Part shown: one piece after another, positions 1 to 64,000 of the stretch | Layout of the letters: each line of letters begins with the position of its first letter | Numbering within the stretch: position 1 is the first letter of the stretch | From: Histomonas meleagridis 2922-C6/04-290x | Lineage: Eukaryota > Protista > Parabasalia | Length of the DNA: 64,000 nucleotides | Direction: 5' to 3' | NCBI GenBank assembly: GCA_020184695.1 | Contig: JAANOX010000037.1 | Coordinates: forward strand, 336,267 to 400,266 | Program-made: the position numbers and the translations under genes | The notes under the pieces: generated by a model | What the model saw: the letters and a program-made list of their open reading frames with translations, nothing else | Databases searched by the model: none | What the model was told of the DNA's origin: nothing

Positions 1-1
1 T

Positions 2-433
2 CATGGTGGCTTAAGTCCCGAAATTAAAACAATTAAAGATATCGAAAAAATTGATCGTTTCCGAGAAGCACCACATGATGGACCAATGTGCGATGTTTTA
101 TGGAGTGATCCAGGCACTACACGAGGTTTTCATCCTTCTTGTCGTGATGCAGGATATCAATTCGGATCTGATATCACAAGACAATGGAATGAAAATAATG
201 GTTTAGAATTAACAGCACGTGCTCACCAACTCGTAATGGGAGGATTAGAATATACTCATGATGATGGATTAGTTACAATTTTCAGTGCACCTGATTATTG
301 CTTAAGATGTGGAAATCTTGCAGGTGTTTTAGAACTTGATGAAATGCTTCGAAGAAAGGAAATAAGATTTGCTACTCCTAGATTGCTTGAAGACAATTGT
401 GAAGACATTCCAGAATATTATAAATTCACTTGA
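2..433 (+). CDS. PPP-family Ser/Thr phosphatase catalytic subunit (PP2A/PP4/PP6-like), 5'-truncated by the window edge
   Basis: The frame is open from base 2: HGGLSP, DRFRE.PHDGPMCDVLWSDP, RAHQLVM.G, TIFSAPDYC.RCGN.A are PP2A-family motifs. Confidence 0.9.
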   Translation, partial: HGGLSPEIKTIKDIEKIDRFREAPHDGPMCDVLWSDPGTTRGFHPSCRDAGYQFGSDITRQWNENNGLELTARAHQLVMGGLEYTHDDGLVTIFSAPDYCLRCGNLAGVLELDEMLRRKEIRFATPRLLEDNCEDIPEYYKFT

Positions 434-848
434 TTTCATTTCAATAAATTTTAAAAAATGAAATGTTTATTTTTGTAAACTATTTCAAAAGTGATAATTA
501 TGCAGCGGTTGTGATGTTCACCGCTGATTGAGATGTTTCTCTTTATTTATTAAAGAAGAAACTCTAATTCTATTTATTCTTTCCTTCAGTGTTCAAGACT
601 TTGTGTTATTTGAATGCAGAACTCAAATTATTATTCTGATTGATTGACATTTTCATTTTTAAGTCAAATGAAATCTAAAAAAAAAAATGAAATCATAGAC
701 AAAAAGAAAAATTTAATGTGTAATGATTATTTTTTTTGATAACCATTGGTAATAACACTTTGAGCTTACCATTACTATTGGCTGTTAATCGTAACGGTGT
801 TTCACATAACATTTCGGCAATGTCACTTTTCTATTATAGCAAGCTTTC

Positions 849-1460
849 ATGTATGAGAATTATGGATCAATTCCCTCCTTCAAAGTCATCATGCTCGGAG
901 ACTCTGGCGTTGGGAAAACATCGATTGTTCTTAGGAGAACAAAGGGTAGCTTTACATTCCAGATGAATCCCACGATTGGGACATCACATATCAAAACAAA
1001 TGTAAAAATTAATGAACAGACTGTTGAACTTAAAATATGGGACACTGCTGGACAAGAACAATTCGCCTCGCTGGTTTCAATGTACACTCGTGGCACTGAT
1101 GTTTGCATAATTGTAGCATCTGTTGTTGATGAATCATCAATACAGAGTATAGACAAATGGAAAAACCGACTCAATGAAACTGGTGAGTTTCCACCTATTA
1201 TTATAGCCTTAAATAAGATCGACATGGAAGAATCTTCTGAAGAAATTACCATCCTTAGTGAAAAATTTTCATCTCAATATAACAACGTAATCTTTGTTTC
1301 TGCCAAAACAGGGGAAGGGATTGACTCCCTTTTTATTTCTGCTGCAGAAGAAGCTCTCAGATCAGCACAAGCATCTCAACAAAAAGATACCGAAAACCCA
1401 CCTCCCTCAGATATCACTCTTCGAGAAGAAGAGAATAAATGTAGTTGTTCACAAGCATAA
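849..1460 (+). CDS. Rab-family small GTPase
   Basis: GDSGVGKT, WDTAGQE, NKID and SAKTG motifs; C-terminal CSCSQA; Inr-like TCACTTTT about 30 nt upstream of the ATG. Confidence 0.93.
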   Translation: MYENYGSIPSFKVIMLGDSGVGKTSIVLRRTKGSFTFQMNPTIGTSHIKTNVKINEQTVELKIWDTAGQEQFASLVSMYTRGTDVCIIVASVVDESSIQSIDKWKNRLNETGEFPPIIIALNKIDMEESSEEITILSEKFSSQYNNVIFVSAKTGEGIDSLFISAAEEALRSAQASQQKDTENPPPSDITLREEENKCSCSQA

Positions 1461-2003
1461 AATAAACATCTTATCTTTCTGTTAAGTTTGGTGATTTTCC
1501 ATCGTTCATTCGGTTTGCAAATCTGACAATTTTTCTGAGAATTTGACAGATGTAATTGAAAAGAACTCCCCCATCGCCTTTATAACCATGTAAATTATAC
1601 AAAAACTTGTTTTTGACATATCGTATTTTATTTAGTGGTTGACGTTCGGGTGAAGTTTTAGCTGCACAAATTTAGCAGTTAACTGTAAACGATAGGTATT
1701 TGTCGCGCATGGTGCTCAAAGTCGAATATACGCATATTAAGTAAGCAACGCTTACTTATTGCAATATTAATATGAAAACATTTTATAATTTAATTTTCCG
1801 TCATAAATCGAAAATATAAAAATAAAATTGTTCACAGACAAATATGCTCATAATTATTTCATCATAAATAATTTTGGAAAATGCTTTCATGGATCGTTAT
1901 GATCGATAGATAATAAGTAAAAATTAAAACATTTCAACTAATTTTGGTTTAAATTTATATCAAAATAAACATTTCTAGAAATAAAAACAATGTTTACAAA
2001 CAA

Positions 2004-3134
2004 TTACATGAAGTCAAACAGCGTTGTGCTTCTTAAGTTTTTCTTTTTCTTTGATTTCTCTTCAGATTTCACATTTATCACAGGCACAAATTCCATTTCA
2101 TATTCGCCTTCGACTGCTTTATATTCAGATGTCCATAGTTGCGTAGTTTTATCATCTGAACACGACACAATTGTATCGAACGATTCTTTATTCCATTCGA
2201 CGCACGTTGCAGCAGATGTATGACAAATGAAAACTTGCGGCGTTTCATTCTGCCCAACCTTAAACACATTTAATGCGCCTGACGATGACCCTGTTAATAA
2301 GTACCTCGAGCACGGACTGAAACAACAGCGTATGTAAAAGGATCCGACGTTTGGCCAATGCTGAGTTACGTAACAAAAGTCATTATCGAGAGAATAAAAT
2401 GTGATATAGCTATTAGTAGAGATAGAGGCGAGGATCTTATGGTTGGGTGATATGCTTAGAGAGGAAATTGGAACACGAGCGTTCTGTTCTGGGATTGAAA
2501 TTGGAAACGGTTTTTTAAGATTGCGAGAATCCCAACAAAGAAGCTCACCATGACTATCAGATGTGAAGAAATACGTCGGTGATGCAGAGGCAATGGAAAG
2601 AATGGATGGTTGGGATTTTAATTGGATATATGAAATGGGATCTTTTTGACGATAATCCCAAAGATAAACACTCCCATCACGACCGCCTGATAAAACATTG
2701 TCGCCAAGATTGGAAAGACAAAGAACAGTTCCGAGATGTTTAATGTATGATTTGATAGGAACGCATTTTTGAACATCAATAAAAATCACAGACTGCTCTC
2801 CAGTACCAACTACAATAATATTCGAATTATTGAGAAAAACAAGATCGAAAATTGAATTATCAACAACTGAAAATGAATCAACGCTATAAATAGGTTTTTG
2901 TTGTTGCAATGCTTCCTGTCCTCTGACAAATGAAATTTCTCCTTCTTCTCCTGCAATTGCAAGGAAAAGAAATTCATGAGGAGAAAATTTGGCAACATAA
3001 GGGCGAATCAAAGTCACTTCTTCATTAAATTTCGGGATAACAAAGCGAGATGCTGGTGTAAAATCAATAGAATATTGGTATGCTATTGCTCTTCCCGTTA
3101 TTAATGCAGATGGACTTGGTATGTTTTCTCTCAA
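2004..3134 (-). CDS. CDT2: CDT2/DTL-like WD40 substrate receptor (CRL4 DCAF); start codon unresolved
   Basis: LAIAGEEGEI, NSIFDLVF, LSGGRDGSVYLWD and SFYIRCCFSPCSRYLLTGSS match DTL/CDT2 blades; the C-terminal TTLFDF is PIP-like. The ORF begins at TTG and has no in-frame ATG until near the end. Confidence 0.75.
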   Translation of the reverse strand: MRENIPSPSALITGRAIAYQYSIDFTPASRFVIPKFNEEVTLIRPYVAKFSPHEFLFLAIAGEEGEISFVRGQEALQQQKPIYSVDSFSVVDNSIFDLVFLNNSNIIVVGTGEQSVIFIDVQKCVPIKSYIKHLGTVLCLSNLGDNVLSGGRDGSVYLWDYRQKDPISYIQLKSQPSILSIASASPTYFFTSDSHGELLCWDSRNLKKPFPISIPEQNARVPISSLSISPNHKILASISTNSYITFYSLDNDFCYVTQHWPNVGSFYIRCCFSPCSRYLLTGSSSGALNVFKVGQNETPQVFICHTSAATCVEWNKESFDTIVSCSDDKTTQLWTSEYKAVEGEYEMEFVPVINVKSEEKSKKKKNLRSTTLFDFM

Positions 3135-3503
3135 TAGAGGCTGAATACAAAAGGAAAAGTGACAGATCTAGAATAAAAATTTCAACATGTTGTCCTATAA
3201 ATTTCCAATAATACAATGCTAGCTACAACAAAATGCAATGCCTTTTTGGTCTCAAATCGAAATATATGCTTGTAGCTTTGAGTAAGAAGAAATCTTACAA
3301 ATTGATAAAGAGAAAAGTCAGGAATTTTTGATTCAGTTTTCAGGCAAAATAAAATTTGCTTGTTTACACTGTCAATAATTGTGTTTATATAGATAATATC
3401 TCAGTGTTTCTCTGAAAACTTCAAAATTTTGAGATGAAATGACCAGATTTAATCAGAATATTATTTCCAAAAAGATTAAAATGAATTTTTTAATTAAACT
3501 TGA

Positions 3504-3704
3504 TTAAAGGAAAATACACCGAGCTTTCCTCTTTTCATCTTTATGCTTCTCGGCTTCTTCGTTCTTTTCATTATCAGTTTTTTCATTTGTTTCTCCTTCG
3601 TTTTGGTTATTGGTTGTTTCGTTATTTTCATTGTTTCCATTATTTTGCTCTTCTTGAACTTCTTCTTTTGGTGCTTCACCATTGGCCATATCCCCTTCTG
3701 ACAT
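3504..3704 (-). CDS. Small acidic E/N-rich hypothetical protein (66 aa)
   Basis: ATG preceded by an Inr-like TCACA/TTCA; coding-like E/N/K codon bias; no recognisable domain. The 3' end may be frameshifted. Confidence 0.4.
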   Translation of the reverse strand: MSEGDMANGEAPKEEVQEEQNNGNNENNETTNNQNEGETNEKTDNEKNEEAEKHKDEKRKARCIFL

Positions 3705-4234
3705 GAAATTATTGTGAGGTAAAAAATGTTAGTTTCGATATTTATAGTTGAAGATAGAAGTTTTGAGCAAAAGACAATTTTTTTAAAAAAACCTACGATT
3801 CCCAAAAAGCATATGATAATATTAGTTTTGGACATGCTTATCCACTCTACTAAGCAAAATAATTATTTGTTATATTATAAAGTAAAAGAATTTCGTGTTC
3901 AAATAATAGTATTAGAACCATAAAAAAAATTGAAAGCGTCCTTTATTTGTTATTTTCTAAAGAATAACATAATGTAACTAGAAAATGATTTTAAAAAAGA
4001 GTCTCTAAAATTCATGACATTAACTTGAAGAAATTAAATTATTAATAAAAAAAAAATAAACAAAAATGTGGGAAATTACTAAACAGAAATATTATTAGAA
4101 CACAATTAAAATTTGTAAGTTATTGAACGATGTAACAAAGTTACAAGATGCCGTTTAACTTTCGATTTTTCTGAAAAAGTGGATTTGATAACGTACGTTT
4201 AAATATCTTTCCGCGATCTTTTAATTTTTTCATA

Positions 4235-5326
4235 ATGGGAGTAAAGAATCTCATGAAATTTATAGAAAAACATGCCCCATCGGCTATTAAAAAAATAAGA
4301 ATTGATCAATTAATGGGGAAAACAATAGCAATAGATGCATCTTTACAAATCTATCAATTTCTTGTTTCTGTTCGTCATATTGGAAATCAATTAGTTGACG
4401 AAGAAGGAAATACCACATCACATCTCCAAGGTATCTTAACAAGAACAGTCAATTTCATTACTAATGGTATCAAGCCAATATATGTTTTTGATGGAAAACC
4501 ACCAGAAGTTAAAAGCGCCGAACTTCAAAAGCGTGCTGAAAGAAGGCAAGAAGCAGAAGCCCAACTTGAAGCTGCAATTGAAGCTGGAAATGAAGAAGAT
4601 ATCAATCGTTTTAGTAGAAGAACAGTTCGTATGGACCCACAGCAGGTAGAGGAATGTAAGCGACTTCTCAAGTGCATGGGAATCCCATATGTTGAAGCAC
4701 CATGTGAAGCTGAAGCAGAATGTGCTGCCTTATGCAAAGCTGGACTTGCTGAAGCCACAGCTACAGAAGATATGGATTCACTTGCTCATGCTACTCCAGT
4801 TCTGATTCGTCATATTGCCAAACCCGATGAGATTGTCTCCATCTCTTATGAAAAAGTTCTTGAAGAAACACAGCTTACACATGAACAATTTATCGATTTT
4901 TGTATTTTGTGTGGATGTGATTATACAAATACCATTAAAAATATTGGTCCAAAACGTGCATATGAATTAATTAAGCAACACAAAACTATCGAAAATGTAG
5001 TTAAAACGATTGACAAAAATAAGTATCCAGTGCCTGATGATTTTGATTATCAATCAGCTCGTGATATGTTTTTACATCACGAAGTTGTCACAGAAGGATT
5101 AGTATTCAAATGGGGAAAGCCTAACAAAGAAGAAATGATCAAGTTTCTTGTAGAAGAAAAAGGATTCAACCAAGGAAGAGTTGAATCCATTGCACAGAAA
5201 CTTATCAAGGCAAAACAAGGAGGCCAACAAACCAGAATGGATTCCTTTTTCTCTGTAATGCCTTCAGCACCAAAGAAGAAAGCACAGTTGCCTCCAAAGA
5301 AAGCGCCGAAAAGTAATAAAAAGTGA
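4235..5326 (+). CDS. FEN1: Flap endonuclease 1
   Basis: MGVKNL start, IAIDAS..IYQFL, YVFDGKPP, EAPCEAEAECA, TEDMDSL and LCGCDY (H3TH) motifs; PIP box QTRMDSFF; basic tail. Confidence 0.97.
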   Translation: MGVKNLMKFIEKHAPSAIKKIRIDQLMGKTIAIDASLQIYQFLVSVRHIGNQLVDEEGNTTSHLQGILTRTVNFITNGIKPIYVFDGKPPEVKSAELQKRAERRQEAEAQLEAAIEAGNEEDINRFSRRTVRMDPQQVEECKRLLKCMGIPYVEAPCEAEAECAALCKAGLAEATATEDMDSLAHATPVLIRHIAKPDEIVSISYEKVLEETQLTHEQFIDFCILCGCDYTNTIKNIGPKRAYELIKQHKTIENVVKTIDKNKYPVPDDFDYQSARDMFLHHEVVTEGLVFKWGKPNKEEMIKFLVEEKGFNQGRVESIAQKLIKAKQGGQQTRMDSFFSVMPSAPKKKAQLPPKKAPKSNKK

Positions 5327-5345
5327 CAAATAATTTTTGTGTACT

Positions 5346-5891
5346 TTACTCAATGAAGTGAACTTGGGTTTTTGTGGTTTTCTCGTCTGGCTTAAAGCTT
5401 GGATCTGGCTTTCCAATTGCAACGGAAAGACCAATGCGGTCGGTAGGGATTCCAAGAATTTCAGATGTGAACTTGTTTTGTGGTGGATTAGATGCCATTA
5501 AAACTGGAAGAGTTGCATAACCAAGTTCGACAGCAGCATCAATGACAGAGACCATAGCTGCGCCACAGTTTGTTTCACCACGTTTGCCTTTTTCACTATT
5601 ATAGATCCCGAAGATGACACAAGGAGCATCACACCAAATTGTAGATTGAAGTGAATATTTCTCTTTACGGGCATCAAGGTAATTAAGGAATTCAGGGGTT
5701 CCTTGGTGAACCTGAGAACTGATTTTATCGATGATTTCTTGATTTGTGATGACAAGGAAATCAACATTTTGGTTTCCAAGAGAGCATGGGTAGTTACGCG
5801 CCGCGTTGACTATCTTTTCAATATCTTCGCGTGGGACTTTTTGATCACGGATGAATTTTCTGCAGCTTCTTCTGTTTAGAACCTGATCCAT
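5346..5891 (-). CDS. Nitroreductase-family flavoprotein (181 aa from MDQVLNRRSCRKF)
   Basis: RRSCRKF, P.S.GNQ...F.VI, AAVELGYAT and ILGIP....LSVAIGKP are nitroreductase fold motifs; Inr TCACA upstream of ATG 5891. Confidence 0.85.
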   Translation of the reverse strand: MDQVLNRRSCRKFIRDQKVPREDIEKIVNAARNYPCSLGNQNVDFLVITNQEIIDKISSQVHQGTPEFLNYLDARKEKYSLQSTIWCDAPCVIFGIYNSEKGKRGETNCGAAMVSVIDAAVELGYATLPVLMASNPPQNKFTSEILGIPTDRIGLSVAIGKPDPSFKPDEKTTKTQVHFIE

Positions 5892-6081
5892 TTGCTGACG
5901 GTTATTAATGTGAAAAAGTTCTTTGACATTTGTCGCTAAACAACAAAAATGTTTTCTTGGAATAAAATGTGTTTTCCAAATGATCACATCAAAGATCATT
6001 GGTGAAAAGAAACGTGATTTCAATTTAAGAATAATGTGTAATGATTAAATAAGAAAATTAAAATTTCACATCAGATGTAGT

Positions 6082-6537
6082 TTAAGCAGTAAGAGCAGAT
6101 GCTGTTTGGGCGTTGTACTTCCAGTTTGGTGCAATTATACGTCTTGCCTTGTAGTAACGAGCAAGACGATGGATACGGGATTCGATAAGAATAAGACGGT
6201 ACTTGCCATCAATGTCGTGGCTAGACCTTTCGAGGTGCTTACGAACGTTGACTGCTTTCTTGATTAAATAGTATAATTCTTCTGGAAGAGCTGGTGCTAA
6301 TCCATTAGCCTTAAGAATGCGGAGAACCTTATTGCCTGTGACTGCGCGAACTTGGCCAACACCATGACTATCACGGAGCTTTTCACCAATTTGTGATGGT
6401 CTGATTCCTTTCTTAGCATAGTCACAAATGAGTTGGACAACGTTTTCACCAGAAAGTTGGAGCCAATGTGGTGCTGTTCTGCGGTATGGGATTGTTGAAC
6501 CAGAAATACCTTTACCAGGAGAATGGAGACGACCCAT
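6082..6537 (-). CDS. RPS13: 40S ribosomal protein S13 (uS15), 151 aa
   Basis: [14 protein letters not shown]...PSQIG..LRDSHG...[19 protein letters not shown]...[20 protein letters not shown]. Confidence 0.98.
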
Positions 6538-6541
6538 TTCG

Positions 6542-6546
6542 AAAGG
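6542..6546 (-). promoter_or_regulatory. M5-like CCTTT core-promoter motif upstream of RPS13
   Basis: CCTTT lies 4 nt before the ATG; the same motif occupies the equivalent position in RPLP1 and RPS21. Confidence 0.6.
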
Positions 6547-6680
6547 TTGACCAAACCGGAAAAAACTCCTTTTTTCATTCAAAAAGTTATATCACGACAT
6601 GAAATGAATTTGTGAATCTATCGTTTACATAACCGTCAAAAATGATCGTTATATTGCTGGTGATTTGTTTACTATTTTTG

Positions 6681-7856
6681 TTAATTAAGTGGATCGTACT
6701 TATTTCTCTTGCACTTATCCTTTACGATGACTATAACTGCTATCACGCCAATTGCAAGGCATATAATTACCGATACGTATGCAATTATCATTGGCTTCCT
6801 CGATGATGTTGGTTCGAATGTGTTAACTTCGACAAGTTCATATTTTACAGAACTTGGAATTCCTTTTGTGTCAATTTTATTTTGATTTGCTTTTGAGCTT
6901 CCGAGTGTCAAACTAAATCCGGTCGTATCCTTCCAATTGCCATTAAAAACGAAACCGATTTTAGCGTTTAAGAATGGCTTAATGTCAGTGACTCCATGCA
7001 ATTTCACTTTCTCAAAAAGATAATAGTTTTTAACCAAATTCTCAAAGAATCCATAGAATGGTTGGTCAAAGATGATTTTGATTGGCTGTGGAGTCTTGAC
7101 ATTATCAGAAAGATTTATTGTGATATCATATGAGTCTGAAATATATGGATCGACCATAATACTTACTTTGGATGTTTGGGAGTTTGGTATGACATATTCA
7201 GTGGTTTCTTCGTCTTCATCTGTAACTTCAAGTGTTAATTGATTAGAATCAACTTTGATGGATGTGAGTTTGTCATTGATAATAAATGTTTTACTAGATG
7301 CTGTGGATTCGTTGAGTTGGGCGAGATCAGTGGTGTAGAGTTCGTCAGTTTCAAGTTTGCCTGTTAATAGTGTATGATATAAAACTGCTTTGGGAACTTT
7401 GATTGTCCCATTGATTTCCGTACTGTGCGAGCTGAAAATAATTTGCGATACTGAGTTGGTTAAATCTTGATTTTTATAATAAACAACATCGGTTTGGAGA
7501 CTACTCATGTAATAGCCTATATAAACACTCTTTTTGGCAGAGGAGGGTGATAGGTCAACGGGGTTGTCAGGGGTACTAGAAAATGGGCCAATGTATGCAT
7601 TCTTGCTGATTATATTTCCAATAGTCGAAGCTTCTGTTAATTCTGGGCAATAAAGATCAAGAGTTGGATAAAGGTCAATGATCTTTCCAAGTACTTCGCA
7701 GTATTCTGGAGCATAATTTTTAGAACAATTATTATACTCTTCCTTCATTTCTGGTGTTACTTCAGTCACCTTAGGACAGACTTCCTTCATGTCAAAATAA
7801 ATATATTGAAAATCAGTAGTTGCTCCGAGAGTTAATCCTATTAAAAAGAAAAACAT
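6681..7856 (-). CDS. Type I single-pass surface protein of an uncharacterised family (distant paralogue of 38783-40012 and 40832-42196)
   Basis: Short hydrophobic N-terminus, C-terminal TM (IIAYVSVIICLAIGVIAVIVIV), tail ending YDPLN; shares a Cys pair and the IIFDQPF motif with the two paralogues. Confidence 0.75.
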   Translation of the reverse strand: MFFFLIGLTLGATTDFQYIYFDMKEVCPKVTEVTPEMKEEYNNCSKNYAPEYCEVLGKIIDLYPTLDLYCPELTEASTIGNIISKNAYIGPFSSTPDNPVDLSPSSAKKSVYIGYYMSSLQTDVVYYKNQDLTNSVSQIIFSSHSTEINGTIKVPKAVLYHTLLTGKLETDELYTTDLAQLNESTASSKTFIINDKLTSIKVDSNQLTLEVTDEDEETTEYVIPNSQTSKVSIMVDPYISDSYDITINLSDNVKTPQPIKIIFDQPFYGFFENLVKNYYLFEKVKLHGVTDIKPFLNAKIGFVFNGNWKDTTGFSLTLGSSKANQNKIDTKGIPSSVKYELVEVNTFEPTSSRKPMIIAYVSVIICLAIGVIAVIVIVKDKCKRNKYDPLN

Positions 7857-8199
7857 TCAGTGATATGTGCCTGGGAAAACGGTTATAACTGTTTGAACAA
7901 GCAGTACGATAGGACTTTTGAAAAAGCCAAACACGATACATGTAACGCCAAAGCCATTCAAATTTCTATCGTATGTATGTTTTGTAAGCCCTAAAATTAT
8001 TCTTTATATAAGTAACTCGAAATACATTCTGTGCACAGAATGTATTTTTATCTTTCGGAATATTTTCATTGATAAATTTATGAAATGTTAGTTGAGATAA
8101 TATGATCCTTTTGCAAATTCATTAATTCATATAAAATATTTTTATTTTCATAATAAAAAATTTTTTTTTGTTTTATTCATAAGCAAATATTTATAACAA

Positions 8200-9400
8200 T
8201 GAATTGACCAGTTTAGGAATACATTGTCCAAAGTATACTTGATAATGATGGAATTTCAAGTGTTACGAAATTTCGTTTCAAATGTAACAAATAAAGAATG
8301 TACATGATAGTTTTGAGATTTGATGGAAGTTTAAGCGTATCAAATGCTGTACAACTTACAAATCCGTAAGAGTTGTTGAAATGTTTTCATTAAATGGAAT
8401 TTTTGCGTTTTCACATCCATAAAATGCATAATTGTCAATTGTTCATAAATTTTTTGGAAGTTGTATTGATGCAAAATCATTAATTGTCATATTAACTTGA
8501 TCAGGATCTTCAAAGCTTGTAAATTTAAAATAAGAAAAAGCTCTTCTATCAATTTGCAATATTTACACCAAGTATTATCTGATTTAATGAAATACAACTA
8601 CATTTCTTCAGCTGTAAATGAATGAAAGATAATAACAATTTGAAAATGTATAATCATTAATAGTTTCAGGTATTGTACTTTTCACGATGTTAAAAAGTAT
8701 GTGCACCAATTGTTTGAGTACAGCTAAGAATATTAGCTTCAGTTAAAGATGTCAATAATTGAAAGGATTTACTAAAACTATATGAACTTAAACTTGAACA
8801 TTTGTAAATGCAAAAGTTTCTATTGCTTTGACATTATCTGATAAAACAATTGTTTGAATCGATGAACATAAAATGCACAATAATTAGTTTCGAAACTCTT
8901 TAATGCATTAAAATTTTCAAATGCATAATTTCCAATAGTATCAACATTAATTGCACCTTTTATTGGATGTATAACTTGATTATTAAACACATATTCATCG
9001 ATAGTTGTAATTGTATTAATGATTCAGTATTTTTATTTGCTATTGGTTTGCACATAAGAAAGGCAAATTACCATGATTTTAAATAAAAAACTCTATCAAT
9101 TTCATGATAAGAATATACTGTATTTTTTTCTTCTACTTTAATAACTTCAAGAATAAAACATTTTTGAAAATACTCTACCAGATGTAAAGCTTTGAACATA
9201 TGTTGGAATTGTAATATTTTTTACAGCAAAACATGAATCAAATGCTTTAGCTTAATAGCAAATATAGATTTGCCAAGTAAACGACTGTGTAGTTTATACA
9301 ATTCGCAAAATATCATTTTGAATTTTGCTAGCCTGAGACTTCAAATGTTTATTCAAATTTACAAACAAAAATATGTTTTCACTGGTTATGGCTCAAGCTT
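8200..9400 (-). pseudogene. Decayed BspA-like (TpLRR) gene
   Basis: Minus-strand fragments such as SIQLPKNL*TIDNYAFYGCENAKI and AKAFDSCFAVKNITIPTYV, broken by many stops and frameshifts; boundaries approximate. Confidence 0.7.
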
Positions 9401-9769
9401 TATCCTAAAACAACATTTTTTTTTAATAATACCTCTTGAAAAAAAATCTTTTTGATCTTCAAAATATTTACAAAAAAAAGTCATTTGTTTTTTCCTTCTC
9501 ACATAATTCTAATGCTCCTTTCATGACTAGACTACATCACATATGATGAGTCTAAAAAAGAATGCTGTTCTAAGTATGTGAGCCACAAACAGTGGCGTTC
9601 TTCATGTCCCAGCGACTATCTCCCAGACAATTTCATCAAATAAAAAGCGGCAAAAATTGTGTAGGGTGGCAGTTTTTTTCTTTGAAATTTGAATGTAAAA
9701 GAATGCCTCAATTGAGAAAGTTTTTTTTTATTTACTAACGACTGTTGGACAGATTTAACAAAGCCAAAC

Positions 9770-10528
9770 ATGACTGAAGCCAAAGGCACGAATAAGATGT
9801 GCTCTGTAATAATTCCAACTTATAACGAAGCAGAAAACATAAAACAATTACTTGATAAATTATTTGAAACATTTAAGCAAATTTCAAATACAAATTTTGA
9901 AATCATTGTTGTTGATGATAACAGCCAAGATGAAACAGCTAAAATAGTTTCTAAATACCCAAATAAAAATGTTCATTTATTGGAAAGAGAAGCCAAACTC
10001 GGGATCGGTTCTGCATACAGACATGCCTTCAGAAGGTCCAAGGGAGACTATATTTTGATAATGGATGCAGATTTTTCCCATAACCCAATTTACATTCCTG
10101 AATTTTTCAAATCTCTTGACAATTCGAACTCCTCTGTTGTATTCAGTTCTCGATATACGGGTGATGGTGGTGTCTCAGGTTGGGATTACAAGAGAACTTT
10201 TATCTCAAGTGCAGCGAATTTCATCGGGAAATTTATATTGCGCATACCTAATTCTGATATCACAGGGTCATTCAGATTATACTCAAGAAATGTATTTTCT
10301 AACATTGTTAAATACTCAAAAGCGACAGGTTTCTCATTTCAACTTGAAGCAGCATTTCTATCAAAGTACTTTGCAGAGTCATTCCAAGAAGTACCCATAA
10401 CCTTTGAAGATAGAAGGAAAGGAAAATCAAAACTGAATTTTAAGGAAATCATAATGTTCATCTGTTCATTAATCTATTGTTTTTTCTTTATGATCTATCA
10501 TTTCTTCTTTAAGCTAGATAATAAATAA
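9770..10528 (+). CDS. DPM1: Dolichol-phosphate mannosyltransferase catalytic subunit (GT2)
   Basis: SVIIPTYNEAENI, IIVVDDNS.D.T, MDADFSHNP.YIPEF, GDGGVSGWD.KR, SDITGSFRLY and EVPITFEDR..GKSKL closely follow DPM1. Confidence 0.85.
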   Translation: MTEAKGTNKMCSVIIPTYNEAENIKQLLDKLFETFKQISNTNFEIIVVDDNSQDETAKIVSKYPNKNVHLLEREAKLGIGSAYRHAFRRSKGDYILIMDADFSHNPIYIPEFFKSLDNSNSSVVFSSRYTGDGGVSGWDYKRTFISSAANFIGKFILRIPNSDITGSFRLYSRNVFSNIVKYSKATGFSFQLEAAFLSKYFAESFQEVPITFEDRRKGKSKLNFKEIIMFICSLIYCFFFMIYHFFFKLDNK

Positions 10529-10737
10529 AATAATTTTATTATTTAATTTAAAAATTATAAGATAAATCATTAATTAATTTTTTTTTTTTACTCAACAAAA
10601 CGAAACGTGCTTCTAGAGTTTCTTCTTATTTTAGGATATGGTGTATAGTTTTATTAAAAATGTGGATATTTTTTATACATTTCATAAAACTTCTAAAAAA
10701 AAATAAAACCGTTAAGTCTACAGACGGTTTTCTCAAA

Positions 10738-12873
10738 ATGGAAAACACTCCAAACCTCTCTCTGAGCTCTATCCAAGAAAAAATAAAGCAAGGGCAGATT
10801 ATTGAGTCTTTTAACTCCAAGCGAATTGAAAACTTGAATCAAAAATTATTCGATATAATACATCAAGTACTTGCAACAAAGAAGTTTCATTTGTTTTGTC
10901 ACTATTACTATCGCGACATTCATACCAATAAAATCGACCCATCATTTTTCTCATCTTTATTCCAAAGCAAAAATATTAATAAGCCAATAGAAGATCGAAA
11001 ATCTACTGTAATCCTAAACTCAATTAAGTTCCTTAGGGACAAGCCTATTAATTTTCAAACTGAAATTCTTAAACTTGGAGTTGAGCAACCTGAAATGCGT
11101 GATTTACTTACCTTTAGTGTAATCCCATCAATCTTTGGGCTTCTTTCTCATACTGAGGAACAGAAGCAATACGTTGACTTCATTGTTTCTATAACCAAAT
11201 CAATCAAGGAAATAGGATATTCTTTTGGCAGAGCCTTATTTGTCATTCCTGAGTTTAGACTTTTCACCAATAAAATATATGAAACAATTCCAATTCACTT
11301 ATCCAGTATTAACAGTACTTTACAAGCAGAAGATTTTTTGACACAATTTCTTAAAGGTGCTGAAAGATACATTTCACAATGTCCTCTCATAGTCAAATAC
11401 CTTTTACAAAAGGACCTTGGATACAAGATCCTTAAACATTCTTTTTTCAAACAATTTATTGTATCAACCTACATATATGGTTTTTCACAAATTGGTGAAG
11501 ATGCTGACTGTCTTGAAGCTGCGGCAATATTGCTTACAGAAGCAGCAAAACGAACAAAATTTGTCCATCAATTTTCAGAAATTCTTCGCAAAGCGAATAA
11601 AACTAATTATTACGACCAAGCAACAGAGCTTCTTCCTGTGTACTCTAGAGTGTTTTATCTCACAACATATGACGTCCAAATCATTGCACTTCTTGTTGCA
11701 AATTGTAAAAACGAAACTCCACAACCGCTAAAACCGCCATCCGAATACAATTTACTTGTTGTTAAAGATCTTGCGAGATTAAAAGGTAGTGGACAACTTT
11801 CCCAATCGAATGATTCTCTTTTGCAAATACACAGTGTTCTTCATGATCTTTTAGCCGAAGCTAGTGTAATTCCAAATAATATGCAACTTGATGAAGTCTT
11901 AAAAAGTCTTGTTGACCATACGTCTAGCTTCCGATCAGCGAAAGCTCGAGTACAATTTGAAATTTTCCAATATCTTGTTGAACAATATGAAGAAAAGACT
12001 AATTCCAAACTTCAAATGGACAAATTAATCACGTCATTCAAAGATTCTCTTGAAGGTGAATCCAGCCAACTCAAAGAGTCCACCTCTGAGCTCCAAAAAT
12101 TCATAACGATATTTACCATCATGAAACAATTCCTTGACAAGCTTTCCACCATATCCTATGACTACAATCTTCTTATACAGTATTGTCTTGTCTGTACTTG
12201 CTATGAAAAGAACGACTTTTTCACTCGTGCAATCCAACTTAAATCATTATCAACATTTACTTCGACTTTTTCCGAGATCCAAAATCGATGGAACTCATTC
12301 ACCACCACCTACAACTATCATTTTGACGTTTTGCCCGAAAGTATTCTTTTGCATTTCATGGACAAGTGCACATATCCATTGTTCATCAAAGCGTTACCAG
12401 ATACGCAACAATTCGACCAAAAGTTTTCCCAACTTTCCGACGAGTTAATTGAAGACATTGACAATGTTAAGCTCAAACAATTACTTAAGAACGAAACGTC
12501 ACGATTCGACATAAGTATAAATCGTATTCATGACGCATACGAATGTAACTCCGTTCTGCTTTACTTGAAAGAAATATCTTACGCAAGAAATAACATACAA
12601 AAGGTGCTGTTCGAAATATTCCCCGAAGCTGGCGAAAACGAACTGTTCCCAACAGTCGTCTTTTTGGTGCATAAGGCAAAGCCAAATATGTTCATATCGA
12701 AGACGGAATATATGTTCAGAGCTTTTCAGGCAATTTCAGGAATGATGACGCAGTCGTACGGAGAGAAGCTGCTCAATAACGTGGTGCTGATGAGACAGGC
12801 CGCAATATTCTTCGTGGAAACAATAGAGGGAAGTGAAGGGGCATTGAAGCTGAACGCGTTCTTGAATAGTTGA
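10738..12873 (+). CDS. Large hypothetical protein with a probable degenerate C-terminal VPS9-like domain (GAPVD1-like architecture possible)
   Basis: Long ORF; likely start MENTPNL; C-terminal GENELFPTVVFLVHKAKP..FISKTEYM resembles the VPS9 GADDLLP...P..L.S...YI motif. Confidence 0.55.
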   Translation: MENTPNLSLSSIQEKIKQGQIIESFNSKRIENLNQKLFDIIHQVLATKKFHLFCHYYYRDIHTNKIDPSFFSSLFQSKNINKPIEDRKSTVILNSIKFLRDKPINFQTEILKLGVEQPEMRDLLTFSVIPSIFGLLSHTEEQKQYVDFIVSITKSIKEIGYSFGRALFVIPEFRLFTNKIYETIPIHLSSINSTLQAEDFLTQFLKGAERYISQCPLIVKYLLQKDLGYKILKHSFFKQFIVSTYIYGFSQIGEDADCLEAAAILLTEAAKRTKFVHQFSEILRKANKTNYYDQATELLPVYSRVFYLTTYDVQIIALLVANCKNETPQPLKPPSEYNLLVVKDLARLKGSGQLSQSNDSLLQIHSVLHDLLAEASVIPNNMQLDEVLKSLVDHTSSFRSAKARVQFEIFQYLVEQYEEKTNSKLQMDKLITSFKDSLEGESSQLKESTSELQKFITIFTIMKQFLDKLSTISYDYNLLIQYCLVCTCYEKNDFFTRAIQLKSLSTFTSTFSEIQNRWNSFTTTYNYHFDVLPESILLHFMDKCTYPLFIKALPDTQQFDQKFSQLSDELIEDIDNVKLKQLLKNETSRFDISINRIHDAYECNSVLLYLKEISYARNNIQKVLFEIFPEAGENELFPTVVFLVHKAKPNMFISKTEYMFRAFQAISGMMTQSYGEKLLNNVVLMRQAAIFFVETIEGSEGALKLNAFLNS

Positions 12874-13527
12874 TTTTATAAAATGATATTTTTCCGAAAA
12901 TTGGATTTGTTCGAATGAAATTAAAATTATTTATTGTAAAGGAATTTCTAAAGAAGAAAATACAAATTTGGCAGTAACATTTGGAGATTTTGCACTTCTA
13001 GATTGGAGTTTGGTGGTTAATATTTCAGTCCCATCTTAAATTACAGGAATTAGAGAATTCGCATTCTCTGGTTGTTCTTGAATAATTAACTAATATGACA
13101 ATTCTTATAAGAAAGTATGATCATTTGGCATTACTAATTTCATATAATTTTTACATAGGCGTGTGCATGCATTGAAGGATTTATCATGATAAAAAGAGAT
13201 GCTTTTCTTTAGATTGAGGAATTTTGTTTTGCTGTTTATCAACATTTTGACTACTTTATTTGCTTTTCATAATAGAAACCCGTTATTTTGATTTAGATCT
13301 CAGAAAATTCATAAGATTATATCAAACCGAAGTTTTCCACACAATTTGTTCCGATTAACCGGAATGTTAACTGGGGGGTTTATGCCAATTTCAATAACCA
13401 ACATTTTTTTTTGCTTCAAAATTGCACAAAAGCCGCTGCCATTTGCCAATTGAAATGCAAACTGAAAACTCAGGAATGAAATTTGGAATTCAAGGATTTA
13501 TTGAAGAATAATTTATAAATGACCACT

Positions 13528-14085
13528 TTATACATGCTCATTAAGCTGGTTTAATAAATTACTAATCTGATAGAAATATAATGGATCATATTGCTGATCG
13601 TCTTTACTTTTCGTATCAATTGATACTTGATTATTTTCATCATTATCTAGTTGAGAACTAGATGGATGCTTTGTTATTAGTCTTGCGCAAAAGTAAAAAT
13701 CTTCTTCTGAATTTACATTCATGTTTAATGCTTTCATTTTCCTCATTATTGAATTCCATCTATTTTTCACATTATTAATTGATCTGTTACAGAAGCACTT
13801 ACAAATTAAGGACCACTTTGGGCCAAGCATATTATATTTCTCATATAAAATATGATCTTCACTTATTGTCCATGGAGAACAATTTACATTTGGGTTTAAA
13901 TAGAATTTCCATCTTTCTCTGCACTGTCTTGCATTTCTAGTTTTAATCTTAGAAGAAATAAAATCCCAATTTTTCATACCATACTCCTGTACAAGCTGAA
14001 TAAGCTTTTGATCCTCTTCATTGGTGAATGTCTTTCTCTTTTTCTTGCGAATTTGACCAACTTGAGTCCCTTTTAGTTGTTCCAT
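13528..14085 (-). CDS. R2R3 Myb-like DNA-binding protein
   Basis: FTNEEDQKL..LV..YG.KNW..I...TRNARQCRERWKFYL.P..N.SPWT.SED..L..KY..LGPKWS.I..F.NRS.NNVKNRW. Confidence 0.93.
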   Translation of the reverse strand: MEQLKGTQVGQIRKKKRKTFTNEEDQKLIQLVQEYGMKNWDFISSKIKTRNARQCRERWKFYLNPNVNCSPWTISEDHILYEKYNMLGPKWSLICKCFCNRSINNVKNRWNSIMRKMKALNMNVNSEEDFYFCARLITKHPSSSQLDNDENNQVSIDTKSKDDQQYDPLYFYQISNLLNQLNEHV

Positions 14086-14765
14086 CTGTAAAATACTTTT
14101 TTGAAGTATTCAATTTCAATTTCTCTTTGTGATATGTTCTGGAAATTGAATATGAATTTCATTCAAAGTTTGACGCTGGTAACATTTTAAAGAATTAATA
14201 TATTCTCTTAGATTTTCTCGATAAATTATATTTGATGTAGTATTTGAAATTACATCTCTATGTTTCATAAAGTATTTATATAAAACAAGAGTAAAATTAA
14301 TTTTAAAATGAGATCTTTGTTTTTCATGCATTAAAACGTTTTTTGGATTTGTTAACAAATTTCTGGAGAAAACGTTCAGCCAAGATTATCGTTAAAGCTT
14401 CTGTTAATTGAATTGCGCTTGATTGGTTTTCAGAAGAAATAATTTCAGTCAAAAGTCTTTCTTTTGATTAAGTTTCATAATTTTTGCGAAAATTCATTTT
14501 TATTCATGAAACTTTAGTAAAAAATTTCGTCTCTGATCTTTATTATGGCAAATTATTTAAATAACGTGCGAGTCAGTTTAAGATTCTTTATAAAAATTAA
14601 CCTCATTCTGCAAATGACCAAACTCTTTGAAACGTACGAAGAAAATTGAATTAATTTTTGGTTTTTTTACGGTTCTAACTTTTTCATAAAAGGAGGGTTA
14701 AATTCTGAACGTTTGGTGGTCGAACATTGATAAGTTTACATACAACTGCAACACCAAAAAATCAT

Positions 14766-15350
14766 ATGCAATCGGATTTATTGGATGTGCCATACCGTGT
14801 TGTTACAATAGGTGAAGAATCAGTCGGAAAAACATCAATAACAAATAGACTTGTAGGTGAATCATTTAATCAAAATGAACCCAGCACAGTTGGCGCAAAT
14901 TACCAACAAATCGAACAAGAAAAAGATGGAAACAAAATATGCATTCAGATTTGGGATACAGCAGGACAAGAAAGATTCAAATCTTTAGCACCAATATATT
15001 TGAGAAATGCTTGTGCAGCACTTGTTGTTTTTTCATTAACAAGCAAATCTTCGTTCGAAAGTTTAGGTTTGTGGATTGAAATGTTCTATGAGATCGCTGG
15101 GCAAAATACAATTTTATGTGTTATCGCAAATAAGTCTGATCTAACAGATGAACACGAGTTGACACTTAGTGAAGCAAATGATTGGGCAGCCCAATTTGGA
15201 TATCCTCTCTTCGAAGTTTCTGCTAAAACTGGATATGGAATCGATAAAGTTCTTGATTTTTTGTTAACTAAGCTTCCAACTCTCAAAGAAGGAAATAAAA
15301 GCAAAAGCAAAAAGCTTACTCAATCACAAGAAGGGGGACAATGTTGCTAA
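14766..15350 (+). CDS. Rab-family small GTPase (start MQSDLL)
   Basis: GEESVGKT, WDTAGQERF, NKSD and SAKTG motifs; terminal GQCC prenylation motif. Confidence 0.93.
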   Translation: MQSDLLDVPYRVVTIGEESVGKTSITNRLVGESFNQNEPSTVGANYQQIEQEKDGNKICIQIWDTAGQERFKSLAPIYLRNACAALVVFSLTSKSSFESLGLWIEMFYEIAGQNTILCVIANKSDLTDEHELTLSEANDWAAQFGYPLFEVSAKTGYGIDKVLDFLLTKLPTLKEGNKSKSKKLTQSQEGGQCC

Positions 15351-16220
15351 TATCAATTGTTTTCTTTTTTATGTAAAAATTGGTTTTGGTGGGAATCATC
15401 AATTTTTTTTTGAGAACTAACAAAAACCATTAAGTTTTTTAATTTGAAATATTGCAATGTTTTGTAATTGGTTTTGTTTTTTTTTGCTGCAATTCAATGA
15501 TTTATTGCGAGCCGTTATTTTGAATTGTTATGATGTCGTGAAAAGTGACATTTTTAATCAACATAAAAATTCATAAATAGAAATGAAAAGCAAATTTTTC
15601 TTAACCTCAAACAAATAATTTTTTCTTTAAATAATGATAATATTGAAAATTCAGTTCAACAAACAATTAATTTGTTTGATTCCATATTTCCAATTTCATT
15701 TAATAAAGTTATGTGTATGATGGCTTATTCTGCTTTTAAAACAAGAATGGTAGATGGAGAAAGTTATTTAACATATTTAAAATCAATCCAAACAAAAGAA
15801 ATTGAAACAAATAAAGATAATCCTAATATCATTGATGCGTTTGTTGATTACCTTATAATTAAGAAAAATAAAAAAGAAGGCAAATAAAATGATTTTTTTA
15901 AAAGGCCCAGCACTTAAAATTGCTATCAACAGTTATTCAAGTGATATTATTATGATGATTGTAACTGCTCAAGAAAATTTAGATAGTGAAGAGATGGGCA
16001 CATAAAAATTCTGTAATATATATTATAGAAATAGAACTTCTTTTTATAACTAAAAATCACTTTAATACATATTTTTTATATTCGTCAAATCAAATCCGCA
16101 AGTAATGTAATCATTAGAATTTATATACTTATGATATAATTTAATTAATTAATTTAATTTCAAAATAACATTATATTTCATTGTTAAATTTATCTTTAAA
16201 AATTTATTTAGGTTAATCAT

Positions 16221-18413
16221 TTATTCAGAACATTCTTTTGCAAGTATAATGGATACTGTCGTTTCACTATTTTCGGCATTAAACCAAAATCCAATTGCAA
16301 TTTTATCGAAATCGCCAAGCAACAAAGTCTTTGACCCTTCGGTAATTTTTTGAATAATCACTTTTAATGTTGATTCATCATTACCTTTCGCATTTACGTA
16401 TGTTCCATCCGCTTTCGAATACAAATTAGGAACAAGTTCTTTCGTAAATGCATTAGAGCTTATAATTATTTTACGTTCTCCTATAACACGTGCATAAGCT
16501 TTCGTTTGTTTAATAAGTTTCTGTCCTTTTTCATTATTAGCTGATGGGAAACTTAGTTCATTAAGTCCATTCTGTTTTCGAAATGTATTAATCGAATCAA
16601 ATAATATTCGCGACCGTTTTTCGAAGAAACCGTTTGCGGTGGCACTTTTTCTCGGTGATTCACTTTTGTTTACGCTGATGTTGGAATTGGAAGTTGTGCC
16701 TTCGTATATGAGAATCGCACAGACGTCACGATCTGGGTCTTCATAGAAACCAATTCCAATGTTATTAAAATGCGTGAGTGCTTTAACTGATTCTTGATCA
16801 TTTACATAATGTTTGGCAATTTGACCGTTAAGTAATTGCTTAAACAAATATGAAGTAAACTTATTGAAGTTTTGATTTTTATAATTTCTGAAGTTTTGTT
16901 TAAGATCTTTTTCATTGTTTCTTCCTTTGTTTTTCTCAAGCATCTCATTGAGTGAGGTTGAAAGAGATGCATCGAAATTAAATGGTGGAAGATTATGTTT
17001 TGAACGGATTTCATTAAGACAAGAAAGAATTTGATTTAATTTCATCGTACGATTGTCAGTTAAATTCTCTTGATTTGAACTTGTTATTTCATTTTTATTT
17101 GTATTTTGTTGTGTTTGTTCCGGCACTTTTTCATAATCTTCGCAATTAGTTTTCACTTCGGAAGCATCGCTTTGACTTGATGTTTCTTTATATCTATACT
17201 TTTCCATATCATCCATGTTCAATGGCTTAAAATTCAATGGATTTAATTCGAGTGTTGAAGTTCCATCGGACAAATTTCCATTTAATGATAAATTCAAATC
17301 ATCGTCATCTTTAAAATCATCCAAAGAACCTCTTTTTGCATCTTCAAACATCAAAGGCATTTCATCACCATCTGATGAGGAAGTAAAATCTGGTGGTAAT
17401 GGCTTTGATTTTAAGTTTAAAAGTGGGTTAACAGATCTTGGCTGTGGATCAGAGAGATTTGCATCCATTGAAAGGGTTCTGGACACAGGAAGAGCAACTT
17501 TGTTTGTGAGAGAAAAGTCGCATGTGTGAACTTTTGAGTAAAAACGCCTTTTTTCATGTAAACTTACCTTTTGTGATGAAGGTGAGCCAAGAATTGATGA
17601 ACTTGGAGGAAAGACTCCAACAATAGTAATAGTTATTACATTATCTTGTGTGTTGATGAAGAAATTGATAGATTGAAGAAATGATGTGCAAATATTTGTG
17701 AAGCCAGGTGATAAAAATAATTGACCAATAGGACTTGGGAGCATAGGACCAACAATTATTGTAGATGTTGCAAAAAGTCCGGTCTTTGTTGATGATAATA
17801 AATTTGTATTTTTGTTTGTGTTGATTTCTTTTGCATAATTAAGCAAACTTTCGTCAATTTTGAATAATGGAAGATGTAAAATTTTTCTGTAATTGTTTAT
17901 TAGTGTTAATAAATTATCAGAAGAAAATTCCATTGTATCATTTTGTGTTTTTTCAATAAAAGCTTGAGTGTTGGTTTGAAGTTCAGTAATTTTTATCCTT
18001 GCAATAATTAAAACTAGGAATATTTTTCTGGAATTAAATATTAAAATTCCAATTCCAAAGTTTGTAATGTTACCAGAAAGTAATTCTTCATAACCTTCCT
18101 CTAGCCGAAGCCTTTGATGAATTGATTGAATAATATCTGGCGTATTGTTTAAAGAAATGGAAAAAGGAGTTGACATTTCCAAAACAAATTCTTTATATAA
18201 TTCTACATTTGGAATTAAGTTCCTCCTCTTATCTGGATTGAGTGCAATAATATTTGGTGGATTTTTTGGGTATTGATTTGTCATTAATTGGGCGAGTATT
18301 TCCAAATGTTTATGAATTGCAATTGACTGATTTGATACTCTGTCATTTTGTAACATTTTGCATAGTTTTTCTTCATAAATATTTAGCTTTAAGTGCTCGC
18401 CTGCATTCTTCAT
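16221..18413 (-). CDS. Hypothetical protein with several degenerate CAP/SCP-like modules
   Basis: Repeated IN..R...L..(F/L) helices paired with (F/I)..IGIG strands (LINNYRKILHLPLF, LNEIRSKHNLPPF, INTFRKQNGLNEL; FNNIGIGFY, FDKIAIGFW, ITNFGIGIL). Confidence 0.55.
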   Translation of the reverse strand: MKNAGEHLKLNIYEEKLCKMLQNDRVSNQSIAIHKHLEILAQLMTNQYPKNPPNIIALNPDKRRNLIPNVELYKEFVLEMSTPFSISLNNTPDIIQSIHQRLRLEEGYEELLSGNITNFGIGILIFNSRKIFLVLIIARIKITELQTNTQAFIEKTQNDTMEFSSDNLLTLINNYRKILHLPLFKIDESLLNYAKEINTNKNTNLLSSTKTGLFATSTIIVGPMLPSPIGQLFLSPGFTNICTSFLQSINFFINTQDNVITITIVGVFPPSSSILGSPSSQKVSLHEKRRFYSKVHTCDFSLTNKVALPVSRTLSMDANLSDPQPRSVNPLLNLKSKPLPPDFTSSSDGDEMPLMFEDAKRGSLDDFKDDDDLNLSLNGNLSDGTSTLELNPLNFKPLNMDDMEKYRYKETSSQSDASEVKTNCEDYEKVPEQTQQNTNKNEITSSNQENLTDNRTMKLNQILSCLNEIRSKHNLPPFNFDASLSTSLNEMLEKNKGRNNEKDLKQNFRNYKNQNFNKFTSYLFKQLLNGQIAKHYVNDQESVKALTHFNNIGIGFYEDPDRDVCAILIYEGTTSNSNISVNKSESPRKSATANGFFEKRSRILFDSINTFRKQNGLNELSFPSANNEKGQKLIKQTKAYARVIGERKIIISSNAFTKELVPNLYSKADGTYVNAKGNDESTLKVIIQKITEGSKTLLLGDFDKIAIGFWFNAENSETTVSIILAKECSE

Positions 18414-18523
18414 TTATTTAAACAGACAAACTGTTTTTTTTGTATAGTTTATTACAATCCAACAGATTTCCGCGGTAAAAAACAAACGGTCCCTTATCGT
18501 ATAAACGGTCGTGCTCTGGCCAA

Positions 18524-19165
18524 ATGAGCTCAAAAGCGGCAGCAAGAAAAGAAAAACTTAAAAGAGAAACAGAAATAATTAATGCAAAAATGCAAAAAGT
18601 AAAGTTTGCAAATGAAAATGAAGATAATCTCTCTGATTTAAAAATATTTAAGCATTTTTCAAAAAATGGTATAAATGCAGAAATTAATTATTTCAAGGAA
18701 ATTCCAGAGGAATACAAAAATTGGGTATTCGATTTAACTGAAAGAAATATGAAAGATATGTATGAAAAAACATGGGGATGGAATGAAAAAAAGAAAAAAC
18801 TCGAATTATTTAGCCCATTATCTCGCTATCTCATTGCAATTACACCTGAAAAACCAATAGGCTTTGCTCATATCAGATTTGAATATGAACATAACTTAGT
18901 AAGAATATATATTATGGAATTCCAAATAGAAAAAGAATACCAAGGGAAAGGCCTTGGAAGGTTTTTACTTCAAGCTATCGAATTTATTGGTCTTAAGCGA
19001 GGAATGGAGATTATTATGTTAACCGTTTTCAGAATTAACACTGGCGCACTTGCGTTTTACCACAAAATGCATTACTTCCCACATGAGCTCTCTCCATCAG
19101 TCGCTGATCCAACAGGTGCTTATGAATATGAAGTTCTTTGCAAATCTTTGGTTAAAAAACAATAA
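18524..19165 (+). CDS. NAA40: N-alpha-acetyltransferase 40 (NatD, histone H4/H2A N-acetyltransferase)
   Basis: WVFDLTERNMKDMYE..WGW...KK.EL, GFAHIRF, YIMEFQI..EYQGKGLGRFL, MLTVF..N.GA..FY and ELSP match NAA40. Confidence 0.88.
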   Translation: MSSKAAARKEKLKRETEIINAKMQKVKFANENEDNLSDLKIFKHFSKNGINAEINYFKEIPEEYKNWVFDLTERNMKDMYEKTWGWNEKKKKLELFSPLSRYLIAITPEKPIGFAHIRFEYEHNLVRIYIMEFQIEKEYQGKGLGRFLLQAIEFIGLKRGMEIIMLTVFRINTGALAFYHKMHYFPHELSPSVADPTGAYEYEVLCKSLVKKQ

Positions 19166-19390
19166 AAAAATATTTTTGTTTCTATAGTTTTCGATTATAT
19201 TATCATTCGAAGATTTTGTGTTTAACCATTTTACATTGTGAACAAACAAGTTCAATGTTTCTTAAAGCGATTCGCTCTATTTCACTGTATTAACATAAAA
19301 AATGGTAAACGAAAATATTCAAATTTTGTTAAATTGCGTTTTGATTAATATAACATAATTTTTATTTATGATTAAATCATAACAATTTTC

Positions 19391-22300
19391 CTACAAAAGC
19401 CATTTGTCATCATCCTCAAGGATCAGTGCTATGTGCGTCAAGTCTATATCATCGGATCTTGTGTCATATTCCGTCGACACATGTTTCGTTATACTTTTCA
19501 TCGCTTGTTTTCTTTTATATTTTTCTTCGTCATCTTGTTTCTGATGCCTCACGAGGAAAATTATGATTCCCGATAACAATAAGACAAATCCAATAGATCC
19601 GCAAATTAAGCCAATTAATATATTTTGATTGTTTTCTTTTTGTTGAACTGCAGATTTGAGCAAAATTGTGAAGAAGTTGGAATAGTAACTGTAGTGCGAT
19701 GTGTAATATAAAACAGAGTACGTGTAATATATGAAGTTGGTGGAAACATATGTATTCGTGGTGCTGACTGATGACTTAACAAATGTGACGGAAGAAAACG
19801 AGTCGACAAGAGTAATGGTGCGCGTAATCGAGACTGAATATATAATAACATATGAAAATGTTATTGTGGCATCAAATGGATATGAAGATGTAAATGAGTT
19901 CGACTGCGTGATTGCATTTGAACTCGTAAATGTATTACTTTTCGTAAATGAATTTGTTTTTGAAAATGTATTCGATTGCGAAAATGGATTCGACTTAGTG
20001 AAAGTATTCGATTCAGTAAATGTATTACTTTGTGTAAATGCGTTCGAAGGTGTGAACGTGTTGCTTTGCGAGAACGTGAGCGTTGGAGGGAGGCATTCAT
20101 CGATGACTGTTCCCTTTGAGACATTCAACGACCCAAATGTTGGGTTTTTGTACGAGTTATTCGTCATAACGCTTGTTGCAGGAACGCCAGAAAACGTTTT
20201 TTCTGTTATTGTTGGCTCATTTTCACCGAAGAAATAAATACACTTCAGATTTTCACATGAGGAGAATGCAGACTCGCCAATTTCAATTACATTTTCTCTG
20301 ATGATAACAGTTTCCAAATTCGCGCATGATAAAAATGCGTTTTTTCCAATTGTTGTAACTGTTACAGGAATTTCAAATCTATCATTTGTTCTTCCAATCG
20401 GATAACAAACAATTTCATTAATTTCTTTATCATAAAGAATTCCATCATTTTCATAATTTGCGTAATTTGAGTTATCTTTTGATACATTAATAATTTGAAG
20501 TTTACTGCATAAATTAAAAGCATTTGTATTAATATCATTTATTTTACTTGTAATTGTGATATTTACTAATGAAGTACACGAATGAAATGCATAGCTCAAT
20601 ATTTTGGTTACGCTTTCGCCAAAAACAATTGTTTTTAACAGAGAACATTCAGCTAAAAAATCATTTGGAATTACTTTTACATTTTCTCCGATAACAACTG
20701 TTTCTAAATTTTTACATCGATTAAATGCACTATTTCCAATTGTTTCAACCTTATTTGGAATTGTGAAATTTTTTAAGGAAGAACATGAACAAAAAGAAAA
20801 ATTTCCAATTTCTTTAACATTTTCTCCAATAATAACTGTTTCCAAATTATACAAATTATAAAAAGCATAATCACAAATTTCTTTAACATTTTCTCCGATA
20901 ATAACTTTTTTTAAATTATTACATGATGAAAATGCATAATTTCCAATTATTGTAACTGTTTCAGGAATTTCAAATATTTCATTTGTTTTCCCAACAGGAT
21001 AAATAATTAATTTGCTTATGTTTTTATTATAAAGAACTCCATCATATTCATAACTTGCAAAATTTAAATTCTCTATTGATACATTAAAAGCTTGAAAGTT
21101 AATACATACACCAAAAGCATCGACTTCAATTGTTTCAACATTACTTGGAATTGTGATACTTGTTAATGATTTACAAGAAGAAAATGCTTGACTTTCTATT
21201 ATTTTTAAATTATCTCCGAGAATAATTGTTTCTAAATTTTCACAAAAATAAAATGCTTCAACTCCAATTGTTGTTACACTTTCTCCAATAATAATTTTCA
21301 AATTATTACATGAATAAAATGCATTACGATCAATGTCTCTAACAGTATTCGGAATTTCGAATACTTCATTCGTTCTTCCAATAGGATAACATATAATTTG
21401 AATGAGTGAATGAGTATAAAGAATTCCATCATTTTCATAATTTGCATAATATGGATTTTGCTTTGAGACATTAATAACTTGAAGCTGAACGCATAAAAGA
21501 AAAGTATTCGCATATAACGTCTTCACACGACTTGGAATCGTGATATTTACTAATGACTTACATGAAGCAAATGCTTGAACTTGAATTGTTGTGACATTTT
21601 CTCCAATGATAATTGAATTGAGATTATTACAAGAAGAAAATGCATACGACATAATGTAATTGACTGCTTCGCCAATTTTAACTGTTTCTAAATTCCAGCC
21701 TATAAATGCTTTTTCAGTTATTTTAATAATACTGTCAATAACAACGTGTAATGCACTGCTTTGATATTGTTCTCTTGTATCAAAATCAGAATTATTGTTG
21801 ATATAAAAGATTTTATTGATTGGGTCAAATGATTCAAATGAATGAGCGATAAATATAATAAAAAAACATAGAATTGAAATTGATTTAATGTTTGAAATTT
21901 TACTTCGAAATATTTCTTTGTTAAAAAAGCAAAAAACAAAAAACAAAATTGAACTGGCTATAAGGCCTATGTGAATGTTCGGTAGTGAGTTGTTGATAAA
22001 ATTTGATGGGATAGAAAAAATTATTGATTTTTCTGTTGAAAGATATTTTTGCTTGGAACTGGACAAAGTGTTAATTAAACAAGAAAACATTGGTCTTAAG
22101 CCATCATTTATATTATTGGAATACTGATGATCAAAAGAATTATGGATGGACTTTTTGATACCGATGAAATTACATCCAGTGGAACACATAGCATCAACGC
22201 CTAAGCTTATGCGTTTATTTTTGTCATTAGTATGAACGTTATATTTCATTTTATTGCAATTTAAAAATGTCTGTATTTTGTGTTTGCATGCGTTTTTTCT

Positions 22301-22462
22301 GTACATCACATGTAAGATAAGGCACGTAATAAAAGTAAAAGATATTAAGTATGGGAATTTAATGATTTGTGCCCAATTTCGCATTTTGCAAAATTTTGTG
22401 TTGATGGAGCAAATATAATTCAGAGCTTTACAAATCCGGCCACAGTCTGACACGACATTCAA
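19391..22462 (-). CDS. BspA-like TpLRR surface protein (true start uncertain)
   Basis: Many TpLRR units (IGENVTTI..AF..C..L..ITIP), three DG.LY..YP.G.T..FEIP modules, an S/T-rich stalk and a C-terminal TM (ILIGLICGSIGFVLLLSGIIIFLV). Confidence 0.9.
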   Translation of the reverse strand: MNVVSDCGRICKALNYICSINTKFCKMRNWAQIIKFPYLISFTFITCLILHVMYRKNACKHKIQTFLNCNKMKYNVHTNDKNKRISLGVDAMCSTGCNFIGIKKSIHNSFDHQYSNNINDGLRPMFSCLINTLSSSKQKYLSTEKSIIFSIPSNFINNSLPNIHIGLIASSILFFVFCFFNKEIFRSKISNIKSISILCFFIIFIAHSFESFDPINKIFYINNNSDFDTREQYQSSALHVVIDSIIKITEKAFIGWNLETVKIGEAVNYIMSYAFSSCNNLNSIIIGENVTTIQVQAFASCKSLVNITIPSRVKTLYANTFLLCVQLQVINVSKQNPYYANYENDGILYTHSLIQIICYPIGRTNEVFEIPNTVRDIDRNAFYSCNNLKIIIGESVTTIGVEAFYFCENLETIILGDNLKIIESQAFSSCKSLTSITIPSNVETIEVDAFGVCINFQAFNVSIENLNFASYEYDGVLYNKNISKLIIYPVGKTNEIFEIPETVTIIGNYAFSSCNNLKKVIIGENVKEICDYAFYNLYNLETVIIGENVKEIGNFSFCSCSSLKNFTIPNKVETIGNSAFNRCKNLETVVIGENVKVIPNDFLAECSLLKTIVFGESVTKILSYAFHSCTSLVNITITSKINDINTNAFNLCSKLQIINVSKDNSNYANYENDGILYDKEINEIVCYPIGRTNDRFEIPVTVTTIGKNAFLSCANLETVIIRENVIEIGESAFSSCENLKCIYFFGENEPTITEKTFSGVPATSVMTNNSYKNPTFGSLNVSKGTVIDECLPPTLTFSQSNTFTPSNAFTQSNTFTESNTFTKSNPFSQSNTFSKTNSFTKSNTFTSSNAITQSNSFTSSYPFDATITFSYVIIYSVSITRTITLVDSFSSVTFVKSSVSTTNTYVSTNFIYYTYSVLYYTSHYSYYSNFFTILLKSAVQQKENNQNILIGLICGSIGFVLLLSGIIIFLVRHQKQDDEEKYKRKQAMKSITKHVSTEYDTRSDDIDLTHIALILEDDDKWLL
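19880..20077 (-). repeat. Coding 18-bp tandem repeat (about 11 x hexapeptide [T/A/S/P]F[T/S]xSN) forming the BspA stalk
   Basis: TFSQSN TFTPSN AFTQSN TFTESN TFTKSN PFSQSN TFSKTN SFTKSN TFTSSN AITQSN SFTSSY. Confidence 0.85.
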
Positions 22463-22559
22463 AAAGTTAAACTGGTGGTTGGCCAGTAAAGTTTAGAACA
22501 TTTAATATGGGAATTTTGACTATGATAACCTTAAATGTTCCAAATTAATTTGAAAAGGA

Positions 22560-22860
22560 GAATTCATCTAAATATGTAAAAATAATAATGAAGAACCTTC
22601 AAAGTAATGGAACATCATAAGAAATATATAAAAGAAGGACATAACCCAAATGCATTTGCAAAAATAATTCGAAATAATGAAATCGAAAAACTACAAAAAT
22701 TGTCATCCCAAGTGATTATGATTTTAATGAAACAATTGAGCCATCACTTTATACAAAATGTTTCATTACTTGGATATGCTACATTTTTGTTTTTATCATA
22801 TGCTTTGAGTTATAAAAATAGAAAGATATTATATGCAATTAGAAAATTTATGCTTCGATT
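22560..22860 (+). pseudogene. Remnant of a trichomonad DUF3447/ankyrin-type gene
   Basis: HKKYIKEGHNPNAFAKIIRNNEIEKLQKLSSQ followed by a frameshift; homologous at DNA level to 54370-54600. Confidence 0.6.
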
Positions 22861-23159
22861 TTACTTGTTGTTTTAATGAGGATGAATTGACGATTTCGGT
22901 GAAATCAAAAATATTTTTGGGCATATTGAATTGAAGAATATTAAACAGAAAATGCCATTGTTTCAAAACAAATTTTCGATGTTTTGGAAATTATTTTGCA
23001 TAAACATCAAAAATTTTTGATCTTAAAATCTATTTTGGAAGCATTAGTTTTATAAAACAAAATATCTTTATCATAATAGTACTCATTGTGTTGAACAAGA
23101 ATTTCAAAGTATTATATTTAAAGTGCCAAGTATAAGCTAAGTTTAGCTTCAAACTTCAA

Positions 23160-23657
23160 ATGCAGAACCAGAAAAATGCTGTCGAGCTAAAAGAAATTTT
23201 CAGGAATATTAATGAGCTTATGAATACTTCTGAGAAAATGTTACAGAAAGGAGCACACAACTTACAAAATAATGCAAATGAGAAAGAAAATAAAACAAAA
23301 AATGAAACAAATGTTCGTATTGAAGATGTTCTACCAGTCAGTTCTTATGATCCACCACAAATGGATTTTGCTACCGAACAATTTATTGGTGTCAACGATA
23401 ATTTTAAAAATGTAGATATTGAAACGTATGCTAATGCAAGAATTCGTACATACGAAACCACAGGAAAGCTTATTAATTTTTTGATAAATGAATTACCATT
23501 TATTTCAGATACAGTTATGCGTAATCCTTTGTGTCAGGAAATATCATGTGACATAGAATTTTTGAGAGCTGATTTAGACACAAGATATCAATACTCATCT
23601 TTTCTCGATTCAACGTTGAGCGATCAAATTTCAAAAATAAGTGAAAATAATGAATAA
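23160..23657 (+). CDS. Hypothetical protein (165 aa)
   Basis: ATG-initiated ORF with coding-like composition; no domain recognised. Confidence 0.6.
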   Translation: MQNQKNAVELKEIFRNINELMNTSEKMLQKGAHNLQNNANEKENKTKNETNVRIEDVLPVSSYDPPQMDFATEQFIGVNDNFKNVDIETYANARIRTYETTGKLINFLINELPFISDTVMRNPLCQEISCDIEFLRADLDTRYQYSSFLDSTLSDQISKISENNE

Positions 23658-24109
23658 AAAATGTAATTTCTTTCAGCTTTGATGTGTTTTATAACAAAAT
23701 CGAACGAAGAAATAAATGCCAGGTTTTTATTTGCAAATGCCACGAAATTTCTATCGTCCTTTAAAAAAAACATAAAGTTATGAAATTCCGCTTTCAAAAT
23801 TGTTGGAAGCGGCAACGTTGCCATAAACAACAGTCCCAACATTTTCACGAGTTAAAAATTTAAAACATGATCTTTTCTTGTCTGATTAAACATGTGCTTT
23901 AGTTTCCTTACTTCTAAACTTCATTTTTTTTTTCTTTCATGGGAAGTTTTGTTTTATTCATTTTCCAATCGTTTTTATCTGCCACACAAAAAGTTATTTT
24001 GAATGATCAGAAATTTTAATGACCGCGAGACATTTGAAACAAAAGAAGACTTTCCATACAAAATCAGTCAATTTTGATATAAAACTGACAAAACGCAAAA
24101 GGAGCAAAG

Positions 24110-24481
24110 ATGATCCAAATTGACGAATGGGCTGCCGAAAGAGATTTCGATGAATGGGAACTTGACTACAAAGGATTCCAAACAGGTGAAGATGAAGATC
24201 AGATAACAACAATGAATTCTTTACCAACAACACAGAAATATATACAAGGTCCATATCCAGAAGTTGAAATAGGGTCTTCTTCTGATGATGAGGCTCCTCC
24301 AGTACCCCAATCTTCATTACTTGCCAGAGAAAACCTTGAATTGAAAGCAAGAGTAAACAGTTTAATGCAAAGAGATAAATCTTTAGAAATTGCGAACAGT
24401 AACCTCAAAACTCAACTCGTTAAATGCCGTTCAAACTTTGCGAAGCAAGTGAAAGCTGGGTTTAAGAAATTGTTTAAATGA
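24110..24481 (+). CDS. Hypothetical protein with a C-terminal coiled coil (123 aa)
   Basis: Acidic N-half followed by heptad-like LARENLELKARVNSL...LEIANSNLKTQL. Confidence 0.65.
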   Translation: MIQIDEWAAERDFDEWELDYKGFQTGEDEDQITTMNSLPTTQKYIQGPYPEVEIGSSSDDEAPPVPQSSLLARENLELKARVNSLMQRDKSLEIANSNLKTQLVKCRSNFAKQVKAGFKKLFK

Positions 24482-24546
24482 AAAGAAAATTAATTTCCAT
24501 AAAAATTGTTATAACTTTAACTCATATTTCAACTTATGTGGTTCTG

Positions 24547-27324
24547 ATGTTTAAGAAGTTTTGCATAAAATATTTTGATCTGGATGGAGAAAAAAACTTT
24601 TTTACATTTGAAGAAATGTGTAAAGTATTCAATATCAGGGTATCCCATCGTCAAATGTCGACTTTTCTTCTCGGCCTTCGTTTTTTTGATAATAAAATAG
24701 AAAAATCATTGAACGGGTTAGTTCCTAATGAACTTGTTCATTCTACGTCAGGAAAAGGTTTTCTCTTTATATCTGATTCTATACAAAATATTCATAGAAT
24801 TGACCATCATTTTGAAGTAAGAACTATATCCACAAATTTCGAATCAATAGAATATATTCAAGCCTCGCAAACTACACAACAAATTCTTGCAGCTGGGAAA
24901 ACAGGAAGTACTTATTCAATTATAATCGAAGATACCGAGAATTTTTCTGAACAAAATGACAGCTACATGTACCGTGTTGCAAATTCTTTTAATCTTTTAA
25001 CAAAATCTAAAGCAACTGAACCTGCTTCATTATTTTGTTCATCATCTTCACTCTCATATATTGCTTTTAAGACATCATTAAATGAAATTCTTATTTTCAA
25101 GGCACCCTTTTCAGAAAAAAATAAACCATTTCAACAATTCACAGTTTCAAATAATGTTGAAAAACTGCTTATTACAGAAAATGGAAATTTATTCCTTATT
25201 TCTCATGATTCTATTTCACTCCATTCAGTGTCTTCTAAGAATCAAACAATCATTGATAATCAAGGATGTAATCCAGATTTTGCCTTTTTAACTAAAAATG
25301 GTGGCATTGGATTTTTCCGTGATAAGAATGTATTTTTCTATAATATCCAATCCAATGGTCAAATTAAAAAAGATGTCACTGATTTATCAGCTGAAGGAAC
25401 AGACTCACCTGTTTCTATTGGTGCCTTAGGTTCATATTTTTACATTACATATCCATATAAAATCCAAGATTCAGTTCAACGTCTTAAAGTTATAGATCCA
25501 AATTATAATGTTCGAGCATTCCAGCAAAATCTAACAAAGCCTCTCAAATTTGTTGAGATGCAATGGGGTGCCCTTATTATGGTTCAATCTGACAAACGTG
25601 TTCTCATGTTTTCAGAGGTTGACGATCAAGTCAAAGTTGATCGTTTCTGTCAGAAAAACCTATTCAAATTAGCTCTAACAATTGCCAATGAACTTCATCT
25701 TGGAGAAGAAGTCATTGCCAATATTCATAAACTTCAAGGCGATTTCTTTTATAGTGCAGCAAAATTTGAAGATGCCATTGATGAATATATTCAAACCATT
25801 GGCTTTGTTGAATCATCACATGTTATCCAAAAATTTGTTGAACCACATCATGCACAAAATCTTATGAAATATCTTGATGCATTACAAAAGCGGAAGCTTG
25901 CCTCCAAACAACACACTACTTTATTATTTAATTGTTATACGAAAATCCGTGCGACTGGTCTATTAGAAGAAGCTGTTGCCAAATTTGTTAAAGCAGCTCA
26001 ACGTGGGGAAGAACCCAATTTCGATGTTGAGACAGCTGTCGATGTTATGAAGCGGAATAACTATCAAAAACAAGCGGAAGAACTTGCGAAAGCATATGGC
26101 CATCACAAACTATATATGCAATTGTTATATGAAAACCAAGATTACAAACATATCTTAGAGTACATGGAAACATTACCAGGCGAATTAGTATTATCGACGT
26201 TAACAGAATATGGCAGTGAAATCATGGACAATTATGAAGAAGGACGTGAAGAACTTACGAAGTTTGCGGTCAAATGTTGCACAGTTGGCATTGAGAATCA
26301 TAAAAAGCGTAAAAGCACACACACAATCATTGATCCAAATAACTTATCAATGATATTTGTTAACAACAATGAAATGTATTTCGATTTCTTATATCAAATC
26401 TTTCAGTCGAATCCTGACAACTTATCAGATATGATTTGGAACATTTTGATTGAGATGTCATTGCGTTCAAACTCAAGTAAAACTATGGAATTGTTACAAT
26501 ATCCGAACGCAAAATATTCAAGTGAACAAGTGTTGGTATATTTGACAGGTTTCAATCATTCGGAAGGTAAAATATATATCTATGAGAAGTTGGGTCTATA
26601 CGCATTGATATTACAAGAATCGCCACCAGAGAAATGTTTGGAGATCTGTTTAAAGTTTGGAGATAAAGATAAAACGCTTTGGAGTGATGCACTTGTAAAG
26701 TTATCAGTTTCAAATTTAAGTGACGAAAAAATTTTATCCCAATTTTTGGATGAAGTACAAAAACATGACGCTTTACCATTCTTAACAATCCTTAAAGTAT
26801 TAAAAGGAACTAAAAAATCATTCTCTACAATATTACCAGTGGTGCAGTCAGTGTTTAAGAAAGAACAACAATTGTTACATCAAGCTCAAAATAAAATCGA
26901 TGATTATAATAAAAAGGCTGAAGAAAATAAAACGGTAATACAAAATTTGTCTACCCAAAATTTCGCTATAAACCAAACAAAATGCGCTAAATGTGGACAA
27001 GATATCGACTTCGAATCAAATCATTTTATGTGCGGCCATTCATTTCACATCACATGTCTCGGTGACTCTGACACTTTTTGCCCAATTTGTAGAAATAAAT
27101 TCGAAAAAATCGTGGTAGAAAAAGTTAATAAAATGGAAGCAGCTAGAAAACAAGAAAACGTGCAAAGTAAATTAAGTCAGGAAATTGACGGATTCGAGTT
27201 CTTGTTGAAACAAGTGGAAAATTCATTGTTCGCTTCCGGAATTAATTTGATGGCTCTCAACCAGGATGACGAGGAACTGAACGAGGCAAAGGAATTGTTG
27301 CAAAGAATGTCGACAAATACATGA
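24547..27324 (+). CDS. VPS11: Vacuolar protein sorting 11 (HOPS/CORVET core)
   Basis: GDFFY..AKFEDAIDEYIQTIG.VESSHVIQKF, HTTLLFNCYTK, a clathrin-repeat region and a C-terminal RING (CAKC...HFMCGHSFH..C...CPIC); likely start MFKKFC after an Inr TCATA. Confidence 0.93.
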   Translation: MFKKFCIKYFDLDGEKNFFTFEEMCKVFNIRVSHRQMSTFLLGLRFFDNKIEKSLNGLVPNELVHSTSGKGFLFISDSIQNIHRIDHHFEVRTISTNFESIEYIQASQTTQQILAAGKTGSTYSIIIEDTENFSEQNDSYMYRVANSFNLLTKSKATEPASLFCSSSSLSYIAFKTSLNEILIFKAPFSEKNKPFQQFTVSNNVEKLLITENGNLFLISHDSISLHSVSSKNQTIIDNQGCNPDFAFLTKNGGIGFFRDKNVFFYNIQSNGQIKKDVTDLSAEGTDSPVSIGALGSYFYITYPYKIQDSVQRLKVIDPNYNVRAFQQNLTKPLKFVEMQWGALIMVQSDKRVLMFSEVDDQVKVDRFCQKNLFKLALTIANELHLGEEVIANIHKLQGDFFYSAAKFEDAIDEYIQTIGFVESSHVIQKFVEPHHAQNLMKYLDALQKRKLASKQHTTLLFNCYTKIRATGLLEEAVAKFVKAAQRGEEPNFDVETAVDVMKRNNYQKQAEELAKAYGHHKLYMQLLYENQDYKHILEYMETLPGELVLSTLTEYGSEIMDNYEEGREELTKFAVKCCTVGIENHKKRKSTHTIIDPNNLSMIFVNNNEMYFDFLYQIFQSNPDNLSDMIWNILIEMSLRSNSSKTMELLQYPNAKYSSEQVLVYLTGFNHSEGKIYIYEKLGLYALILQESPPEKCLEICLKFGDKDKTLWSDALVKLSVSNLSDEKILSQFLDEVQKHDALPFLTILKVLKGTKKSFSTILPVVQSVFKKEQQLLHQAQNKIDDYNKKAEENKTVIQNLSTQNFAINQTKCAKCGQDIDFESNHFMCGHSFHITCLGDSDTFCPICRNKFEKIVVEKVNKMEAARKQENVQSKLSQEIDGFEFLLKQVENSLFASGINLMALNQDDEELNEAKELLQRMSTNT

Positions 27325-27329
27325 CTAAA

Positions 27330-27990
27330 CTGATTTAATAACAGAAATTTGTGTTTGATGGTAAAAAGTGCGTTTTTCATAAGTTTACATATAAATTCAA
27401 TAGCCAATGAAAAAATGGTTTTGTAAAGTAACGATAGAATTAAGTGAGAGGTCAATTTGGCAACTTTACTTAGTCTAAGTTTATTTGTTCCATATGATAT
27501 TAACAGGAAGACCAATTTCCTGTAAAATTTTGCAATGCTAACAAGTCTATACATTTTTCCTCGAATTCACGTTTTGTAGGGTATTATTTACTTGATACTC
27601 TGTCTTCAAGCCATTTTCTTACAATCCTTTATGTTAACATAATTGTTGGTCTGTCTACAGACGAATTGTTTTTTACTTCGGAAGTATATTGTCTTACTCT
27701 TGTAACGAGTCTTGGTGAGCATCGTGCTAATTGTGAAACGTTTACTTGTAAAAATGATTGATTTGAATTTAAGACTTTTTTGACGAAATCGGTAATTGTT
27801 AAATTATCTTCAATTCTATATTTGAAAGGAAATTTGTTATTGCAGTTTGAAGTTCACACCCTAAAAACTCTGTGTAGTATTATTTTAGAACAAACAGTAT
27901 TTAATTCTAAAACCCGTTAATCTGTGGTGATCACGAAGCTCGAAACGAGTTGAAATTTCTTATATTGCATTCATGGACATATAGATGAAT
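27330..27990 (-). pseudogene. Decayed ORF, possibly a pogo/Tc5-type HTH transposase remnant
   Basis: One minus frame reads NNKFPFKYRIEDNLTITDFVKKVL...MLT*RIVRKWLEDRVSSK*YPTKREFEEKCIDLL with in-frame stops; family assignment is tentative and no TIRs were found. Confidence 0.3.
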
Positions 27991-28088
27991 GTAAGGAATT
28001 TTGCATATTATATATCAAAAAAGACGTTAAAATAGCACTTTTTTATATCATTTTTCAAAAATTTACACAACGCAACTCTAAGTAATTT

Positions 28089-28448
28089 TTAGTTCTTTTT
28101 GGCTTCTTTAGCTTTTCTTTCATTGTTTTCTCTATCCTCATCAATTATATTATCATTTTCATCATAGATAGAAATGTGTTCAATGTGTGGTTCGATTTCA
28201 TCCCAATGTTCTATAAACCATTTAATCAAGACTCTTTTATCTCGTGATGCTTCTCTGTCAAGTTTTAGAGAAGTCTTAGAGCAAATAATCTGAGCAACGA
28301 GTTTTAGTTCTTTTTGTGTAATACCAGAGCTAAATTTTTTCTTTATAGTTTTATATACTTCTGTTTCATAAACATCAGAAATACTGTCTTGGTTCAAGCG
28401 GCGGCGTGTCCTTTGTGCTTCAATGCCTTCACCACGTTTTTTTTCCAT
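28089..28448 (-). CDS. Trichomonad-type small hypothetical protein (likely start MEKKRGEG)
   Basis: KELKLVAQIIC..TSLKLDREASRDKRVLIKWF.EHW..I.P resembles a small-protein family I recall from trichomonad proteomes. Confidence 0.7.
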   Translation of the reverse strand: MEKKRGEGIEAQRTRRRLNQDSISDVYETEVYKTIKKKFSSGITQKELKLVAQIICSKTSLKLDREASRDKRVLIKWFIEHWDEIEPHIEHISIYDENDNIIDEDRENNERKAKEAKKN

Positions 28449-28739
28449 TTGGCGCAAAGCCAGAAACAATGCCACATTTTGTGTCGAAAAGTGCATTTTT
28501 TTACGTGTAAAGTACTCAAAAATTCGCGGTTTTGACATTTACAAGTTACAATTTGTTCGCAAACTCAAGAAAAGCAAAATATTTTCTTGCTAAGTAGATA
28601 ATAAAACCAGGCATAAGTTTGTTTTGAACTGTATGGAAAAGAATTATAAAAATAACCTAAAAAAAAATTATAACTATACATGAATTTGAAAAAAAATAAT
28701 AATGAGTAAAAAGAATGATTTCATATTGGTGACTTTCAT

Positions 28740-29057
28740 TTAATCAAAGAGGTCATCAAATCCACCCATCATTTCAACAACTTCTTCTTCTTCCTTCTTC
28801 TTCTCTTCTTCCTTATTTTCTTCAGTAGAAGCTGTGGCAGCGCCTCCAGATGGAGCAGCACCTCCAAGAGCTGTGCCCTTTACAAGTTCAGAGATATCAT
28901 GGTTCTTGAAGTATTCAGCAAAAAGATCAACCCAGTATGATTCAAGTTTGACACCAGCTGCTGAGATGAGCTTGTTGATCTTATCGGATGTGATTTCGAT
29001 TCCATCGTCGTTGAGGATGAGAGCTGCATATACAACTGCGAGTTCTGGTGATGCCAT
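28740..29057 (-). CDS. RPLP1: 60S acidic ribosomal protein P1
   Basis: ELAVVYAALILNDDGIEITSDKI..LI.AAGV.LESYW..LFA, an Ala/Gly hinge and an acidic C-terminus ending MGGFDDLFD; CCTTT at 29066-29070. Confidence 0.96.
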   Translation of the reverse strand: MASPELAVVYAALILNDDGIEITSDKINKLISAAGVKLESYWVDLFAEYFKNHDISELVKGTALGGAAPSGGAATASTEENKEEEKKKEEEEVVEMMGGFDDLFD

Positions 29058-29420
29058 GTTTGAAAAAAGGCATGACCAAAACCGTCATAAATGGAGGTTA
29101 TAAACGGTTGCTGAAAATCGAAAGTTTTTTTCTGCTGAAAATGAACTTGAAATGCAATAAATAAAATATAAAAAGCAACATAATTGCAAGTAATCTATTC
29201 TCTTATCAAAGGTGATAGTTTTTTTCTTTTAAATATGATTAATTATTCAAAATGTTTTCAATATAACTTTAATAAACACATTACTATATTGATACATTAA
29301 AAAATATGCCTTGAGGCAACCTTAGTTTAACAACAAAAATAGTAAAAATTAATTGTGTCTTGCAAAGACCATTATGGAAATTTTGAAAATGATTAGGTGA
29401 AATTCAATGCTTTACATAAA

Positions 29421-30755
29421 ATGTCATGGAACCAGCGAAAAGAACTTCTAGATCAAATTGAGCAGCTGGTTGAAGATCCACAATATCCATTGGATGATCT
29501 TCTCATGATGAAAGAAATCAAATTTGCCATAAATCAACGAAAGCCAAAACTAATATATTTTTTATCAAATCATATTCTCGATTTATTTGACAGATCATTT
29601 TCTAACACTTATAGCGACGAAATCAAACAAACCAGTTTTTCTATTTTAGTTGGCAGTACCGATATAAAAAACAAAATATGTCATAGTACTGATTTTATAC
29701 AATATTTTCTAAATTTTTACAAAGATGGTAATACAAACAAAGATGAATTTTACATTACAATTCAAAACTTTGTTTCCAATTGTGGCATTATTTTCTTTCA
29801 AAATTTTCCAAATTGCAAATCTTACATGAAAGAATTTTTAACAGATTTAAAGTATTCCACATGTTATGAATTTTTTGTATATTTATTTTCATGGAGGTAT
29901 GATGAAGAAGTTCCTGATTTTTTAATGTCCATTGATGTTGATGAAATGTTATACGAATTAATCAAATCGGCGGACACAATTATCTCATTACGTGCCATGA
30001 ATTTACTTGTAGTGTTACTAATCGATGAACAATCCGGATCACCGATCATAACGAAACTTTCGAACATTGAACAAATCAAAGAAATATTTGAACTCGCGTT
30101 ACGTTCGACGATTAATGAGTTTTCGGAGAGCGCGTTTAATTACATTATATTATTAAGTAATCAATGCGATGACAACGATGAAGAAGAAGAAGAAGAAAAT
30201 AACGAAGAAGAAGAAAAAACGAAACGAATTAAAACATATAAAAAATCGACGTTTCAAAAGATCATCGAATTATTGACACAAAACATTCAAGAACTATGTA
30301 ATTATGTCCAAAAGGATCATTCATTCCAAGGGAATAAAAGGTATGCAGTTGAACTAATAACAACTGTTATATCGATACAAGATAATATCGAACCATATAT
30401 TTTGAATTTTGCCGATTTTTTATTGAGATTGTTTCTGGAATTAAAGACAAATAGTTTTTTGCATTTGTCTTATTTCGCTTTTTTTCAAACTATAACAAAA
30501 ATTAAAAGCTTTAATGAGTATATCATAAAAAATGATTATATGAACGTCATCTTAAATGTGCTAAAAAATAAGGATAATGTGTATGCATCTTATTGGGGAC
30601 ATATAACGCAAATTATAGAAATATTACGTCATATATTGAAAAAAGAAAAAGTAAAAACTTCGGATGAATGGAATAATATGATAAATGAGGAACTAATGCC
30701 AAAATTGAAGTTGTTGGCACAAAATGATATGCCATATATACAGATTGTACAGTAA
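29421..30755 (+). CDS. SIT4 phosphatase-associated (SAPS/PP6R)-like helical repeat protein
   Basis: N-terminal PLDDLL..EI..AI....KLIYFL and late YWGHIT.I motif resemble SAPS proteins; likely start MSWNQR. Confidence 0.6.
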   Translation: MSWNQRKELLDQIEQLVEDPQYPLDDLLMMKEIKFAINQRKPKLIYFLSNHILDLFDRSFSNTYSDEIKQTSFSILVGSTDIKNKICHSTDFIQYFLNFYKDGNTNKDEFYITIQNFVSNCGIIFFQNFPNCKSYMKEFLTDLKYSTCYEFFVYLFSWRYDEEVPDFLMSIDVDEMLYELIKSADTIISLRAMNLLVVLLIDEQSGSPIITKLSNIEQIKEIFELALRSTINEFSESAFNYIILLSNQCDDNDEEEEEENNEEEEKTKRIKTYKKSTFQKIIELLTQNIQELCNYVQKDHSFQGNKRYAVELITTVISIQDNIEPYILNFADFLLRLFLELKTNSFLHLSYFAFFQTITKIKSFNEYIIKNDYMNVILNVLKNKDNVYASYWGHITQIIEILRHILKKEKVKTSDEWNNMINEELMPKLKLLAQNDMPYIQIVQ

Positions 30756-31224
30756 TGTTATATATATAGTTTATGACAAAATTGTTTGTTATGAATTGTC
30801 TTATTTAAATAAAAATTATATCAGTTTTATTGTTGGTTTTTATTAACCAGTAAAAATTTTGTACGAATTCACTCAGACAATTCGAGTTGCACATGTATAT
30901 AAACATTTTTCGTTTTGATTTTTTAATGACATTCTAACAAGAATTCTTATGAATATCTCATTAAAAGCACGAGATGTGTATAATGTATTTTGATTTCCAT
31001 TTGAAAAGCAACCTAATATACATACTGTCCTTCCTAAATTTTTGTTATCTATCCCTTTGTAAATGTTTTACAATTTTCTTCTTTTAATCAGCACAATAAC
31101 CAAGATGTCCATCTTTATTGAAAATTGAAAGTATAGTGAAATTTGAATGCTTTTTGAGAGCGCTGTCAATTTCTCCTTCCATTCAATTTAAGTGGCCGAG
31201 CATTTATCTCAATTCACTTTATTG

Positions 31225-32043
31225 ATGTCTGGTGAAAAAATATATATTACAGAAGACCAGCTAGTTTATAAAATCATCAAGGTTGAAGGTACAGGTGAAC
31301 AACCTAAAAAAGGTCAAACAGTCCGTGTTCATTATACAGGTACACTTGAAAGCGATGGTAAAAAGTTTGATTCATCAAGAGATAGAAATGAACCATTCGA
31401 ATTCAAAATCGGTTCTGGTGTTATTGAAGGTTGGAGCCTTGGTGTTGCAACAATGAAAGTTGGTGAAAGATCCGAATTTCATATTGCTGCTAAGTATGGT
31501 TATGGTGATGCTGGTTCTCCTCCAGATATACCAGGAGGTGCCACATTAGTTTTTGATATTGAACTTTTATCAATTCCAATTACATATGATACAAAAGAAC
31601 AAGCTCTTGAAGCAGCAAACAAATTCTGCGATAAGGCTACTGAGTTCTTCCGTGGAGGAAAATTCGAAGAAGCAATTGCTGAATATAAAAATGCACTTGA
31701 TGCTGTTTCAAAGAAATATGGTGAAGACATCAACAAGATGAATACACGTGTTCAACGTAACTTATCTATTGCATATTATAGGGTTCAAAACTGGAAAGAA
31801 TCCCTAAATTACGCAGAAAAAGTTTTGAAAACAGATGCTAATGATGTCAAAGCATTACTTCGAAAAACAGAAGCACTCATTAATCTTGGAAATACAGAAG
31901 AAGCACGTAAAACTCTCGATAAAGGACTTGCTGTTACAAAGAATGATCCTGCATTCAAAAGTATGATCCCTAAGCTTGAAGCAGCAGAAAAGAAAGAACG
32001 TGCCAGAGAGAATGAGCTTTTCAAGAAAATGATGAGTAAATAA
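31225..32043 (+). CDS. FKBP-type peptidyl-prolyl isomerase with TPR domain
   Basis: VRVHYTGTL...[49 protein letters not shown], then three TPRs; Inr TCACTTT before ATG 31225. Confidence 0.95.
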
Positions 32044-32139
32044 AATCGAAACTTTGTGAAACTTAAATTTTTCTTTTTAACGGTGGACATTATTAAACGT
32101 ATTTTGATTTTTGTGATTTAAAATCTTAAAATTTGTTTT

Positions 32140-35100
32140 ATGTCTGATTCGAGTAGTTTCATCACTGAATCAGATGATAGTAAAAGTACATATCGAAAGG
32201 AGATTCCACAGCCTATCGAACAAAATATTGATGTACCAATTACACCAATAATGTCAACACAATTTCCACCATTTTCATATTTTTTTGTTGTTATTACTAA
32301 AGCAATTAATCTCCATGGGTGTTCCAAGCAAACGCTTTATTTATTAATTCGTACACATCCAAAAGTTAGGCCTATAATGACACCAAATGCTTGGTGTGAT
32401 GAATCAGAAGTCATTTTTAATTGCGGATATTCTCTAGATTTTACCAGTTTAAGCAATTTTTCACTTGGTGATTTTACGCCAGTTGTCGAATTATATTCTC
32501 GTTTATCAACAAAAAAGTCACAACTTATTGGAATCTCATTTCTTCCATTAAAAGTACTTAAAACAATTACTGTATATGACAAACCACTTACATTTATTTA
32601 TTATAACACGCCAATTGAATTGAAAGATGTTTCCACATTACGAACTATAGGCACAATATATTCCACAATAGCATTTGGTGAATATGAACATCAAAATCTT
32701 CTTGATCCTAATTCGCCAGCCTTTTCTAAGATTAATCTTTTTGATCACAAAATTATATCTCGCAATGAATCATCATCAGATTATTCTTCAAGTGAATATG
32801 ATAGCGATTATTCATACAGTGATTATAGTGATGATGAAGATTGGATATTAATTGCGAAGAAGAAAGGATGGTATAAACCAGGATCAAGTGGAAGATGGAA
32901 AGAACATGCATTATCTAAAGGATGGACAGCTCCGAATTTAACAAGTTTTTATACAGTTGGAATAGAATGTGATATCGAAGGAATAAATTCACGTGCGAAT
33001 AATTCGGTTCAAGTTGATTTAGACTTAAATGATATCAATGATTATTTAAATGAATTCGAAGATACTTCACAACAAATTGAAATAGTTAAAGAAGATATAA
33101 ATAATTTGTTTTCAAACCATTCATTACAAATTGAAGAACAAAATATTTTTTCGTCTGATTCACTTAAATCTAAAACTAAAAAGTTTTCGTTAAAGAAATT
33201 TATTATATTTTCTACTGAAAATGATAATGGGAAAAATGATAAAACATATTCTTTTAGTTCATACAATGAAATTAATATTATTAAAGATGAAAATAATCAT
33301 AAAAAAGAAGAAAACATTAAAATTTATTCAGTAAGTTCCGACAATAGAACAGAATTAAAAATATTAATTTCAAATGATGAAAATGAGATTTCAAATCATG
33401 AAGAAGATGATAATGATTCAAATACACTCGATGAAGTTTTAAGCATTGAAGAACTTAGTTTTTCTGATTCATTTACATTTGGCTTTAAGAAACAATTTCT
33501 TTCAAGTGATAAATCCGATTCTTCTTCAAAAGAAAATATTAGAAATAATTCAGAAAAGTCAAAGCAAAATAACAAAAAGTCTAAGTCGGAAAGTGATAGC
33601 GGAAGTGTTCTTGATATCACAAACATTGCGGAATTTGACTCTTCCGAAATTTCGATGCGAAATAAAACTTCGAAACATGATTCAACAATTGGCTCTAAAA
33701 ATGAAGAAGCGAAAAGTGATAAAAACAACGAAAAAACTGAATTAGAGAAAGTAAGTGACATCAGTTCATCGGAATTTACTAAAAGTCCCGATAAATCTTC
33801 AACGAAAAATAATACAATTCAAAATTCGGAAAGTATTAAATTATCTGTTACTTCGAATGCTGACAAAAGTATTAACAAAGAACTTTCAAATGATTCAAAC
33901 AATGATAAAGTAAATGAAAATAATAAAAATTCGGAAAGAATAAAATTATCGATAAGCAATGATAAAAATGAATTGTCAAATGATCCAATTAAATATGAAA
34001 ATAATAAAACTTCAGATGAAATAAAAATATCTGTTTCAACGGATAATGATAAAAATAATAAAAAAGAATTGTCAAATGATCCAATTAAATATGAAATCAG
34101 CAAAATAGAAAAAGAAAACCAAAAAGTTTCGGATATTTCTAAAATATCCACAGTTACCACAAGTAAAAGTAACAGTAAATCTTCGAATGATCCAATTAAA
34201 TATGAAATTAGTAAAATAGAAAAAGAAGATCACAAAGTTTCAGATGAAATAAAAATATCTGTCTCATTAGACAATGAAAACAGTAATAAAAAAGAATTGT
34301 CAAATGATCCAATTAAATATGAAATCAGTAAAATAGAAAAAGAAAACCAAAAAATTTCGGATATCTCCAAAATATCCACTGTTACCACAAGCAAAAGTAA
34401 CAGTAAATCATCGAATGATCCAATTAAATATGAAATCAGTAAAATAGAAAAAGAAAACCAAAAAATTTCGGATATCTCCAAAATATCCACTGTTACCACA
34501 AGTAAAAGTAACAGTAAATCTTCGAATGATCCAATTAAATATGAAATTAGTAAAATAGAAAACACAGAAAAAGAAAACCAAAAAAATACCGAAAATCAAC
34601 AAATTTCAGATCCAATCATAAATGGAACATTTGATAGTTATTTATCTGATAGTTTAAATGATATTTTAAGTATTTCATCCAAACACTCTAAAAATTCCGA
34701 TTCCAATTCATTCACTAATCAAAAAGAAAATGAAAATAGTAATTCGAGCATTTTAAATTCAAGAAAAACACTCAACAAAAGCAATAAAACAAATGAATCA
34801 TATGTAACTGAAATAAAGTCATTAAGTGAAGAAAGTAATAGTATTTCTTCATTCGAATCATCTATTAGTGGGAAAACTGATTTAGACTTTAATAAAATTA
34901 TACCAAACGAAAATGATAAGAAAAGAAAACAAAAATCAGAAAAACTTCGCAAAGAATTTAAATCGTTAAGTGACGAAATCCTAAAAATTTCATTGGAATC
35001 AGATAAAAATAACAAAACTTCAGAAAATAAAACACCAAATTTGTCAATAGACTCTTCTTCTGATATCAGTGTTTCAAGTGATTTCGCAGATGGAGAAATT

Positions 35101-35217
35101 AAGCCAATTGAGCCGCTGGATGACATAGATGAAATATCTTTGCACGCAATCAATTTGAGTAATATGAAGTCAAATTCAGAAAGTGAATCAGAATCTTATG
35201 ACCCAAATGTATTTTAG
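32140..35217 (+). CDS. Hypothetical protein: N-terminal C2-like domain, Trp-rich motif and long S/N/K/E-rich repeat tail
   Basis: 1025-aa ORF; YLLIRTHP...FTPVVELY...LIGISFLPL resembles a C2 fold; internal repeats are listed separately. Confidence 0.7.
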   Translation: MSDSSSFITESDDSKSTYRKEIPQPIEQNIDVPITPIMSTQFPPFSYFFVVITKAINLHGCSKQTLYLLIRTHPKVRPIMTPNAWCDESEVIFNCGYSLDFTSLSNFSLGDFTPVVELYSRLSTKKSQLIGISFLPLKVLKTITVYDKPLTFIYYNTPIELKDVSTLRTIGTIYSTIAFGEYEHQNLLDPNSPAFSKINLFDHKIISRNESSSDYSSSEYDSDYSYSDYSDDEDWILIAKKKGWYKPGSSGRWKEHALSKGWTAPNLTSFYTVGIECDIEGINSRANNSVQVDLDLNDINDYLNEFEDTSQQIEIVKEDINNLFSNHSLQIEEQNIFSSDSLKSKTKKFSLKKFIIFSTENDNGKNDKTYSFSSYNEINIIKDENNHKKEENIKIYSVSSDNRTELKILISNDENEISNHEEDDNDSNTLDEVLSIEELSFSDSFTFGFKKQFLSSDKSDSSSKENIRNNSEKSKQNNKKSKSESDSGSVLDITNIAEFDSSEISMRNKTSKHDSTIGSKNEEAKSDKNNEKTELEKVSDISSSEFTKSPDKSSTKNNTIQNSESIKLSVTSNADKSINKELSNDSNNDKVNENNKNSERIKLSISNDKNELSNDPIKYENNKTSDEIKISVSTDNDKNNKKELSNDPIKYEISKIEKENQKVSDISKISTVTTSKSNSKSSNDPIKYEISKIEKEDHKVSDEIKISVSLDNENSNKKELSNDPIKYEISKIEKENQKISDISKISTVTTSKSNSKSSNDPIKYEISKIEKENQKISDISKISTVTTSKSNSKSSNDPIKYEISKIENTEKENQKNTENQQISDPIINGTFDSYLSDSLNDILSISSKHSKNSDSNSFTNQKENENSNSSILNSRKTLNKSNKTNESYVTEIKSLSEESNSISSFESSISGKTDLDFNKIIPNENDKKRKQKSEKLRKEFKSLSDEILKISLESDKNNKTSENKTPNLSIDSSSDISVSSDFADGEIKPIEPLDDIDEISLHAINLSNMKSNSESESESYDPNVF
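33976..34580 (+). repeat. Coding tandem modules beginning SNDPIKYE (six units; 37-aa A type and 32-39-aa B type)
   Basis: Order B', A, B, A, A, partial; near-identical DNA in the A units (111 bp). Confidence 0.9.
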
Positions 35218-35641
35218 AAATAATTTCCGCAGCACATGTTATAAAAAGTTTATATGTAAATAAATTATTTTATATTTTTTTCTTCTTATGTTAATATTTG
35301 CTATCGTATTTTTTAAAAGAATGTTTTCTTCTTTTATAATGATTAACCAAATTTCAAATTTTGTTATGATATATAGCTCTTCCTTAATGGTTACCAATGA
35401 TGATGAATCCCTTTCTAACTTTGTTATTAGATCATGGATAAGATCTACTATGTTGCAAAAAATACTACAATATTCAATGTTCAAAAAACAATATTGTTAT
35501 ACCCTACGTTAGTCTATGGATCACCTCTCATATGACGATCAAATTGTTCTGAAAATAATATTAATAAAAAGTGCAGATTGGGGTGCTCCAGTGTCTCTGG
35601 AAATGGGGCATACCAAATAGCTTAAGAATTGTTTCTCATAA

Positions 35642-36523
35642 ATGGCAACAAAAAATATTGATTCCCGACGTGACATTTGGGGCGCTCTTATAAGTGAGTC
35701 AACTGACGATAAAGTAGCCATTCTTTCAAATGAAAAACAATTTTTATTTATTGGAAGTGAAAAGTGTGGAAAATCTTCAATACAAAATGCATTTTTTAAT
35801 AGAAGCGATGAACCAAATCCAACACTTGCATTGTCATACCAAAGTGCCACACTTCAATCTCAAGAATTGACTAAGATTCTTCATTTTTGGGAACTAGGCG
35901 GTGGAAGCAAACTAGAGCCTATCTTGGACACTATAGTAACAGAAGAAAACCAGCTCAATTTTGTAATATTTATTTGTTTCGACATTTCAAAAAACTTGTC
36001 AATACTCGAAGCAACAGAGTGGCTCCCTAAAATCATGCGCAGATTTAAAAAAGGTTATTCAAGCGCCTTTTTAATTGGAACTCACTATGAAGATTTTGAA
36101 AACAAAGATCCATCCAGCAAAGGCAAGATAATTTCTGGTCTTAGGTCGCTTGCATATCAGTATGGCACTGGACTCATATTATTTTCCAACAAAAATGATT
36201 TTCTCATATCAAGATTTAAAAAACTTATCAAGTCTCTTGTTTTACCTGACGTCAAAAGGCCAGACCCAGTTACAACGCATACAGGACCCACACTTATTTA
36301 CCAAGACAATGACGACGAAGCGCCAGGAACCGAAGTTGCAGGGCAATTTTTGGCCTCATTGAAAATTGAATCAGATAAAGAAAAAAGTGACAACCCGAAA
36401 ACCGTCGACCTTCGAGTTGATGATGAAGTTTTTGCGGAAGAAGAAATTGATAAACTTGTTCAAACTAATGAAAAAGAGCTTGACGAAAAAATTAAGCTTC
36501 TTCAAGCAAGTATAAATGATTGA
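35642..36523 (+). CDS. DYNC2LI1: Cytoplasmic dynein-2 light intermediate chain (retrograde IFT)
   Basis: LFIGSEKCGKSS, PTLALSY and HFWELGGG match the DYNC2LI1 GTPase-like domain. Confidence 0.8.
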   Translation: MATKNIDSRRDIWGALISESTDDKVAILSNEKQFLFIGSEKCGKSSIQNAFFNRSDEPNPTLALSYQSATLQSQELTKILHFWELGGGSKLEPILDTIVTEENQLNFVIFICFDISKNLSILEATEWLPKIMRRFKKGYSSAFLIGTHYEDFENKDPSSKGKIISGLRSLAYQYGTGLILFSNKNDFLISRFKKLIKSLVLPDVKRPDPVTTHTGPTLIYQDNDDEAPGTEVAGQFLASLKIESDKEKSDNPKTVDLRVDDEVFAEEEIDKLVQTNEKELDEKIKLLQASIND

Positions 36524-36559
36524 TATTTCTTGCGAATAGTTGAATATTCAAAATTTTCA

Positions 36560-37262
36560 TCTGAACATCAATAAATTGAAGATTTGTACATTCTAAAAAT
36601 GGATTTCCAATTGAAGTAACAGAACTTGGTATATAAATATTCACAAGGTTTGAACATCCTCTGAATGCATCAGATCCAATACTTCGTACTCCACATCTAA
36701 ATTTTTTGTTTCAAGTCCTGTACATTTGTAAAATGCGTTACCACCAATGCTATTACAACGAATTGTAACATTAATTAATGAAATACTTCATAAAATGCGC
36801 CATCTCCAATTTCACTCATTAATTTTTCTGGAAATTGTACATATTTTATTTTTTTGCATGATGCAAATGCTCCACTATTTATAGTTTCAACTGACTCTCC
36901 AATTATTAGTGATGTTAATAAAGGCCATTCTCTGAACACATTACTTTCAAGCTCTCCAACATTAATAATTATAACACGTTCTGTAACATTCATATAATCT
37001 TTTAAAAAATCATTGAAATTAGATATTGTGAGAGTTTTGTCTCTTCGTCATATGATTGCTTTGTATTAACAAAAAATATAATTAATAAAATTGGAATAAC
37101 TTCGTTTTTTTGATGAATGCTTTTCTGATTAAAATAAATTTTGAAAAATAAAGTAAAAACAAAAAATATAAATACGAACAAAGTTGTATTTGCATATGCG
37201 GAAGTAATAACTGCATTAAATATCTTTGGTATATTTTTAAGAATATTATTGTTAAAATTCAT
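36560..37262 (-). pseudogene. Frameshifted, truncated BspA-like gene
   Basis: Hydrophobic leader (37002-37262) followed by TpLRR frames (LIIGESVETINSGAFASCKKI, IGDGAFYE, IGGNAFYKC) broken by frameshifts. Confidence 0.75.
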
Positions 37263-37302
37263 TGATAAATAACATTGATAACTTTCATTAAAATGATATG
37301 TA

Positions 37303-38575
37303 TAGGGGGTGGAAAAAGTCCGTTCGTCAGCTGATTTATATTAGATATTAATGAAATCAAATTATATAAATAAAATTTATAATAAATATATTATCATTAT
37401 TATGATAATACTTTTTTCCAAGTAAATATGATGCATGAAGTAAAACTACTTTTTTTCATGATACCCTCGAAAAAGAACGTTTAATCATTTAAATGTCAGT
37501 TCCAATTGAGGAATTACGTTCTGTTGTCCATTTTCTTTAGTTAGAATCAAATGAAAATCAAGACATATATAGGCGATTATGTGCTGTATATGGTGATAAT
37601 ATTATTACACTTCGAACAGTTCAGAAATGGACAAAAAAGATGAATGAACATACCTTCTCAATTTTCGAACAGAAAAAAACAGGGAGACCAAGAAGATCAG
37701 ATTTAGATCAAAGAATAACCAGTTTTATATTAAGTTATCCATATGCATCGACGAAGAAAAATTGCGAAGAATGTAGGCGCAGATCCAAAAAAACAGTGAA
37801 AAAAATATAATGATTAATATTTTAGGGATGAAAAAAGTTAACTTCAAATGGATCCCACATAAGTTGACTCCAGAAATTAAAGCCAAAAGAGCTGCCATTG
37901 CTTCTGAATTATTTGAATTCCATTCTAGTTCAAATGACTACAGACTAAGACACATATTGACGCAAGATGAAACCTGGATTTATTTTGTTAACGGGAGAAA
38001 CTCGATGTGGATTGAATCTGGAGTGCAAAAACCATACAAACCCAAACAACCTATTGCCTCCAAAAAAGTAATGATATCTGTTATATGGTCTATAACTGGT
38101 ATCAAATCAATAACAATGCTCCCGTTAGGCCAAAAATTTAATCGAATTTTTTTTCTGAAGTTGTACTTGGAGATTTGGCAAAAAGAATTTCAACGAAGGG
38201 ATATTTTTTGCATATGGATAACGTACGGCCTCATTTGGTTCATGAAAAATTGAATGAATCGGGGATTAAAAGACTTCCGCAACCCTCGTTTTCGCCAGAC
38301 CTCGCACATTCTGACTTTTTTCTGTTCGGATATCTAAAAAAAATGCTCGAATATGAGGAGTTTGAAAATGAAGATCAACTTTTTCAAAAGGTCGAAACAT
38401 TACTGTATAATATTCCTAAAGACATCTTCAAAGCCGTATATAATGAATGGATGAACAGACTTTTAATTACAATTGAAACTCAAGGTGAATACACATCATA
38501 ATAAATAAACAAAATTTCTTTTACTTTTTTATTCATTAAAAAAAAGGCTGACGAACGCACTTTTTCCACCCCCTA
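37303..38575 (+). mobile_element. Complete Tc1/mariner (mariner-like) DNA transposon, 1273 bp, decayed
   Basis: 29-bp TIRs TAGGGGGTGGAAAAAGT(C/G)CGTTCGTCAGC at 37303-37331 and 38547-38575 with one mismatch; TA on both sides (TATA makes the exact end ambiguous by 2 bp). Confidence 0.95.
37493..38501 (+). pseudogene. Mariner transposase pseudogene (DD31D)
   Basis: N-terminal HTH (LCAVYG...RTVQKW, GRPR), WIPHKLT, TQDETW, HMDNVRPH and FSPDLAHSDFFLF; TAG at codon 16 and frameshifts near 37760-37810 and 38155. Confidence 0.93.
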
Positions 38576-38782
38576 TATTATGTAGGATATCAAAGATTAC
38601 AGTCATTTTAAAAATATGAAATTACTAATTTGGAGAAATGAAATACTTAAAGCCTATTCTATTGTTATTAAGAGAATTGTTGAATGAAACCCATTGTGAT
38701 AAATGATTTATGTTGTTTGCCATTTGCTAGTAATAAATAGGAAAATAAGATATTAAATAAATAAAAATAAATAATGATGTTT

Positions 38783-40012
38783 TTATACATCAGATAAACT
38801 TCCAGATTTTGACCAAAACTTCTTGTATACAATAGCTCCCACAACAGCACCAAGAGCTACGATAACTACAACCACAACTCCGATTATTAGACCTGTTTTC
38901 GAACTTTTATTCTCATCAGAAGAAGCTGTAGGGACATCAGAAATATTCGTAGAAGGTTTTCCTGTGTCTTTGTGCTCGGTTTTTTCTGGTTCATCTGGAT
39001 CAGAAGTCGCTATATAAGGATCAAATGTATTATCTTCTTTTGCCTCTCCCATTACTTTTTCAGGAATATCATCAGTATTTAAGAAATTCTTTGATTTTGG
39101 GGATGCTATAAGATTTATTTTTAATTTCGAATCTTCCCATTTATTTTTATCGAATTCAAATTTAACAACAGGAGCTCCTGTTGTTGAGAAATAATTATCC
39201 TTTACCACAATATCCATATCATCAGGATCTAAAAAGCCAAAAAGAATTGAAGAGAAAGGATCATCAAAATGTATATCTATTGTAGAATCTTCTTTACAAT
39301 TCTTTTCTAAAGTCATTTTAATTTGTGAATCAACTTTTGACGAAAATGGACTAACAACAATACCAACATTATCTTTATAATTGATTGGACGTGATTCAAG
39401 CAAAAATTTCTCTTCATCAACTTTGATTTCTAGAGGTGGTAATAAATAAAGTTGTTTTTGTGTAGCTTCTATATTTTTGAAACTATCATCATTTGATTTT
39501 GTGATAACTCTATTAGATTTAACTTTTCCACCTTCAAATGAAGAAACAAAAATTGTGTCAGCTGTAAAATCTCCATCGAAAATAGTATGACTATTAAAAA
39601 CAATGGTAGGAATTGTTTTTGATACATCTGCACTTTTTACATATAAGTTTGTGGATGAACCGAGAATATGAATTCCTAATTTTGGAATTGATACTTTAGA
39701 AAGATCAAGAACATTATTCTTGTTATCTTCTAAAATAAGTATAGCTGCTGATTTGGCGCCAGAAAGATCTTGATCAATATTACTTAAGTCTTTCAATTCT
39801 TTGTTAATAGAGATTTTTTCACATGTATCAACAAATGATTTAACTTTTTTACATTTTTCATCATCTCCCTTATCTTTGCAATTAGAATCATATTGTTCCA
39901 TTAATTTGGTTATAATGGGATTCGCATTTTTTTCCCCTCCATAAAGAATTATTCTATGATTGGGTTTCTCTTTTTCATCGCATATGATTGAATAGATGAA
40001 AAGAAGAATCAT
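38783..40012 (-). CDS. Type I single-pass surface protein, uncharacterised family (tandem paralogue 1)
   Basis: MILLFIYSIICD leader, C-terminal TM (LIIGVVVVVIVALGAVVGAIVY), tail ending LSDV. Confidence 0.8.
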   Translation of the reverse strand: MILLFIYSIICDEKEKPNHRIILYGGEKNANPIITKLMEQYDSNCKDKGDDEKCKKVKSFVDTCEKISINKELKDLSNIDQDLSGAKSAAILILEDNKNNVLDLSKVSIPKLGIHILGSSTNLYVKSADVSKTIPTIVFNSHTIFDGDFTADTIFVSSFEGGKVKSNRVITKSNDDSFKNIEATQKQLYLLPPLEIKVDEEKFLLESRPINYKDNVGIVVSPFSSKVDSQIKMTLEKNCKEDSTIDIHFDDPFSSILFGFLDPDDMDIVVKDNYFSTTGAPVVKFEFDKNKWEDSKLKINLIASPKSKNFLNTDDIPEKVMGEAKEDNTFDPYIATSDPDEPEKTEHKDTGKPSTNISDVPTASSDENKSSKTGLIIGVVVVVIVALGAVVGAIVYKKFWSKSGSLSDV

Positions 40013-40831
40013 TAAAAATGAAATGATGAGATAGTTTTTTTATAAAAAAAACATTATTTTTATACGAAAAAACCCCACAGAAATTTTTATGTTGGTTATT
40101 TTTGTTGATTTTTTATATGATTAAGTTCAACACCAATATTTACTTTGATGTATGTGAATATATTTTATTAAATATACAATGAAATATTTTGTTTTGCTTT
40201 TTATGTGGTTTTAAATAAGCTTGAGAATTAACATTATATCATACAATTAAATTAGTTTAAAATGAGATATTATATATATATATTGACGCATCATTTTAAC
40301 ATTCATAAAGATATCTTATTTGATTTAACCTTAAAAATTAAGGTCAATATGTTAATATACTAATTAAATGATGTATTTTATATATTTTTATTGCTAACTT
40401 TATTATGGAGTAATATAAAATTTAATAAATAACATCAATAATATAATAAAGAATCAGAATCTTTTAATTTAATAAAAAAAAAATCCTCATATTTATTATA
40501 TCATAAATATTTATTTTATTATAAAAAATGAACTTTTATATCAAACTTGATAGGATTACATACAACTGTTTAACATCTCAGGAGGAGCTGTCTTACATAA
40601 GGAAAATAATTCAGGGCCTCTCCTGCAGAACCCCTCTAAATTGCATACAAGGTACTCACCATCCTGGAATAAATTTCTCCCCTTATGATTACTGTTTACA
40701 CCTCTCAAAATGCCATTCTACAACCATACACTCCGTTCCTTATTCTTCACTCTGGCCAAAAAAAATCTTTTTTAACACATTATCAAATTATTCAAAGCTC
40801 AAAACAAATTTTTAAATAATTAATGATGTTT

Positions 40832-42196
40832 TTATACATCAGAGATGTTCTTAGGCGTTTTTTGAAGATTCTTAGATACAACGATTATCAAAGCAATAAC
40901 AATTACTACTGCAGCCCCTACAGCGGCAGCAATAATCACAATATTGTTTTTGCTCTTTTCTTTATTTTCTTCATGACTTGGTTCGTCAGTTTTTCCTGGT
41001 TGTTTTGATTCAGGACTTTCAGTTTCTTTTTGATCAGTTTTTTCTGGTTGTTTTGATTCAGGACTTTCAGTTTCCTTTTGATCTGATTTTTCTGGTTTGT
41101 CAGGTTCAGGACTTTCAGTTTCCTTTTGATCTGATTTTTCTGGTTTGTCAGGTTCAGGACTTTCAGTTTCCTTATGATCTGGGTCATCTGGCACAAATTT
41201 TGAATCTCCTTCAAAAGTTCGATCTTCCTTGAATTCACCTAATACATCTTTATGAAGAGTGTTGATATCCAGCAAAGTACTAGTTTTTGATGTTGTTATT
41301 ATATTTATTTTTAATTTAGAATTTACCCATTTACTATTATCAAATGCAAATTTAATTTTAGGAGTATCTACAGAAGCAAAATAACCATCATTCATTAAAA
41401 CATCGAATTCATCAGGTTCTAAATAACTATAACAAAGTGTAGTGAAAGGATCTTCAATAAATATGTTTATTACAGAATTTTCTTTACAATTACTTGCTAA
41501 GGTTACTTTAATAACTCTATCCTCATATGGATTAAGAAGAATACCAACATCATCTTTATATTTAAAAGAATATTTTCTAACTCCATTACTATATTGATTC
41601 GCAATTTCATAATGATCTTCATTTATAATAATTTCAATCGGATTTGTAAAGATATATTGTCTTTTCGTTGTCACTACGTCTTTATTATCAGGTTCTCCAA
41701 TATAACGATTAGCTTTCACGTTCCCCTGTGTTCCAATTGCATAAATCTGATCTACCACAAAAGTACCACTAGTAACCGAAACAATATTTTTTAATGCAAT
41801 TACTGGAATTGTTTTAGATATGTCAGCATTTTTAATTAGCGTAGTAAAACCTAAATTGTAAATACCTAATTTTGGGATCGTAACTTTCGATAAATCAAAG
41901 GTAATGGGGTGGTCCATATCTTCCACATATATTACTGCTGACTCAATACCAGAAAGATCATTAGCAAGGTTACTTAATTCATTTGCACCTTTATAAAAAA
42001 TGATTGATTTGCTTTTGAAAATAATTGAATTGCCTTTATCACATTTTCTATCACTTGTTTTCCCCTTGCAATAAGATTCATGATGTTTCATGAAGTTATC
42101 TAGATGTGGAGGGATATATTTGGATTGTCCATAATAAAAAATCGCATGCTTGGGCTTCTTATCACATATGATTGAAGGAATGAATAGAAGAATCAT
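40832..42196 (-). CDS. Type I single-pass surface protein, uncharacterised family (tandem paralogue 2)
   Basis: MILLFIPSIICD leader, collinear similarity to paralogue 1, a repeat stalk, TM and tail ending ISDV. Confidence 0.8.
   Translation of the reverse strand: MILLFIPSIICDKKPKHAIFYYGQSKYIPPHLDNFMKHHESYCKGKTSDRKCDKGNSIIFKSKSIIFYKGANELSNLANDLSGIESAVIYVEDMDHPITFDLSKVTIPKLGIYNLGFTTLIKNADISKTIPVIALKNIVSVTSGTFVVDQIYAIGTQGNVKANRYIGEPDNKDVVTTKRQYIFTNPIEIIINEDHYEIANQYSNGVRKYSFKYKDDVGILLNPYEDRVIKVTLASNCKENSVINIFIEDPFTTLCYSYLEPDEFDVLMNDGYFASVDTPKIKFAFDNSKWVNSKLKINIITTSKTSTLLDINTLHKDVLGEFKEDRTFEGDSKFVPDDPDHKETESPEPDKPEKSDQKETESPEPDKPEKSDQKETESPESKQPEKTDQKETESPESKQPGKTDEPSHEENKEKSKNNIVIIAAAVGAAVVIVIALIIVVSKNLQKTPKNISDV
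40979..41170 (-). repeat. Coding 48-bp tandem repeat x4 (ETESPE[PD/SK].PEK[S/T]DQK)
   Basis: Two ETESPEPDKPEKSDQK and two ETESPESKQP units immediately before the TM. Confidence 0.9.
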
Positions 42197-42778
42197 GAAA
42201 AAAAAATGATGAGCAAGTTTTTTTTATGAGTTATTTTTAAAACAGAGAAATCTTTCATATTATTTTTGTATTATTTGTTTTTTTACTATATTTTAAATGT
42301 TTTTTACATAATAAAACTAAAATATGTTTAAACAACTACTAGCTAGTATGAATTTTTATTTGAAAAACATTTAGTGAAATAAAATCAAATTTATATCAAA
42401 CCGAATTACAATGATTTTTCCTGTTAACTTTCATATTAATAATCTGATTTTAGCGCAACATAAAAACATATAATAAATCACATGTTATGATAAAGAAAAC
42501 ATGATTTTATTTAATTAACATGATTAGCTAAATTAAGAAAACGTTTCAAAATTTAGTGATATCTTTTGTAAGGAGATATTGTTTTTATGATTATAACGAA
42601 AATAACATTTAGATGAAATTTAATTGCAATTTCATTCTAATATTCCATGGCCTTTGTAGGATCAAATGAATTAGTGAAATTTGAATCATATAAATTATTG
42701 TTTGCATTTTCTTTGTCTTTGGGGTGGTCCATAAAACGGATTCAGCGGTTAAAACGGTTATGGTCTTCCTTTTTAATA

Positions 42779-43033
42779 ATGCAAAACGAAAAAGGTGAAG
42801 TTGTCGACAGGCTTATCCCTCGCAAGTGTAATGCCACACATCGCCTTATCCCACCACACGATCACGCATCAGTCCAATTCAGAATTGCCAAACTTAATGA
42901 TGAAGGTCTTCCAACTGGTGAATTCGAAACAGTTGTTTTCTCTGGCTACCTCCGTAACCTTGGAGAAGCTGACAATGCACTCAATCGCATTGCCACTGAA
43001 AAGGGACTTTTACAAAACGTTTATCGTGCATAA
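42779..43033 (+). CDS. RPS21: 40S ribosomal protein S21 (eS21), 84 aa
   Basis: MQNEKGEVVD..IPRKCNAT.RLI...DHASVQF..A..N..G..TGE...G.LR..GEAD; CCTTT at 42768-42772. Confidence 0.96.
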   Translation: MQNEKGEVVDRLIPRKCNATHRLIPPHDHASVQFRIAKLNDEGLPTGEFETVVFSGYLRNLGEADNALNRIATEKGLLQNVYRA

Positions 43034-43193
43034 TTCGATTAAAAATTGCATATCTCAGAAGATATCTTTTTGTTATTTTTGAACGTATTTATTTGTTTTG
43101 AGTAATTTTTATCTTTTTCTTTTGTAGTTTTTAAATTTTTTTATATTTCGATTTCATTTGACATGTCAATTATTAGTTGCAATTTTTTAAAAA

Positions 43194-45425
43194 ATGAGTA
43201 GACCAGCAACTCCTACAAAAAAATCTCTCAATATTGGTGAAGCTAAATTTCCATTTATTGAAGGTTACTTTCCTGGTATTGCATCTTTTAGATATTCTGG
43301 AGAACTCAAAATGTTATTTTCGAAAAGATCTGTTGGAAATTGCAATATTGAAATCATAGGTCCATTTCTGTTTGCAACCCAAGTTGAATCAGATGAAACC
43401 ACATTTATATTTTTATATGATTATTATGTTCGGTGCATTCCCAAGTCCAACTGTTTTGAATTAATCCCAAAGAACCCAGTTCTTTTCGACAAATTTTATT
43501 TTTGGGCCCAAACCAAAGAACAACGGACTGAATGGTCGTCAATAATAAAGTCAGCTGTTTCTACCATCAATACTCTTCCCAACAGTATTCCAGATCTTCA
43601 ATTTGAAGCCTTTTTTGTGGACACCCATGCCAGTACCATGCAAAATGTTTATTATATCATTGGCAGCAAATCCAATTGTGTCATTATTGAGACACCCGTT
43701 ACACAAATTCGTATTCCATTTAGTATTGATTTCCATATTAGTTCAAGTTGTGAAGTTGACAATATTCCAATTGACAAAAAAGTTTTTACCATTGCATTAT
43801 ACGAAGGGATAACAAAACCATATTACATATACTTCAACAAAGGCATTGACACATTTTTATGTGCATATTTAGCAACAGCCACACCACTATTAAAAGTACG
43901 TCGCATGACATTATCCAAAGTTAAGAAGTATAATACATTTGCATCGCCATTTCCAGTTCTCACACGTCAAATGGTTTGGGCGTTACCATTAACATTTAAA
44001 TGTCAGCCCGATCCATTATTAATAACCAAAATCGATTTCGACGACGTAATATTCGATCCATTAACATGTAAAGTACCGAGTACAGCATCGAATGAACTTT
44101 TCGTATTAAACTTTAATGATCATCATGAAAAGAAGCGAACGATATTAATACAATCGATTCATCAACAACGGAAACTTCAACAAATTAAATCGTCGGCATT
44201 TACTGATAATTATTTCGAACCTGACGACTCGACGTTTGAAAGTGAAATTGAGAAATTACAAAACCAATCGAAAGAAGAGAAATTTTGTTTTAATCTTGAA
44301 AGTGATCGATCATATTTTGACTTTGCGGAGAACACTGATAAAGAATATTTTAATAAGACTGGTCAAAAGTTATTAAATGAATATTTTAATATGCCAAATC
44401 CGAATAATTTATATTATAAACAAGAGCTTTCATTAGGGCTAAAACTAAATAATAATAAATCGATATTATCAAACCAACAAATGTTAGAGAACTTATCGAA
44501 AATAATTTATGATTTACCTTTAGATGTTGATTGTAATTCAACAATATATAATAAAATTTGTTCACTTATAGTTTCGTCATTAATTTTTGCAACTGATCAA
44601 ATCCAAATAATGCAACAATTAATAAACTTATGTAATGTTGATCCGAAGTTATCTTCATGTATACCAACGAAAAAATTAACACTTAATGAATCTTTGTTTA
44701 TGTTCATTTCGAGATTAATAATATCTTATCGAATAACAAATTTATTCGATTTGATCATTAAATCGTCTGAATGGAGAAAAGTTGTATATCCGAAATCATC
44801 ACAATTTTATTTAATTAACTTTTTTATAAATTTGAATTTGGTTTTAGTGAAGTTAAATGAGCATACATTCTTCGGTAAGTTTAATCCAAGTAATTGTGAG
44901 ATAATGAAAAATGTAATAATCGAAAGAACTGATCTCGCTATAAAAGATGATATAATGAATATAATTCGAATTTATAGGTATAATTGTGATAGAAATCAAT
45001 TAAATGATTTGATTTTCCATTTGTTATTTGATTTGACTTGTTTCTTTAAAAATGGTTTTAATCAAATAACGAATAACATTTCTTTGGATTGTTGGAATTT
45101 CTTTTTAGCTGCTACAAAATTAAAGTTAAATTTGCCCGAATTTAACGTGTTTAAGTATAGCGTTGATAAAATTAATAACCAAAAAAATAAAATTGTGCAA
45201 TTGTTGGTCCCCCAATGTATTTTGATGGGATTAAAATCCGGTTCGCTTCCTTTATGGATTCTGTTCCTAGCAAAGGCTGCGATGGAAAATAATACACATA
45301 ATAAAAACGCACTGATTTATTATAGAGACCCAGTAATGATAGTGGCGGAGTCATTAAAGTTATTGGAGTCAATAAAAATTGATACGGACCCAGAGTACTT
45401 AATTCAGTGCTTACATATATTTTAA
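43194..45425 (+). CDS. Hypothetical protein: N-terminal PH-like region and C-terminal RUN-like helical region(s)
   Basis: FYFWAQTKEQRTEWSSIIK is typical of a PH C-terminal helix; CWNFF...ILMGLKSGSLPLWILFL resembles RUN. Confidence 0.55.
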   Translation: MSRPATPTKKSLNIGEAKFPFIEGYFPGIASFRYSGELKMLFSKRSVGNCNIEIIGPFLFATQVESDETTFIFLYDYYVRCIPKSNCFELIPKNPVLFDKFYFWAQTKEQRTEWSSIIKSAVSTINTLPNSIPDLQFEAFFVDTHASTMQNVYYIIGSKSNCVIIETPVTQIRIPFSIDFHISSSCEVDNIPIDKKVFTIALYEGITKPYYIYFNKGIDTFLCAYLATATPLLKVRRMTLSKVKKYNTFASPFPVLTRQMVWALPLTFKCQPDPLLITKIDFDDVIFDPLTCKVPSTASNELFVLNFNDHHEKKRTILIQSIHQQRKLQQIKSSAFTDNYFEPDDSTFESEIEKLQNQSKEEKFCFNLESDRSYFDFAENTDKEYFNKTGQKLLNEYFNMPNPNNLYYKQELSLGLKLNNNKSILSNQQMLENLSKIIYDLPLDVDCNSTIYNKICSLIVSSLIFATDQIQIMQQLINLCNVDPKLSSCIPTKKLTLNESLFMFISRLIISYRITNLFDLIIKSSEWRKVVYPKSSQFYLINFFINLNLVLVKLNEHTFFGKFNPSNCEIMKNVIIERTDLAIKDDIMNIIRIYRYNCDRNQLNDLIFHLLFDLTCFFKNGFNQITNNISLDCWNFFLAATKLKLNLPEFNVFKYSVDKINNQKNKIVQLLVPQCILMGLKSGSLPLWILFLAKAAMENNTHNKNALIYYRDPVMIVAESLKLLESIKIDTDPEYLIQCLHIF

Positions 45426-46005
45426 GATTTTCATTAATTAATTTATTAATAAATCATTTCTTAGGTTTCTTAAATGTAATTTTGCGTTTGCTCAATGATG
45501 AGCAAGAAGGATTTTCGAAATTAATTGTTCACCAATAATTATTTTTATTTCACAAAACATTCTTTATGCAAATTCAAATTTAGTTGAAAAATTTAATGAA
45601 TTATTATATAATGGTAAGAGAATGAACATTTGCATTTTGGTTATATAGAGACCCATTTAATTAATAAGTTTTTTATTTTTTTTTAACTGAAGTCGGTCTA
45701 TCATGTGAATTGAATAATTACTTCATATGATATTGATATATAAATAACTATCCTCTACTTTCCCATGAATATCTATTTATTCTTTTTAATAATCTAAATT
45801 AAAATATGCGGATGATTAAATAGTTACTTTTCGAAAAATTCCGAATGTCTATCAGGCATTTGTTGTTACTTGTTTAAAACAGACACAACTGAATTCAATA
45901 TCCAAGTTTTCTTCCTCTTGATTAATAATGTTTTCATATCAATTAATTTTCCATTTTCATAAAAAGTTCCGTATCTTTATATTTACTAACAATTTTAAAT
46001 AATAT

Positions 46006-47085
46006 TCAAGAAGTATCTTTTTCTTTTCCTTTTTCATTTTCTTCTTCTTCAACTTCATACTCATATTCGTATTCATCGTCATCCTTTTTCTCACTTTTTT
46101 CTTCTTTATTCTTTTCTTCTGCTTTTTCTTCTTCTTCTTCTTCATAGTATTCTTCTTCCTCTTCTTCATAGCTTTCCTCTCCATCTTCAGATGCATTCTG
46201 TAATGCAAGCGTTTGCTTGTAGCGAAGGATGTAGCCCCTCCAAACTCTTTGTATCTTTGTTGCTGATTGATTCATTTCTTTCAAATGTAACTTCACTAAA
46301 AACGTTCTTACAATACTTTCTATTTTTATAGCACATTTAATTCGATTTCTTTTTTCGCGCTTTTTCAGTTTCTTTCTTAATAACATTTCATTTAACTCTT
46401 TTCTTCGCTTTAAAAGTTTTGAAAAATCTTCTTTTAATATTTTTAGCTTTTCTTCTAATTCAACAGTTATAGTTGGAGAAGAAACAGATGCAATCGTTGG
46501 AATTTCACCATTTTCTAATAGGCTAATTGTGTTTTTAATCATATTTTGATTTTGATATTTGGTATATAACTTAAGACGTCTTTCAAGTAATTTTAATTCT
46601 TGTTCTTGTTTTTCTACAAGAAATTTTAATTCATCATTTTGACGTTGGAGATCTGTTTGATTGAAAAAAGATAGTTCTTGATTTGAAACAAGAAGTGATG
46701 AAGTGATGGGATCAAAATTTGATTTTCGTTTTTGTAAAGCTTCAACTTCTACAAACGTTGGATCAGGATTCGTGCGGTACGAGTTAATATATTTTGAAAA
46801 TATGGAAAATTCATCTTCTCGATCTTTTAATCTTTGATGAAAATCAATTATTGACTTTTTAAATTGGCAAAAAATATTTGGATTTTCATGATTAAGTAAT
46901 TCACTTAATTTTTGCTTTAACTCATTATTTTCCTCTTTTAAATCATTTATCTTTGTTGATAATTGTGCAATTTTGTCATAAGCTGAAAATTGATTTCTTT
47001 TGTCAAGTGCTGGAAGTTTCATGATTTCGTTTATCTGATTTCCAATTATGATTGGTGAAATATTTTTATTTTTTTCTTTTTTCAT
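46006..47085 (-). CDS. Coiled-coil protein with IQ calmodulin-binding motifs and an acidic tail
   Basis: AIKIESIVRTFLVK and ATKIQRVWRGYILR; long heptad regions; poly-Glu C-terminus. Confidence 0.75.
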   Translation of the reverse strand: MKKEKNKNISPIIIGNQINEIMKLPALDKRNQFSAYDKIAQLSTKINDLKEENNELKQKLSELLNHENPNIFCQFKKSIIDFHQRLKDREDEFSIFSKYINSYRTNPDPTFVEVEALQKRKSNFDPITSSLLVSNQELSFFNQTDLQRQNDELKFLVEKQEQELKLLERRLKLYTKYQNQNMIKNTISLLENGEIPTIASVSSPTITVELEEKLKILKEDFSKLLKRRKELNEMLLRKKLKKREKRNRIKCAIKIESIVRTFLVKLHLKEMNQSATKIQRVWRGYILRYKQTLALQNASEDGEESYEEEEEEYYEEEEEEKAEEKNKEEKSEKKDDDEYEYEYEVEEEENEKGKEKDTS

Positions 47086-47562
47086 TTTAACGGATTTTAA
47101 TATGGAGTGCCCTAAAATATGTCCGATTCATTATTTGATTAAAATATTCATTAAAATCATATTAACCAAACCATTATCTATTTCGAAATTTACATTGAAT
47201 AAAAAACTCATTTTCTAAAAGTATAAATTCATTTGATATTAATCCATAAAAGAAATTCTTCTAAGTATTGGTTTATTTACCACCATTTAATTATGTATTT
47301 AAAGGAAAATAAAATTGTTATAAAGTAAAGAAATTGTAAAAGACTATTTTCTAAAACGGCTGAGATAAATTTTTACCGCAGCAAAAAGCGTTAACGTATT
47401 TTACACTGTTTTGCCAACAGGCGGCGAATTTGTTCGTTTTATAGAAAAAGTTATATATTATTCACCGAAGCAAACGCCCAACACCGAAGTTTTTAGGTAT
47501 TTTATTTCAAGTTTTTGAATGGACCCGACCGTTAATCACATCTCTCCCTAATTTTTTTCAGA

Positions 47563-50091
47563 ATGTCGAATTGCAACTTCGATTATCACATTACTCCACA
47601 AGAAAAGAAACTTGTCGAAAGAATAGTACCTCTTTCTCAAGCAAAAATTCATCTCGCATTTCGATCAAACATCATTTTAAACGACAAAAAGTACAAGGAA
47701 GGAGTTGCTATTTTATCTGAACATCTCATAATCGTTTGTAAAAGAAATCTCGTTGGTAAAGGTATAACAGCAATTAAAACGATACATCTTTATGATATTA
47801 ACAGTTTTTCAATGATCAATGAAAATCATTGCAAAATTTCAACACAAAACACTTTCTTACAACTTATGTCCAAAGCTGTTCTCAGATTTGCACGTGTTCT
47901 TATCAGAAATTATTATGTTATTACAACTTTATTTCCACAAGAAATGAAAATGGAATTTCGACCACATGATAAAAACGCTTTCCCTCCTTTCCGTCCACCA
48001 ATGTCACCATCACAAAAATTCCAATTTACATACAATGCATATTGTTCATATTATCAATGCACATATTTTCATGAAGTAGTTCAATTCTTCCATTCATTAG
48101 TAATTTCAGGAAATGGTGTAGCTGATCTTGCACATCTACCACTTGAAATCATTGAAGTCAATTCTGGTGATTCACTTGATTTACAAGCACTCTTTATGGC
48201 TCTTGTTCATTACAAACTCATTTCTGGTATTGTTTGTAACAACATTGCACGTCCTGATATTGCGTATAACATTGCACCTTTAATTCAAGGAAACAATGAA
48301 ATTCGTATTGTTGATCTTAGTAATTGTCGAATTGAAAAAGGTATTTTAGAACTTGCGAATGCAGTCATTGATAATCCTCGATGTAATGTTGTTTATTGGG
48401 ATTTAAGTGAAAACCGTAATGTCACATTTCTTCCCTTCTGTATGTGTTTAGGACAAACTCGAGCCAATGTGTTCTATATCAACTTATCGAACTGCAAATT
48501 GACATTCGAGGATTTGAATGGTTTACTCCAGTCATTAATTGACAACAGTTGTTTGCATTCATTACGACATTTATTCATTGATGGTGCCACATTTAACAAA
48601 ACGTCCATAGTGTTATTTAAAGAATTATTAGTTTTATTGAAAGATGAAAGAAAACTTCAATTGAAGACATTAAGTATTTCATCCATTGGATCTGCTATTG
48701 AACCAATGATACTATTAATTAACTCATATTCGATACCATTAGAGAAACTTAACATTAGCCACAATAAAATCAAAGAAAAAGTAGTTCCTAAGTTAATACA
48801 ATATGTATCGAAGACGAAAACACTTAAAGAATTAAACATTTCTAAAACAGATATTCGAAGTGATGACATTGTTAAAATTATTGAAGCTATTTCTAATAAT
48901 GAAAATTTGGATTATTTTGCTTTGAATCTTTCATTACTTGGGTTAAACTCTAAAAGATTGGTCAAGATATTAAATGCGTTAAAACGAAAATCAGAGAAAT
49001 GGTGTAAACTTTCATTCGATGAGAATGGAATGTCATCGAGCGATTTGACAGAGTTAATTAACGTTTGCAAATCTTTTCAAAACCTCATTTCAATATCTCT
49101 CAGCGGCAACTTCAATTCAAAATCCAAGACAATTGAGTCAGTGCTCCCACAATTGTTAGAAATTGAGAGCCTTGAGCAGTTATGCATCAAAGGCACCCCC
49201 AAAAATAAACTTGGCAATAACCTATTCAAATTATTCAATGCGTTAACAGAAAACCAGAAGATTCAAGTATTAGATGTATCGAGTAATCGTATAGGGGACA
49301 TAGGTCTTAAGAAGCTTACAGAATTAATAAGTAAAAACACTAACAACATCTGTGAAATCGAAGCAGATGGATCAGGAGCAACATACGAAGCAATTTTATC
49401 ATTCCTTGATGCATTATCAAACAGTGAGAAGATTCATTCATGTAAATTCCCGATTGAAGATGTATATAATATCCTTGGATCAGTCTCATCGACGACACAA
49501 CGTAAGAAACTTTATGAAAAGTTTTCAAGCAAACAAATCGAATCACAAAAAGCTATCGAAAAGAACAAAGCAGCAGTTGGAATTCATTCCGATTTATCGA
49601 AGAAAGGAATCCCGGAACTTAATGAACTTTTAGACGAGATCACATTATCGATGTCGCAAAAGTTAAATGGCGTCAAAGTGAATGAACACGCGGGATTAGC
49701 GTCAGCATTTGGCTTAACAATGCCGCATTTGAACGAAGGCGAAACGCAAGAAACTAATGTAGTAACAAATAATGTTAACTATGACAAAGGTTATGATTTG
49801 GAGAATTCCAATGTGACAATAATCGAAGAATTAAATAATAACAACGAAGAAGATGGACTAAGGACATTGCAATTTAACTCGTTGTGCATAAGAAGACCTG
49901 CAACAACAAGAAATCAAAGAAACGCTATAATAAGAGAAGAGGAACAAAACACACAGCAGGTAATGATGAGCGGTTCGCTGCTGCCGCCAAACGAAAAATC
50001 CGAAAAAGAATCATCGTCGGAATCGAAGTCGGAAAGTGAAGCGGATTCGGGGTCGTACGAATCGAATTCTTCGGAGAGCGATTCTGATTAG
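47563..50091 (+). CDS. CARMIL-like leucine-rich repeat (RI-like) protein
   Basis: N-terminal PH-like segment and RI-type LRRs (IVDLSNC.I, LKELNISKT, IQVLDVSSNRIGDIG.K.L), followed by a coiled/acidic tail. Confidence 0.7.
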   Translation: MSNCNFDYHITPQEKKLVERIVPLSQAKIHLAFRSNIILNDKKYKEGVAILSEHLIIVCKRNLVGKGITAIKTIHLYDINSFSMINENHCKISTQNTFLQLMSKAVLRFARVLIRNYYVITTLFPQEMKMEFRPHDKNAFPPFRPPMSPSQKFQFTYNAYCSYYQCTYFHEVVQFFHSLVISGNGVADLAHLPLEIIEVNSGDSLDLQALFMALVHYKLISGIVCNNIARPDIAYNIAPLIQGNNEIRIVDLSNCRIEKGILELANAVIDNPRCNVVYWDLSENRNVTFLPFCMCLGQTRANVFYINLSNCKLTFEDLNGLLQSLIDNSCLHSLRHLFIDGATFNKTSIVLFKELLVLLKDERKLQLKTLSISSIGSAIEPMILLINSYSIPLEKLNISHNKIKEKVVPKLIQYVSKTKTLKELNISKTDIRSDDIVKIIEAISNNENLDYFALNLSLLGLNSKRLVKILNALKRKSEKWCKLSFDENGMSSSDLTELINVCKSFQNLISISLSGNFNSKSKTIESVLPQLLEIESLEQLCIKGTPKNKLGNNLFKLFNALTENQKIQVLDVSSNRIGDIGLKKLTELISKNTNNICEIEADGSGATYEAILSFLDALSNSEKIHSCKFPIEDVYNILGSVSSTTQRKKLYEKFSSKQIESQKAIEKNKAAVGIHSDLSKKGIPELNELLDEITLSMSQKLNGVKVNEHAGLASAFGLTMPHLNEGETQETNVVTNNVNYDKGYDLENSNVTIIEELNNNNEEDGLRTLQFNSLCIRRPATTRNQRNAIIREEEQNTQQVMMSGSLLPPNEKSEKESSSESKSESEADSGSYESNSSESDSD

Positions 50092-50140
50092 AGAGGAAAT
50101 GATGTCAATTAAATAATTATTTTGGTTTAAGCTTTTGTAA

Positions 50141-52400
50141 ATGGAAAACAAATTAAAAATGTGAATCAGATTAATAAATGAAAAACAAATTAATAAAAGT
50201 GAAACAAATTAATAAAAATGTGAATCAGATTAATAAAAGTGAAACAAATTAATAAAAATGTGAATCAGATTAATAAATGAAAAACAAATTAATAAAAGTG
50301 AAACAAATTAATAAAAATGTGAATCAGATTAATAAAAGTGAAACAAATTAATAAAAGTGAAACAAATTAATAAAAGTGAATCAGATTAATAAAAGTGAAA
50401 CAAATTAATAAAAGTGAAACAAATTAATAAAAATGTGAATCAGATTAATAAAAGTGAAACAAATTAATAAAAGTGAAACAAATTAATAAAAGTGAATCAG
50501 ATTAATAAAAGTGAAACAAATTAATAAAAGTGAATCAGATTAATAAATGTGAAACAAATTAATAAAAGTGAAACAAATTAATAAAAATGTGAATCAGATT
50601 AATAAAAGTGAAACAAATTAATAAAAGTGAAACAAATTAATAAAAATGTGAATCAGATTAATAAAAGTGAAACAAATTAATAAAAGTGAAACAAATTAAT
50701 AAAAGTGAAACAAATTAATAAAAGTGAAACAAATTAATAAAAGTGAAACAAATTAATAAAAGTGAAACAAATTAATAAAAAGTGAAACAAATTAAAAAAA
50801 AAGTGAATCAGATTAATAAATGAAAAACAAATTAATAAAAGTGAAACAAATTAATAAAAATGTGAATCAGATTAATAAAAGTGAAACAAATTAATAAAAG
50901 TGAAACAAATTAATAAAAGTGAAACAAATTAATAAAAGTGAAACAAATTAATAAAAGTGAATCAGATTAATAAATGTGAAACAAATTAATAAAAGTGAAA
51001 CAAATTAATAAAAATGTGAATCAGATTAATAAAAAGTGAAACAAATTAATAAAAAGTGAAACAAATTAATAAAAAATGAAACAAAATAATAAAAAGTGAA
51101 ACAAATTAATAAAAAGAAAAAAAAAAAAAAAAAAGTGAAACAAATTAATAAAAGTGAAACAAATTAATAAAAGTGAAACAAATTAATAAAAGTGAAACAA
51201 ATTAATAAAAGTGAAACAAATTAATAAAAGTGAAACAAATTAATAAAAGTGAATCAGATTAATAAATGTGAAACAAATTAATAAAAGTGAAACAAATTAA
51301 TAAAAAAATGTGAATCAGATTAATAAAAAGTGAAACAAATTAATAAAAAGTGAAACAAATTAATAAAAAGTGAAACAAATTAATAAAAAAATGTGAATCA
51401 GATTAATAAAAAGTGAAACAAATTAATAAAAGTGAAACAAATTAATAAAAAGTGAATCAGATTAATAAATGTGAAACAAATTAATAAAAAGTGAAACAAA
51501 TTAATAAAAAAATGTGAATCAGATTAATAAAAAGTGAAACAAATTAATAAAAAGTGAAACAAATTAATAAAAGTGAAACAAAATAAAAAAAAGAGAAACA
51601 AATTAATAAAAGTGAAACAAATTAAAAAAAGTGAAACAAATTAATAAAAGTGAAACAAATTAATAAAAGTGAAACAAATTAATAAAAGTGAAACAAATTA
51701 ATAAAAGTGAAACAAATTAATAAAAGTGAATCAGATTAATAAATGTGAAACAAATTAATAAAAGTGAAACAAATTAATAAAAATGTGAATCAGATTAATA
51801 AAAGTGAAACAAATTAATAAAAGTGAAACAAATTAATAAAAGTGAAACAAATTAATAAAAATGTGAATCAGATTAATAAAAGTGAAACAAATTAATAAAA
51901 GTGAAACAAATTAATAAAAGTGAATCAGATTAATAAATGTGAAACAAATTAATAAAAGTGAAACAAATTAATAAAAATGTGAATCAGATTAATAAAAGTG
52001 AAACAAATTAATAAAAGTGAAACAAATTAATAAAAGTGAAACAAATTAATAAAAGTGAAACAAATTAATAAAAGTGAAACAAATTAATAAAAGTGAAACA
52101 AATTAATAAAAGTGAAACAAATTAATAAAAGTGAAACAAATTAATAAAAGTGAAACAAATTAATAAAAGTGAAACAAATTAATAAAAATGTGAATCAGAT
52201 TAATAAATGAAAAACAAATTAATAAAAGTGAAACAAATTAATAAAAATGTGAATCAGATTAATAAAAGTGAAACAAATTAATAAAAGTGAAACAAATTAA
52301 TAAAAGTGAAACAAATTAATAAAAGTGAAACAAATTAAAAATGTGAATCAGATTAATAAATGTGAAACAAATTAATAAAAAAGTGAAACAATTTACTTAT
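50141..52400. repeat. ~2.25 kb non-coding satellite of a 19-bp monomer (GTGAAACAAATTAATAAAA) with interspersed variant GTGAATCAGATTAATAAA(A); about 115-120 units
   Basis: Period 19 is read directly (e.g. 52021-52180); strongly A-rich on the plus strand; degenerate monomers continue to about 52590. Confidence 0.97.
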
Positions 52401-52784
52401 AAATGAAAAATTTAAATGGCAATAAATTAACAATGAATTTTTGTTCTTAACTTTTAAAATGGAAATGATGTTTTTATAATTAAAAATGTGGAACAAATTA
52501 ATGTCAATGAGATTATATAGCAACAAATTTACTATTAGAAATCGCTGTCATCTAAAAAAACAAAAAATATGGTACAAATTAATAAGTTGATGAAATTCGA
52601 TTAGAAATCAAATCAAATGTCTGACAACAAAATTAAAAATGTAAAAAATGTAAAAAAAAAAAACGCCTAACATAGTGTTATTAATATTAATAATATCAGA
52701 AGCAGCCTGCATTATTGTCTGTTTCTTGGATTTTTTTTTTTTTTTGGAAATTTTAAACGGCAATTTTCTGGTTTATATAAAATT

Positions 52785-53249
52785 ATGCAATCTTTGGTGA
52801 AAATTGTTGATGGCGACATATGTAATGCAAAAGAAAAGTACATTGTCCATCAATGCAATTGTGTTTCAAAAGGCGCTCGTGGAGTCGCCCAAACAATTTT
52901 CAAGAAATTTCCATACTCAAATGTATACGCACAGAGAACTAAACATGATGTTCCTGGAACTATTAAAATTTGTGGAAATGGGGTTGATAAGAGATTTATT
53001 ATTGCTCTATTTGGGCAATATGGATGGGGAAAACCAGATAACAAAAATGATTCACCTGAAAAGAGACTCAATTTCTTTAAGTCTGGCCTTGGGAAAATTG
53101 CCCAAATTCCTAATCTTGAAAGTGTAGCTTTTCCTTACTTAGTCGGATGCGCCTCAGCTGGAGGAAATTGGGAACTCTATCTTCAAGAAATAGAAACGTT
53201 CGCAGCAATAACGCAAGTCCCAGTTGTCTTATACAGATACAATCCATAA
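52785..53249 (+). CDS. Macrodomain protein (Poa1p/OARD1-like ADP-ribose binding or hydrolase)
   Basis: GDI......YIVHQCNC.S..A.GVA..I...FP, IIALFGQY..G, SVAFPY.VGCASAGGNW. Confidence 0.85.
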   Translation: MQSLVKIVDGDICNAKEKYIVHQCNCVSKGARGVAQTIFKKFPYSNVYAQRTKHDVPGTIKICGNGVDKRFIIALFGQYGWGKPDNKNDSPEKRLNFFKSGLGKIAQIPNLESVAFPYLVGCASAGGNWELYLQEIETFAAITQVPVVLYRYNP

Positions 53250-54362
53250 CTTTAGTCAAATAAATGTTTAAATTTTTTTTATCATTTAGTCCATTTTACA
53301 GGAACCCAAATATAAAATCATCTTTCATAAATAGTTATAATCTATTTCTTGATTTACACTTCTTTACTATATAGATTGAAAATTAATGATTTGAAAAACT
53401 ATCCAAAAACTTTATGTTTGTTTTTATCAATAATTTGTAAATTCCATCTGACTTACATAACTTTTATACACAGCTTTCTACAGGTTTGTTATTATTTATA
53501 AATAATAAATTATTTAATAATTATTTATAAATTTTTGCTTTTTTCATTTTAACTTTAATTTCATGAGCACGATTGCACACACTCATATGAGTTAAACAAA
53601 TAAAATCATCCATAACACCATTCAAACCCATTTTTTTTAACTAATAATTAATATTTTTGAATTTTAAATATATCAATCTTCGTCACAATACCAGCTGGTT
53701 TGATTATTATACAAAATATCATTTTTTATGATTGTTGATCAATTATTAAATTTTTGAAATTAAAACTTAAATATTATGTTAACCATATATTTCTAAATCC
53801 ACAACACATGTAAATTTCAAATATACTAGAGTTACATCAAAATTTATTTAAGTTACCAAAATATTTAATGATTTTGTTTAATTTTATATGAGAATTAATA
53901 ATATTTTTTAGAAAAATTAGAGACACTGTTTTCCTTAGTCCCATGATATTTTATTGTTTATATTTATTATAATTACTTGTATTTTTGTTAGGTCAATTTA
54001 GAAATTGGTGAAGCTTCAAGATTCTAAATAAGACACTGTCAACCAACTTTCCCTCTTATAGATTTCTTTTTAATTCTAAAATTATTTGTAATGTATTTAA
54101 TACATTTCAGATTTTAACATATAATGACAGTAGACAAATTTTTATGAAAATATAATAATTTTTTTAAAATTTCCTTTGAATTTTGTTACTTTCCATTTAG
54201 ATTCGTGTACGATACAATACACAAACGGTCATTCAAGTAAAGACTGGACGTACTAATTAACCAGTATAAACAAATATTGTTGAAAAAATGTTTAAAACAT
54301 GTTTGTTTCCTGTTTAATTTTGTGATTCTTTTTTGTGAGTATCGCTCACTCGTGGCGGAACG

Positions 54363-54842
54363 AATCTTGATGGACATAATTATAAAGAACTTTCAAAGAA
54401 TGATTGGAAACTCCATAAACAATTAATTAAAGAAGGAGTTAATCCAAATGAAACCGCAAAAATAATTCGAAATGATGAAGTAGAAAAACTTCAAGAAATA
54501 TCATCACAAAGTAATTTTGATTTTAATCAAAAAATTGAACCATCGCTATATGAAAGATGTTCATTTATAAATAAAAAAAATGTTTCATTATTTGATTATG
54601 CAGCATTTTTTTCAGCAGTTAAATGTTTTAAATATTTACTTATGAACAATGCAAAAGTAGGTAACACAGGTAAATATGCAGTTGCAGGTGGAAATGAAGA
54701 AATCATTCATTTATGTGAACAAAATCATTCGACATTTGAAGGTGCATGTGAAGCTGTAATTGAATTCCATAGAAACGATATCTTTAAAAATATTTATGAG
54801 AATAAATTAGAAAAAAAGAACCAAAGCCAAAGAATACGATGA
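54363..54842 (+). pseudogene. Start-less DUF3447/ankyrin-type gene fragment
   Basis: Open frame NLDG...DWKLHKQLIKEGVNPN...IIRNDEVEKLQ...IEPSLYERCSF...LFDYAAFFSAVKCFKYLL...YAVAGGNEEIIHLCEQ; in-frame TGA just upstream and no ATG. Confidence 0.7.
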
Positions 54843-55454
54843 TATCAACGAATTAGTTGCAACAAAGAAATAATAGGATCAAAGATTTGGTAAATTTTTG
54901 TATTAAAACATTCGAAAAATTAGGGAGTGAAATTTACTCAAGTTTATTTGACGCTAGCCAAGGCACAATATGGGTCTGAGTGATTTTACTGCTTGGATTA
55001 TGATATTGAACAAGTGAAAAGTTACATAAAATACATTCTCAATAATAGTCATAAAAGCATTCCAAATTTATTTAAGGGAATTTTTGAAATTAAATATGGG
55101 AAATATACTTCGTATGAATTAATTTTAAAAATATGTAAATCAATTAAATTGTTCAAGAAGAATACCAAGAAAATAATTTGATTCTTGTGATATTTTATTA
55201 AGAATAAAATGCCTAAAAATTTCAAATATCTTGAATTTAATATTGTTTTTTCTCCATATCTATCAATTTCTTTCATAAAATCTCAATATATATAAATGTC
55301 ATTTTGTAAAATTATGTATAATAAACATAACATCTGACTAAAAAACAAAATGGAATTTGGATCATCATTATTAAATAATTCAAATGAACCACAGATGATT
55401 TAATTTTTATTTAAACGGTCGCGATCAAATGTGACTTTACAATTTTTCCTCATT

Positions 55455-56627
55455 TTATCTTCTGGAGTTAATGGTAAGCTTATCCAATATAGACCAGAAT
55501 GAAACATAGTTAAGAGCGCATGTCCATGAAAGAAGAGTATCCTCATCATTTTCATATATAACATGTTCTGTTTCTTTGCTTCTCCTCTTTTGAAGGTCTT
55601 TAGTGAATGTAAATCCTATAGATCCACCATTGATCTTTTTGATTATCATATGAGGAGGCTCTTTCTTACTTGCAGGAACAAACGATGTATTTGACCCATC
55701 AAGTTCAATCTCGCCAATGAGCTCGGATTTACTTTCGTCTTTGAAGTACTTAAGGCTGAAGTGGTCGATGATGTAAAATCTTTTTGATTTGGCCTTGAAT
55801 ACTCCACCACTTTCTTTCTTTAAAAGACCTGATTTGTTGTAATTAGGCTCTTCTAAAGACACAGAAAACTCGAAAAAGATGGGAATTGGGTTTTCTTTCA
55901 ATTGATAATAAATTTTCTCTTTATAAGCATCTCCAACTTTAACTGTCTTGACAAAAGAAAGGAACTCACCGAGTGGTAAAACTTCGGTTTTTCTGTAAAA
56001 AATAGAGAATGCAATACAAGCAACAGTAACTTGTGCAATTTCTTTGCGACTTAATGGTAAATATGGATTTGCTTCCGAATACACAGAAGCAAACGTATTG
56101 AATAATGTCGATAGATGTTGTTGATTGTTTGGGAAAGCAATTCTTGATAATAATATTCGAGCAGCTTCTGGAATTGTTAAAAATTCAAGATTGACTGCTC
56201 CAAAATAATAATAGAGAATTGAATGCGCATTCGAAGGATCCGAAAATACGTACTGCGTAAGTGATTTAGGATATATGTTTGAACAATACATTAAAAATGG
56301 ACCAAGGTTAGACTCCTCATTTAGTTGCCTCATTGTTGATCGTATCTCTGAAATTGCTTGGTTTGGTGATTTATTAAATTTATTTGCAAAATCAGGTGGA
56401 TACTCAAACTTTTTATGATCAAAAGGATAATCAATTTCTTGTAGCAGTGGTGCCTTTCCAATCCAAGTTGTAGTTTGTGGGTTTTCACCATATTTTTGAG
56501 ATAAAGCTGCAGCACTTTGCATATTGATTTCCTCAAAAGTTTCGTGAGAAATGATTGGCCCACTTTCAGGAATTATTTGTTCCGAAGGCGAGTTTGTATC
56601 AAGAACTTGGTTGGTGCTTGCTGACAT
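55455..56627 (-). CDS. Cytohesin-like Sec7 plus PH domain protein with a degenerate Sec7
   Basis: FANKFNKSPNQAI, Sec7-like helices, then a PH domain (KSGLLKKESGG.FK..SKRFYII...LKYFK...LLSWTCAL). Confidence 0.7.
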   Translation of the reverse strand: MSASTNQVLDTNSPSEQIIPESGPIISHETFEEINMQSAAALSQKYGENPQTTTWIGKAPLLQEIDYPFDHKKFEYPPDFANKFNKSPNQAISEIRSTMRQLNEESNLGPFLMYCSNIYPKSLTQYVFSDPSNAHSILYYYFGAVNLEFLTIPEAARILLSRIAFPNNQQHLSTLFNTFASVYSEANPYLPLSRKEIAQVTVACIAFSIFYRKTEVLPLGEFLSFVKTVKVGDAYKEKIYYQLKENPIPIFFEFSVSLEEPNYNKSGLLKKESGGVFKAKSKRFYIIDHFSLKYFKDESKSELIGEIELDGSNTSFVPASKKEPPHMIIKKINGGSIGFTFTKDLQKRRSKETEHVIYENDEDTLLSWTCALNYVSFWSILDKLTINSRR

Positions 56628-56996
56628 ATAAAAGCCGTTTATGTTATTGAAAAGTGTTTTCTGGTTTTTTTAACGGTCGTTAATTTAATTCAAAAAACAC
56701 AAAATATTCTATTTAAATAACCAATGAATTGTGACAAACCGTCGGTATAAGCATTTCACAAAAATTTTTGGTTGCCAGGCAACGGTTTTATTTTTCCATT
56801 AACCATAAAGTTTTTTTTACATAAATCTTATTAATGAAATTCAAATATAGTTCTTGAAAAAATAAGGTCATTGTTCGCCTTCCATTAATTAAAGCGTAAA
56901 AATTATTTCAACAAGAGTGATATGCGAGCATTTAAAAAATGACATTTTTGAATCATAAACAATCGTTTCAATCAAATTTTGATAAAGTTATGTATT

Positions 56997-57279
56997 CAAA
57001 TTCTGATAGCCCCACCTCACATTATATGAGTTCCATCTTTCCTTAATTAAAATGCTAAAATATTGAGAAACAGAGGGGAACATGAAACTGTAAAACGATC
57101 TTAAGGAGCATTGCGCTTACATATAATTACAAAGCAAATTCTGAGCCCAACTTCACATATTTTTAGTTCCATCTTTCCTTAATTAAAATTAAAATATTGA
57201 GAAACAGAGGGGAACATGAAACTGTAAAACGATCTTAAGGAGCATTGTACTTACATATAATTACAAAGCAAATTCTGAG
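56997..57279. repeat. Intergenic direct tandem duplication, unit 134-136 bp, about 2.1 copies
   Basis: GTTCCATCTTTCCTTAATTAAAAT...GAGAAACAGAGGGGAACATGAAACTGTAAAACGATCTTAAGGAGCATTG..CTTACATATAATTACAAAGCAAATTCTGAG recurs at 57030 and 57166. Confidence 0.93.
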
Positions 57280-57349
57280 TTCACAGGTTCAGCTGCGTTT
57301 TAATTATAACATATTTTAATATATAATATTTTATTTATATCAAAAACAG

Positions 57350-60300
57350 TTAATATTTTGCATCCGAGCTTAAGCTTTCGTCATCACTTTCCGAGCTACT
57401 ACTTAACGTGAACAAATCGTCTTCGGAGTTACTCTCATTTTCTTTTCTAATTCTTTTATTTACTTCCTCCAGTATCAATTGGGCGTCTTTTTTACTGTAT
57501 ACTTTTAATATATCTGCGTTTTCCACCAAAATATTTAAATCGTTTTTCAAAGATATTTCGGTGGTGTACCAATGATTCTTTAATCTATCTCTGAACAACG
57601 TTAAATCCATTGGTTGTTTTGCGTTTCCTATTAAAATTCTTTGAGATTTTCCATCTCTCACATATATCATATTTGTTATTTCTTTTTTTCCACTATTAAT
57701 CAAATCATTAATATAAACATATAACTCATCCATTAACATATTTAACTTAACATCTATTTCAACAGTTTCATCTTCATTAATTATTTCCCATGGAACTAAA
57801 TAACAAATTGAATTATCATCTATAAACTTTACTTCGATTGATGACCACGGATCATTTTTATAATTCTTATTAATACTAATAATAATTGCTTCGAATTCTT
57901 TTGTGTTTCCATTATCTTCTTGAAATTCCGCTTTAATATGATCATTAACTTTAAGTGTTTCACAATATTTAATACTTTTATTATATATTTCTTCTCGTAT
58001 TATAAATGGTGGAGTTTCTGGTATTGGATAAGCTATAGTTGCTTCGAAGTCTTTAAACCTTAAAAATAATATTAAATGTGTTATATAAAATTGGATGTTA
58101 ATGATAGTGGCAATTGTTACATCAGGTAAATTACGTTGGATTTCATATGGCGTTCGATAATGCATATAATTACAGATTTGTTTATATTCTTGATGACCTT
58201 TCCGTACATATATTATCCGTTCGCCAATTTGTGGTATATATGTATGACGAATTCGAACACTATTAAATACCCAATTTGGAAGTATTTCATTAATAACTGT
58301 TTCGTTTTCATTAGATGATGTCGATGACGATGCTGTCGAACTATAATAATATTCTTCTTCTGTACTATGTAATGATTGTTCTTCTGAACTTTGCGTATAT
58401 TCAAAATCACTTGATACAATTGATGATGTACTTGATGATTCATACATAGAAATAGTATCAGATGTATCAGAACTAATAAATTTGGATTTCCGCGTTTGTT
58501 TTTTGGCGTTTTTCTTCTTCTTTGGTTTGTATCCCATGACAAAATCAGATGATTCATCAGATGATTCAACTTTCTTCTTCTTCTTGTTCTTAGGCTTAGG
58601 TGGAGGTGTCGGATTAGTTTTCTTTTTTCGTTTTGGCTTATACCCAATTACAAAATCAGATGATTCATCAGATGATTCAACTTTCTTCTTCTTTTTCTTA
58701 TTTTCTTTTTTAATGTCGTCGATAATAAAATCAGATTTTATAGTTTCAACGAAATCTTCTTCAATGAATTCATCATCATCATCTTCATATGTATTATTTC
58801 TTTTACTTTTCTTATTAGAACCTAAATCATCATCAATGAAATCGTTGAGATCATCATCGTCATCCTTAAATAACTTTGACGAATTTTTTTTTGTTTTTCT
58901 TTTCTTAGTTTTCTTCTTTTTCTTATTCTGAGGATGCTGTTGATATTGTGATAAGTTTTCATCATTTTCTTTCTCTTCGTTCTCTTCATTCTCATTAAAG
59001 AATTCTTCATCTTCGTTATTAGGTTTTAATAATATATATTCACTAATTTCATTTGTAATTCTATCTTCTTCTTCGATAACATTATTAGGAATAATTTTTT
59101 GCTTAATATCAATTCGAATATTAGTTAAATCAAATCGTTTTGGTTGTGGATTTAATGGATTCCCAATTTTATCAACAATTTGACAATAACTCGATGGTTC
59201 TTCACCTTCTTCAAATAGTTCTGTTTCGAAGAATTGTTCCATATAAGGGATTTGTTCTTGTTTGATTTTGTCATTCCGTAAGCCAAACATTGTTATACCG
59301 CCATTACTATCTGCTGCAAATATATATTGTCCATCACGTGACCATGTGACTTCAACAATATGGTACTCTTCATAAGGTAATAATACATTGATAAGATCTC
59401 CTGTTATTATGTCCCATAATGATGCACGACCGTTACGCGTTGTCACAATTATAATGTTTGGAATTTGAGGATGTGGTCGAATTATTGTTGGATGATCTGT
59501 AAGTTCAGGATGTGATATAATGATTTTGTTGATAAATGTTTGCGTTTCCCATACTAGAATACAATCTGATGATAATCCGATTATACAACTTTCATCACAA
59601 TTAAATGAAGCATTACATACTCGAGCTTTGACCCCGCGAGATGTTTTGGCCGAAAGAAGTTTAGGATCAGACCAATTCCCATTTTTATATTGCCAAAATT
59701 TTATGTTTCGTTCTTTTTGTGAAAATGATATAATTCGTTGACATGAAATCTGACTAAAAAAAACAAAATCTGGGAGACGCGAATGTCCTTTGAGAATTAA
59801 TACTTCATGTGTTATAAGTGATGCTACTTGAACAATATTTGGCTCCCCTGAACAAACAATAAATTCACCGCCTGGACTAAAGCTAAGCCATGCAAACCCT
59901 TTTTTGTTTTTGGAATAAAAAGAAAATAATTCATTCCCTTCAGAAAGTGCGTCGGCAACTTTCCAAACCGTTACACATCCTTCCTCACAGGCTGCCCCAA
60001 GATAACGGCCGCAAGGCGAAAACTTCAATGAGTGAACTTCACCGTTTTTCCGAAGCCGATTTAATAAAGTGCCTTTTTTTAGATCAACAATACAGATACA
60101 ATGGTCATGTGAAGATGAAGCAAAGTATTGGTTTGATGGATGAATTGAAATATCAGTGATAACATTTTCATGAATTTTTAATGTTTTTAAGAGAATTAAT
60201 TCAGGTATTTTCCAAATCTTAAGCTTGAAGTCATCAGAACCTGAGATTAGGATTTGAGATGTGAAATCAATTGCAATACAATATATATCATCAAAATGTC

Positions 60301-60676
60301 CAACCACTCTTGTATAAGGCCCAAATTTTTTAATAGGTAAAATTGGTTCCCCAATGTTATAGAATAAGCCGGTTGTGTTACTTATTGATTTTTTGTTTTC
60401 TTGTGTTGGATTTGATAATAGCGATGATTGATTTGATTGTTCACAAAAGTTTGAAATAAGCCTTATGAGCTGATCATCTGGAACTCCTTTGAAAGAGTTT
60501 TTGAGTTGAGCAAAAGAACTATTGTGAGAAAATAATCCTGATGGAAAAAGATTCCTTTGTTCGCATTCGTGAATAAAAGAGTCACCAATTGATGGAAATT
60601 CAAGTTTTAAGAAGTTTGCTAGAATGAAGAGTAGCTCACTCCTTTGGTTGGAATTCAAAATGTGAATTGGCTCCAA
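57350..60676 (-). CDS. BRWD/PHIP-like WD40 protein with a degenerate bromodomain; start unresolved (possibly ATG at 60716)
   Basis: SELLFILANFL N-terminal motif, WD40 blades, YIPQIGERIIY.RKGHQEY (PHIP-like) and PMDL..F.DRL.N.WY bromodomain remnant. Confidence 0.78.
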   Translation of the reverse strand: MEPIHILNSNQRSELLFILANFLKLEFPSIGDSFIHECEQRNLFPSGLFSHNSSFAQLKNSFKGVPDDQLIRLISNFCEQSNQSSLLSNPTQENKKSISNTTGLFYNIGEPILPIKKFGPYTRVVGHFDDIYCIAIDFTSQILISGSDDFKLKIWKIPELILLKTLKIHENVITDISIHPSNQYFASSSHDHCICIVDLKKGTLLNRLRKNGEVHSLKFSPCGRYLGAACEEGCVTVWKVADALSEGNELFSFYSKNKKGFAWLSFSPGGEFIVCSGEPNIVQVASLITHEVLILKGHSRLPDFVFFSQISCQRIISFSQKERNIKFWQYKNGNWSDPKLLSAKTSRGVKARVCNASFNCDESCIIGLSSDCILVWETQTFINKIIISHPELTDHPTIIRPHPQIPNIIIVTTRNGRASLWDIITGDLINVLLPYEEYHIVEVTWSRDGQYIFAADSNGGITMFGLRNDKIKQEQIPYMEQFFETELFEEGEEPSSYCQIVDKIGNPLNPQPKRFDLTNIRIDIKQKIIPNNVIEEEDRITNEISEYILLKPNNEDEEFFNENEENEEKENDENLSQYQQHPQNKKKKKTKKRKTKKNSSKLFKDDDDDLNDFIDDDLGSNKKSKRNNTYEDDDDEFIEEDFVETIKSDFIIDDIKKENKKKKKKVESSDESSDFVIGYKPKRKKKTNPTPPPKPKNKKKKKVESSDESSDFVMGYKPKKKKNAKKQTRKSKFISSDTSDTISMYESSSTSSIVSSDFEYTQSSEEQSLHSTEEEYYYSSTASSSTSSNENETVINEILPNWVFNSVRIRHTYIPQIGERIIYVRKGHQEYKQICNYMHYRTPYEIQRNLPDVTIATIINIQFYITHLILFLRFKDFEATIAYPIPETPPFIIREEIYNKSIKYCETLKVNDHIKAEFQEDNGNTKEFEAIIISINKNYKNDPWSSIEVKFIDDNSICYLVPWEIINEDETVEIDVKLNMLMDELYVYINDLINSGKKEITNMIYVRDGKSQRILIGNAKQPMDLTLFRDRLKNHWYTTEISLKNDLNILVENADILKVYSKKDAQLILEEVNKRIRKENESNSEDDLFTLSSSSESDDESLSSDAKY

Positions 60677-60899
60677 AATCCTATTTCAAAACGTGCCTGT
60701 TCTTCAAAAGTGACATCACCTGGGGCTGCCCATTTTTTTGTCAGATATTCGCTGTTTATGATGTTAGTACGTTAAAACGTCACTTTTTAATACTTCAGAT
60801 TAAAAATATCACAAACTCATCCCAAAAATCGTATGACCAAATATCAATTCAAAAGTCATTTCAACGAAACGAGAGTGGTTGCTGGTAGGTATATAATGC

Positions 60900-60976
60900 G
60901 GTCGGGAATGATCACGAGGACCCTAGGGGCCCCGCCGGGGGCGGGGCCCCTAGGGTCCTCGTGATCATTCCCGACC
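60900..60976. repeat. Perfect 37-bp inverted repeat with a 3-nt loop (GGG)
   Basis: GGTCGGGAATGATCACGAGGACCCTAGGGGCCCCGCC (60900-60936) is the exact reverse complement of 60940-60976; about 70% GC. Confidence 0.99.
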
Positions 60977-61359
60977 TTAAGTTTTCACTGGGGGGATTTC
61001 CGGGGTCTTCGGCCTCCGGAGGTGCCCTTCGAACCTCCGAGGCCTCAGACCTCCAACTCTCGAGTGTGCTCGCCCAGCTCGCCACAAAAATCAAAATGAA
61101 TTTTGTGAGCCATACAATTCGTCTGAAAATTTGAATGCGCATTCAATTTTGAGAGAACGCGAAACTTTTTGATAGGAACGATAGCACTTTTAGCACCACT
61201 TTTCGCATAAACCTATCAAAAACCTCACATAACCAACACGAATTGTCCTCGGTTATCTTTGGTCGGACATTTATTTTATTCAATTTATCTTTGCCAGGAG
61301 GTTAATAGTCAAAAAACGACGGTTATTGTTTGGTCTCATGGCAAACTTTATTTTTATAA

Positions 61360-61701
61360 ATGCTTAAACCTGTAACTAAAACGTATTTTTGTACTTCACA
61401 AAAAGAAAACCGTTTTCCGCCTGAATTTGTGGATTCTCAAAATCCTAGATATATAGTAGTACAACAATGTAAGTGTAAATTTAAGGAATATTTAGTATCT
61501 GATGTTTCAATGCATGCTGATTTCATTGAACGTGATCATTATGAAGATTATTTTTGTATTTATACGAATGAAAATAAAACTAAATATAAGAAATATGAAT
61601 ATAAAAGTAGAAAACCAAATTTTAAAATATGGTTTAAAGAAATGAATGGTAAAGAAATTGAACCAGAATATTTTATGTTAGAATTATTATTAATTTATTA
61701 A
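61360..61701 (+). CDS. Small beta-rich protein, putative minor capsid (penton)-like protein
   Basis: Alternating beta-strand pattern ending FKIWFKEMNGKEIEPEYFMLELLLIY, reminiscent of Polinton penton C-termini; by recollection only, not searched. Confidence 0.45.
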   Translation: MLKPVTKTYFCTSQKENRFPPEFVDSQNPRYIVVQQCKCKFKEYLVSDVSMHADFIERDHYEDYFCIYTNENKTKYKKYEYKSRKPNFKIWFKEMNGKEIEPEYFMLELLLIY

Positions 61702-61721
61702 ATAAAAATCATTTTTTATCA

Positions 61722-63659
61722 ATGTTTAGTATTGAGAATGCTACGAAAGGTATAAAAACTAATGTTATTGCTGCTCCTGAAATTATTGACCAAGATGACT
61801 TACAAAAAGTTTTAGAAAATTATTCTACAAATGATCAAATAACAGAAAAACTTAATACTATAACTTCGATTACAATCCCACAATTATATTATAATAAATC
61901 GCAATCAGATGAAAAATATTCTACAAAAAGTCATACTCATAATACAATAAATAATGATCTAACAGTAAATGGGAATGTACAAGTTACTTCATTAAATGGT
62001 TTTCAATTATCAACAGCAAAAGGTGGTAAATGGGATACAAAATTATATGTTCCAGCTATTATCACATTAAAAGAAGATGGTGTTGTAGAAGTTGGACAAT
62101 ATATTGATATGCATTATAATGCAGATTACGATACAGATAATACATGGAGAATAACTGCTAATACTAATTCATTAGATTTTAAATCAAAAACTGGAACATT
62201 ATTAAGTTTTGGTAGTAATGGCAATATTCAATGTGCATCTATAAATAATGTAGATACATCTGAAATATCTTTAAATGATCATAATCATGATGAGATTTAT
62301 GCTAAAAAAGATCATGAACATGTAAACTATGCTTCATCAGATCATACTCATAGTTATACTGATTTAAATGATAAATCACAGTCATTTCCACCTTCAGATC
62401 ATACTCATAGTTATAATGATTTAACTGATAAACCTGAAACATTTCCACCTTCAGAACATACCCATAGTTATAATGATTTAACTGATAAACCTGAAAAATT
62501 TCACCCTCAGAACATACACATGAAGAGTATGCTTCAAAAAGATCATAATCATGATACAAAAATATGCTGCAAACAAATCATACACATAGTTATAATGATT
62601 TAACAGATATTCCTACAGGTTCAAATACAGAAGATATTCATTGTTCAACAATTAATGGTTTTGCTCTAAATTCGGGACCTTCAGCTTCAAATTTAGATAT
62701 TAGTGTTCCTTCAATTGCAGTTATTAAAAACGATGGTGTTTTAGAAACAGGTCCTTACATAGATATGCATACTAGTGATGGATATGAAAATGATTATAGT
62801 TGGAGAATACAATGTATTGAAGATGATATAGCATTTAAACCAAAACAAGGAAATGGTTTTCATTACTCCTCATCTTTTGATGCAATAGGTTGTAATATAA
62901 TAGTTTGTAGTGAAATTATGTACTCTGTAAAAACTAATGGCATTGTTAATACAGGAAATATAAAATCCGATACTGGACAATTCACTAGTTTAGAATCTAC
63001 TAAATTAACTTTATTTCACAGTATAATTGAAGAATCAGGTAATACATATCAATTATTATGGAGAATTTATGGATGTACACCTACTGCAGATAAAAAATAT
63101 GGAAGATTATATTTTGAATCTGTAACACAAAAGAAACAAAATGATGGTACCTTTTCTGATACATATAGTAAAATATATTATATTGCAACTACATTTAATA
63201 CATTCGAAGGAACTGGAGGTCTTGCACAAATAAATACAACTATTATTCATAATGCTCCTGTTTCAGAAGACTTAACACAATTATCAAATTGGTTCACCTG
63301 TATTTTTAACAGGTAATGTTTATGCTATAACTAATGAAGGTAAATATGTTACAAATACTTCATCAACTGATTGTATTCCATCAGTTAAAACAACAGGTAC
63401 ATATAAAAAATATTTAGGTATTTGTGTAGCTAAACATGAAAATGGTTATAAAGCTTCAATAGGTGATGTTATTAGAAGAGAAGTAAAAATTTTACAAGAT
63501 ACTATTGATTTTGCTACACATGGAGATTTTTATTTTAGAGTAAATAATACTGCAGATTATGAAATTGGTGATGTAGTATTATTTGATGGTAATAAATCAT
63601 CAGATGATTTAGTAATAACTACTAAATATAGATGTGAGCTTAGAAAGAACAACAGATGA
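61722..63659 (+). pseudogene. Frameshifted phage-tail-fibre-like gene (about 645 codons when restored; possibly intact if the indels are assembly errors)
   Basis: ORFs 61722-62603, 62564-63316 and an unlisted frame (about 63287-63659, IGSPVFLTGNVY...TDCIPSVK...DFATHGDFYFRV...EIGDVVLFDG) join after removing one -1 and four +1 indels. Confidence 0.75.
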
Positions 63660-63924
63660 TCAATTTAAATATAAACGATTTGACGATTATAAGCAATTTG
63701 AATATAATTTTATCAAACTTTTTATCAAAACTGAAAAAATTACACTCATTAATGGAAAAATTGGAAGAAAAACAATTCCAGAGCATTACGAATATTATAT
63801 CAGAACGATTATCAAAAAATTGAATGAGATGTTTGCACGCAAAGTTTTTGAAGCTAAAAAAAAGCCTCTCAAATTTAATAAATATTGTGAAGAATTAAGG
63901 AATTATAATATTTATGAATTCTAA
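63634..63924 (+). CDS. Hypothetical ORF (GTG start), basic/aromatic, unknown
   Basis: 96-codon open frame overlapping the fibre stop; no motif recognised. Confidence 0.2.
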   Translation: MSLERTTDDQFKYKRFDDYKQFEYNFIKLFIKTEKITLINGKIGRKTIPEHYEYYIRTIIKKLNEMFARKVFEAKKKPLKFNKYCEELRNYNIYEF

Positions 63925-64000
63925 GAATTCACCTTATATTAACACAGGTTTTCAAATCTCGTTCGAAAAACAAATATTTACTTTGAGTAACTATTGACTT

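Follow-up and report, generated by a model that had tools for sequence, protein, structure and literature searches.

The window, that is, the whole 64,000-nucleotide stretch of Histomonas meleagridis DNA that was analysed, is intron-poor with a GC content of 25-38%. Near its end a host gene is followed by GC-rich palindromic DNA and then by two co-oriented genes, for a predicted penton and a likely fibre protein. The first-pass annotation had read this arrangement as the end of an endogenous Polinton-like virus lying close to a host gene; we find the same arrangement, bounded by a WD40-repeat gene on the minus strand, and could refine the start of the element to 60883/60884. The features are listed below, where depths refer to contigs from four public DNA runs on two samples of a single study (X1, X2 and X3 are among the runs), which supply all short-read evidence used here.

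57350..60661, minus strand: host WD40-repeat gene, single copy, start codon position approximate (Pfam WD40, E 8e-21)
60779..60861, no strand: separate low-copy repeat piece just outside the element (summed depth 2,000-8,000; loose ends behind 60861)
60884..60899, plus strand: element terminus, first 16 bases (contigs into unlike flanks; exact first base 60883 or 60884)
60900..60976, no strand: perfect 37-bp hairpin, likely inside a terminal inverted repeat (inverted repeat search, fold, contigs of other copies)
60988..61080, no strand: second GC-rich stem-loop cluster, imperfect and more variable among copies (fold; depth dip and indels at 61028-61069)
61347..61362, plus strand: T[CT]ATTTT motif before the penton ATG, with a second copy before the fibre ATG at 61722 (motif counts)
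61360..61701, plus strand: predicted minimal single-jelly-roll penton (minor capsid protein) of 113 aa (AF2 pLDDT 84.9; VIA; gene order)
61722..63626, plus strand: fibre gene in three reading-frame pieces, truncated at 63626 (87-94% identity to P0102)
62070..62153 and 62726..62809, plus strand: 'YIDMH' modules (repeat D4), common to a giant-virus fibre
62277..62614, plus strand: His-rich 19-residue phage-tail-type repeats, likely the shaft (57-nt repeats; PHROG tail families, E 4e-9 to 1e-3)
63230..63626, plus strand: C-terminal domain, with a predicted likeness to the cement proteins of phages and to a C-terminal fragment of phi29 gp12 (Pfam Phage_cement at E 0.019, short of the cut-off)
63627..64000, no strand: other many-copy DNA abutting the fibre at 63626 (loose contig ends to either side; X1 and X2 depth 41,000-124,000)

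The element terminus and its hairpin

Judged from the short-read contigs, the window passes from the host flank into a many-copy element at 60883/60884. From 60884, 11 contigs in X1 and 7+5 in X2 lead into unlike flanks (flank agreement ~0.5), and the 11 X1 contigs thus indicate a fixed end present at many insertion sites. The summed contig depth is ~2,000-2,500 outside and climbs to >100,000 from ~60884; together, the unlike flanks and the depth step identify a multi-copy insertion with a fixed end, as is characteristic of Mavericks/Polintons. The summed depth itself (up to 300,000 vs ~600) was dropped as a measure of copy number because overlapping short contigs inflate the sum. In X3, a single element contig has a depth of 215, compared with 3.8-6.3 for host contigs, and the genomic copy count proposed as a check in the first-pass annotation therefore comes to at least tens, from the depth of this one contig. 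Such a number agrees with PMC10120064, whose supplement gives 61 and 72 capsid genes, falling into two clusters, for two H. meleagridis assemblies. The WD40 gene is covered by contigs at a depth of 470-670 with 0 differences (X1, X2). Among the contigs listed none bridges 60808-60884, so that the junction of this particular copy with the WD40 gene rests on the window's own assembly.

The hairpin consists of two arms of 37 nt (60900-60936 and 60940-60976; 71% GC) separated by a 3-nt loop; no other perfect stem of >14 bp occurs in the 64-kb window. The region 60884-61200 folds with a z of -11.2, and none of 100 shuffled sequences was equally stable. Both arms are covered by short-read contigs from other element copies (X1), which indicates that the hairpin is not a long-read fold-back artefact. 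Its onset 16 bases within the element end makes it subterminal, flanked by unlike sequence on its two sides, and not a fold-back telomere, so the earlier description as a fold-back terminal structure is not supported; a fold-back at the extreme end with equal flip and flop forms was not found, the inverted loop contributing <2% of the depth. Because a contig may sit on either arm, we do not take the paired changes at 60920/60956 as covariation. The likely ends of the 53 metagenome loci fetched as relatives, most of which do not reach the ends of the element, contain no perfect stem of >=14 bp and nothing like the window end. In the literature we found no account of a 37-bp subterminal hairpin here. 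Vertebrate Mavericks have terminal inverted repeats, pPolB, an rve integrase and capsid genes, a set that the window's element is predicted to share, but their end motifs, (AGT)2 or (AG)3, have no exact match here, and 'hairpin' and 'palindrom' are absent from the accessible text describing them (PMC8097293). The hairpin would act as an end signal in replication or integration.

Penton, fibre and the genes of related elements

As the first-pass annotation had it, the two genes (ORFs 61360-61701 and from 61722) are co-oriented, lie 20 bp apart and use more A/T-ending codons than host genes: 26 host ORFs have a GC3 of 0.17-0.35, with a median of 0.26, but that of the penton ORF is 0.12 and the fibre pieces have 0.07, 0.08 and 0.00. 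The penton ORF has 15 homologues of 102-129 aa. In VIA its model, a single jelly roll, comes closest to the mavirus penton (Z 6.9, rmsd 3.0, 102 residues aligned), and the other rows of the top five, level with it, are two capsid chains of PBCV-1, one of EhV-201 and a chain of fowl adenovirus. The Z-score is middling (<8); Foldseek returned no match at E <= 0.001 for the penton model or for a fibre-homologue model, and Atlas no usable match for a penton homologue. Homologues with 52-60% identity occur in 11 of the 53 relative loci, and in 8 of these 11 the penton gene lies directly between a 540-aa capsid-family gene and the fibre gene, a gene order that strengthens the call of a single-jelly-roll minor capsid protein. 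The proposed penton-like gene is thus upheld as a predicted capsid-vertex protein, whose pentamers would anchor trimeric fibres at capsid vertices.

The fibre gene is not one ORF but comprises three pieces (61722-62561, 62495-63283 and 63282-63626) and is cut at 63626, so that the final 23 residues of the intact homologue P0102, a record named H. meleagridis 'minor tail protein', are missing. Fibre homologues named Histomonas meleagridis are 77-94% identical to it and are carried by six H. meleagridis contigs, 31-544 kb in length; full-length fibres of 638-660 aa are on record. The window's version at 63283, like that at several substitutions, has no short-read depth support in the four runs, and at least some of the breaks are therefore likely assembly errors, artefacts of a kind described in PMC10120064. 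The cut at 63626 may be real even if the frameshifts are assembly errors. In the many-copy DNA behind it, a 98-codon open frame (63628-63921) had 0 matches among 1.84 billion representatives and no relative in the 53 loci.

Sequence likeness to phages is limited to the repeats of the fibre. Tblastn matches to phages fall within the His-rich repeats and cover <=22% of the fibre among the best 30 of 382 records, none of the 382 reaching 80% coverage, and blastn against 50,697 phage records gave no match, i.e., neither the DNA nor the whole protein matched a tailed phage. The matching records come predominantly (348 of 382) from Streptomyces, Mycobacterium or Arthrobacter phages, and the best matches are actinophages. 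For the C-terminal domain, modelled from the homologue L002 (pLDDT 64), VIA ranks cement proteins of phages and the C-terminal fragment of phi29 gp12 highest, with Z <=5.4; intact fibre homologues have no Pfam family at cut-off. Of a fibre built from bacteriophage modules, as suggested earlier, the phage-type repeats remain, whereas the other parts are common to a giant virus (see below); acquisition from gut phages finds no support in matches that cover only the repeats and point to actinophages. Contaminant phage DNA, which the first-pass annotation had named as a possible refutation, is contradicted by the blastn result, by the many flanks at 60884 and by the homologues on H. meleagridis contigs. 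Nor is a phage-repeat fibre new to parabasalids, as had been thought, since such fibres are reported for 20 Trichomonas vaginalis elements in the accessible text of PMC12220804. The T. vaginalis fibres likewise have phage-tail-type repeats; they combine collagen and PF12789 repeats, whereas the family found here has 'YIDMH' modules and a cement-like C-terminal domain in common with the giant virus. Judged from its sequence, the protein is likely a vertex fibre.

The window itself contains no capsid, polymerase, integrase or ATPase gene, no second end and no target duplication; the core genes sought in the first-pass annotation were found in the metagenome relatives. The putative major capsid family, linked by BLAST clustering and matched by eye, adjoins the penton homologue in 10 of 11 loci. 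By eye, the N-terminus of one subtype of this 540-aa family resembles that of a structurally confirmed H. meleagridis capsid (PMC10120064, Table S3); a matching H. meleagridis capsid gene was not found among the best 120 of 501 capsid-family matches, none of which bears a name. In the locus L033, capsid, penton and fibre are joined by pPolB (E 7e-40) and by members of the integrase and ATPase families, and other relatives have a DUF5906 primase-helicase-like gene in place of pPolB. The relatives' own pPolB or primase-helicase fits autonomy equally. Pfam rve was hit below cut-off (E 2e-4) in two of four tested relative proteins, to which the L033 gene is 28% identical over 155 aa, and Pox_A32 at E 2e-6 in a protein of L020 whose cluster-mate in L033 has no Pfam match. 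Such an rve integrase would insert the element into the host genome. Scans of viral_contigs with the penton alignment, the fibre, the fibre C-terminus, the capsid and the giant-virus ATPase found no relative, and an element complete to its two ends was consequently not recovered.

With its fixed terminus in many flanks, its penton fold and the core genes of its relatives, the window end represents, with high confidence, the left-hand end of a Polinton-like virus that belongs to the Metamonada group and is integrated in many copies, in agreement with the first-pass annotation. The Maverick-Polintons and Polinton-like viruses of this group (PMC10120064) come from the same host group, and their capsid family is linked to the window's penton in the relatives. 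In the main text of that paper, as accessible, 'penton', 'fiber' and 'hairpin' are absent; in the window, the element end bears a penton and a fibre that no capsid gene precedes. The Metamonada group remains unplaced in the accessible part of a recent preprint (10.64898/2026.06.19.733378). The H. meleagridis genome paper gives 0.23% interspersed repeats and 20% duplication and lists no Maverick; the present family may explain part of that duplication. Elements of this class have already been published for this host, and phage-repeat fibres for T. vaginalis; taken by itself, the locus is an ordinary representative of a group already in the literature. What is new is a link to a giant virus, found outside the window and consisting of a homologous fibre and a start motif.

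A giant virus with a homologous fibre

Three of the 49 fibre-bearing loci among the relatives are not Polintons (L001, L003 and L004). In L004 the fibre C-terminus lies beside TFIIS (E 3e-15), a class-V aminotransferase (NifS; E 4e-17), a 387-aa ATPase and a WLM-like peptidase. L004 proteins are recorded on up to 307 contigs, the longest being 128-134 kb, and the cluster of a 664-aa fibre (P0336) has a member on a contig of 87,432 bp, the same longest value as for two L004 gene clusters. The ORF at 9276-9761 of L004, which we had taken to be Rpb6, lost that label in the absence of Pfam or PDB support. From the TFIIS, the ATPase, the contig sizes and a statement on gut residence in the egovirus preprint, the three loci are likely egovirus; the accessible text of that preprint names egoviruses as the only clade of this kind consistently in the gut (10.1101/2024.03.23.586382).

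L003 and L004, which are separate contigs, are 99% identical over 498 bases. Over ~250 bases (1534-1783) L003 is 94-100% identical per 50 bases to the three Polinton fibre genes that were profiled (loci L017, L020 and L048), and beyond 1783 identity drops to 64-88%, a step that indicates a recent swap of a fibre module; L004 holds the last part of the same segment. This near-identity is between the giant virus and metagenome Polintons, not the window fibre. The 'YIDMH' module of the latter is 42% identical to that of the L003 fibre over 62 aa (E 2e-10), and the giant-virus C-terminal domain scores 199-204 bits against P0102, the best Polinton locus scoring 206 and the next 193. A tree of 25 distinct C-terminal domains gave no direction of transfer and left the closeness of the Histomonas fibre to the giant virus unsettled (89/71 support). 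A co-infected cell would let Polinton and giant virus exchange fibre modules. Gene exchange between gut giant viruses and parabasalid polintons has likewise been described for KilA: egoviruses are linked to Parabasalia, are present in chicken gut and passed KilA on to polintons (10.1101/2024.03.23.586382, accessible text). By comparison, the exchange described here is recent, as near-identical DNA attests, and concerns a structural gene. In the main text of that preprint, as accessible, 'fiber', 'promoter', 'virophage' and 'Histomonas' are absent, and its supplements may list the gene; our literature searches turned up no report of egoviruses and parabasalid Polintons having a fibre or promoter in common.

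Giant virus and Polintons also share a motif at gene starts. T[CT]ATTTT, an AT-only motif picked after the data were viewed, occurs <=25 bases from the ATG in six of nine giant-virus genes, one start being placed at the second Met (shuffle mean 0.7; reached by 0 of 300 shuffles), in 36 of 87 distinct starts of the Polinton loci, whose upstream strings are related (mean 8.2; 0 of 300), in both window genes, and in 2 of 26 host genes, which are from the window's host and not from that of the loci (mean 1.2; 98 of 300). The counts exclude nine ORF families as presumed antisense shadows, including, wrongly, integrase family 6. In only 8 of 24 Polinton families do most starts carry the motif, and it precedes none of the six penton starts in the loci. 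Its TCATTT form, that of the fibre start included, also fits the host initiator HCAHW, which itself showed no excess over shuffled sequences in any of the three sets (host, Polinton and giant virus). In addition, TAAATG, a poxvirus-type start, is found at 26 of 89 element starts and at three of the 26 from the host, a count to which we give no weight. The accessible text of PMC11788076 includes a TATTT motif among the promoters of NCLDVs.

Satellite, autonomous element or remnant

Virophages that depend on giant viruses share late promoters with their giant virus. The shared motif and fibre likewise point, weakly, to a virophage-like satellite, in which the RNA polymerase of the giant virus would read the AT-only start motif of the element genes. 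With virophages and Polinton-like viruses (mavirus/EMALE, Gezel-14T, Tetraselmis PLVs, as accessible in the literature) the element has in common that it is integrated and AT-rich, with a start motif proposed to be common with a giant virus. Those systems are giant-virus-dependent, whereas here the capsid family is different, the host is an anaerobe of the gut, and dependence is only proposed. Our best explanation of the whole, whose chances we put at about even, is a Polinton-like end with hairpin, penton and fibre whose element works as an egovirus-type satellite. Helper dependence, with transcription by a co-infecting giant virus, is likewise a reading of sequence that we hold with middling confidence.

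An autonomous Polinton of the same anatomy is quite conceivable, though less probable than the satellite. It would be transcribed by host polymerase II through an initiator-like motif and spread by itself, and its fibre would reflect only gene exchange with a giant virus infecting a common host. That the relatives encode pPolB or a primase-helicase plus an integrase, that the fibre start is compatible with HCAHW and that T. vaginalis elements reach thousands of copies would all suit such an element. The lack of HCAHW enrichment, the excess of T[CT]ATTTT at the gene starts of the two viral sets but not at those of the host, and the extreme A/T-ending codon usage, unlike that of the host, argue against it.

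It is unlikely that this copy, perhaps with its subfamily, has decayed into a defective remnant unable to form virions. The fibre in three frames, cut at 63626, and the penton without an upstream capsid gene, unlike in 8 of 11 relatives, would fit such decay, but the unsupported version at 63283 suggests assembly error, as described in PMC10120064, and full-length H. meleagridis fibres exist. A linear virus captured at its end, with a covalently closed hairpin telomere, is very improbable: the hairpin is perfect and GC-rich, and a few contigs do carry a reverse-complement loop (depth 1,262 of ~77,000 in X1), but 16 conserved bases lie outside it, its two sides are unlike, the inverted loop accounts for <2% and not half, and relatives carry pPolB and an integrase. 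A chimeric join with contaminant phage DNA, to which the phage-like repeats, the absence of a listed contig bridging 60808-60884 and a phage chimera noted in an H. meleagridis assembly by the genome paper might point, is largely refuted and the least probable of all, given 0 blastn matches in 50,697 phage records, the many flanks meeting at one point, the homologues on six H. meleagridis contigs and a penton fold of eukaryotic-virus type.

The egovirus-type satellite, if true, would bear on why trichomonads have so many Polintons and on their virion formation, as the fibre and start motif shared with a giant virus would name the helper. The near-identical fibre segment in both viruses would equally constitute sequence evidence that egoviruses infect parabasalids. 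We suggest, tentatively and with more doubt than conviction, that parabasalid Polintons, including the Histomonas family, are egovirus satellites that use the promoter of their helper, trade fibres with it at present and possibly provide an inherited antiviral defence. H. meleagridis is a gut parasite of poultry, and a satellite role, if true, may give such an inherited defence to gut parasites of poultry and humans.

Repeats and other genes of the window

Directly outside the end of the Polinton-like element lies a piece of a low-copy repeat, and in the fibre gene 114 consecutive codons (63285-63626) carry neither G nor C at the third position. These and other features of the window lie at the following positions:

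37600-38253, piece of a transposase of the mariner type (E 2e-6 to Pfam Transposase_1)
38783-42196, two signal-peptide genes in tandem, which resemble each other at their starts and have a low GC3 of 0.17-0.18
50146-52395, tandem array of an AT-rich 19-bp unit, 115 copies
52785-53249, candidate stand-alone macrodomain-like gene (E 0.002, below the cut-off)
60779-60861, low-copy repeat piece

The tandem signal-peptide genes possibly encode surface proteins. The macrodomain-like gene adjoins the tandem array.

Gene content of related elements and giant-virus loci

Replication genes have been exchanged between related elements, some of which carry a DUF5906 primase-helicase-like gene and others pPolB. 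The regions concerned, together with an additional gene between penton and fibre, are:

L020 (Polinton relative), 10715-13504, replication-gene region
L016, 5708-7135, replication-gene region
L033 (Polinton relative with pPolB), 14080-16785, replication-gene region
L044, 2598-3224, deoxynucleotide monophosphate kinase gene (E 7e-12)

Fibre genes homologous to those of Polintons also occur in giant-virus DNA, likely of an egovirus, which has tandem repeats between its genes:

L004, 1-10497
L001, 1136-3130
L003, 221-2212

In L001 a bacterial-looking Usp gene is joined to the giant-virus segment, a junction that is probably chimeric.

Metamonada-type Polintons in metagenomes

Metagenome loci (L005-L040, L044, L047, L048, L050-L053) hold Metamonada-type Polintons of three or more kinds; many of these loci have titles that state human gut as the source, and one and the same capsid sequence of these elements is carried by 438 contigs. 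Four of the loci are contained in bacterial MAG records and one penton homologue bears the organism name Methanobrevibacter smithii, both of which likely reflect misbinning. The host of these Polintons may be Dientamoeba.

What the first reader, a model, noticed from the sequence alone, without database searches (positions are those of the whole stretch)
60900..60976. Perfect 37-bp, 70%-GC hairpin with a GGG loop and nested palindromes
Seen: a flawless 37-bp stem in a genome of roughly 30% GC, containing internal palindromes TGATCA, CCCTAGGG and GGGGCCCC that permit branched alternative folds. Symmetry stops after 37 bp, so it is not a long-read fold-back artefact. Known: similar snap-back structures prime or resolve replication in parvoviral ITRs and hairpin-ended linear replicons. 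Inference: a replication origin or resolution site. Rolling-hairpin replication predicts flip/flop copies with a CCC loop in the same orientation.
Basis: partly seen in the sequence, partly recalled or inferred. Interest (0 to 1): 0.8.

Follow-up and report, generated by a model that had tools for sequence, protein, structure and literature searches.

The report
Hairpin in endogenous virus's terminal repeat
The perfect 37-bp hairpin is real: it sits 16 bases inside the ends of a Maverick/Polinton-type virus-like element found in many copies in the poultry parasite Histomonas meleagridis. It stays perfectly self-complementary while its sequence drifts, so it most likely helps the element's ends to be copied or recognised.

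Summary
Arms 60900-60936 and 60940-60976 are 100% complementary, with a GGG loop, 70% GC, in DNA of about 30% GC.

The window is the last 64 kb of a Histomonas meleagridis contig. The hairpin lies 16 nt inside the left end (60884) of a multi-copy endogenous virus-like element that the contig end cuts off. A complete copy (L004) is 12.5 kb, with 485-bp terminal inverted repeats (TIRs) and a 6-bp target-site duplication (TSD). Both of its ends carry the hairpin. Relatives encode a double-jelly-roll capsid protein, a protein-primed DNA polymerase and a weak integrase-like protein, which makes the element Maverick/Polinton-like.

Across four sequence variants the stem is always 37/37 paired. All 7 variable pairs changed on both sides, although the neighbouring TIR has diverged by 11-14%. 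The loop is GGG here and CCC or TCC in the same orientation elsewhere.

However, the hairpin is subterminal, and no Rep-type nuclease or resolvase gene was found. The end also starts with a short tandem repeat typical of protein priming.

Best reading: a structure-maintained terminal cis element, not a parvovirus-like or closed-hairpin telomere. Its function is inferred, not shown.

The parts
60884..64000 (+). Left part of a Maverick/Polinton-like endogenous virus-like element, cut off by the end of the contig (window end = contig end).
   Evidence: Aligns at 88-92% identity to the complete L004 element 7222-19719 and to L002 and L003. The contig end is shown.
60884..61360 (+). Terminal inverted repeat (TIR). 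In the complete copy L004 the two TIRs are about 485 bp long and 98% complementary.
60884..60899 (+). 16-nt terminal tail. It begins with a tandem 4-nt repeat (GGTA GGTA) followed by an A+T-rich stretch, and is nearly invariant among copies.
   Evidence: The host flank differs at every locus.
60900..60976 (.). HP1, the finding itself: a perfect 37-bp stem with a 3-nt loop (GGG here).
   Evidence: Pairing is 37/37 in all five long-type copies, and the 7 variable pairs all changed on both sides.
60986..61080 (.). HP2: a long imperfect G+C-rich hairpin. It has an outer stem and an inner hairpin at about 61003-61052. The apical part is variable or deleted in some copies.
   Evidence: The z-score is -2.6 to -4.8 in most copies, and no stable fold is predicted in L008_a.
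61084..61106 (.). HP3: a small A+T-rich palindrome, about a 10-bp stem with a 3-nt loop and one mismatch in the window copy.
   Evidence: Read and the alignment.
61127..61150 (.). HP4: a 13-nt-arm palindrome (92% complementary). A recurrent truncation or deletion boundary lies just outside it, at about 61118-61129.
61360..63316 (+). Fibre-like gene with H-x-H repeats resembling phage tail-fibre families. It is broken in the window copy, with about three frame changes and two in-frame stops relative to the intact 643-aa ORF of L004.
63634..64000 (+). Start of the integrase-like gene, cut by the contig end.
   Evidence: Its N-terminal residues match L002:14528-15730. rve is the top Pfam family but is below threshold.
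57350..60676 (-). Host neighbour: a WD40-repeat protein gene whose start codon is about 207 bp from the element end. It is not part of the element.

Best explanation
The hairpin is the first and largest of four consecutive palindromes in the G+C-rich outer part of the 485-bp terminal inverted repeat (TIR) of an endogenous Maverick/Polinton-type virus-like element of Histomonas meleagridis. That outer part spans about 235-270 nt.

Shown:
- It sits 16 nt inside the element end, and at both ends of a complete copy flanked by a target-site duplication.
- Its position and its base are conserved.
- Its interior varies only by mirrored changes, and its loop can be inverted.

Inferred:
- It is a cis-acting DNA structure of the element's end, not an RNA or protein-coding feature.
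- It forms when the end is single-stranded, for example on the strand displaced during protein-primed replication by the element's family-B polymerase. That replication would start at the 16-nt tail with its GGTA GGTA reiteration.
- The folded end helps it to be recognised or copied, and possibly to be bound by the integrase-like protein.
- The perfect symmetry arises because one arm is repeatedly re-copied from the other by snap-back or template switching on the folded strand. The same process occasionally inverts the loop.
For: Element identity:
- The element is multi-copy, with at least 40 annotated capsid-gene copies over two assemblies.
- The complete copy L004 7222-19719 has 485-bp TIRs at 98% and a 6-bp duplication, AAAACG, on both flanks.
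- The 539-aa protein folds with pLDDT 91.6. Its model matches double-jelly-roll major capsid proteins with Foldseek probability 1.00, including Sputnik, mavirus and PBCV-1.
- PF03175, the protein-primed polymerase family, scores E=1e-25 in the long copies.
- rve is the top Pfam family in 3 of 5 members of the 400-aa family, at E=0.012-0.025.

The hairpin itself:
- It occupies the same position in 9 ends.
- The five long-type copies are all 37/37 paired.
- All 7 variable pairs changed on both sides. None changed on one side only, and there are no G-T pairs.
- The TIR next to the hairpin has diverged by 11-14%.
- The loop is GGG, CCC or TCC in the same orientation.
- A second, shorter palindrome type shares the same base and position.
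- No solo copy of the hairpin occurs in 260 kb.
- Degraded copies show palindrome-centred deletions. Perfect copies are therefore not the default fate.

Precedents:
- Terminal palindromes inside TIRs have been reported for endogenous virophages and polinton-like viruses of Halocafeteria (bioRxiv 10.64898/2026.07.28.741278).
- From general knowledge, Streptomyces linear replicons combine terminal proteins with packed terminal palindromes that fold in the single-stranded end.
Against: - No functional data exist. Function is inferred from conservation alone.
- Only 9 ends at about 7 independent loci could be fetched, and only four distinct perfect variants.
- The integrase assignment is below threshold, and its structure model failed (pLDDT 34).
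- No terminal-protein domain was identified.
- The short copies, including the one complete copy, lack the polymerase gene and show no trace of it.
- Mirrored changes and loop inversion could arise during host replication without any role for the element.
- Three copies lack the whole G+C-rich module yet persist.
- The assemblies are Nanopore plus Illumina (PMC8529796). Loop calls and variants in a repeated palindrome could be affected by polishing with reads from paralogous copies.
Confidence: 0.5

Rival explanations
1. The hairpin is a snap-back origin or a telomere-resolution site. The free form of the element would be a linear molecule with hairpin ends, copied by rolling-hairpin or hairpin-primed synthesis, which produces flip and flop forms.
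For: - Copies with the complementary loop in the same orientation exist (GGG versus CCC).
- The arms are always perfectly mirrored, as expected if one arm templates the other.
- A preprint on Halocafeteria endogenous virophages and polinton-like viruses proposes hairpin priming for their terminal palindromes.
- One degraded copy is truncated exactly at the loop (L007/L011).
Against: - The hairpin is 16 nt inboard of a conserved tail, and that tail is itself bounded by the target-site duplication. The integrated unit therefore has open ends beyond the hairpin.
- Symmetry stops at 37 bp.
- No Rep/HUH nuclease, resolvase or protelomerase was detected.
- The replication gene present is a protein-primed polymerase.
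- Loop orientations are 1 G-type against 3 to 5 C-type, and both ends of L004 are the same type. This is not the free 1:1 assortment expected, although the sample is too small to exclude it.
Confidence: 0.15
2. A mutational by-product without function. A quasi-palindrome in the ancestral TIR is made perfect, and kept so, by template switching during ordinary host replication. It simply hitch-hikes with the element.
For: - Template switching yields mirrored multi-base changes and loop inversions in single events (general knowledge of quasi-palindrome mutagenesis).
- All changes are strictly Watson-Crick.
- Palindrome-centred deletions and collapses occur in old copies.
- Copies lacking the whole G+C-rich module persist in the genome.
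Against: - Position, base and the adjacent 16-nt tail are conserved across subfamilies whose TIRs differ by 11-25%.
- Two different palindrome types occupy the same slot.
- The hairpin is followed by three more palindromes in a G+C-rich island inside a 26%-GC element.
- Long perfect palindromes are deletion-prone, so persistence in the copies that look youngest suggests selection at the level of the element.
Confidence: 0.22
3. An RNA-level element. The hairpin is transcribed and acts as a source of small RNAs, as a terminator or as a regulatory stem-loop.
For: - A perfect 37-bp stem would be a good substrate for small-RNA processing.
- Small RNAs map to Mavericks in Trichomonas vaginalis (PMC7845603, listed; title and abstract only were read).
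- Sub-threshold matches to microRNA-precursor models reflect the hairpin shape only.
Against: - No G-U type pairs occur among the 7 covarying pairs.
- The structure is identical on both strands.
- It lies about 380 nt upstream of the first gene, at the extreme edge of the element.
- No Rfam family reaches its threshold.
Confidence: 0.05
4. An assembly or long-read fold-back artefact.
For: The window ends 3 kb further on, at a contig break inside the repeat.
Against: The same architecture occurs at several loci with different flanks in two independent assemblies, in sequence variants that are each perfectly paired.
Confidence: 0.01

Closest known systems
Terminal palindromes in the TIRs of endogenous virophages and polinton-like viruses of Halocafeteria seosinensis (bioRxiv 10.64898/2026.07.28.741278)
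   Same: Both are palindromes of tens of nucleotides inside the TIRs, next to the target-site duplication, at both ends of integrated capsid-encoding elements of a protist. In both cases the function is unproven and is proposed to be replicative.
   Different: - In Halocafeteria the palindromes are reported mainly in elements with non-pPolB replication genes. Here, relatives carry a protein-primed polymerase.
- Here the palindrome is 16 nt inboard of a conserved tail, measures 77 nt and is G+C-rich in an A+T-rich element. It is followed by three further palindromes.
- Here there is direct evidence of mirrored substitutions and of both loop orientations.
- No sequence comparison with the Halocafeteria elements was possible.
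Maverick/Polinton elements of parabasalids (TvMav of Trichomonas vaginalis; the 'Metamonada' capsid group of PMC10120064)
   Same: Both are elements of 10-28 kb in a parabasalid host, with a double-jelly-roll capsid gene, a protein-primed polymerase, long TIRs and a 6-bp duplication.
   Different: - The papers I could read do not mention subterminal palindromes in TvMav TIRs.
- The Histomonas genome paper reports only 0.23% interspersed repeats and no Mavericks.
- Most copies seen here lack the polymerase gene.
Parvovirus/AAV inverted terminal repeats (rolling-hairpin replication)
   Same: Both are G+C-rich self-complementary end structures that occur in two loop orientations, with arms kept complementary.
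   Different: - Parvoviral hairpins are at the very terminus of a single-stranded genome. They are nicked by an HUH Rep protein and are T- or Y-shaped.
- Here the hairpin is simple and subterminal, lies in a double-stranded integrating element, and no Rep-like gene was found.
Streptomyces linear plasmid and chromosome telomeres (terminal-protein-capped, with packed terminal palindromes); recalled from general knowledge, not tested
   Same: Both have TIRs and several tightly packed palindromes in the first few hundred nucleotides, alongside protein-primed end synthesis. This is a functional analogy for how folded single-stranded ends can serve a protein-priming machinery.
   Different: Those are bacterial replicons with an unrelated terminal protein and polymerase. 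No homology is implied, and none was tested.

Membership tests
Maverick/Polinton (polintovirus-like) element | [quoted passage not shown] | tested here: met
   PF03175 scores E=1.2e-25 in L007:16396-17886. The same module is shared by L009, L010 and L011 at the same junction.
Maverick/Polinton (polintovirus-like) element | Retrovirus-type (rve) integrase | tested here: inconclusive
   rve is the best Pfam family in 3 of 5 members of the 400-aa family, but at E=0.012-0.025 and 15 bits against a cut-off of 32.6. hhalign against a genuine rve ORF gives probability 1.9%, although the alignment runs over the core motifs. The AlphaFold model was unusable (pLDDT 34).
Maverick/Polinton (polintovirus-like) element | Long terminal inverted repeats and a 6-bp target-site duplication | tested here: met
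   In L004 the TIRs are 7222-7705 and 19235-19719, at 98%. AAAACG flanks both ends. Only one complete copy was available.
Maverick/Polinton (polintovirus-like) element | Double-jelly-roll major capsid protein | tested here: met
   The model of P0141 has pLDDT 91.6 and pTM 0.90. Foldseek probability is 1.00 to the major capsid proteins of SGIV, PBCV-1, Sputnik and mavirus.
Maverick/Polinton (polintovirus-like) element | Packaging ATPase, maturation protease, penton protein | tested here: inconclusive
   There is only a Walker A motif, in L004:13056-13856. Pfam, PHROGs, NCBIfam and PDB sequence searches gave no hits.
Parvovirus-type ITR / rolling-hairpin replicon | Hairpin at the extreme terminus of the genome | tested here: not met
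   A conserved 16-nt tail lies outside the hairpin and is bounded by host DNA and the duplication.
Parvovirus-type ITR / rolling-hairpin replicon | HUH (Rep/NS1) nicking endonuclease | tested here: not met
   No such family appears in any ORF scanned from the window, L002, L003, L004, L007 or L010.
Parvovirus-type ITR / rolling-hairpin replicon | Flip and flop orientations of the hairpin | tested here: met
   The loop is GGG in the window and CCC at L003_R, L004_L and L004_R in the same outside-to-inside orientation. The sample is small and raw reads were not checked.
Covalently closed hairpin-telomere replicons (poxvirus, chlorovirus, N15-type) | Telomere resolvase or protelomerase gene, and a palindromic junction whose symmetry continues into the genome | tested here: not met
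   No such gene was found. Symmetry stops after 37 bp.
Covalently closed hairpin-telomere replicons (poxvirus, chlorovirus, N15-type) | Physically closed ends on free molecules | not testable with these tools
   This needs raw long reads or physical analysis of the DNA.
Terminal palindromes of endogenous virophages/PLVs (Halocafeteria preprint) | Palindrome inside the TIR next to the target-site duplication, at both ends | tested here: met
   The palindrome is at both ends of L004, 16 nt from the duplication.
Terminal palindromes of endogenous virophages/PLVs (Halocafeteria preprint) | Association with non-pPolB replication genes | tested here: not met
   The long copies carry a protein-primed polymerase. 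The short copies carry no recognisable replication gene.
Independent foldback element or MITE nested in the TIR | Solo copies away from the host element, with their own duplications | tested here: not met
   All 17 strand-wise occurrences of the hairpin base in 260 kb lie in the same terminal context. The sample is limited.
Helitron / IS200-IS605-type subterminal hairpins | No TIRs, no target-site duplication, HUH transposase | tested here: not met
   TIRs and a 6-bp duplication are present, and no HUH protein was found.

The most novel reading that the evidence does not exclude
A parabasalid Maverick/Polinton combines protein-primed replication with a snap-back terminal hairpin. The hairpin would be regenerated from one arm in every replication round and would flip its loop. 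This would be a hybrid end-replication mode not described for polintoviruses. The G+C-rich four-palindrome terminal module would then be a separable 'telomere cassette', which would explain the recurrent boundary at about 61118-61129.
Probability: 0.15. Interest if true: 0.75.

Novelty: new variant of a known kind. Interest (0 to 1): 0.55.

Why it matters
How Mavericks/Polintons and their relatives replicate and integrate is still inferred almost entirely from gene content, and nobody has defined their cis-acting end signals. This case offers a conserved, strictly structure-maintained subterminal hairpin beside a terminal reiteration. It occurs in a small genome (43 Mb), there are two assemblies of the same strain lineage, and raw reads are public. 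That gives a concrete, countable sequence feature, namely stem perfection, loop orientation and distance from the duplication. This feature can be surveyed across the thousands of Mavericks of trichomonads. The survey could test whether terminal palindromes are a general property of this virus class, as a 2026 preprint suggests for Halocafeteria. The work also documents a Maverick-like family in Histomonas meleagridis, whose genome paper reported almost no interspersed repeats.

Tried and rejected
- Exact-protein look-up of the window's own fibre-like ORF found nothing on record. I went through host genes and paralogues instead.
- The Tritrichomonas foetus contig with a capsid homologue (L006) shows no TIR and no G+C-rich hairpin. 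It is uninformative, and the contig may be incomplete.
- A scan of IMG/VR with the capsid alignment first failed because no conserved stretch was available. With a narrower alignment it found no relatives.
- The pattern scan of metagenome contigs with the terminal motif gave 29 hits. All were unrelated G+C-rich bacterial-type contexts, that is, chance matches.
- Rfam at gathering thresholds gave nothing. In E-value mode it gave only generic microRNA-precursor-like matches far below threshold.
- Pfam, PHROGs, NCBIfam and PDB sequence searches of most element ORFs gave nothing.
- The AlphaFold model of the integrase-like homologue P0290, built from 2 sequences, was unusable. I ran no further search on it.
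- The last contig look-up (L011) turned out to be the orthologue of L007 in the other assembly and added no new ends.
- I rejected calling the short copies 'deletion derivatives', because they carry no trace of the polymerase gene.
- I rejected the branched (T-shaped) fold, because it is absent from the minimum-energy and centroid structures and the inner palindromes are not conserved.
- I do not treat the mirrored 2-nt difference between the two assemblies at one orthologous end as a real-time change. It could come from polishing a repeat with reads of paralogous copies.

The consensus lines printed by the alignment tools were not used.

Full report
**1. The observation**

Window 60900-60976 is a perfect inverted repeat. 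The arms are 60900-60936 and 60940-60976, 37 nt each and 100% complementary, separated by GGG. The arm occurs nowhere else in the window, and no dinucleotide shuffle gives a match. The arm is 70% G+C, while 2-kb windows of the surrounding DNA run from 18 to 37%.

As single-stranded DNA the region folds into one unbranched hairpin at -54 kcal/mol, with z = -14. They do not produce a branched fold in the minimum-energy or centroid structures, and only CCCTAGGG is kept in all related copies.

**2. Where the window comes from**

A host gene of the window, a Sec7-PH protein at 55455-56627, is found with an identical product on contig JAANOX010000037.1 of Histomonas meleagridis assembly GCA_020184695.1. 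Window position 64000 is the end of that 400-kb contig.

To the left of the hairpin lie ordinary host genes: a WD40 protein at 57350-60676 and the Sec7-PH protein. To the right lie ORFs with no Pfam family, apart from one weak, below-cutoff DUF6834_C match. One of them matches phage tail-fibre families through H-x-H repeats, and its nearest relatives are two H. meleagridis proteins annotated as tail-fibre proteins.

**3. The hairpin belongs to a multi-copy element**

I fetched the loci of these and other paralogues. The DNA from window 60884 to the contig end recurs at many loci at 75-96% identity.

One copy is complete. L004 7222-19719 (12,498 bp, from the second assembly) has terminal inverted repeats (TIRs) of about 485 bp at 98%. 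It is flanked on both sides by AAAACG, a 6-bp target-site duplication (TSD). Both of its ends carry the hairpin.

Read from outside to inside, every end has the same plan:
- unique host DNA;
- a nearly invariant 16-nt tail that begins with the tandem repeat GGTA GGTA;
- the hairpin (HP1);
- a 9-nt spacer;
- a long imperfect G+C-rich hairpin (HP2);
- two small palindromes (HP3 and HP4).

The first 200 nt are 60-67% G+C in an element that is 26.5% G+C overall. In the window the element therefore starts at 60884, the TIR runs to about 61360, and the contig breaks inside the element.

**4. What the element is**

*Capsid.* The gene that lies 2-4 kb from one end is split in many copies but is intact in some, at 539-541 aa. 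It has 607 relatives in the 50%-clustered protein library. An AlphaFold model built on 46 of them is confident (pLDDT 91.6, pTM 0.90). The model matches double-jelly-roll major capsid proteins with Foldseek probability 1.00. The matches include grouper iridovirus, PBCV-1, the Sputnik virophage, mavirus and adintovirus-type proteins.

*Polymerase.* Longer copies (L007/L011, L009, L010) carry an extra module at a common junction. It holds a long gene matching PF03175, the protein-primed family-B polymerase, at E = 1e-25. The shorter copies have unrelated filler there and no trace of the polymerase.

*Integrase.* A 400-aa protein family of the element has rve (integrase core) as its best Pfam family in 3 of 5 members, but only at E = 0.012-0.025. 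A profile comparison with a genuine rve ORF aligns over the core motifs at low probability, and a structure model failed. The integrase is suggested, not shown.

*ATPase.* One ORF has a Walker A motif.

*Classification.* TIRs, a 6-bp duplication, the capsid and the polymerase together make this a Maverick/Polinton-type endogenous virus-like element. It fits the 'Metamonada' capsid group reported for parabasalids (PMC10120064). The Histomonas genome paper reports only 0.23% interspersed repeats and does not mention such elements (PMC8529796).

The capsid gene of L004 is in two pieces. The polymerase of L007 is in two overlapping ORFs.

**5. How the hairpin behaves among copies**

Nine ends at about seven independent loci could be read.

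*Long type.* Five ends carry the long type: the window, L003_R, L004_L, L004_R and L008_a, giving four distinct sequences. All five are 37/37 paired. Seven of the 37 pairs vary, and every one changed on both sides. No pair changed on one side only, and none passes through a G-T pair. Controls with the partner slid by 1-3 columns drop to 35-53% pairing. Over the same comparisons the TIR just inside the hairpin has diverged by 11-14%. Under independent drift of the arms, several one-sided mismatches would be expected.

*Loop.* The loop is not conserved. In the same outside-to-inside orientation it is GGG in the window, CCC at L003_R, L004_L and L004_R, and TCC at L008_a. The window and L004_R stems differ by a single mirrored pair, while all three loop bases are complemented. 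A single inversion event explains this far better than three point changes.

*Short type.* A second, shorter palindrome of 48 nt shares the same base and the same slot (L008_b near-perfect, L002_L decayed).

*Damaged copies.* Old copies show palindrome-typical damage:
- collapse to a 7-bp stem (L005_R);
- an asymmetric deletion of the tip (L009_b);
- truncation exactly at the loop (L007/L011).

*No solo copies.* Every occurrence of the hairpin base in 260 kb is in the terminal context, so there are no solo copies.

**6. Interpretation**

What is shown is a subterminal DNA palindrome at both ends of an integrating, capsid-encoding element. It is conserved in place, variable in sequence, strictly Watson-Crick symmetric and invertible at the loop.

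What I infer:
- It is a cis-acting structure of the element's ends that forms when the end is single-stranded.
- Its symmetry is renewed by copying one arm from the other.

The 16-nt tail outside the hairpin is bounded by the duplication and begins with a short terminal reiteration. From general knowledge, such a reiteration is what protein-primed polymerases use to slide or jump back after initiation. Together with the polymerase gene, this points to protein-primed replication from open ends, not priming by the hairpin itself.

The strand displaced by such replication is single-stranded. That gives the palindromes the chance to fold, to be corrected by template switching, and to present a structured end to the replication or integration proteins. 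A functional analogy is the Streptomyces linear replicon, in which terminal proteins act on ends folded through several packed palindromes. I recall this from general knowledge and did not test it.

I give this reading 0.5. That the hairpin is part of the TIR of this element is close to certain.

**7. Rivals**

Against it: the hairpin's inboard position, the open ends defined by the duplication, the lack of any Rep-type nuclease or resolvase and the presence of a protein-primed polymerase.
- *A purely mutational palindrome kept perfect by template switching in host replication (0.22).* It explains the mirrored changes and the inversion. It does not explain the conserved slot, the two palindrome types in that slot or the G+C-rich multi-palindrome module.
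- *An RNA-level role (0.05).* It is disfavoured by the absence of G-U-type pairs and by the position of the hairpin.
- *Artefact (0.01).* It is excluded by the independent copies in two assemblies.

One caveat applies to all readings. The assemblies are Nanopore plus Illumina, and repeated palindromes can be mis-polished with reads of paralogues. The loop calls, and the mirrored 2-nt difference between the two assemblies at one orthologous end (L003_R versus L004_L), therefore need raw-read confirmation.

**8. Comparison with what is known**

The closest described case is a July 2026 preprint on Halocafeteria seosinensis. It reports palindromes (52 nt in one subtype) inside the TIRs and next to the duplications of endogenous virophages and polinton-like viruses. 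They occur mostly in elements without a protein-primed polymerase, and the authors propose hairpin-primed replication as an untested model.

The present case differs from that one in these respects:
- the host lineage;
- the presence of a protein-primed polymerase in relatives;
- the 16-nt outer tail;
- the G+C-rich module of four palindromes;
- direct evidence for covariation and loop inversion.

The papers on Trichomonas Mavericks that I could read do not mention such palindromes. I therefore rate it a new variant of a known kind.

**9. Unexplained**

- Three copies (L005 left, L009, L010) begin at the same point, window position about 61118-61129, with unrelated DNA upstream. L002 has a deletion starting there. 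The G+C-rich terminal module thus behaves as a separable unit whose inner edge abuts HP4.
- The short copies are not simple deletion derivatives of the long ones.

**10. Limits and declaration**

Noticed in passing
window 50121-52400: A tandem array of about 2.3 kb with 19-21-nt A+T-rich units. There are more than 100 copies, and the 2-kb window has 18% GC with strong skews.
   Followed up: no
window 37301-38577: A mariner-like transposon of about 1.3 kb with 31-nt inverted ends (97% complementary). It has a Transposase_1 match, and its reading frame is in pieces.
   Followed up: partly
window 61118-61129; L005 7671; L009 2536; L010 7477; L002 9657: Three independent copies start at this same point with unrelated upstream DNA, and a fourth has a deletion starting there. 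The boundary separates the G+C-rich terminal module from the rest of the TIR, next to a small palindrome.
   Followed up: partly
L003 4941-6666 (hairpin 5080-5121); L010 about 6250-7450: A second transposon family of about 1.7 kb, with 61-nt inverted ends and an rve integrase (E=1.7e-13 in L010). It has its own perfect 19-bp G+C-rich subterminal hairpin. It may be of the IS481EU type described for parabasalids (PMC10045372), but this was not checked.
   Followed up: partly
window 64000 (= end of contig JAANOX010000037.1): The contig ends inside the element, probably because the repeat broke the assembly.
   Followed up: yes
P0141 family; L006 (Tritrichomonas foetus MLAK01000041.1): The capsid protein has 607 relatives in the 50%-clustered library. 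Most come from metagenome sources, and one is from T. foetus. None was found in IMG/VR.
   Followed up: partly
L003 19271-19363; L004 8663-8799: An A+T-rich imperfect palindrome of about 90-130 nt lies inside the element, between the first ORF and the capsid gene.
   Followed up: no
window 19391-22462 (-); 32140-35217 (+); 40832-42196 (-): Three host ORFs carry internal repeats. The first is a BspA-type leucine-rich-repeat protein (LRR_5, E=1.5e-86). The other two have 111-117-nt and 48-nt coding repeats and no Pfam family.
   Followed up: partly
L002 11429-12452: This copy carries about 2.3 kb extra inside the fibre-gene region. The insert includes an ORF with a winged helix-turn-helix domain (HTH_24, E=6e-7) that is absent from the window copy.
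   Followed up: no
L007 12627-13346: A mariner-like transposase fragment is nested just upstream of the polymerase gene of the long copy. It is absent from the otherwise collinear L010.
   Followed up: partly

What the first reader, a model, noticed from the sequence alone, without database searches (positions are those of the whole stretch)
61722..63659. Eukaryote-embedded fibre gene made of bacteriophage tail-fibre modules
Seen after restoring the frame: nine His-x-His motifs (HTH, HNH, HEH), several within 18-aa HTHSYNDLTDKPETFPPS repeats. There are two copies of a DGV(V/L)E(V/T)G.YIDMH......D..WRI module and a C-terminal domain (IGSPVFLTG...TDCIPSVK...FATHGDF.FRV...IGD.V.FDG). Known: His-x-His motifs coordinate metal ions along trimeric phage fibres such as T4 gp37. 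HTH...D.TD.P repeats and YIDFH...DY..RI motifs are typical of phage tail fibres, and many fibres end in an intramolecular chaperone. Inference: a metal-stabilised trimeric receptor-binding fibre derived from phage genes.
Basis: partly seen in the sequence, partly recalled or inferred. Interest (0 to 1): 0.8.

Follow-up and report, generated by a model that had tools for sequence, protein, structure and literature searches.

The report
Endogenous virus fibre with phage parts
This is a broken copy of a gene that likely encodes the attachment fibre of a highly repeated virus-like (Polinton-type) element in the genome of a trichomonad parasite, built partly from bacteriophage fibre repeats, as is already known for such elements, but ending in an unnamed domain that may act as a new kind of folding chaperone.

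Summary
Observation confirmed. The gene (61722-63626) is a frameshifted, 3'-truncated copy of a 638-660-aa protein; intact paralogues are annotated in Histomonas meleagridis. It is not a lone phage gene in a host chromosome. It lies 0.8 kb inside the end of a highly repeated element, behind a 37-bp hairpin and a 113-aa gene predicted to fold like a viral penton. In 28 of 37 longer related loci the neighbours include Polinton-type genes (protein-primed polymerase, A32 ATPase, primase-helicase, integrase, the penton-like gene). The His-x-His repeats and YIDMH module match phage fibres. An intact paralogue is predicted to form an intertwined trimer (0.86 against control 0.02). Phage-like fibres in Polinton-like viruses, including those of Trichomonas vaginalis, are published. 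New here is the last domain: no S74 match, no phage sequence match, a predicted beta-tulip fold, 252 clusters, C-terminal in 148 of 150, with invariant Thr/His at the junction to the shaft. It is most likely an unrecognised chaperone, in a lineage reported to lack S74; a capsid anchor is the rival. Metal binding, cleavage and expression are untested. New variant of a known kind; interest 0.4.

The parts
60884..64000 (.). Left end of a highly repeated element; it runs off the window
   Evidence: Summed contig depth 573-780 in the flank against 3e4-3.5e5 from about 60860 on in run X1; 468 against 2e4-3.5e5 in X2 (not a copy number). Contigs with other flanks join at 60884 (loose ends).
60900..60976 (.). 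Perfect GC-rich hairpin, 37-bp arms and 3-nt loop, near the element's end
   Evidence: I1; the only perfect hairpin with arms of 18 or more in the window; folding z-score -10.6 for 60860-61100
61360..61701 (+). Intact 113-aa gene, predicted single jelly roll, likely a minimal penton (minor capsid protein)
61722..63626 (+). Fibre gene, broken in this copy (frame changes near 62504, 62538, 62573, 63282; 3' end replaced at 63626)
   Evidence: Colinear with intact P0326 (657 aa) at 87-91% identity and with P0002 (638 aa)
62070..62153 (+). First DGV.E.G.YIDMH shaft module
   Evidence: D3; like motif in crAss-like phage cr125_1 gp035, tblastn E 0.02
62280..62614 (+). His-x-His region with four 19-aa repeats of phage tail/head fibre type
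   Evidence: PHROG tail families E 2e-8 to 1e-3; 58% identity over 45 aa to a mycobacteriophage head fibre protein
62726..62809 (+). Second DGV.E.G.YIDMH module, start of the predicted intertwined trimer segment
   Evidence: D3; trimer interface of P0002 spans residues 313-488
63239..63626 (+). Conserved C-terminal domain, predicted beta-tulip-like fold; last 23 residues missing in this copy
63627..64000 (+). Further repeated element sequence joined at a deletion-like junction; 96-codon frame remnant at 63634-63924 without family match
   Evidence: Loose ends on both sides of 63626 and high depth beyond it

Best explanation
The gene is a broken copy, inside a highly repeated element, of a protein predicted to form a homotrimeric fibre that likely serves as the cell-attachment fibre of an endogenous Polinton/Maverick-like virus of a parabasalid protist (likely Histomonas meleagridis). 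Shown: repetition, element end, hairpin, breaks, intact paralogues, shaft modules shared with phage fibres, Polinton-type neighbours of relatives. Predicted: penton fold of the upstream gene, intertwined trimer of the shaft, beta-tulip fold of the last domain. Inferred mechanism: the N-terminal end would dock on the capsid vertex or penton; three chains wind into a shaft in which each His-x-His pair, taken three times, would bind one metal ion on the axis as in T4 gp37; the beta-sheet segment at about residues 403-470 would form the receptor-binding tip; the conserved last domain most likely (about 55%) works as an intramolecular chaperone of the phi29 gp12 / Peptidase_G2 fold type that starts trimer folding from the C-terminus and may be cut off at the invariant T-x-x-H junction. 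The virus would have taken the shaft modules from phages of gut bacteria by module swapping. This copy cannot make the whole protein if its breaks are real.
Confidence: 0.75

Rival explanations
1. Same virus, opposite polarity: the beta-tulip domain is a capsid-gripping base like phage cement proteins or the phi29 head-fibre base, so the fibre hangs from its C-terminus and the variable N-terminal part points outward.
For: Best structural matches of the domain are capsid cement chains of T1, FCWL1, BB1, Pam3 and HFTV1; Pfam Phage_cement in 4 of 22; Atlas lead Phage_cement_2 at 0.84 (lead only); the domain is constant while N-terminal parts vary widely; best phage match of the repeat is a head fibre gene beside the capsid gene.
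Against: In gp8.5 the tulip base is N-terminal and such proteins bind HK97-type shells (PMC7602432), whereas Polinton shells are double jelly roll (established knowledge); near-invariant Thr, His, Cys, Asp suggest chemistry; the domain gave no confident trimer contacts (uncertain, not negative); HHalign to a T1 cement alignment 2.0%.
Confidence: 0.25
2. A host-domesticated adhesin or lectin taken from a phage, comparable to MYRF.
For: Embedded in a eukaryotic contig; two near-identical relatives (L060, L061) stand alone among housekeeping genes.
Against: Lies in a highly repeated element beside a penton-like gene; third-codon GC 0-12% against 20-29% in five host genes; no signal or membrane segment; many copies broken.
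Confidence: 0.05
3. Contamination or a chimeric join with a bacteriophage or prophage.
For: No listed contig bridges flank and element; three relatives lie in bacterial MAG bins; a phage-contaminated chimeric contig is reported for an H. meleagridis assembly (PMC8529796).
Against: Copies on 10 large H. meleagridis contigs; neighbours of relatives are pPolB, A32 ATPase and a penton-like gene, none of the clusters examined was a tailed-phage gene; no phage match for the last domain.
Confidence: 0.03

Closest known systems
Phage-like fibre proteins of Polinton-like viruses, including T. vaginalis elements (PMC12220804, passages of section 13 read)
   Same: Long modular fibre genes with phage tail repeats in integrated protist viruses, assumed to be trimers on the penton.
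   Different: Published ones end mostly in S74 or pair collagen with PTR repeats; this one has no collagen, has YIDMH modules and ends in an unnamed beta-tulip-like domain.
Maverick/Polinton elements of parabasalids (Metamonada group; PMC10120064, passages read)
   Same: High-copy integrated DNA virus-like elements in a parabasalid; frameshifts common in assemblies of such repeats.
   Different: No DUF4106 capsid match in relatives; many relatives carry a primase-helicase; long terminal hairpin and 113-aa penton-like gene; no Histomonas element found in my searches.
Phage tail and head fibres with His-x-His repeats (T4 gp37, PMC6957217 passages; mycobacteriophage Marsha gp16; crAss-like cr125_1 gp035)
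   Same: Repeat 58% identical over 45 aa to gp16; GVLEIGKYIDFH module in gp035; predicted intertwined trimer.
   Different: Matches cover short modules only; no phage record covers 80% of any piece; metal binding untested.
Peptidase_G2 chaperone of phi29 gp12 (PF11962) and beta-tulip cement proteins (PF22758)
   Same: Shared fold class, G2 in the same C-terminal position, motifs in similar order by eye.
   Different: No significant profile match to G2; catalytic motif differs; cement proteins are free-standing.

Membership tests
Polinton/Maverick-like endogenous virus | Integrated, repeated element with a defined end | tested here: met
Polinton/Maverick-like endogenous virus | Single-jelly-roll penton | tested here: met
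Polinton/Maverick-like endogenous virus | A32-type packaging ATPase, pPolB or primase-helicase, integrase | tested here: inconclusive
   Met in related loci; outside the window for this copy
Polinton/Maverick-like endogenous virus | Double-jelly-roll major capsid protein | tested here: inconclusive
Polinton/Maverick-like endogenous virus | Terminal inverted repeats and target-site duplication | not testable with these tools
   Only one end is in the window; no genome held
Trimeric viral fibre | Intertwined homotrimer | tested here: met
   Predicted only: 0.86 against 0.02, residues 313-488 of P0002
Trimeric viral fibre | Metal ions bound by His-x-His pairs | not tested
   Motifs present beyond chance; region not in the trimer job
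Phage tail repeat PTR (PF12789) | Match to the Pfam model | tested here: inconclusive
   No match for window pieces or P0001-P0003; relatives P0234, P0242 pass the cut-off; 31 of the best 120 shaft hits carry it
Peptidase_S74 chaperone (PF13884) | Profile match and Ser-Lys dyad motif | tested here: not met
   0 of 22 members; HHalign 0.1%; no excess over shuffles; motif absent
Peptidase_G2 chaperone (PF11962) | Profile match and D-Y/F-A-E motif | tested here: not met
   0 of 22 members; HHalign 2.9%; T-x-x-H stands at that place; weak set-level excess
Peptidase_G2 chaperone (PF11962) | Self-cleavage after trimer folding | not testable with these tools
   Bench test needed
Beta-tulip cement proteins (PF22758) | Fold | tested here: inconclusive

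The most novel reading that the evidence does not exclude
Gut-protist Polinton-like viruses use a third class of self-cleaving fibre chaperone: a beta-tulip domain with a Thr/His cleavage site that takes the place of S74 in parabasalid elements, caps fibres of 400-2,300 residues in at least 252 clusters, and is shared with AT-rich rumen contigs and lone host genes; in Histomonas it belongs to an undescribed hairpin-ended endogenous virus family present in hundreds of copies.
Probability: 0.35. Interest if true: 0.65.

Novelty: new variant of a known kind. Interest (0 to 1): 0.4.

Why it matters
It would close a stated gap (parabasalid Polinton-like viruses lack S74 yet have phage-like fibres) with a testable new chaperone or capsid-anchor family, give a marker for such viruses in gut metagenomes, where some now sit in bacterial bins, and show that Histomonas carries a large endogenous virus family that a published genome description counts only as 0.2% interspersed repeats against 20% duplicated sequence (PMC8529796, section read). 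The general idea of phage fibre modules in protist viruses is already known, which limits the score.

Tried and rejected
No genome held, so copies could not be counted or full elements read. Pfam gave nothing for the three window pieces; NCBIfam nothing for P0002, P0003, P0046; PDB sequence searches with both alignments nothing significant. IMG/VR scans for the family found no confirmed locus. Foldseek on the whole model gave no E <= 0.001 in PDB; in BFVD the best rows were unnamed proteins of Tetraselmis virus 1 and Pyramimonas virus, not followed up. Expression: no RNA holder listed; four runs guessed to be RNA hold a few low-depth contigs from other copies of the penton-like and fibre genes, which could be DNA: no verdict. 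Whether the breaks are real: contigs at these places mostly lack the window's form, but they also lack its private substitutions and drop rare variants; polishing artefacts in such repeats are published (PMC10120064): undecided. G2 and cement families were not found in 401 genomes each; G2 and T1 cement sequences came instead from viral contigs; the cement set was 10 close sequences and its reversed control scored nearly as high. A link to the FTGQH-type domain of large DNA viruses is recalled and was not tested. Helitron reading of the hairpin dropped: no helicase-Rep gene here, penton-like neighbour. Earlier findings: none. Literature: Histomonas + Maverick 2 papers, Histomonas + Polinton 1, T. 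vaginalis + Maverick + fiber + penton 1; the first three seen as listings only and none is about this element by title or abstract. Supplements of PMC12220804 (Fig. S6) and PMC10120064 (Tables S4, S5) were not read and may list Histomonas elements or this domain.

Full report
1. Observation. The motifs are in the sequence. Nine His-x-His motifs lie in two frames; 7 in three separately translated in-frame pieces against a shuffle mean of 0.81 and 0 of 10,000 shuffles as high. The repeat unit is 57 nt, 19 aa, in 4 copies, and the YIDMH module occurs twice. The gene is colinear with intact proteins annotated in Histomonas meleagridis: P0002 (638 aa) and P0326 (657 aa, nine His-x-His, four repeats, 87-91% identical). 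The window's copy changes frame near 62504, 62538, 62573 and 63282, and similarity ends at 63626, 23 residues before the end of the intact proteins. Whether the frameshifts are real is undecided (PMC10120064 passages).

2. Host and setting. The rest of the window holds intron-poor eukaryotic genes, among them a BspA-type LRR protein and DUF3447; with the named homologues this points to a parabasalid, likely H. meleagridis (inference). Summed contig depth is 573-780 in the flank and 3e4-3.5e5 from about 60860 to the window's end in run X1, and alike in X2 (two samples, one study; the tool warns this is no copy number). Contigs with other flanks join at 60884. A perfect 37-bp hairpin follows at 60900-60976. 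Third-codon GC is 0-12% in the two element genes against 20-29% in five host genes. So the gene lies just inside the end of a highly repeated element.

4. The shaft. PHROG matches fall on the His repeat only (best E 2e-8; several tail families). The best phage record is a mycobacteriophage head fibre gene beside the capsid gene, 58% over 45 aa. The YIDMH module matches crAss-like phage cr125_1 gp035 weakly (E 0.02), a protein that ends in an S74-like motif by eye. Residues 104-350 of P0002 found 329 proteins; of the best 120, 31 carry PTR, 16 S74 and 1 G2, and 12 of the 116 new ones carry this family's last domain. Three copies of P0002 306-638 scored 0.86 against a best control of 0.02, contacts agreeing in at least 73%, pLDDT at least 62, interface 313-488 (the model supports, does not show; likeness to solved fibres may contribute). 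Metal binding rests on T4 gp37, where His pairs bind seven irons (PMC6957217 passages); untested here.

6. What is known. PMC12220804 (passages of section 13) describes phage-like fibres across Polinton-like viruses, collagen plus PTR fibres in 20 T. vaginalis elements, and S74 as missing from parabasalids, ochrophytes and amoebozoans. My searches found no paper on Histomonas Polintons nor on this domain; supplements were not read. Other papers seen: PMC8529796 (passages and section 5), bioRxiv 10.1101/2024.03.23.586382 (passages), PMC8326128 (passages).

7. Verdict. Real feature; broken copy of the likely fibre gene of a Polinton-like endogenous virus (0.75). New variant of a known kind: unnamed terminal domain, very small penton-like gene, hairpin end, undescribed family in this host. 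Interest 0.4; 0.65 if the domain proves a new self-cleaving chaperone class (probability 0.35).

Noticed in passing
window 60900-60976: In one contig of run X7 from another copy, the 3-nt loop reads as its reverse complement and the pair 60920/60956 changes on both sides, as in flip/flop hairpin ends; a single contig, may be an assembly effect. Several copies have deletions that start inside the hairpin (joints from 60903-60923).
   Followed up: partly
window 60779-60872: A separate short repeat just outside the element, with its own loose ends and moderate depth; single in the window.
   Followed up: partly
window 63282-63626: No G or C at any of 115 third codon positions; 7% in the other fibre pieces, against 20-29% in host genes.
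   Followed up: no
L060:7958-10510 and L061:7961-10510: Near-identical 850-aa family members with a propeller-like repeat region and the YLDFH module stand alone among intron-less eukaryotic housekeeping genes (SMC, NatB, Sin3, Mpp10, B56, LSM) in two different neighbourhoods: lone mobile or co-opted fibre genes.
   Followed up: partly
L055-L059, L062, L063: Contigs of 16-23% GC encode proteins of up to 2,247 aa with the same last domain, one with YadA head repeats; no Polinton hallmark nearby; host or virus unknown.
   Followed up: no
L065-L067: Polinton-like contigs lie inside three bacterial MAG bins, likely misbinned.
   Followed up: no
L019, L020 against L032, L033, L066: Related elements differ in replication genes: some carry a pPolB, most a 920-aa primase-helicase, L019/L020 also an 803-aa polymerase-like remnant without Pfam match; L048 carries a nucleotide kinase between penton-like and fibre genes.
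   Followed up: no
window 37777-38253: A frame that looks by eye like a fragment of a mariner-type transposase (label recalled, not scanned).
   Followed up: no
window 50000-53000: Very AT-rich, strongly skewed stretch (GC 18-19%, GC skew 0.38, AT skew 0.45), probably simple repeats.
   Followed up: no
window 6681-7856, 38783-40039, 40832-42223: Three genes that look like single-pass surface proteins without clear family, two in tandem.
   Followed up: no
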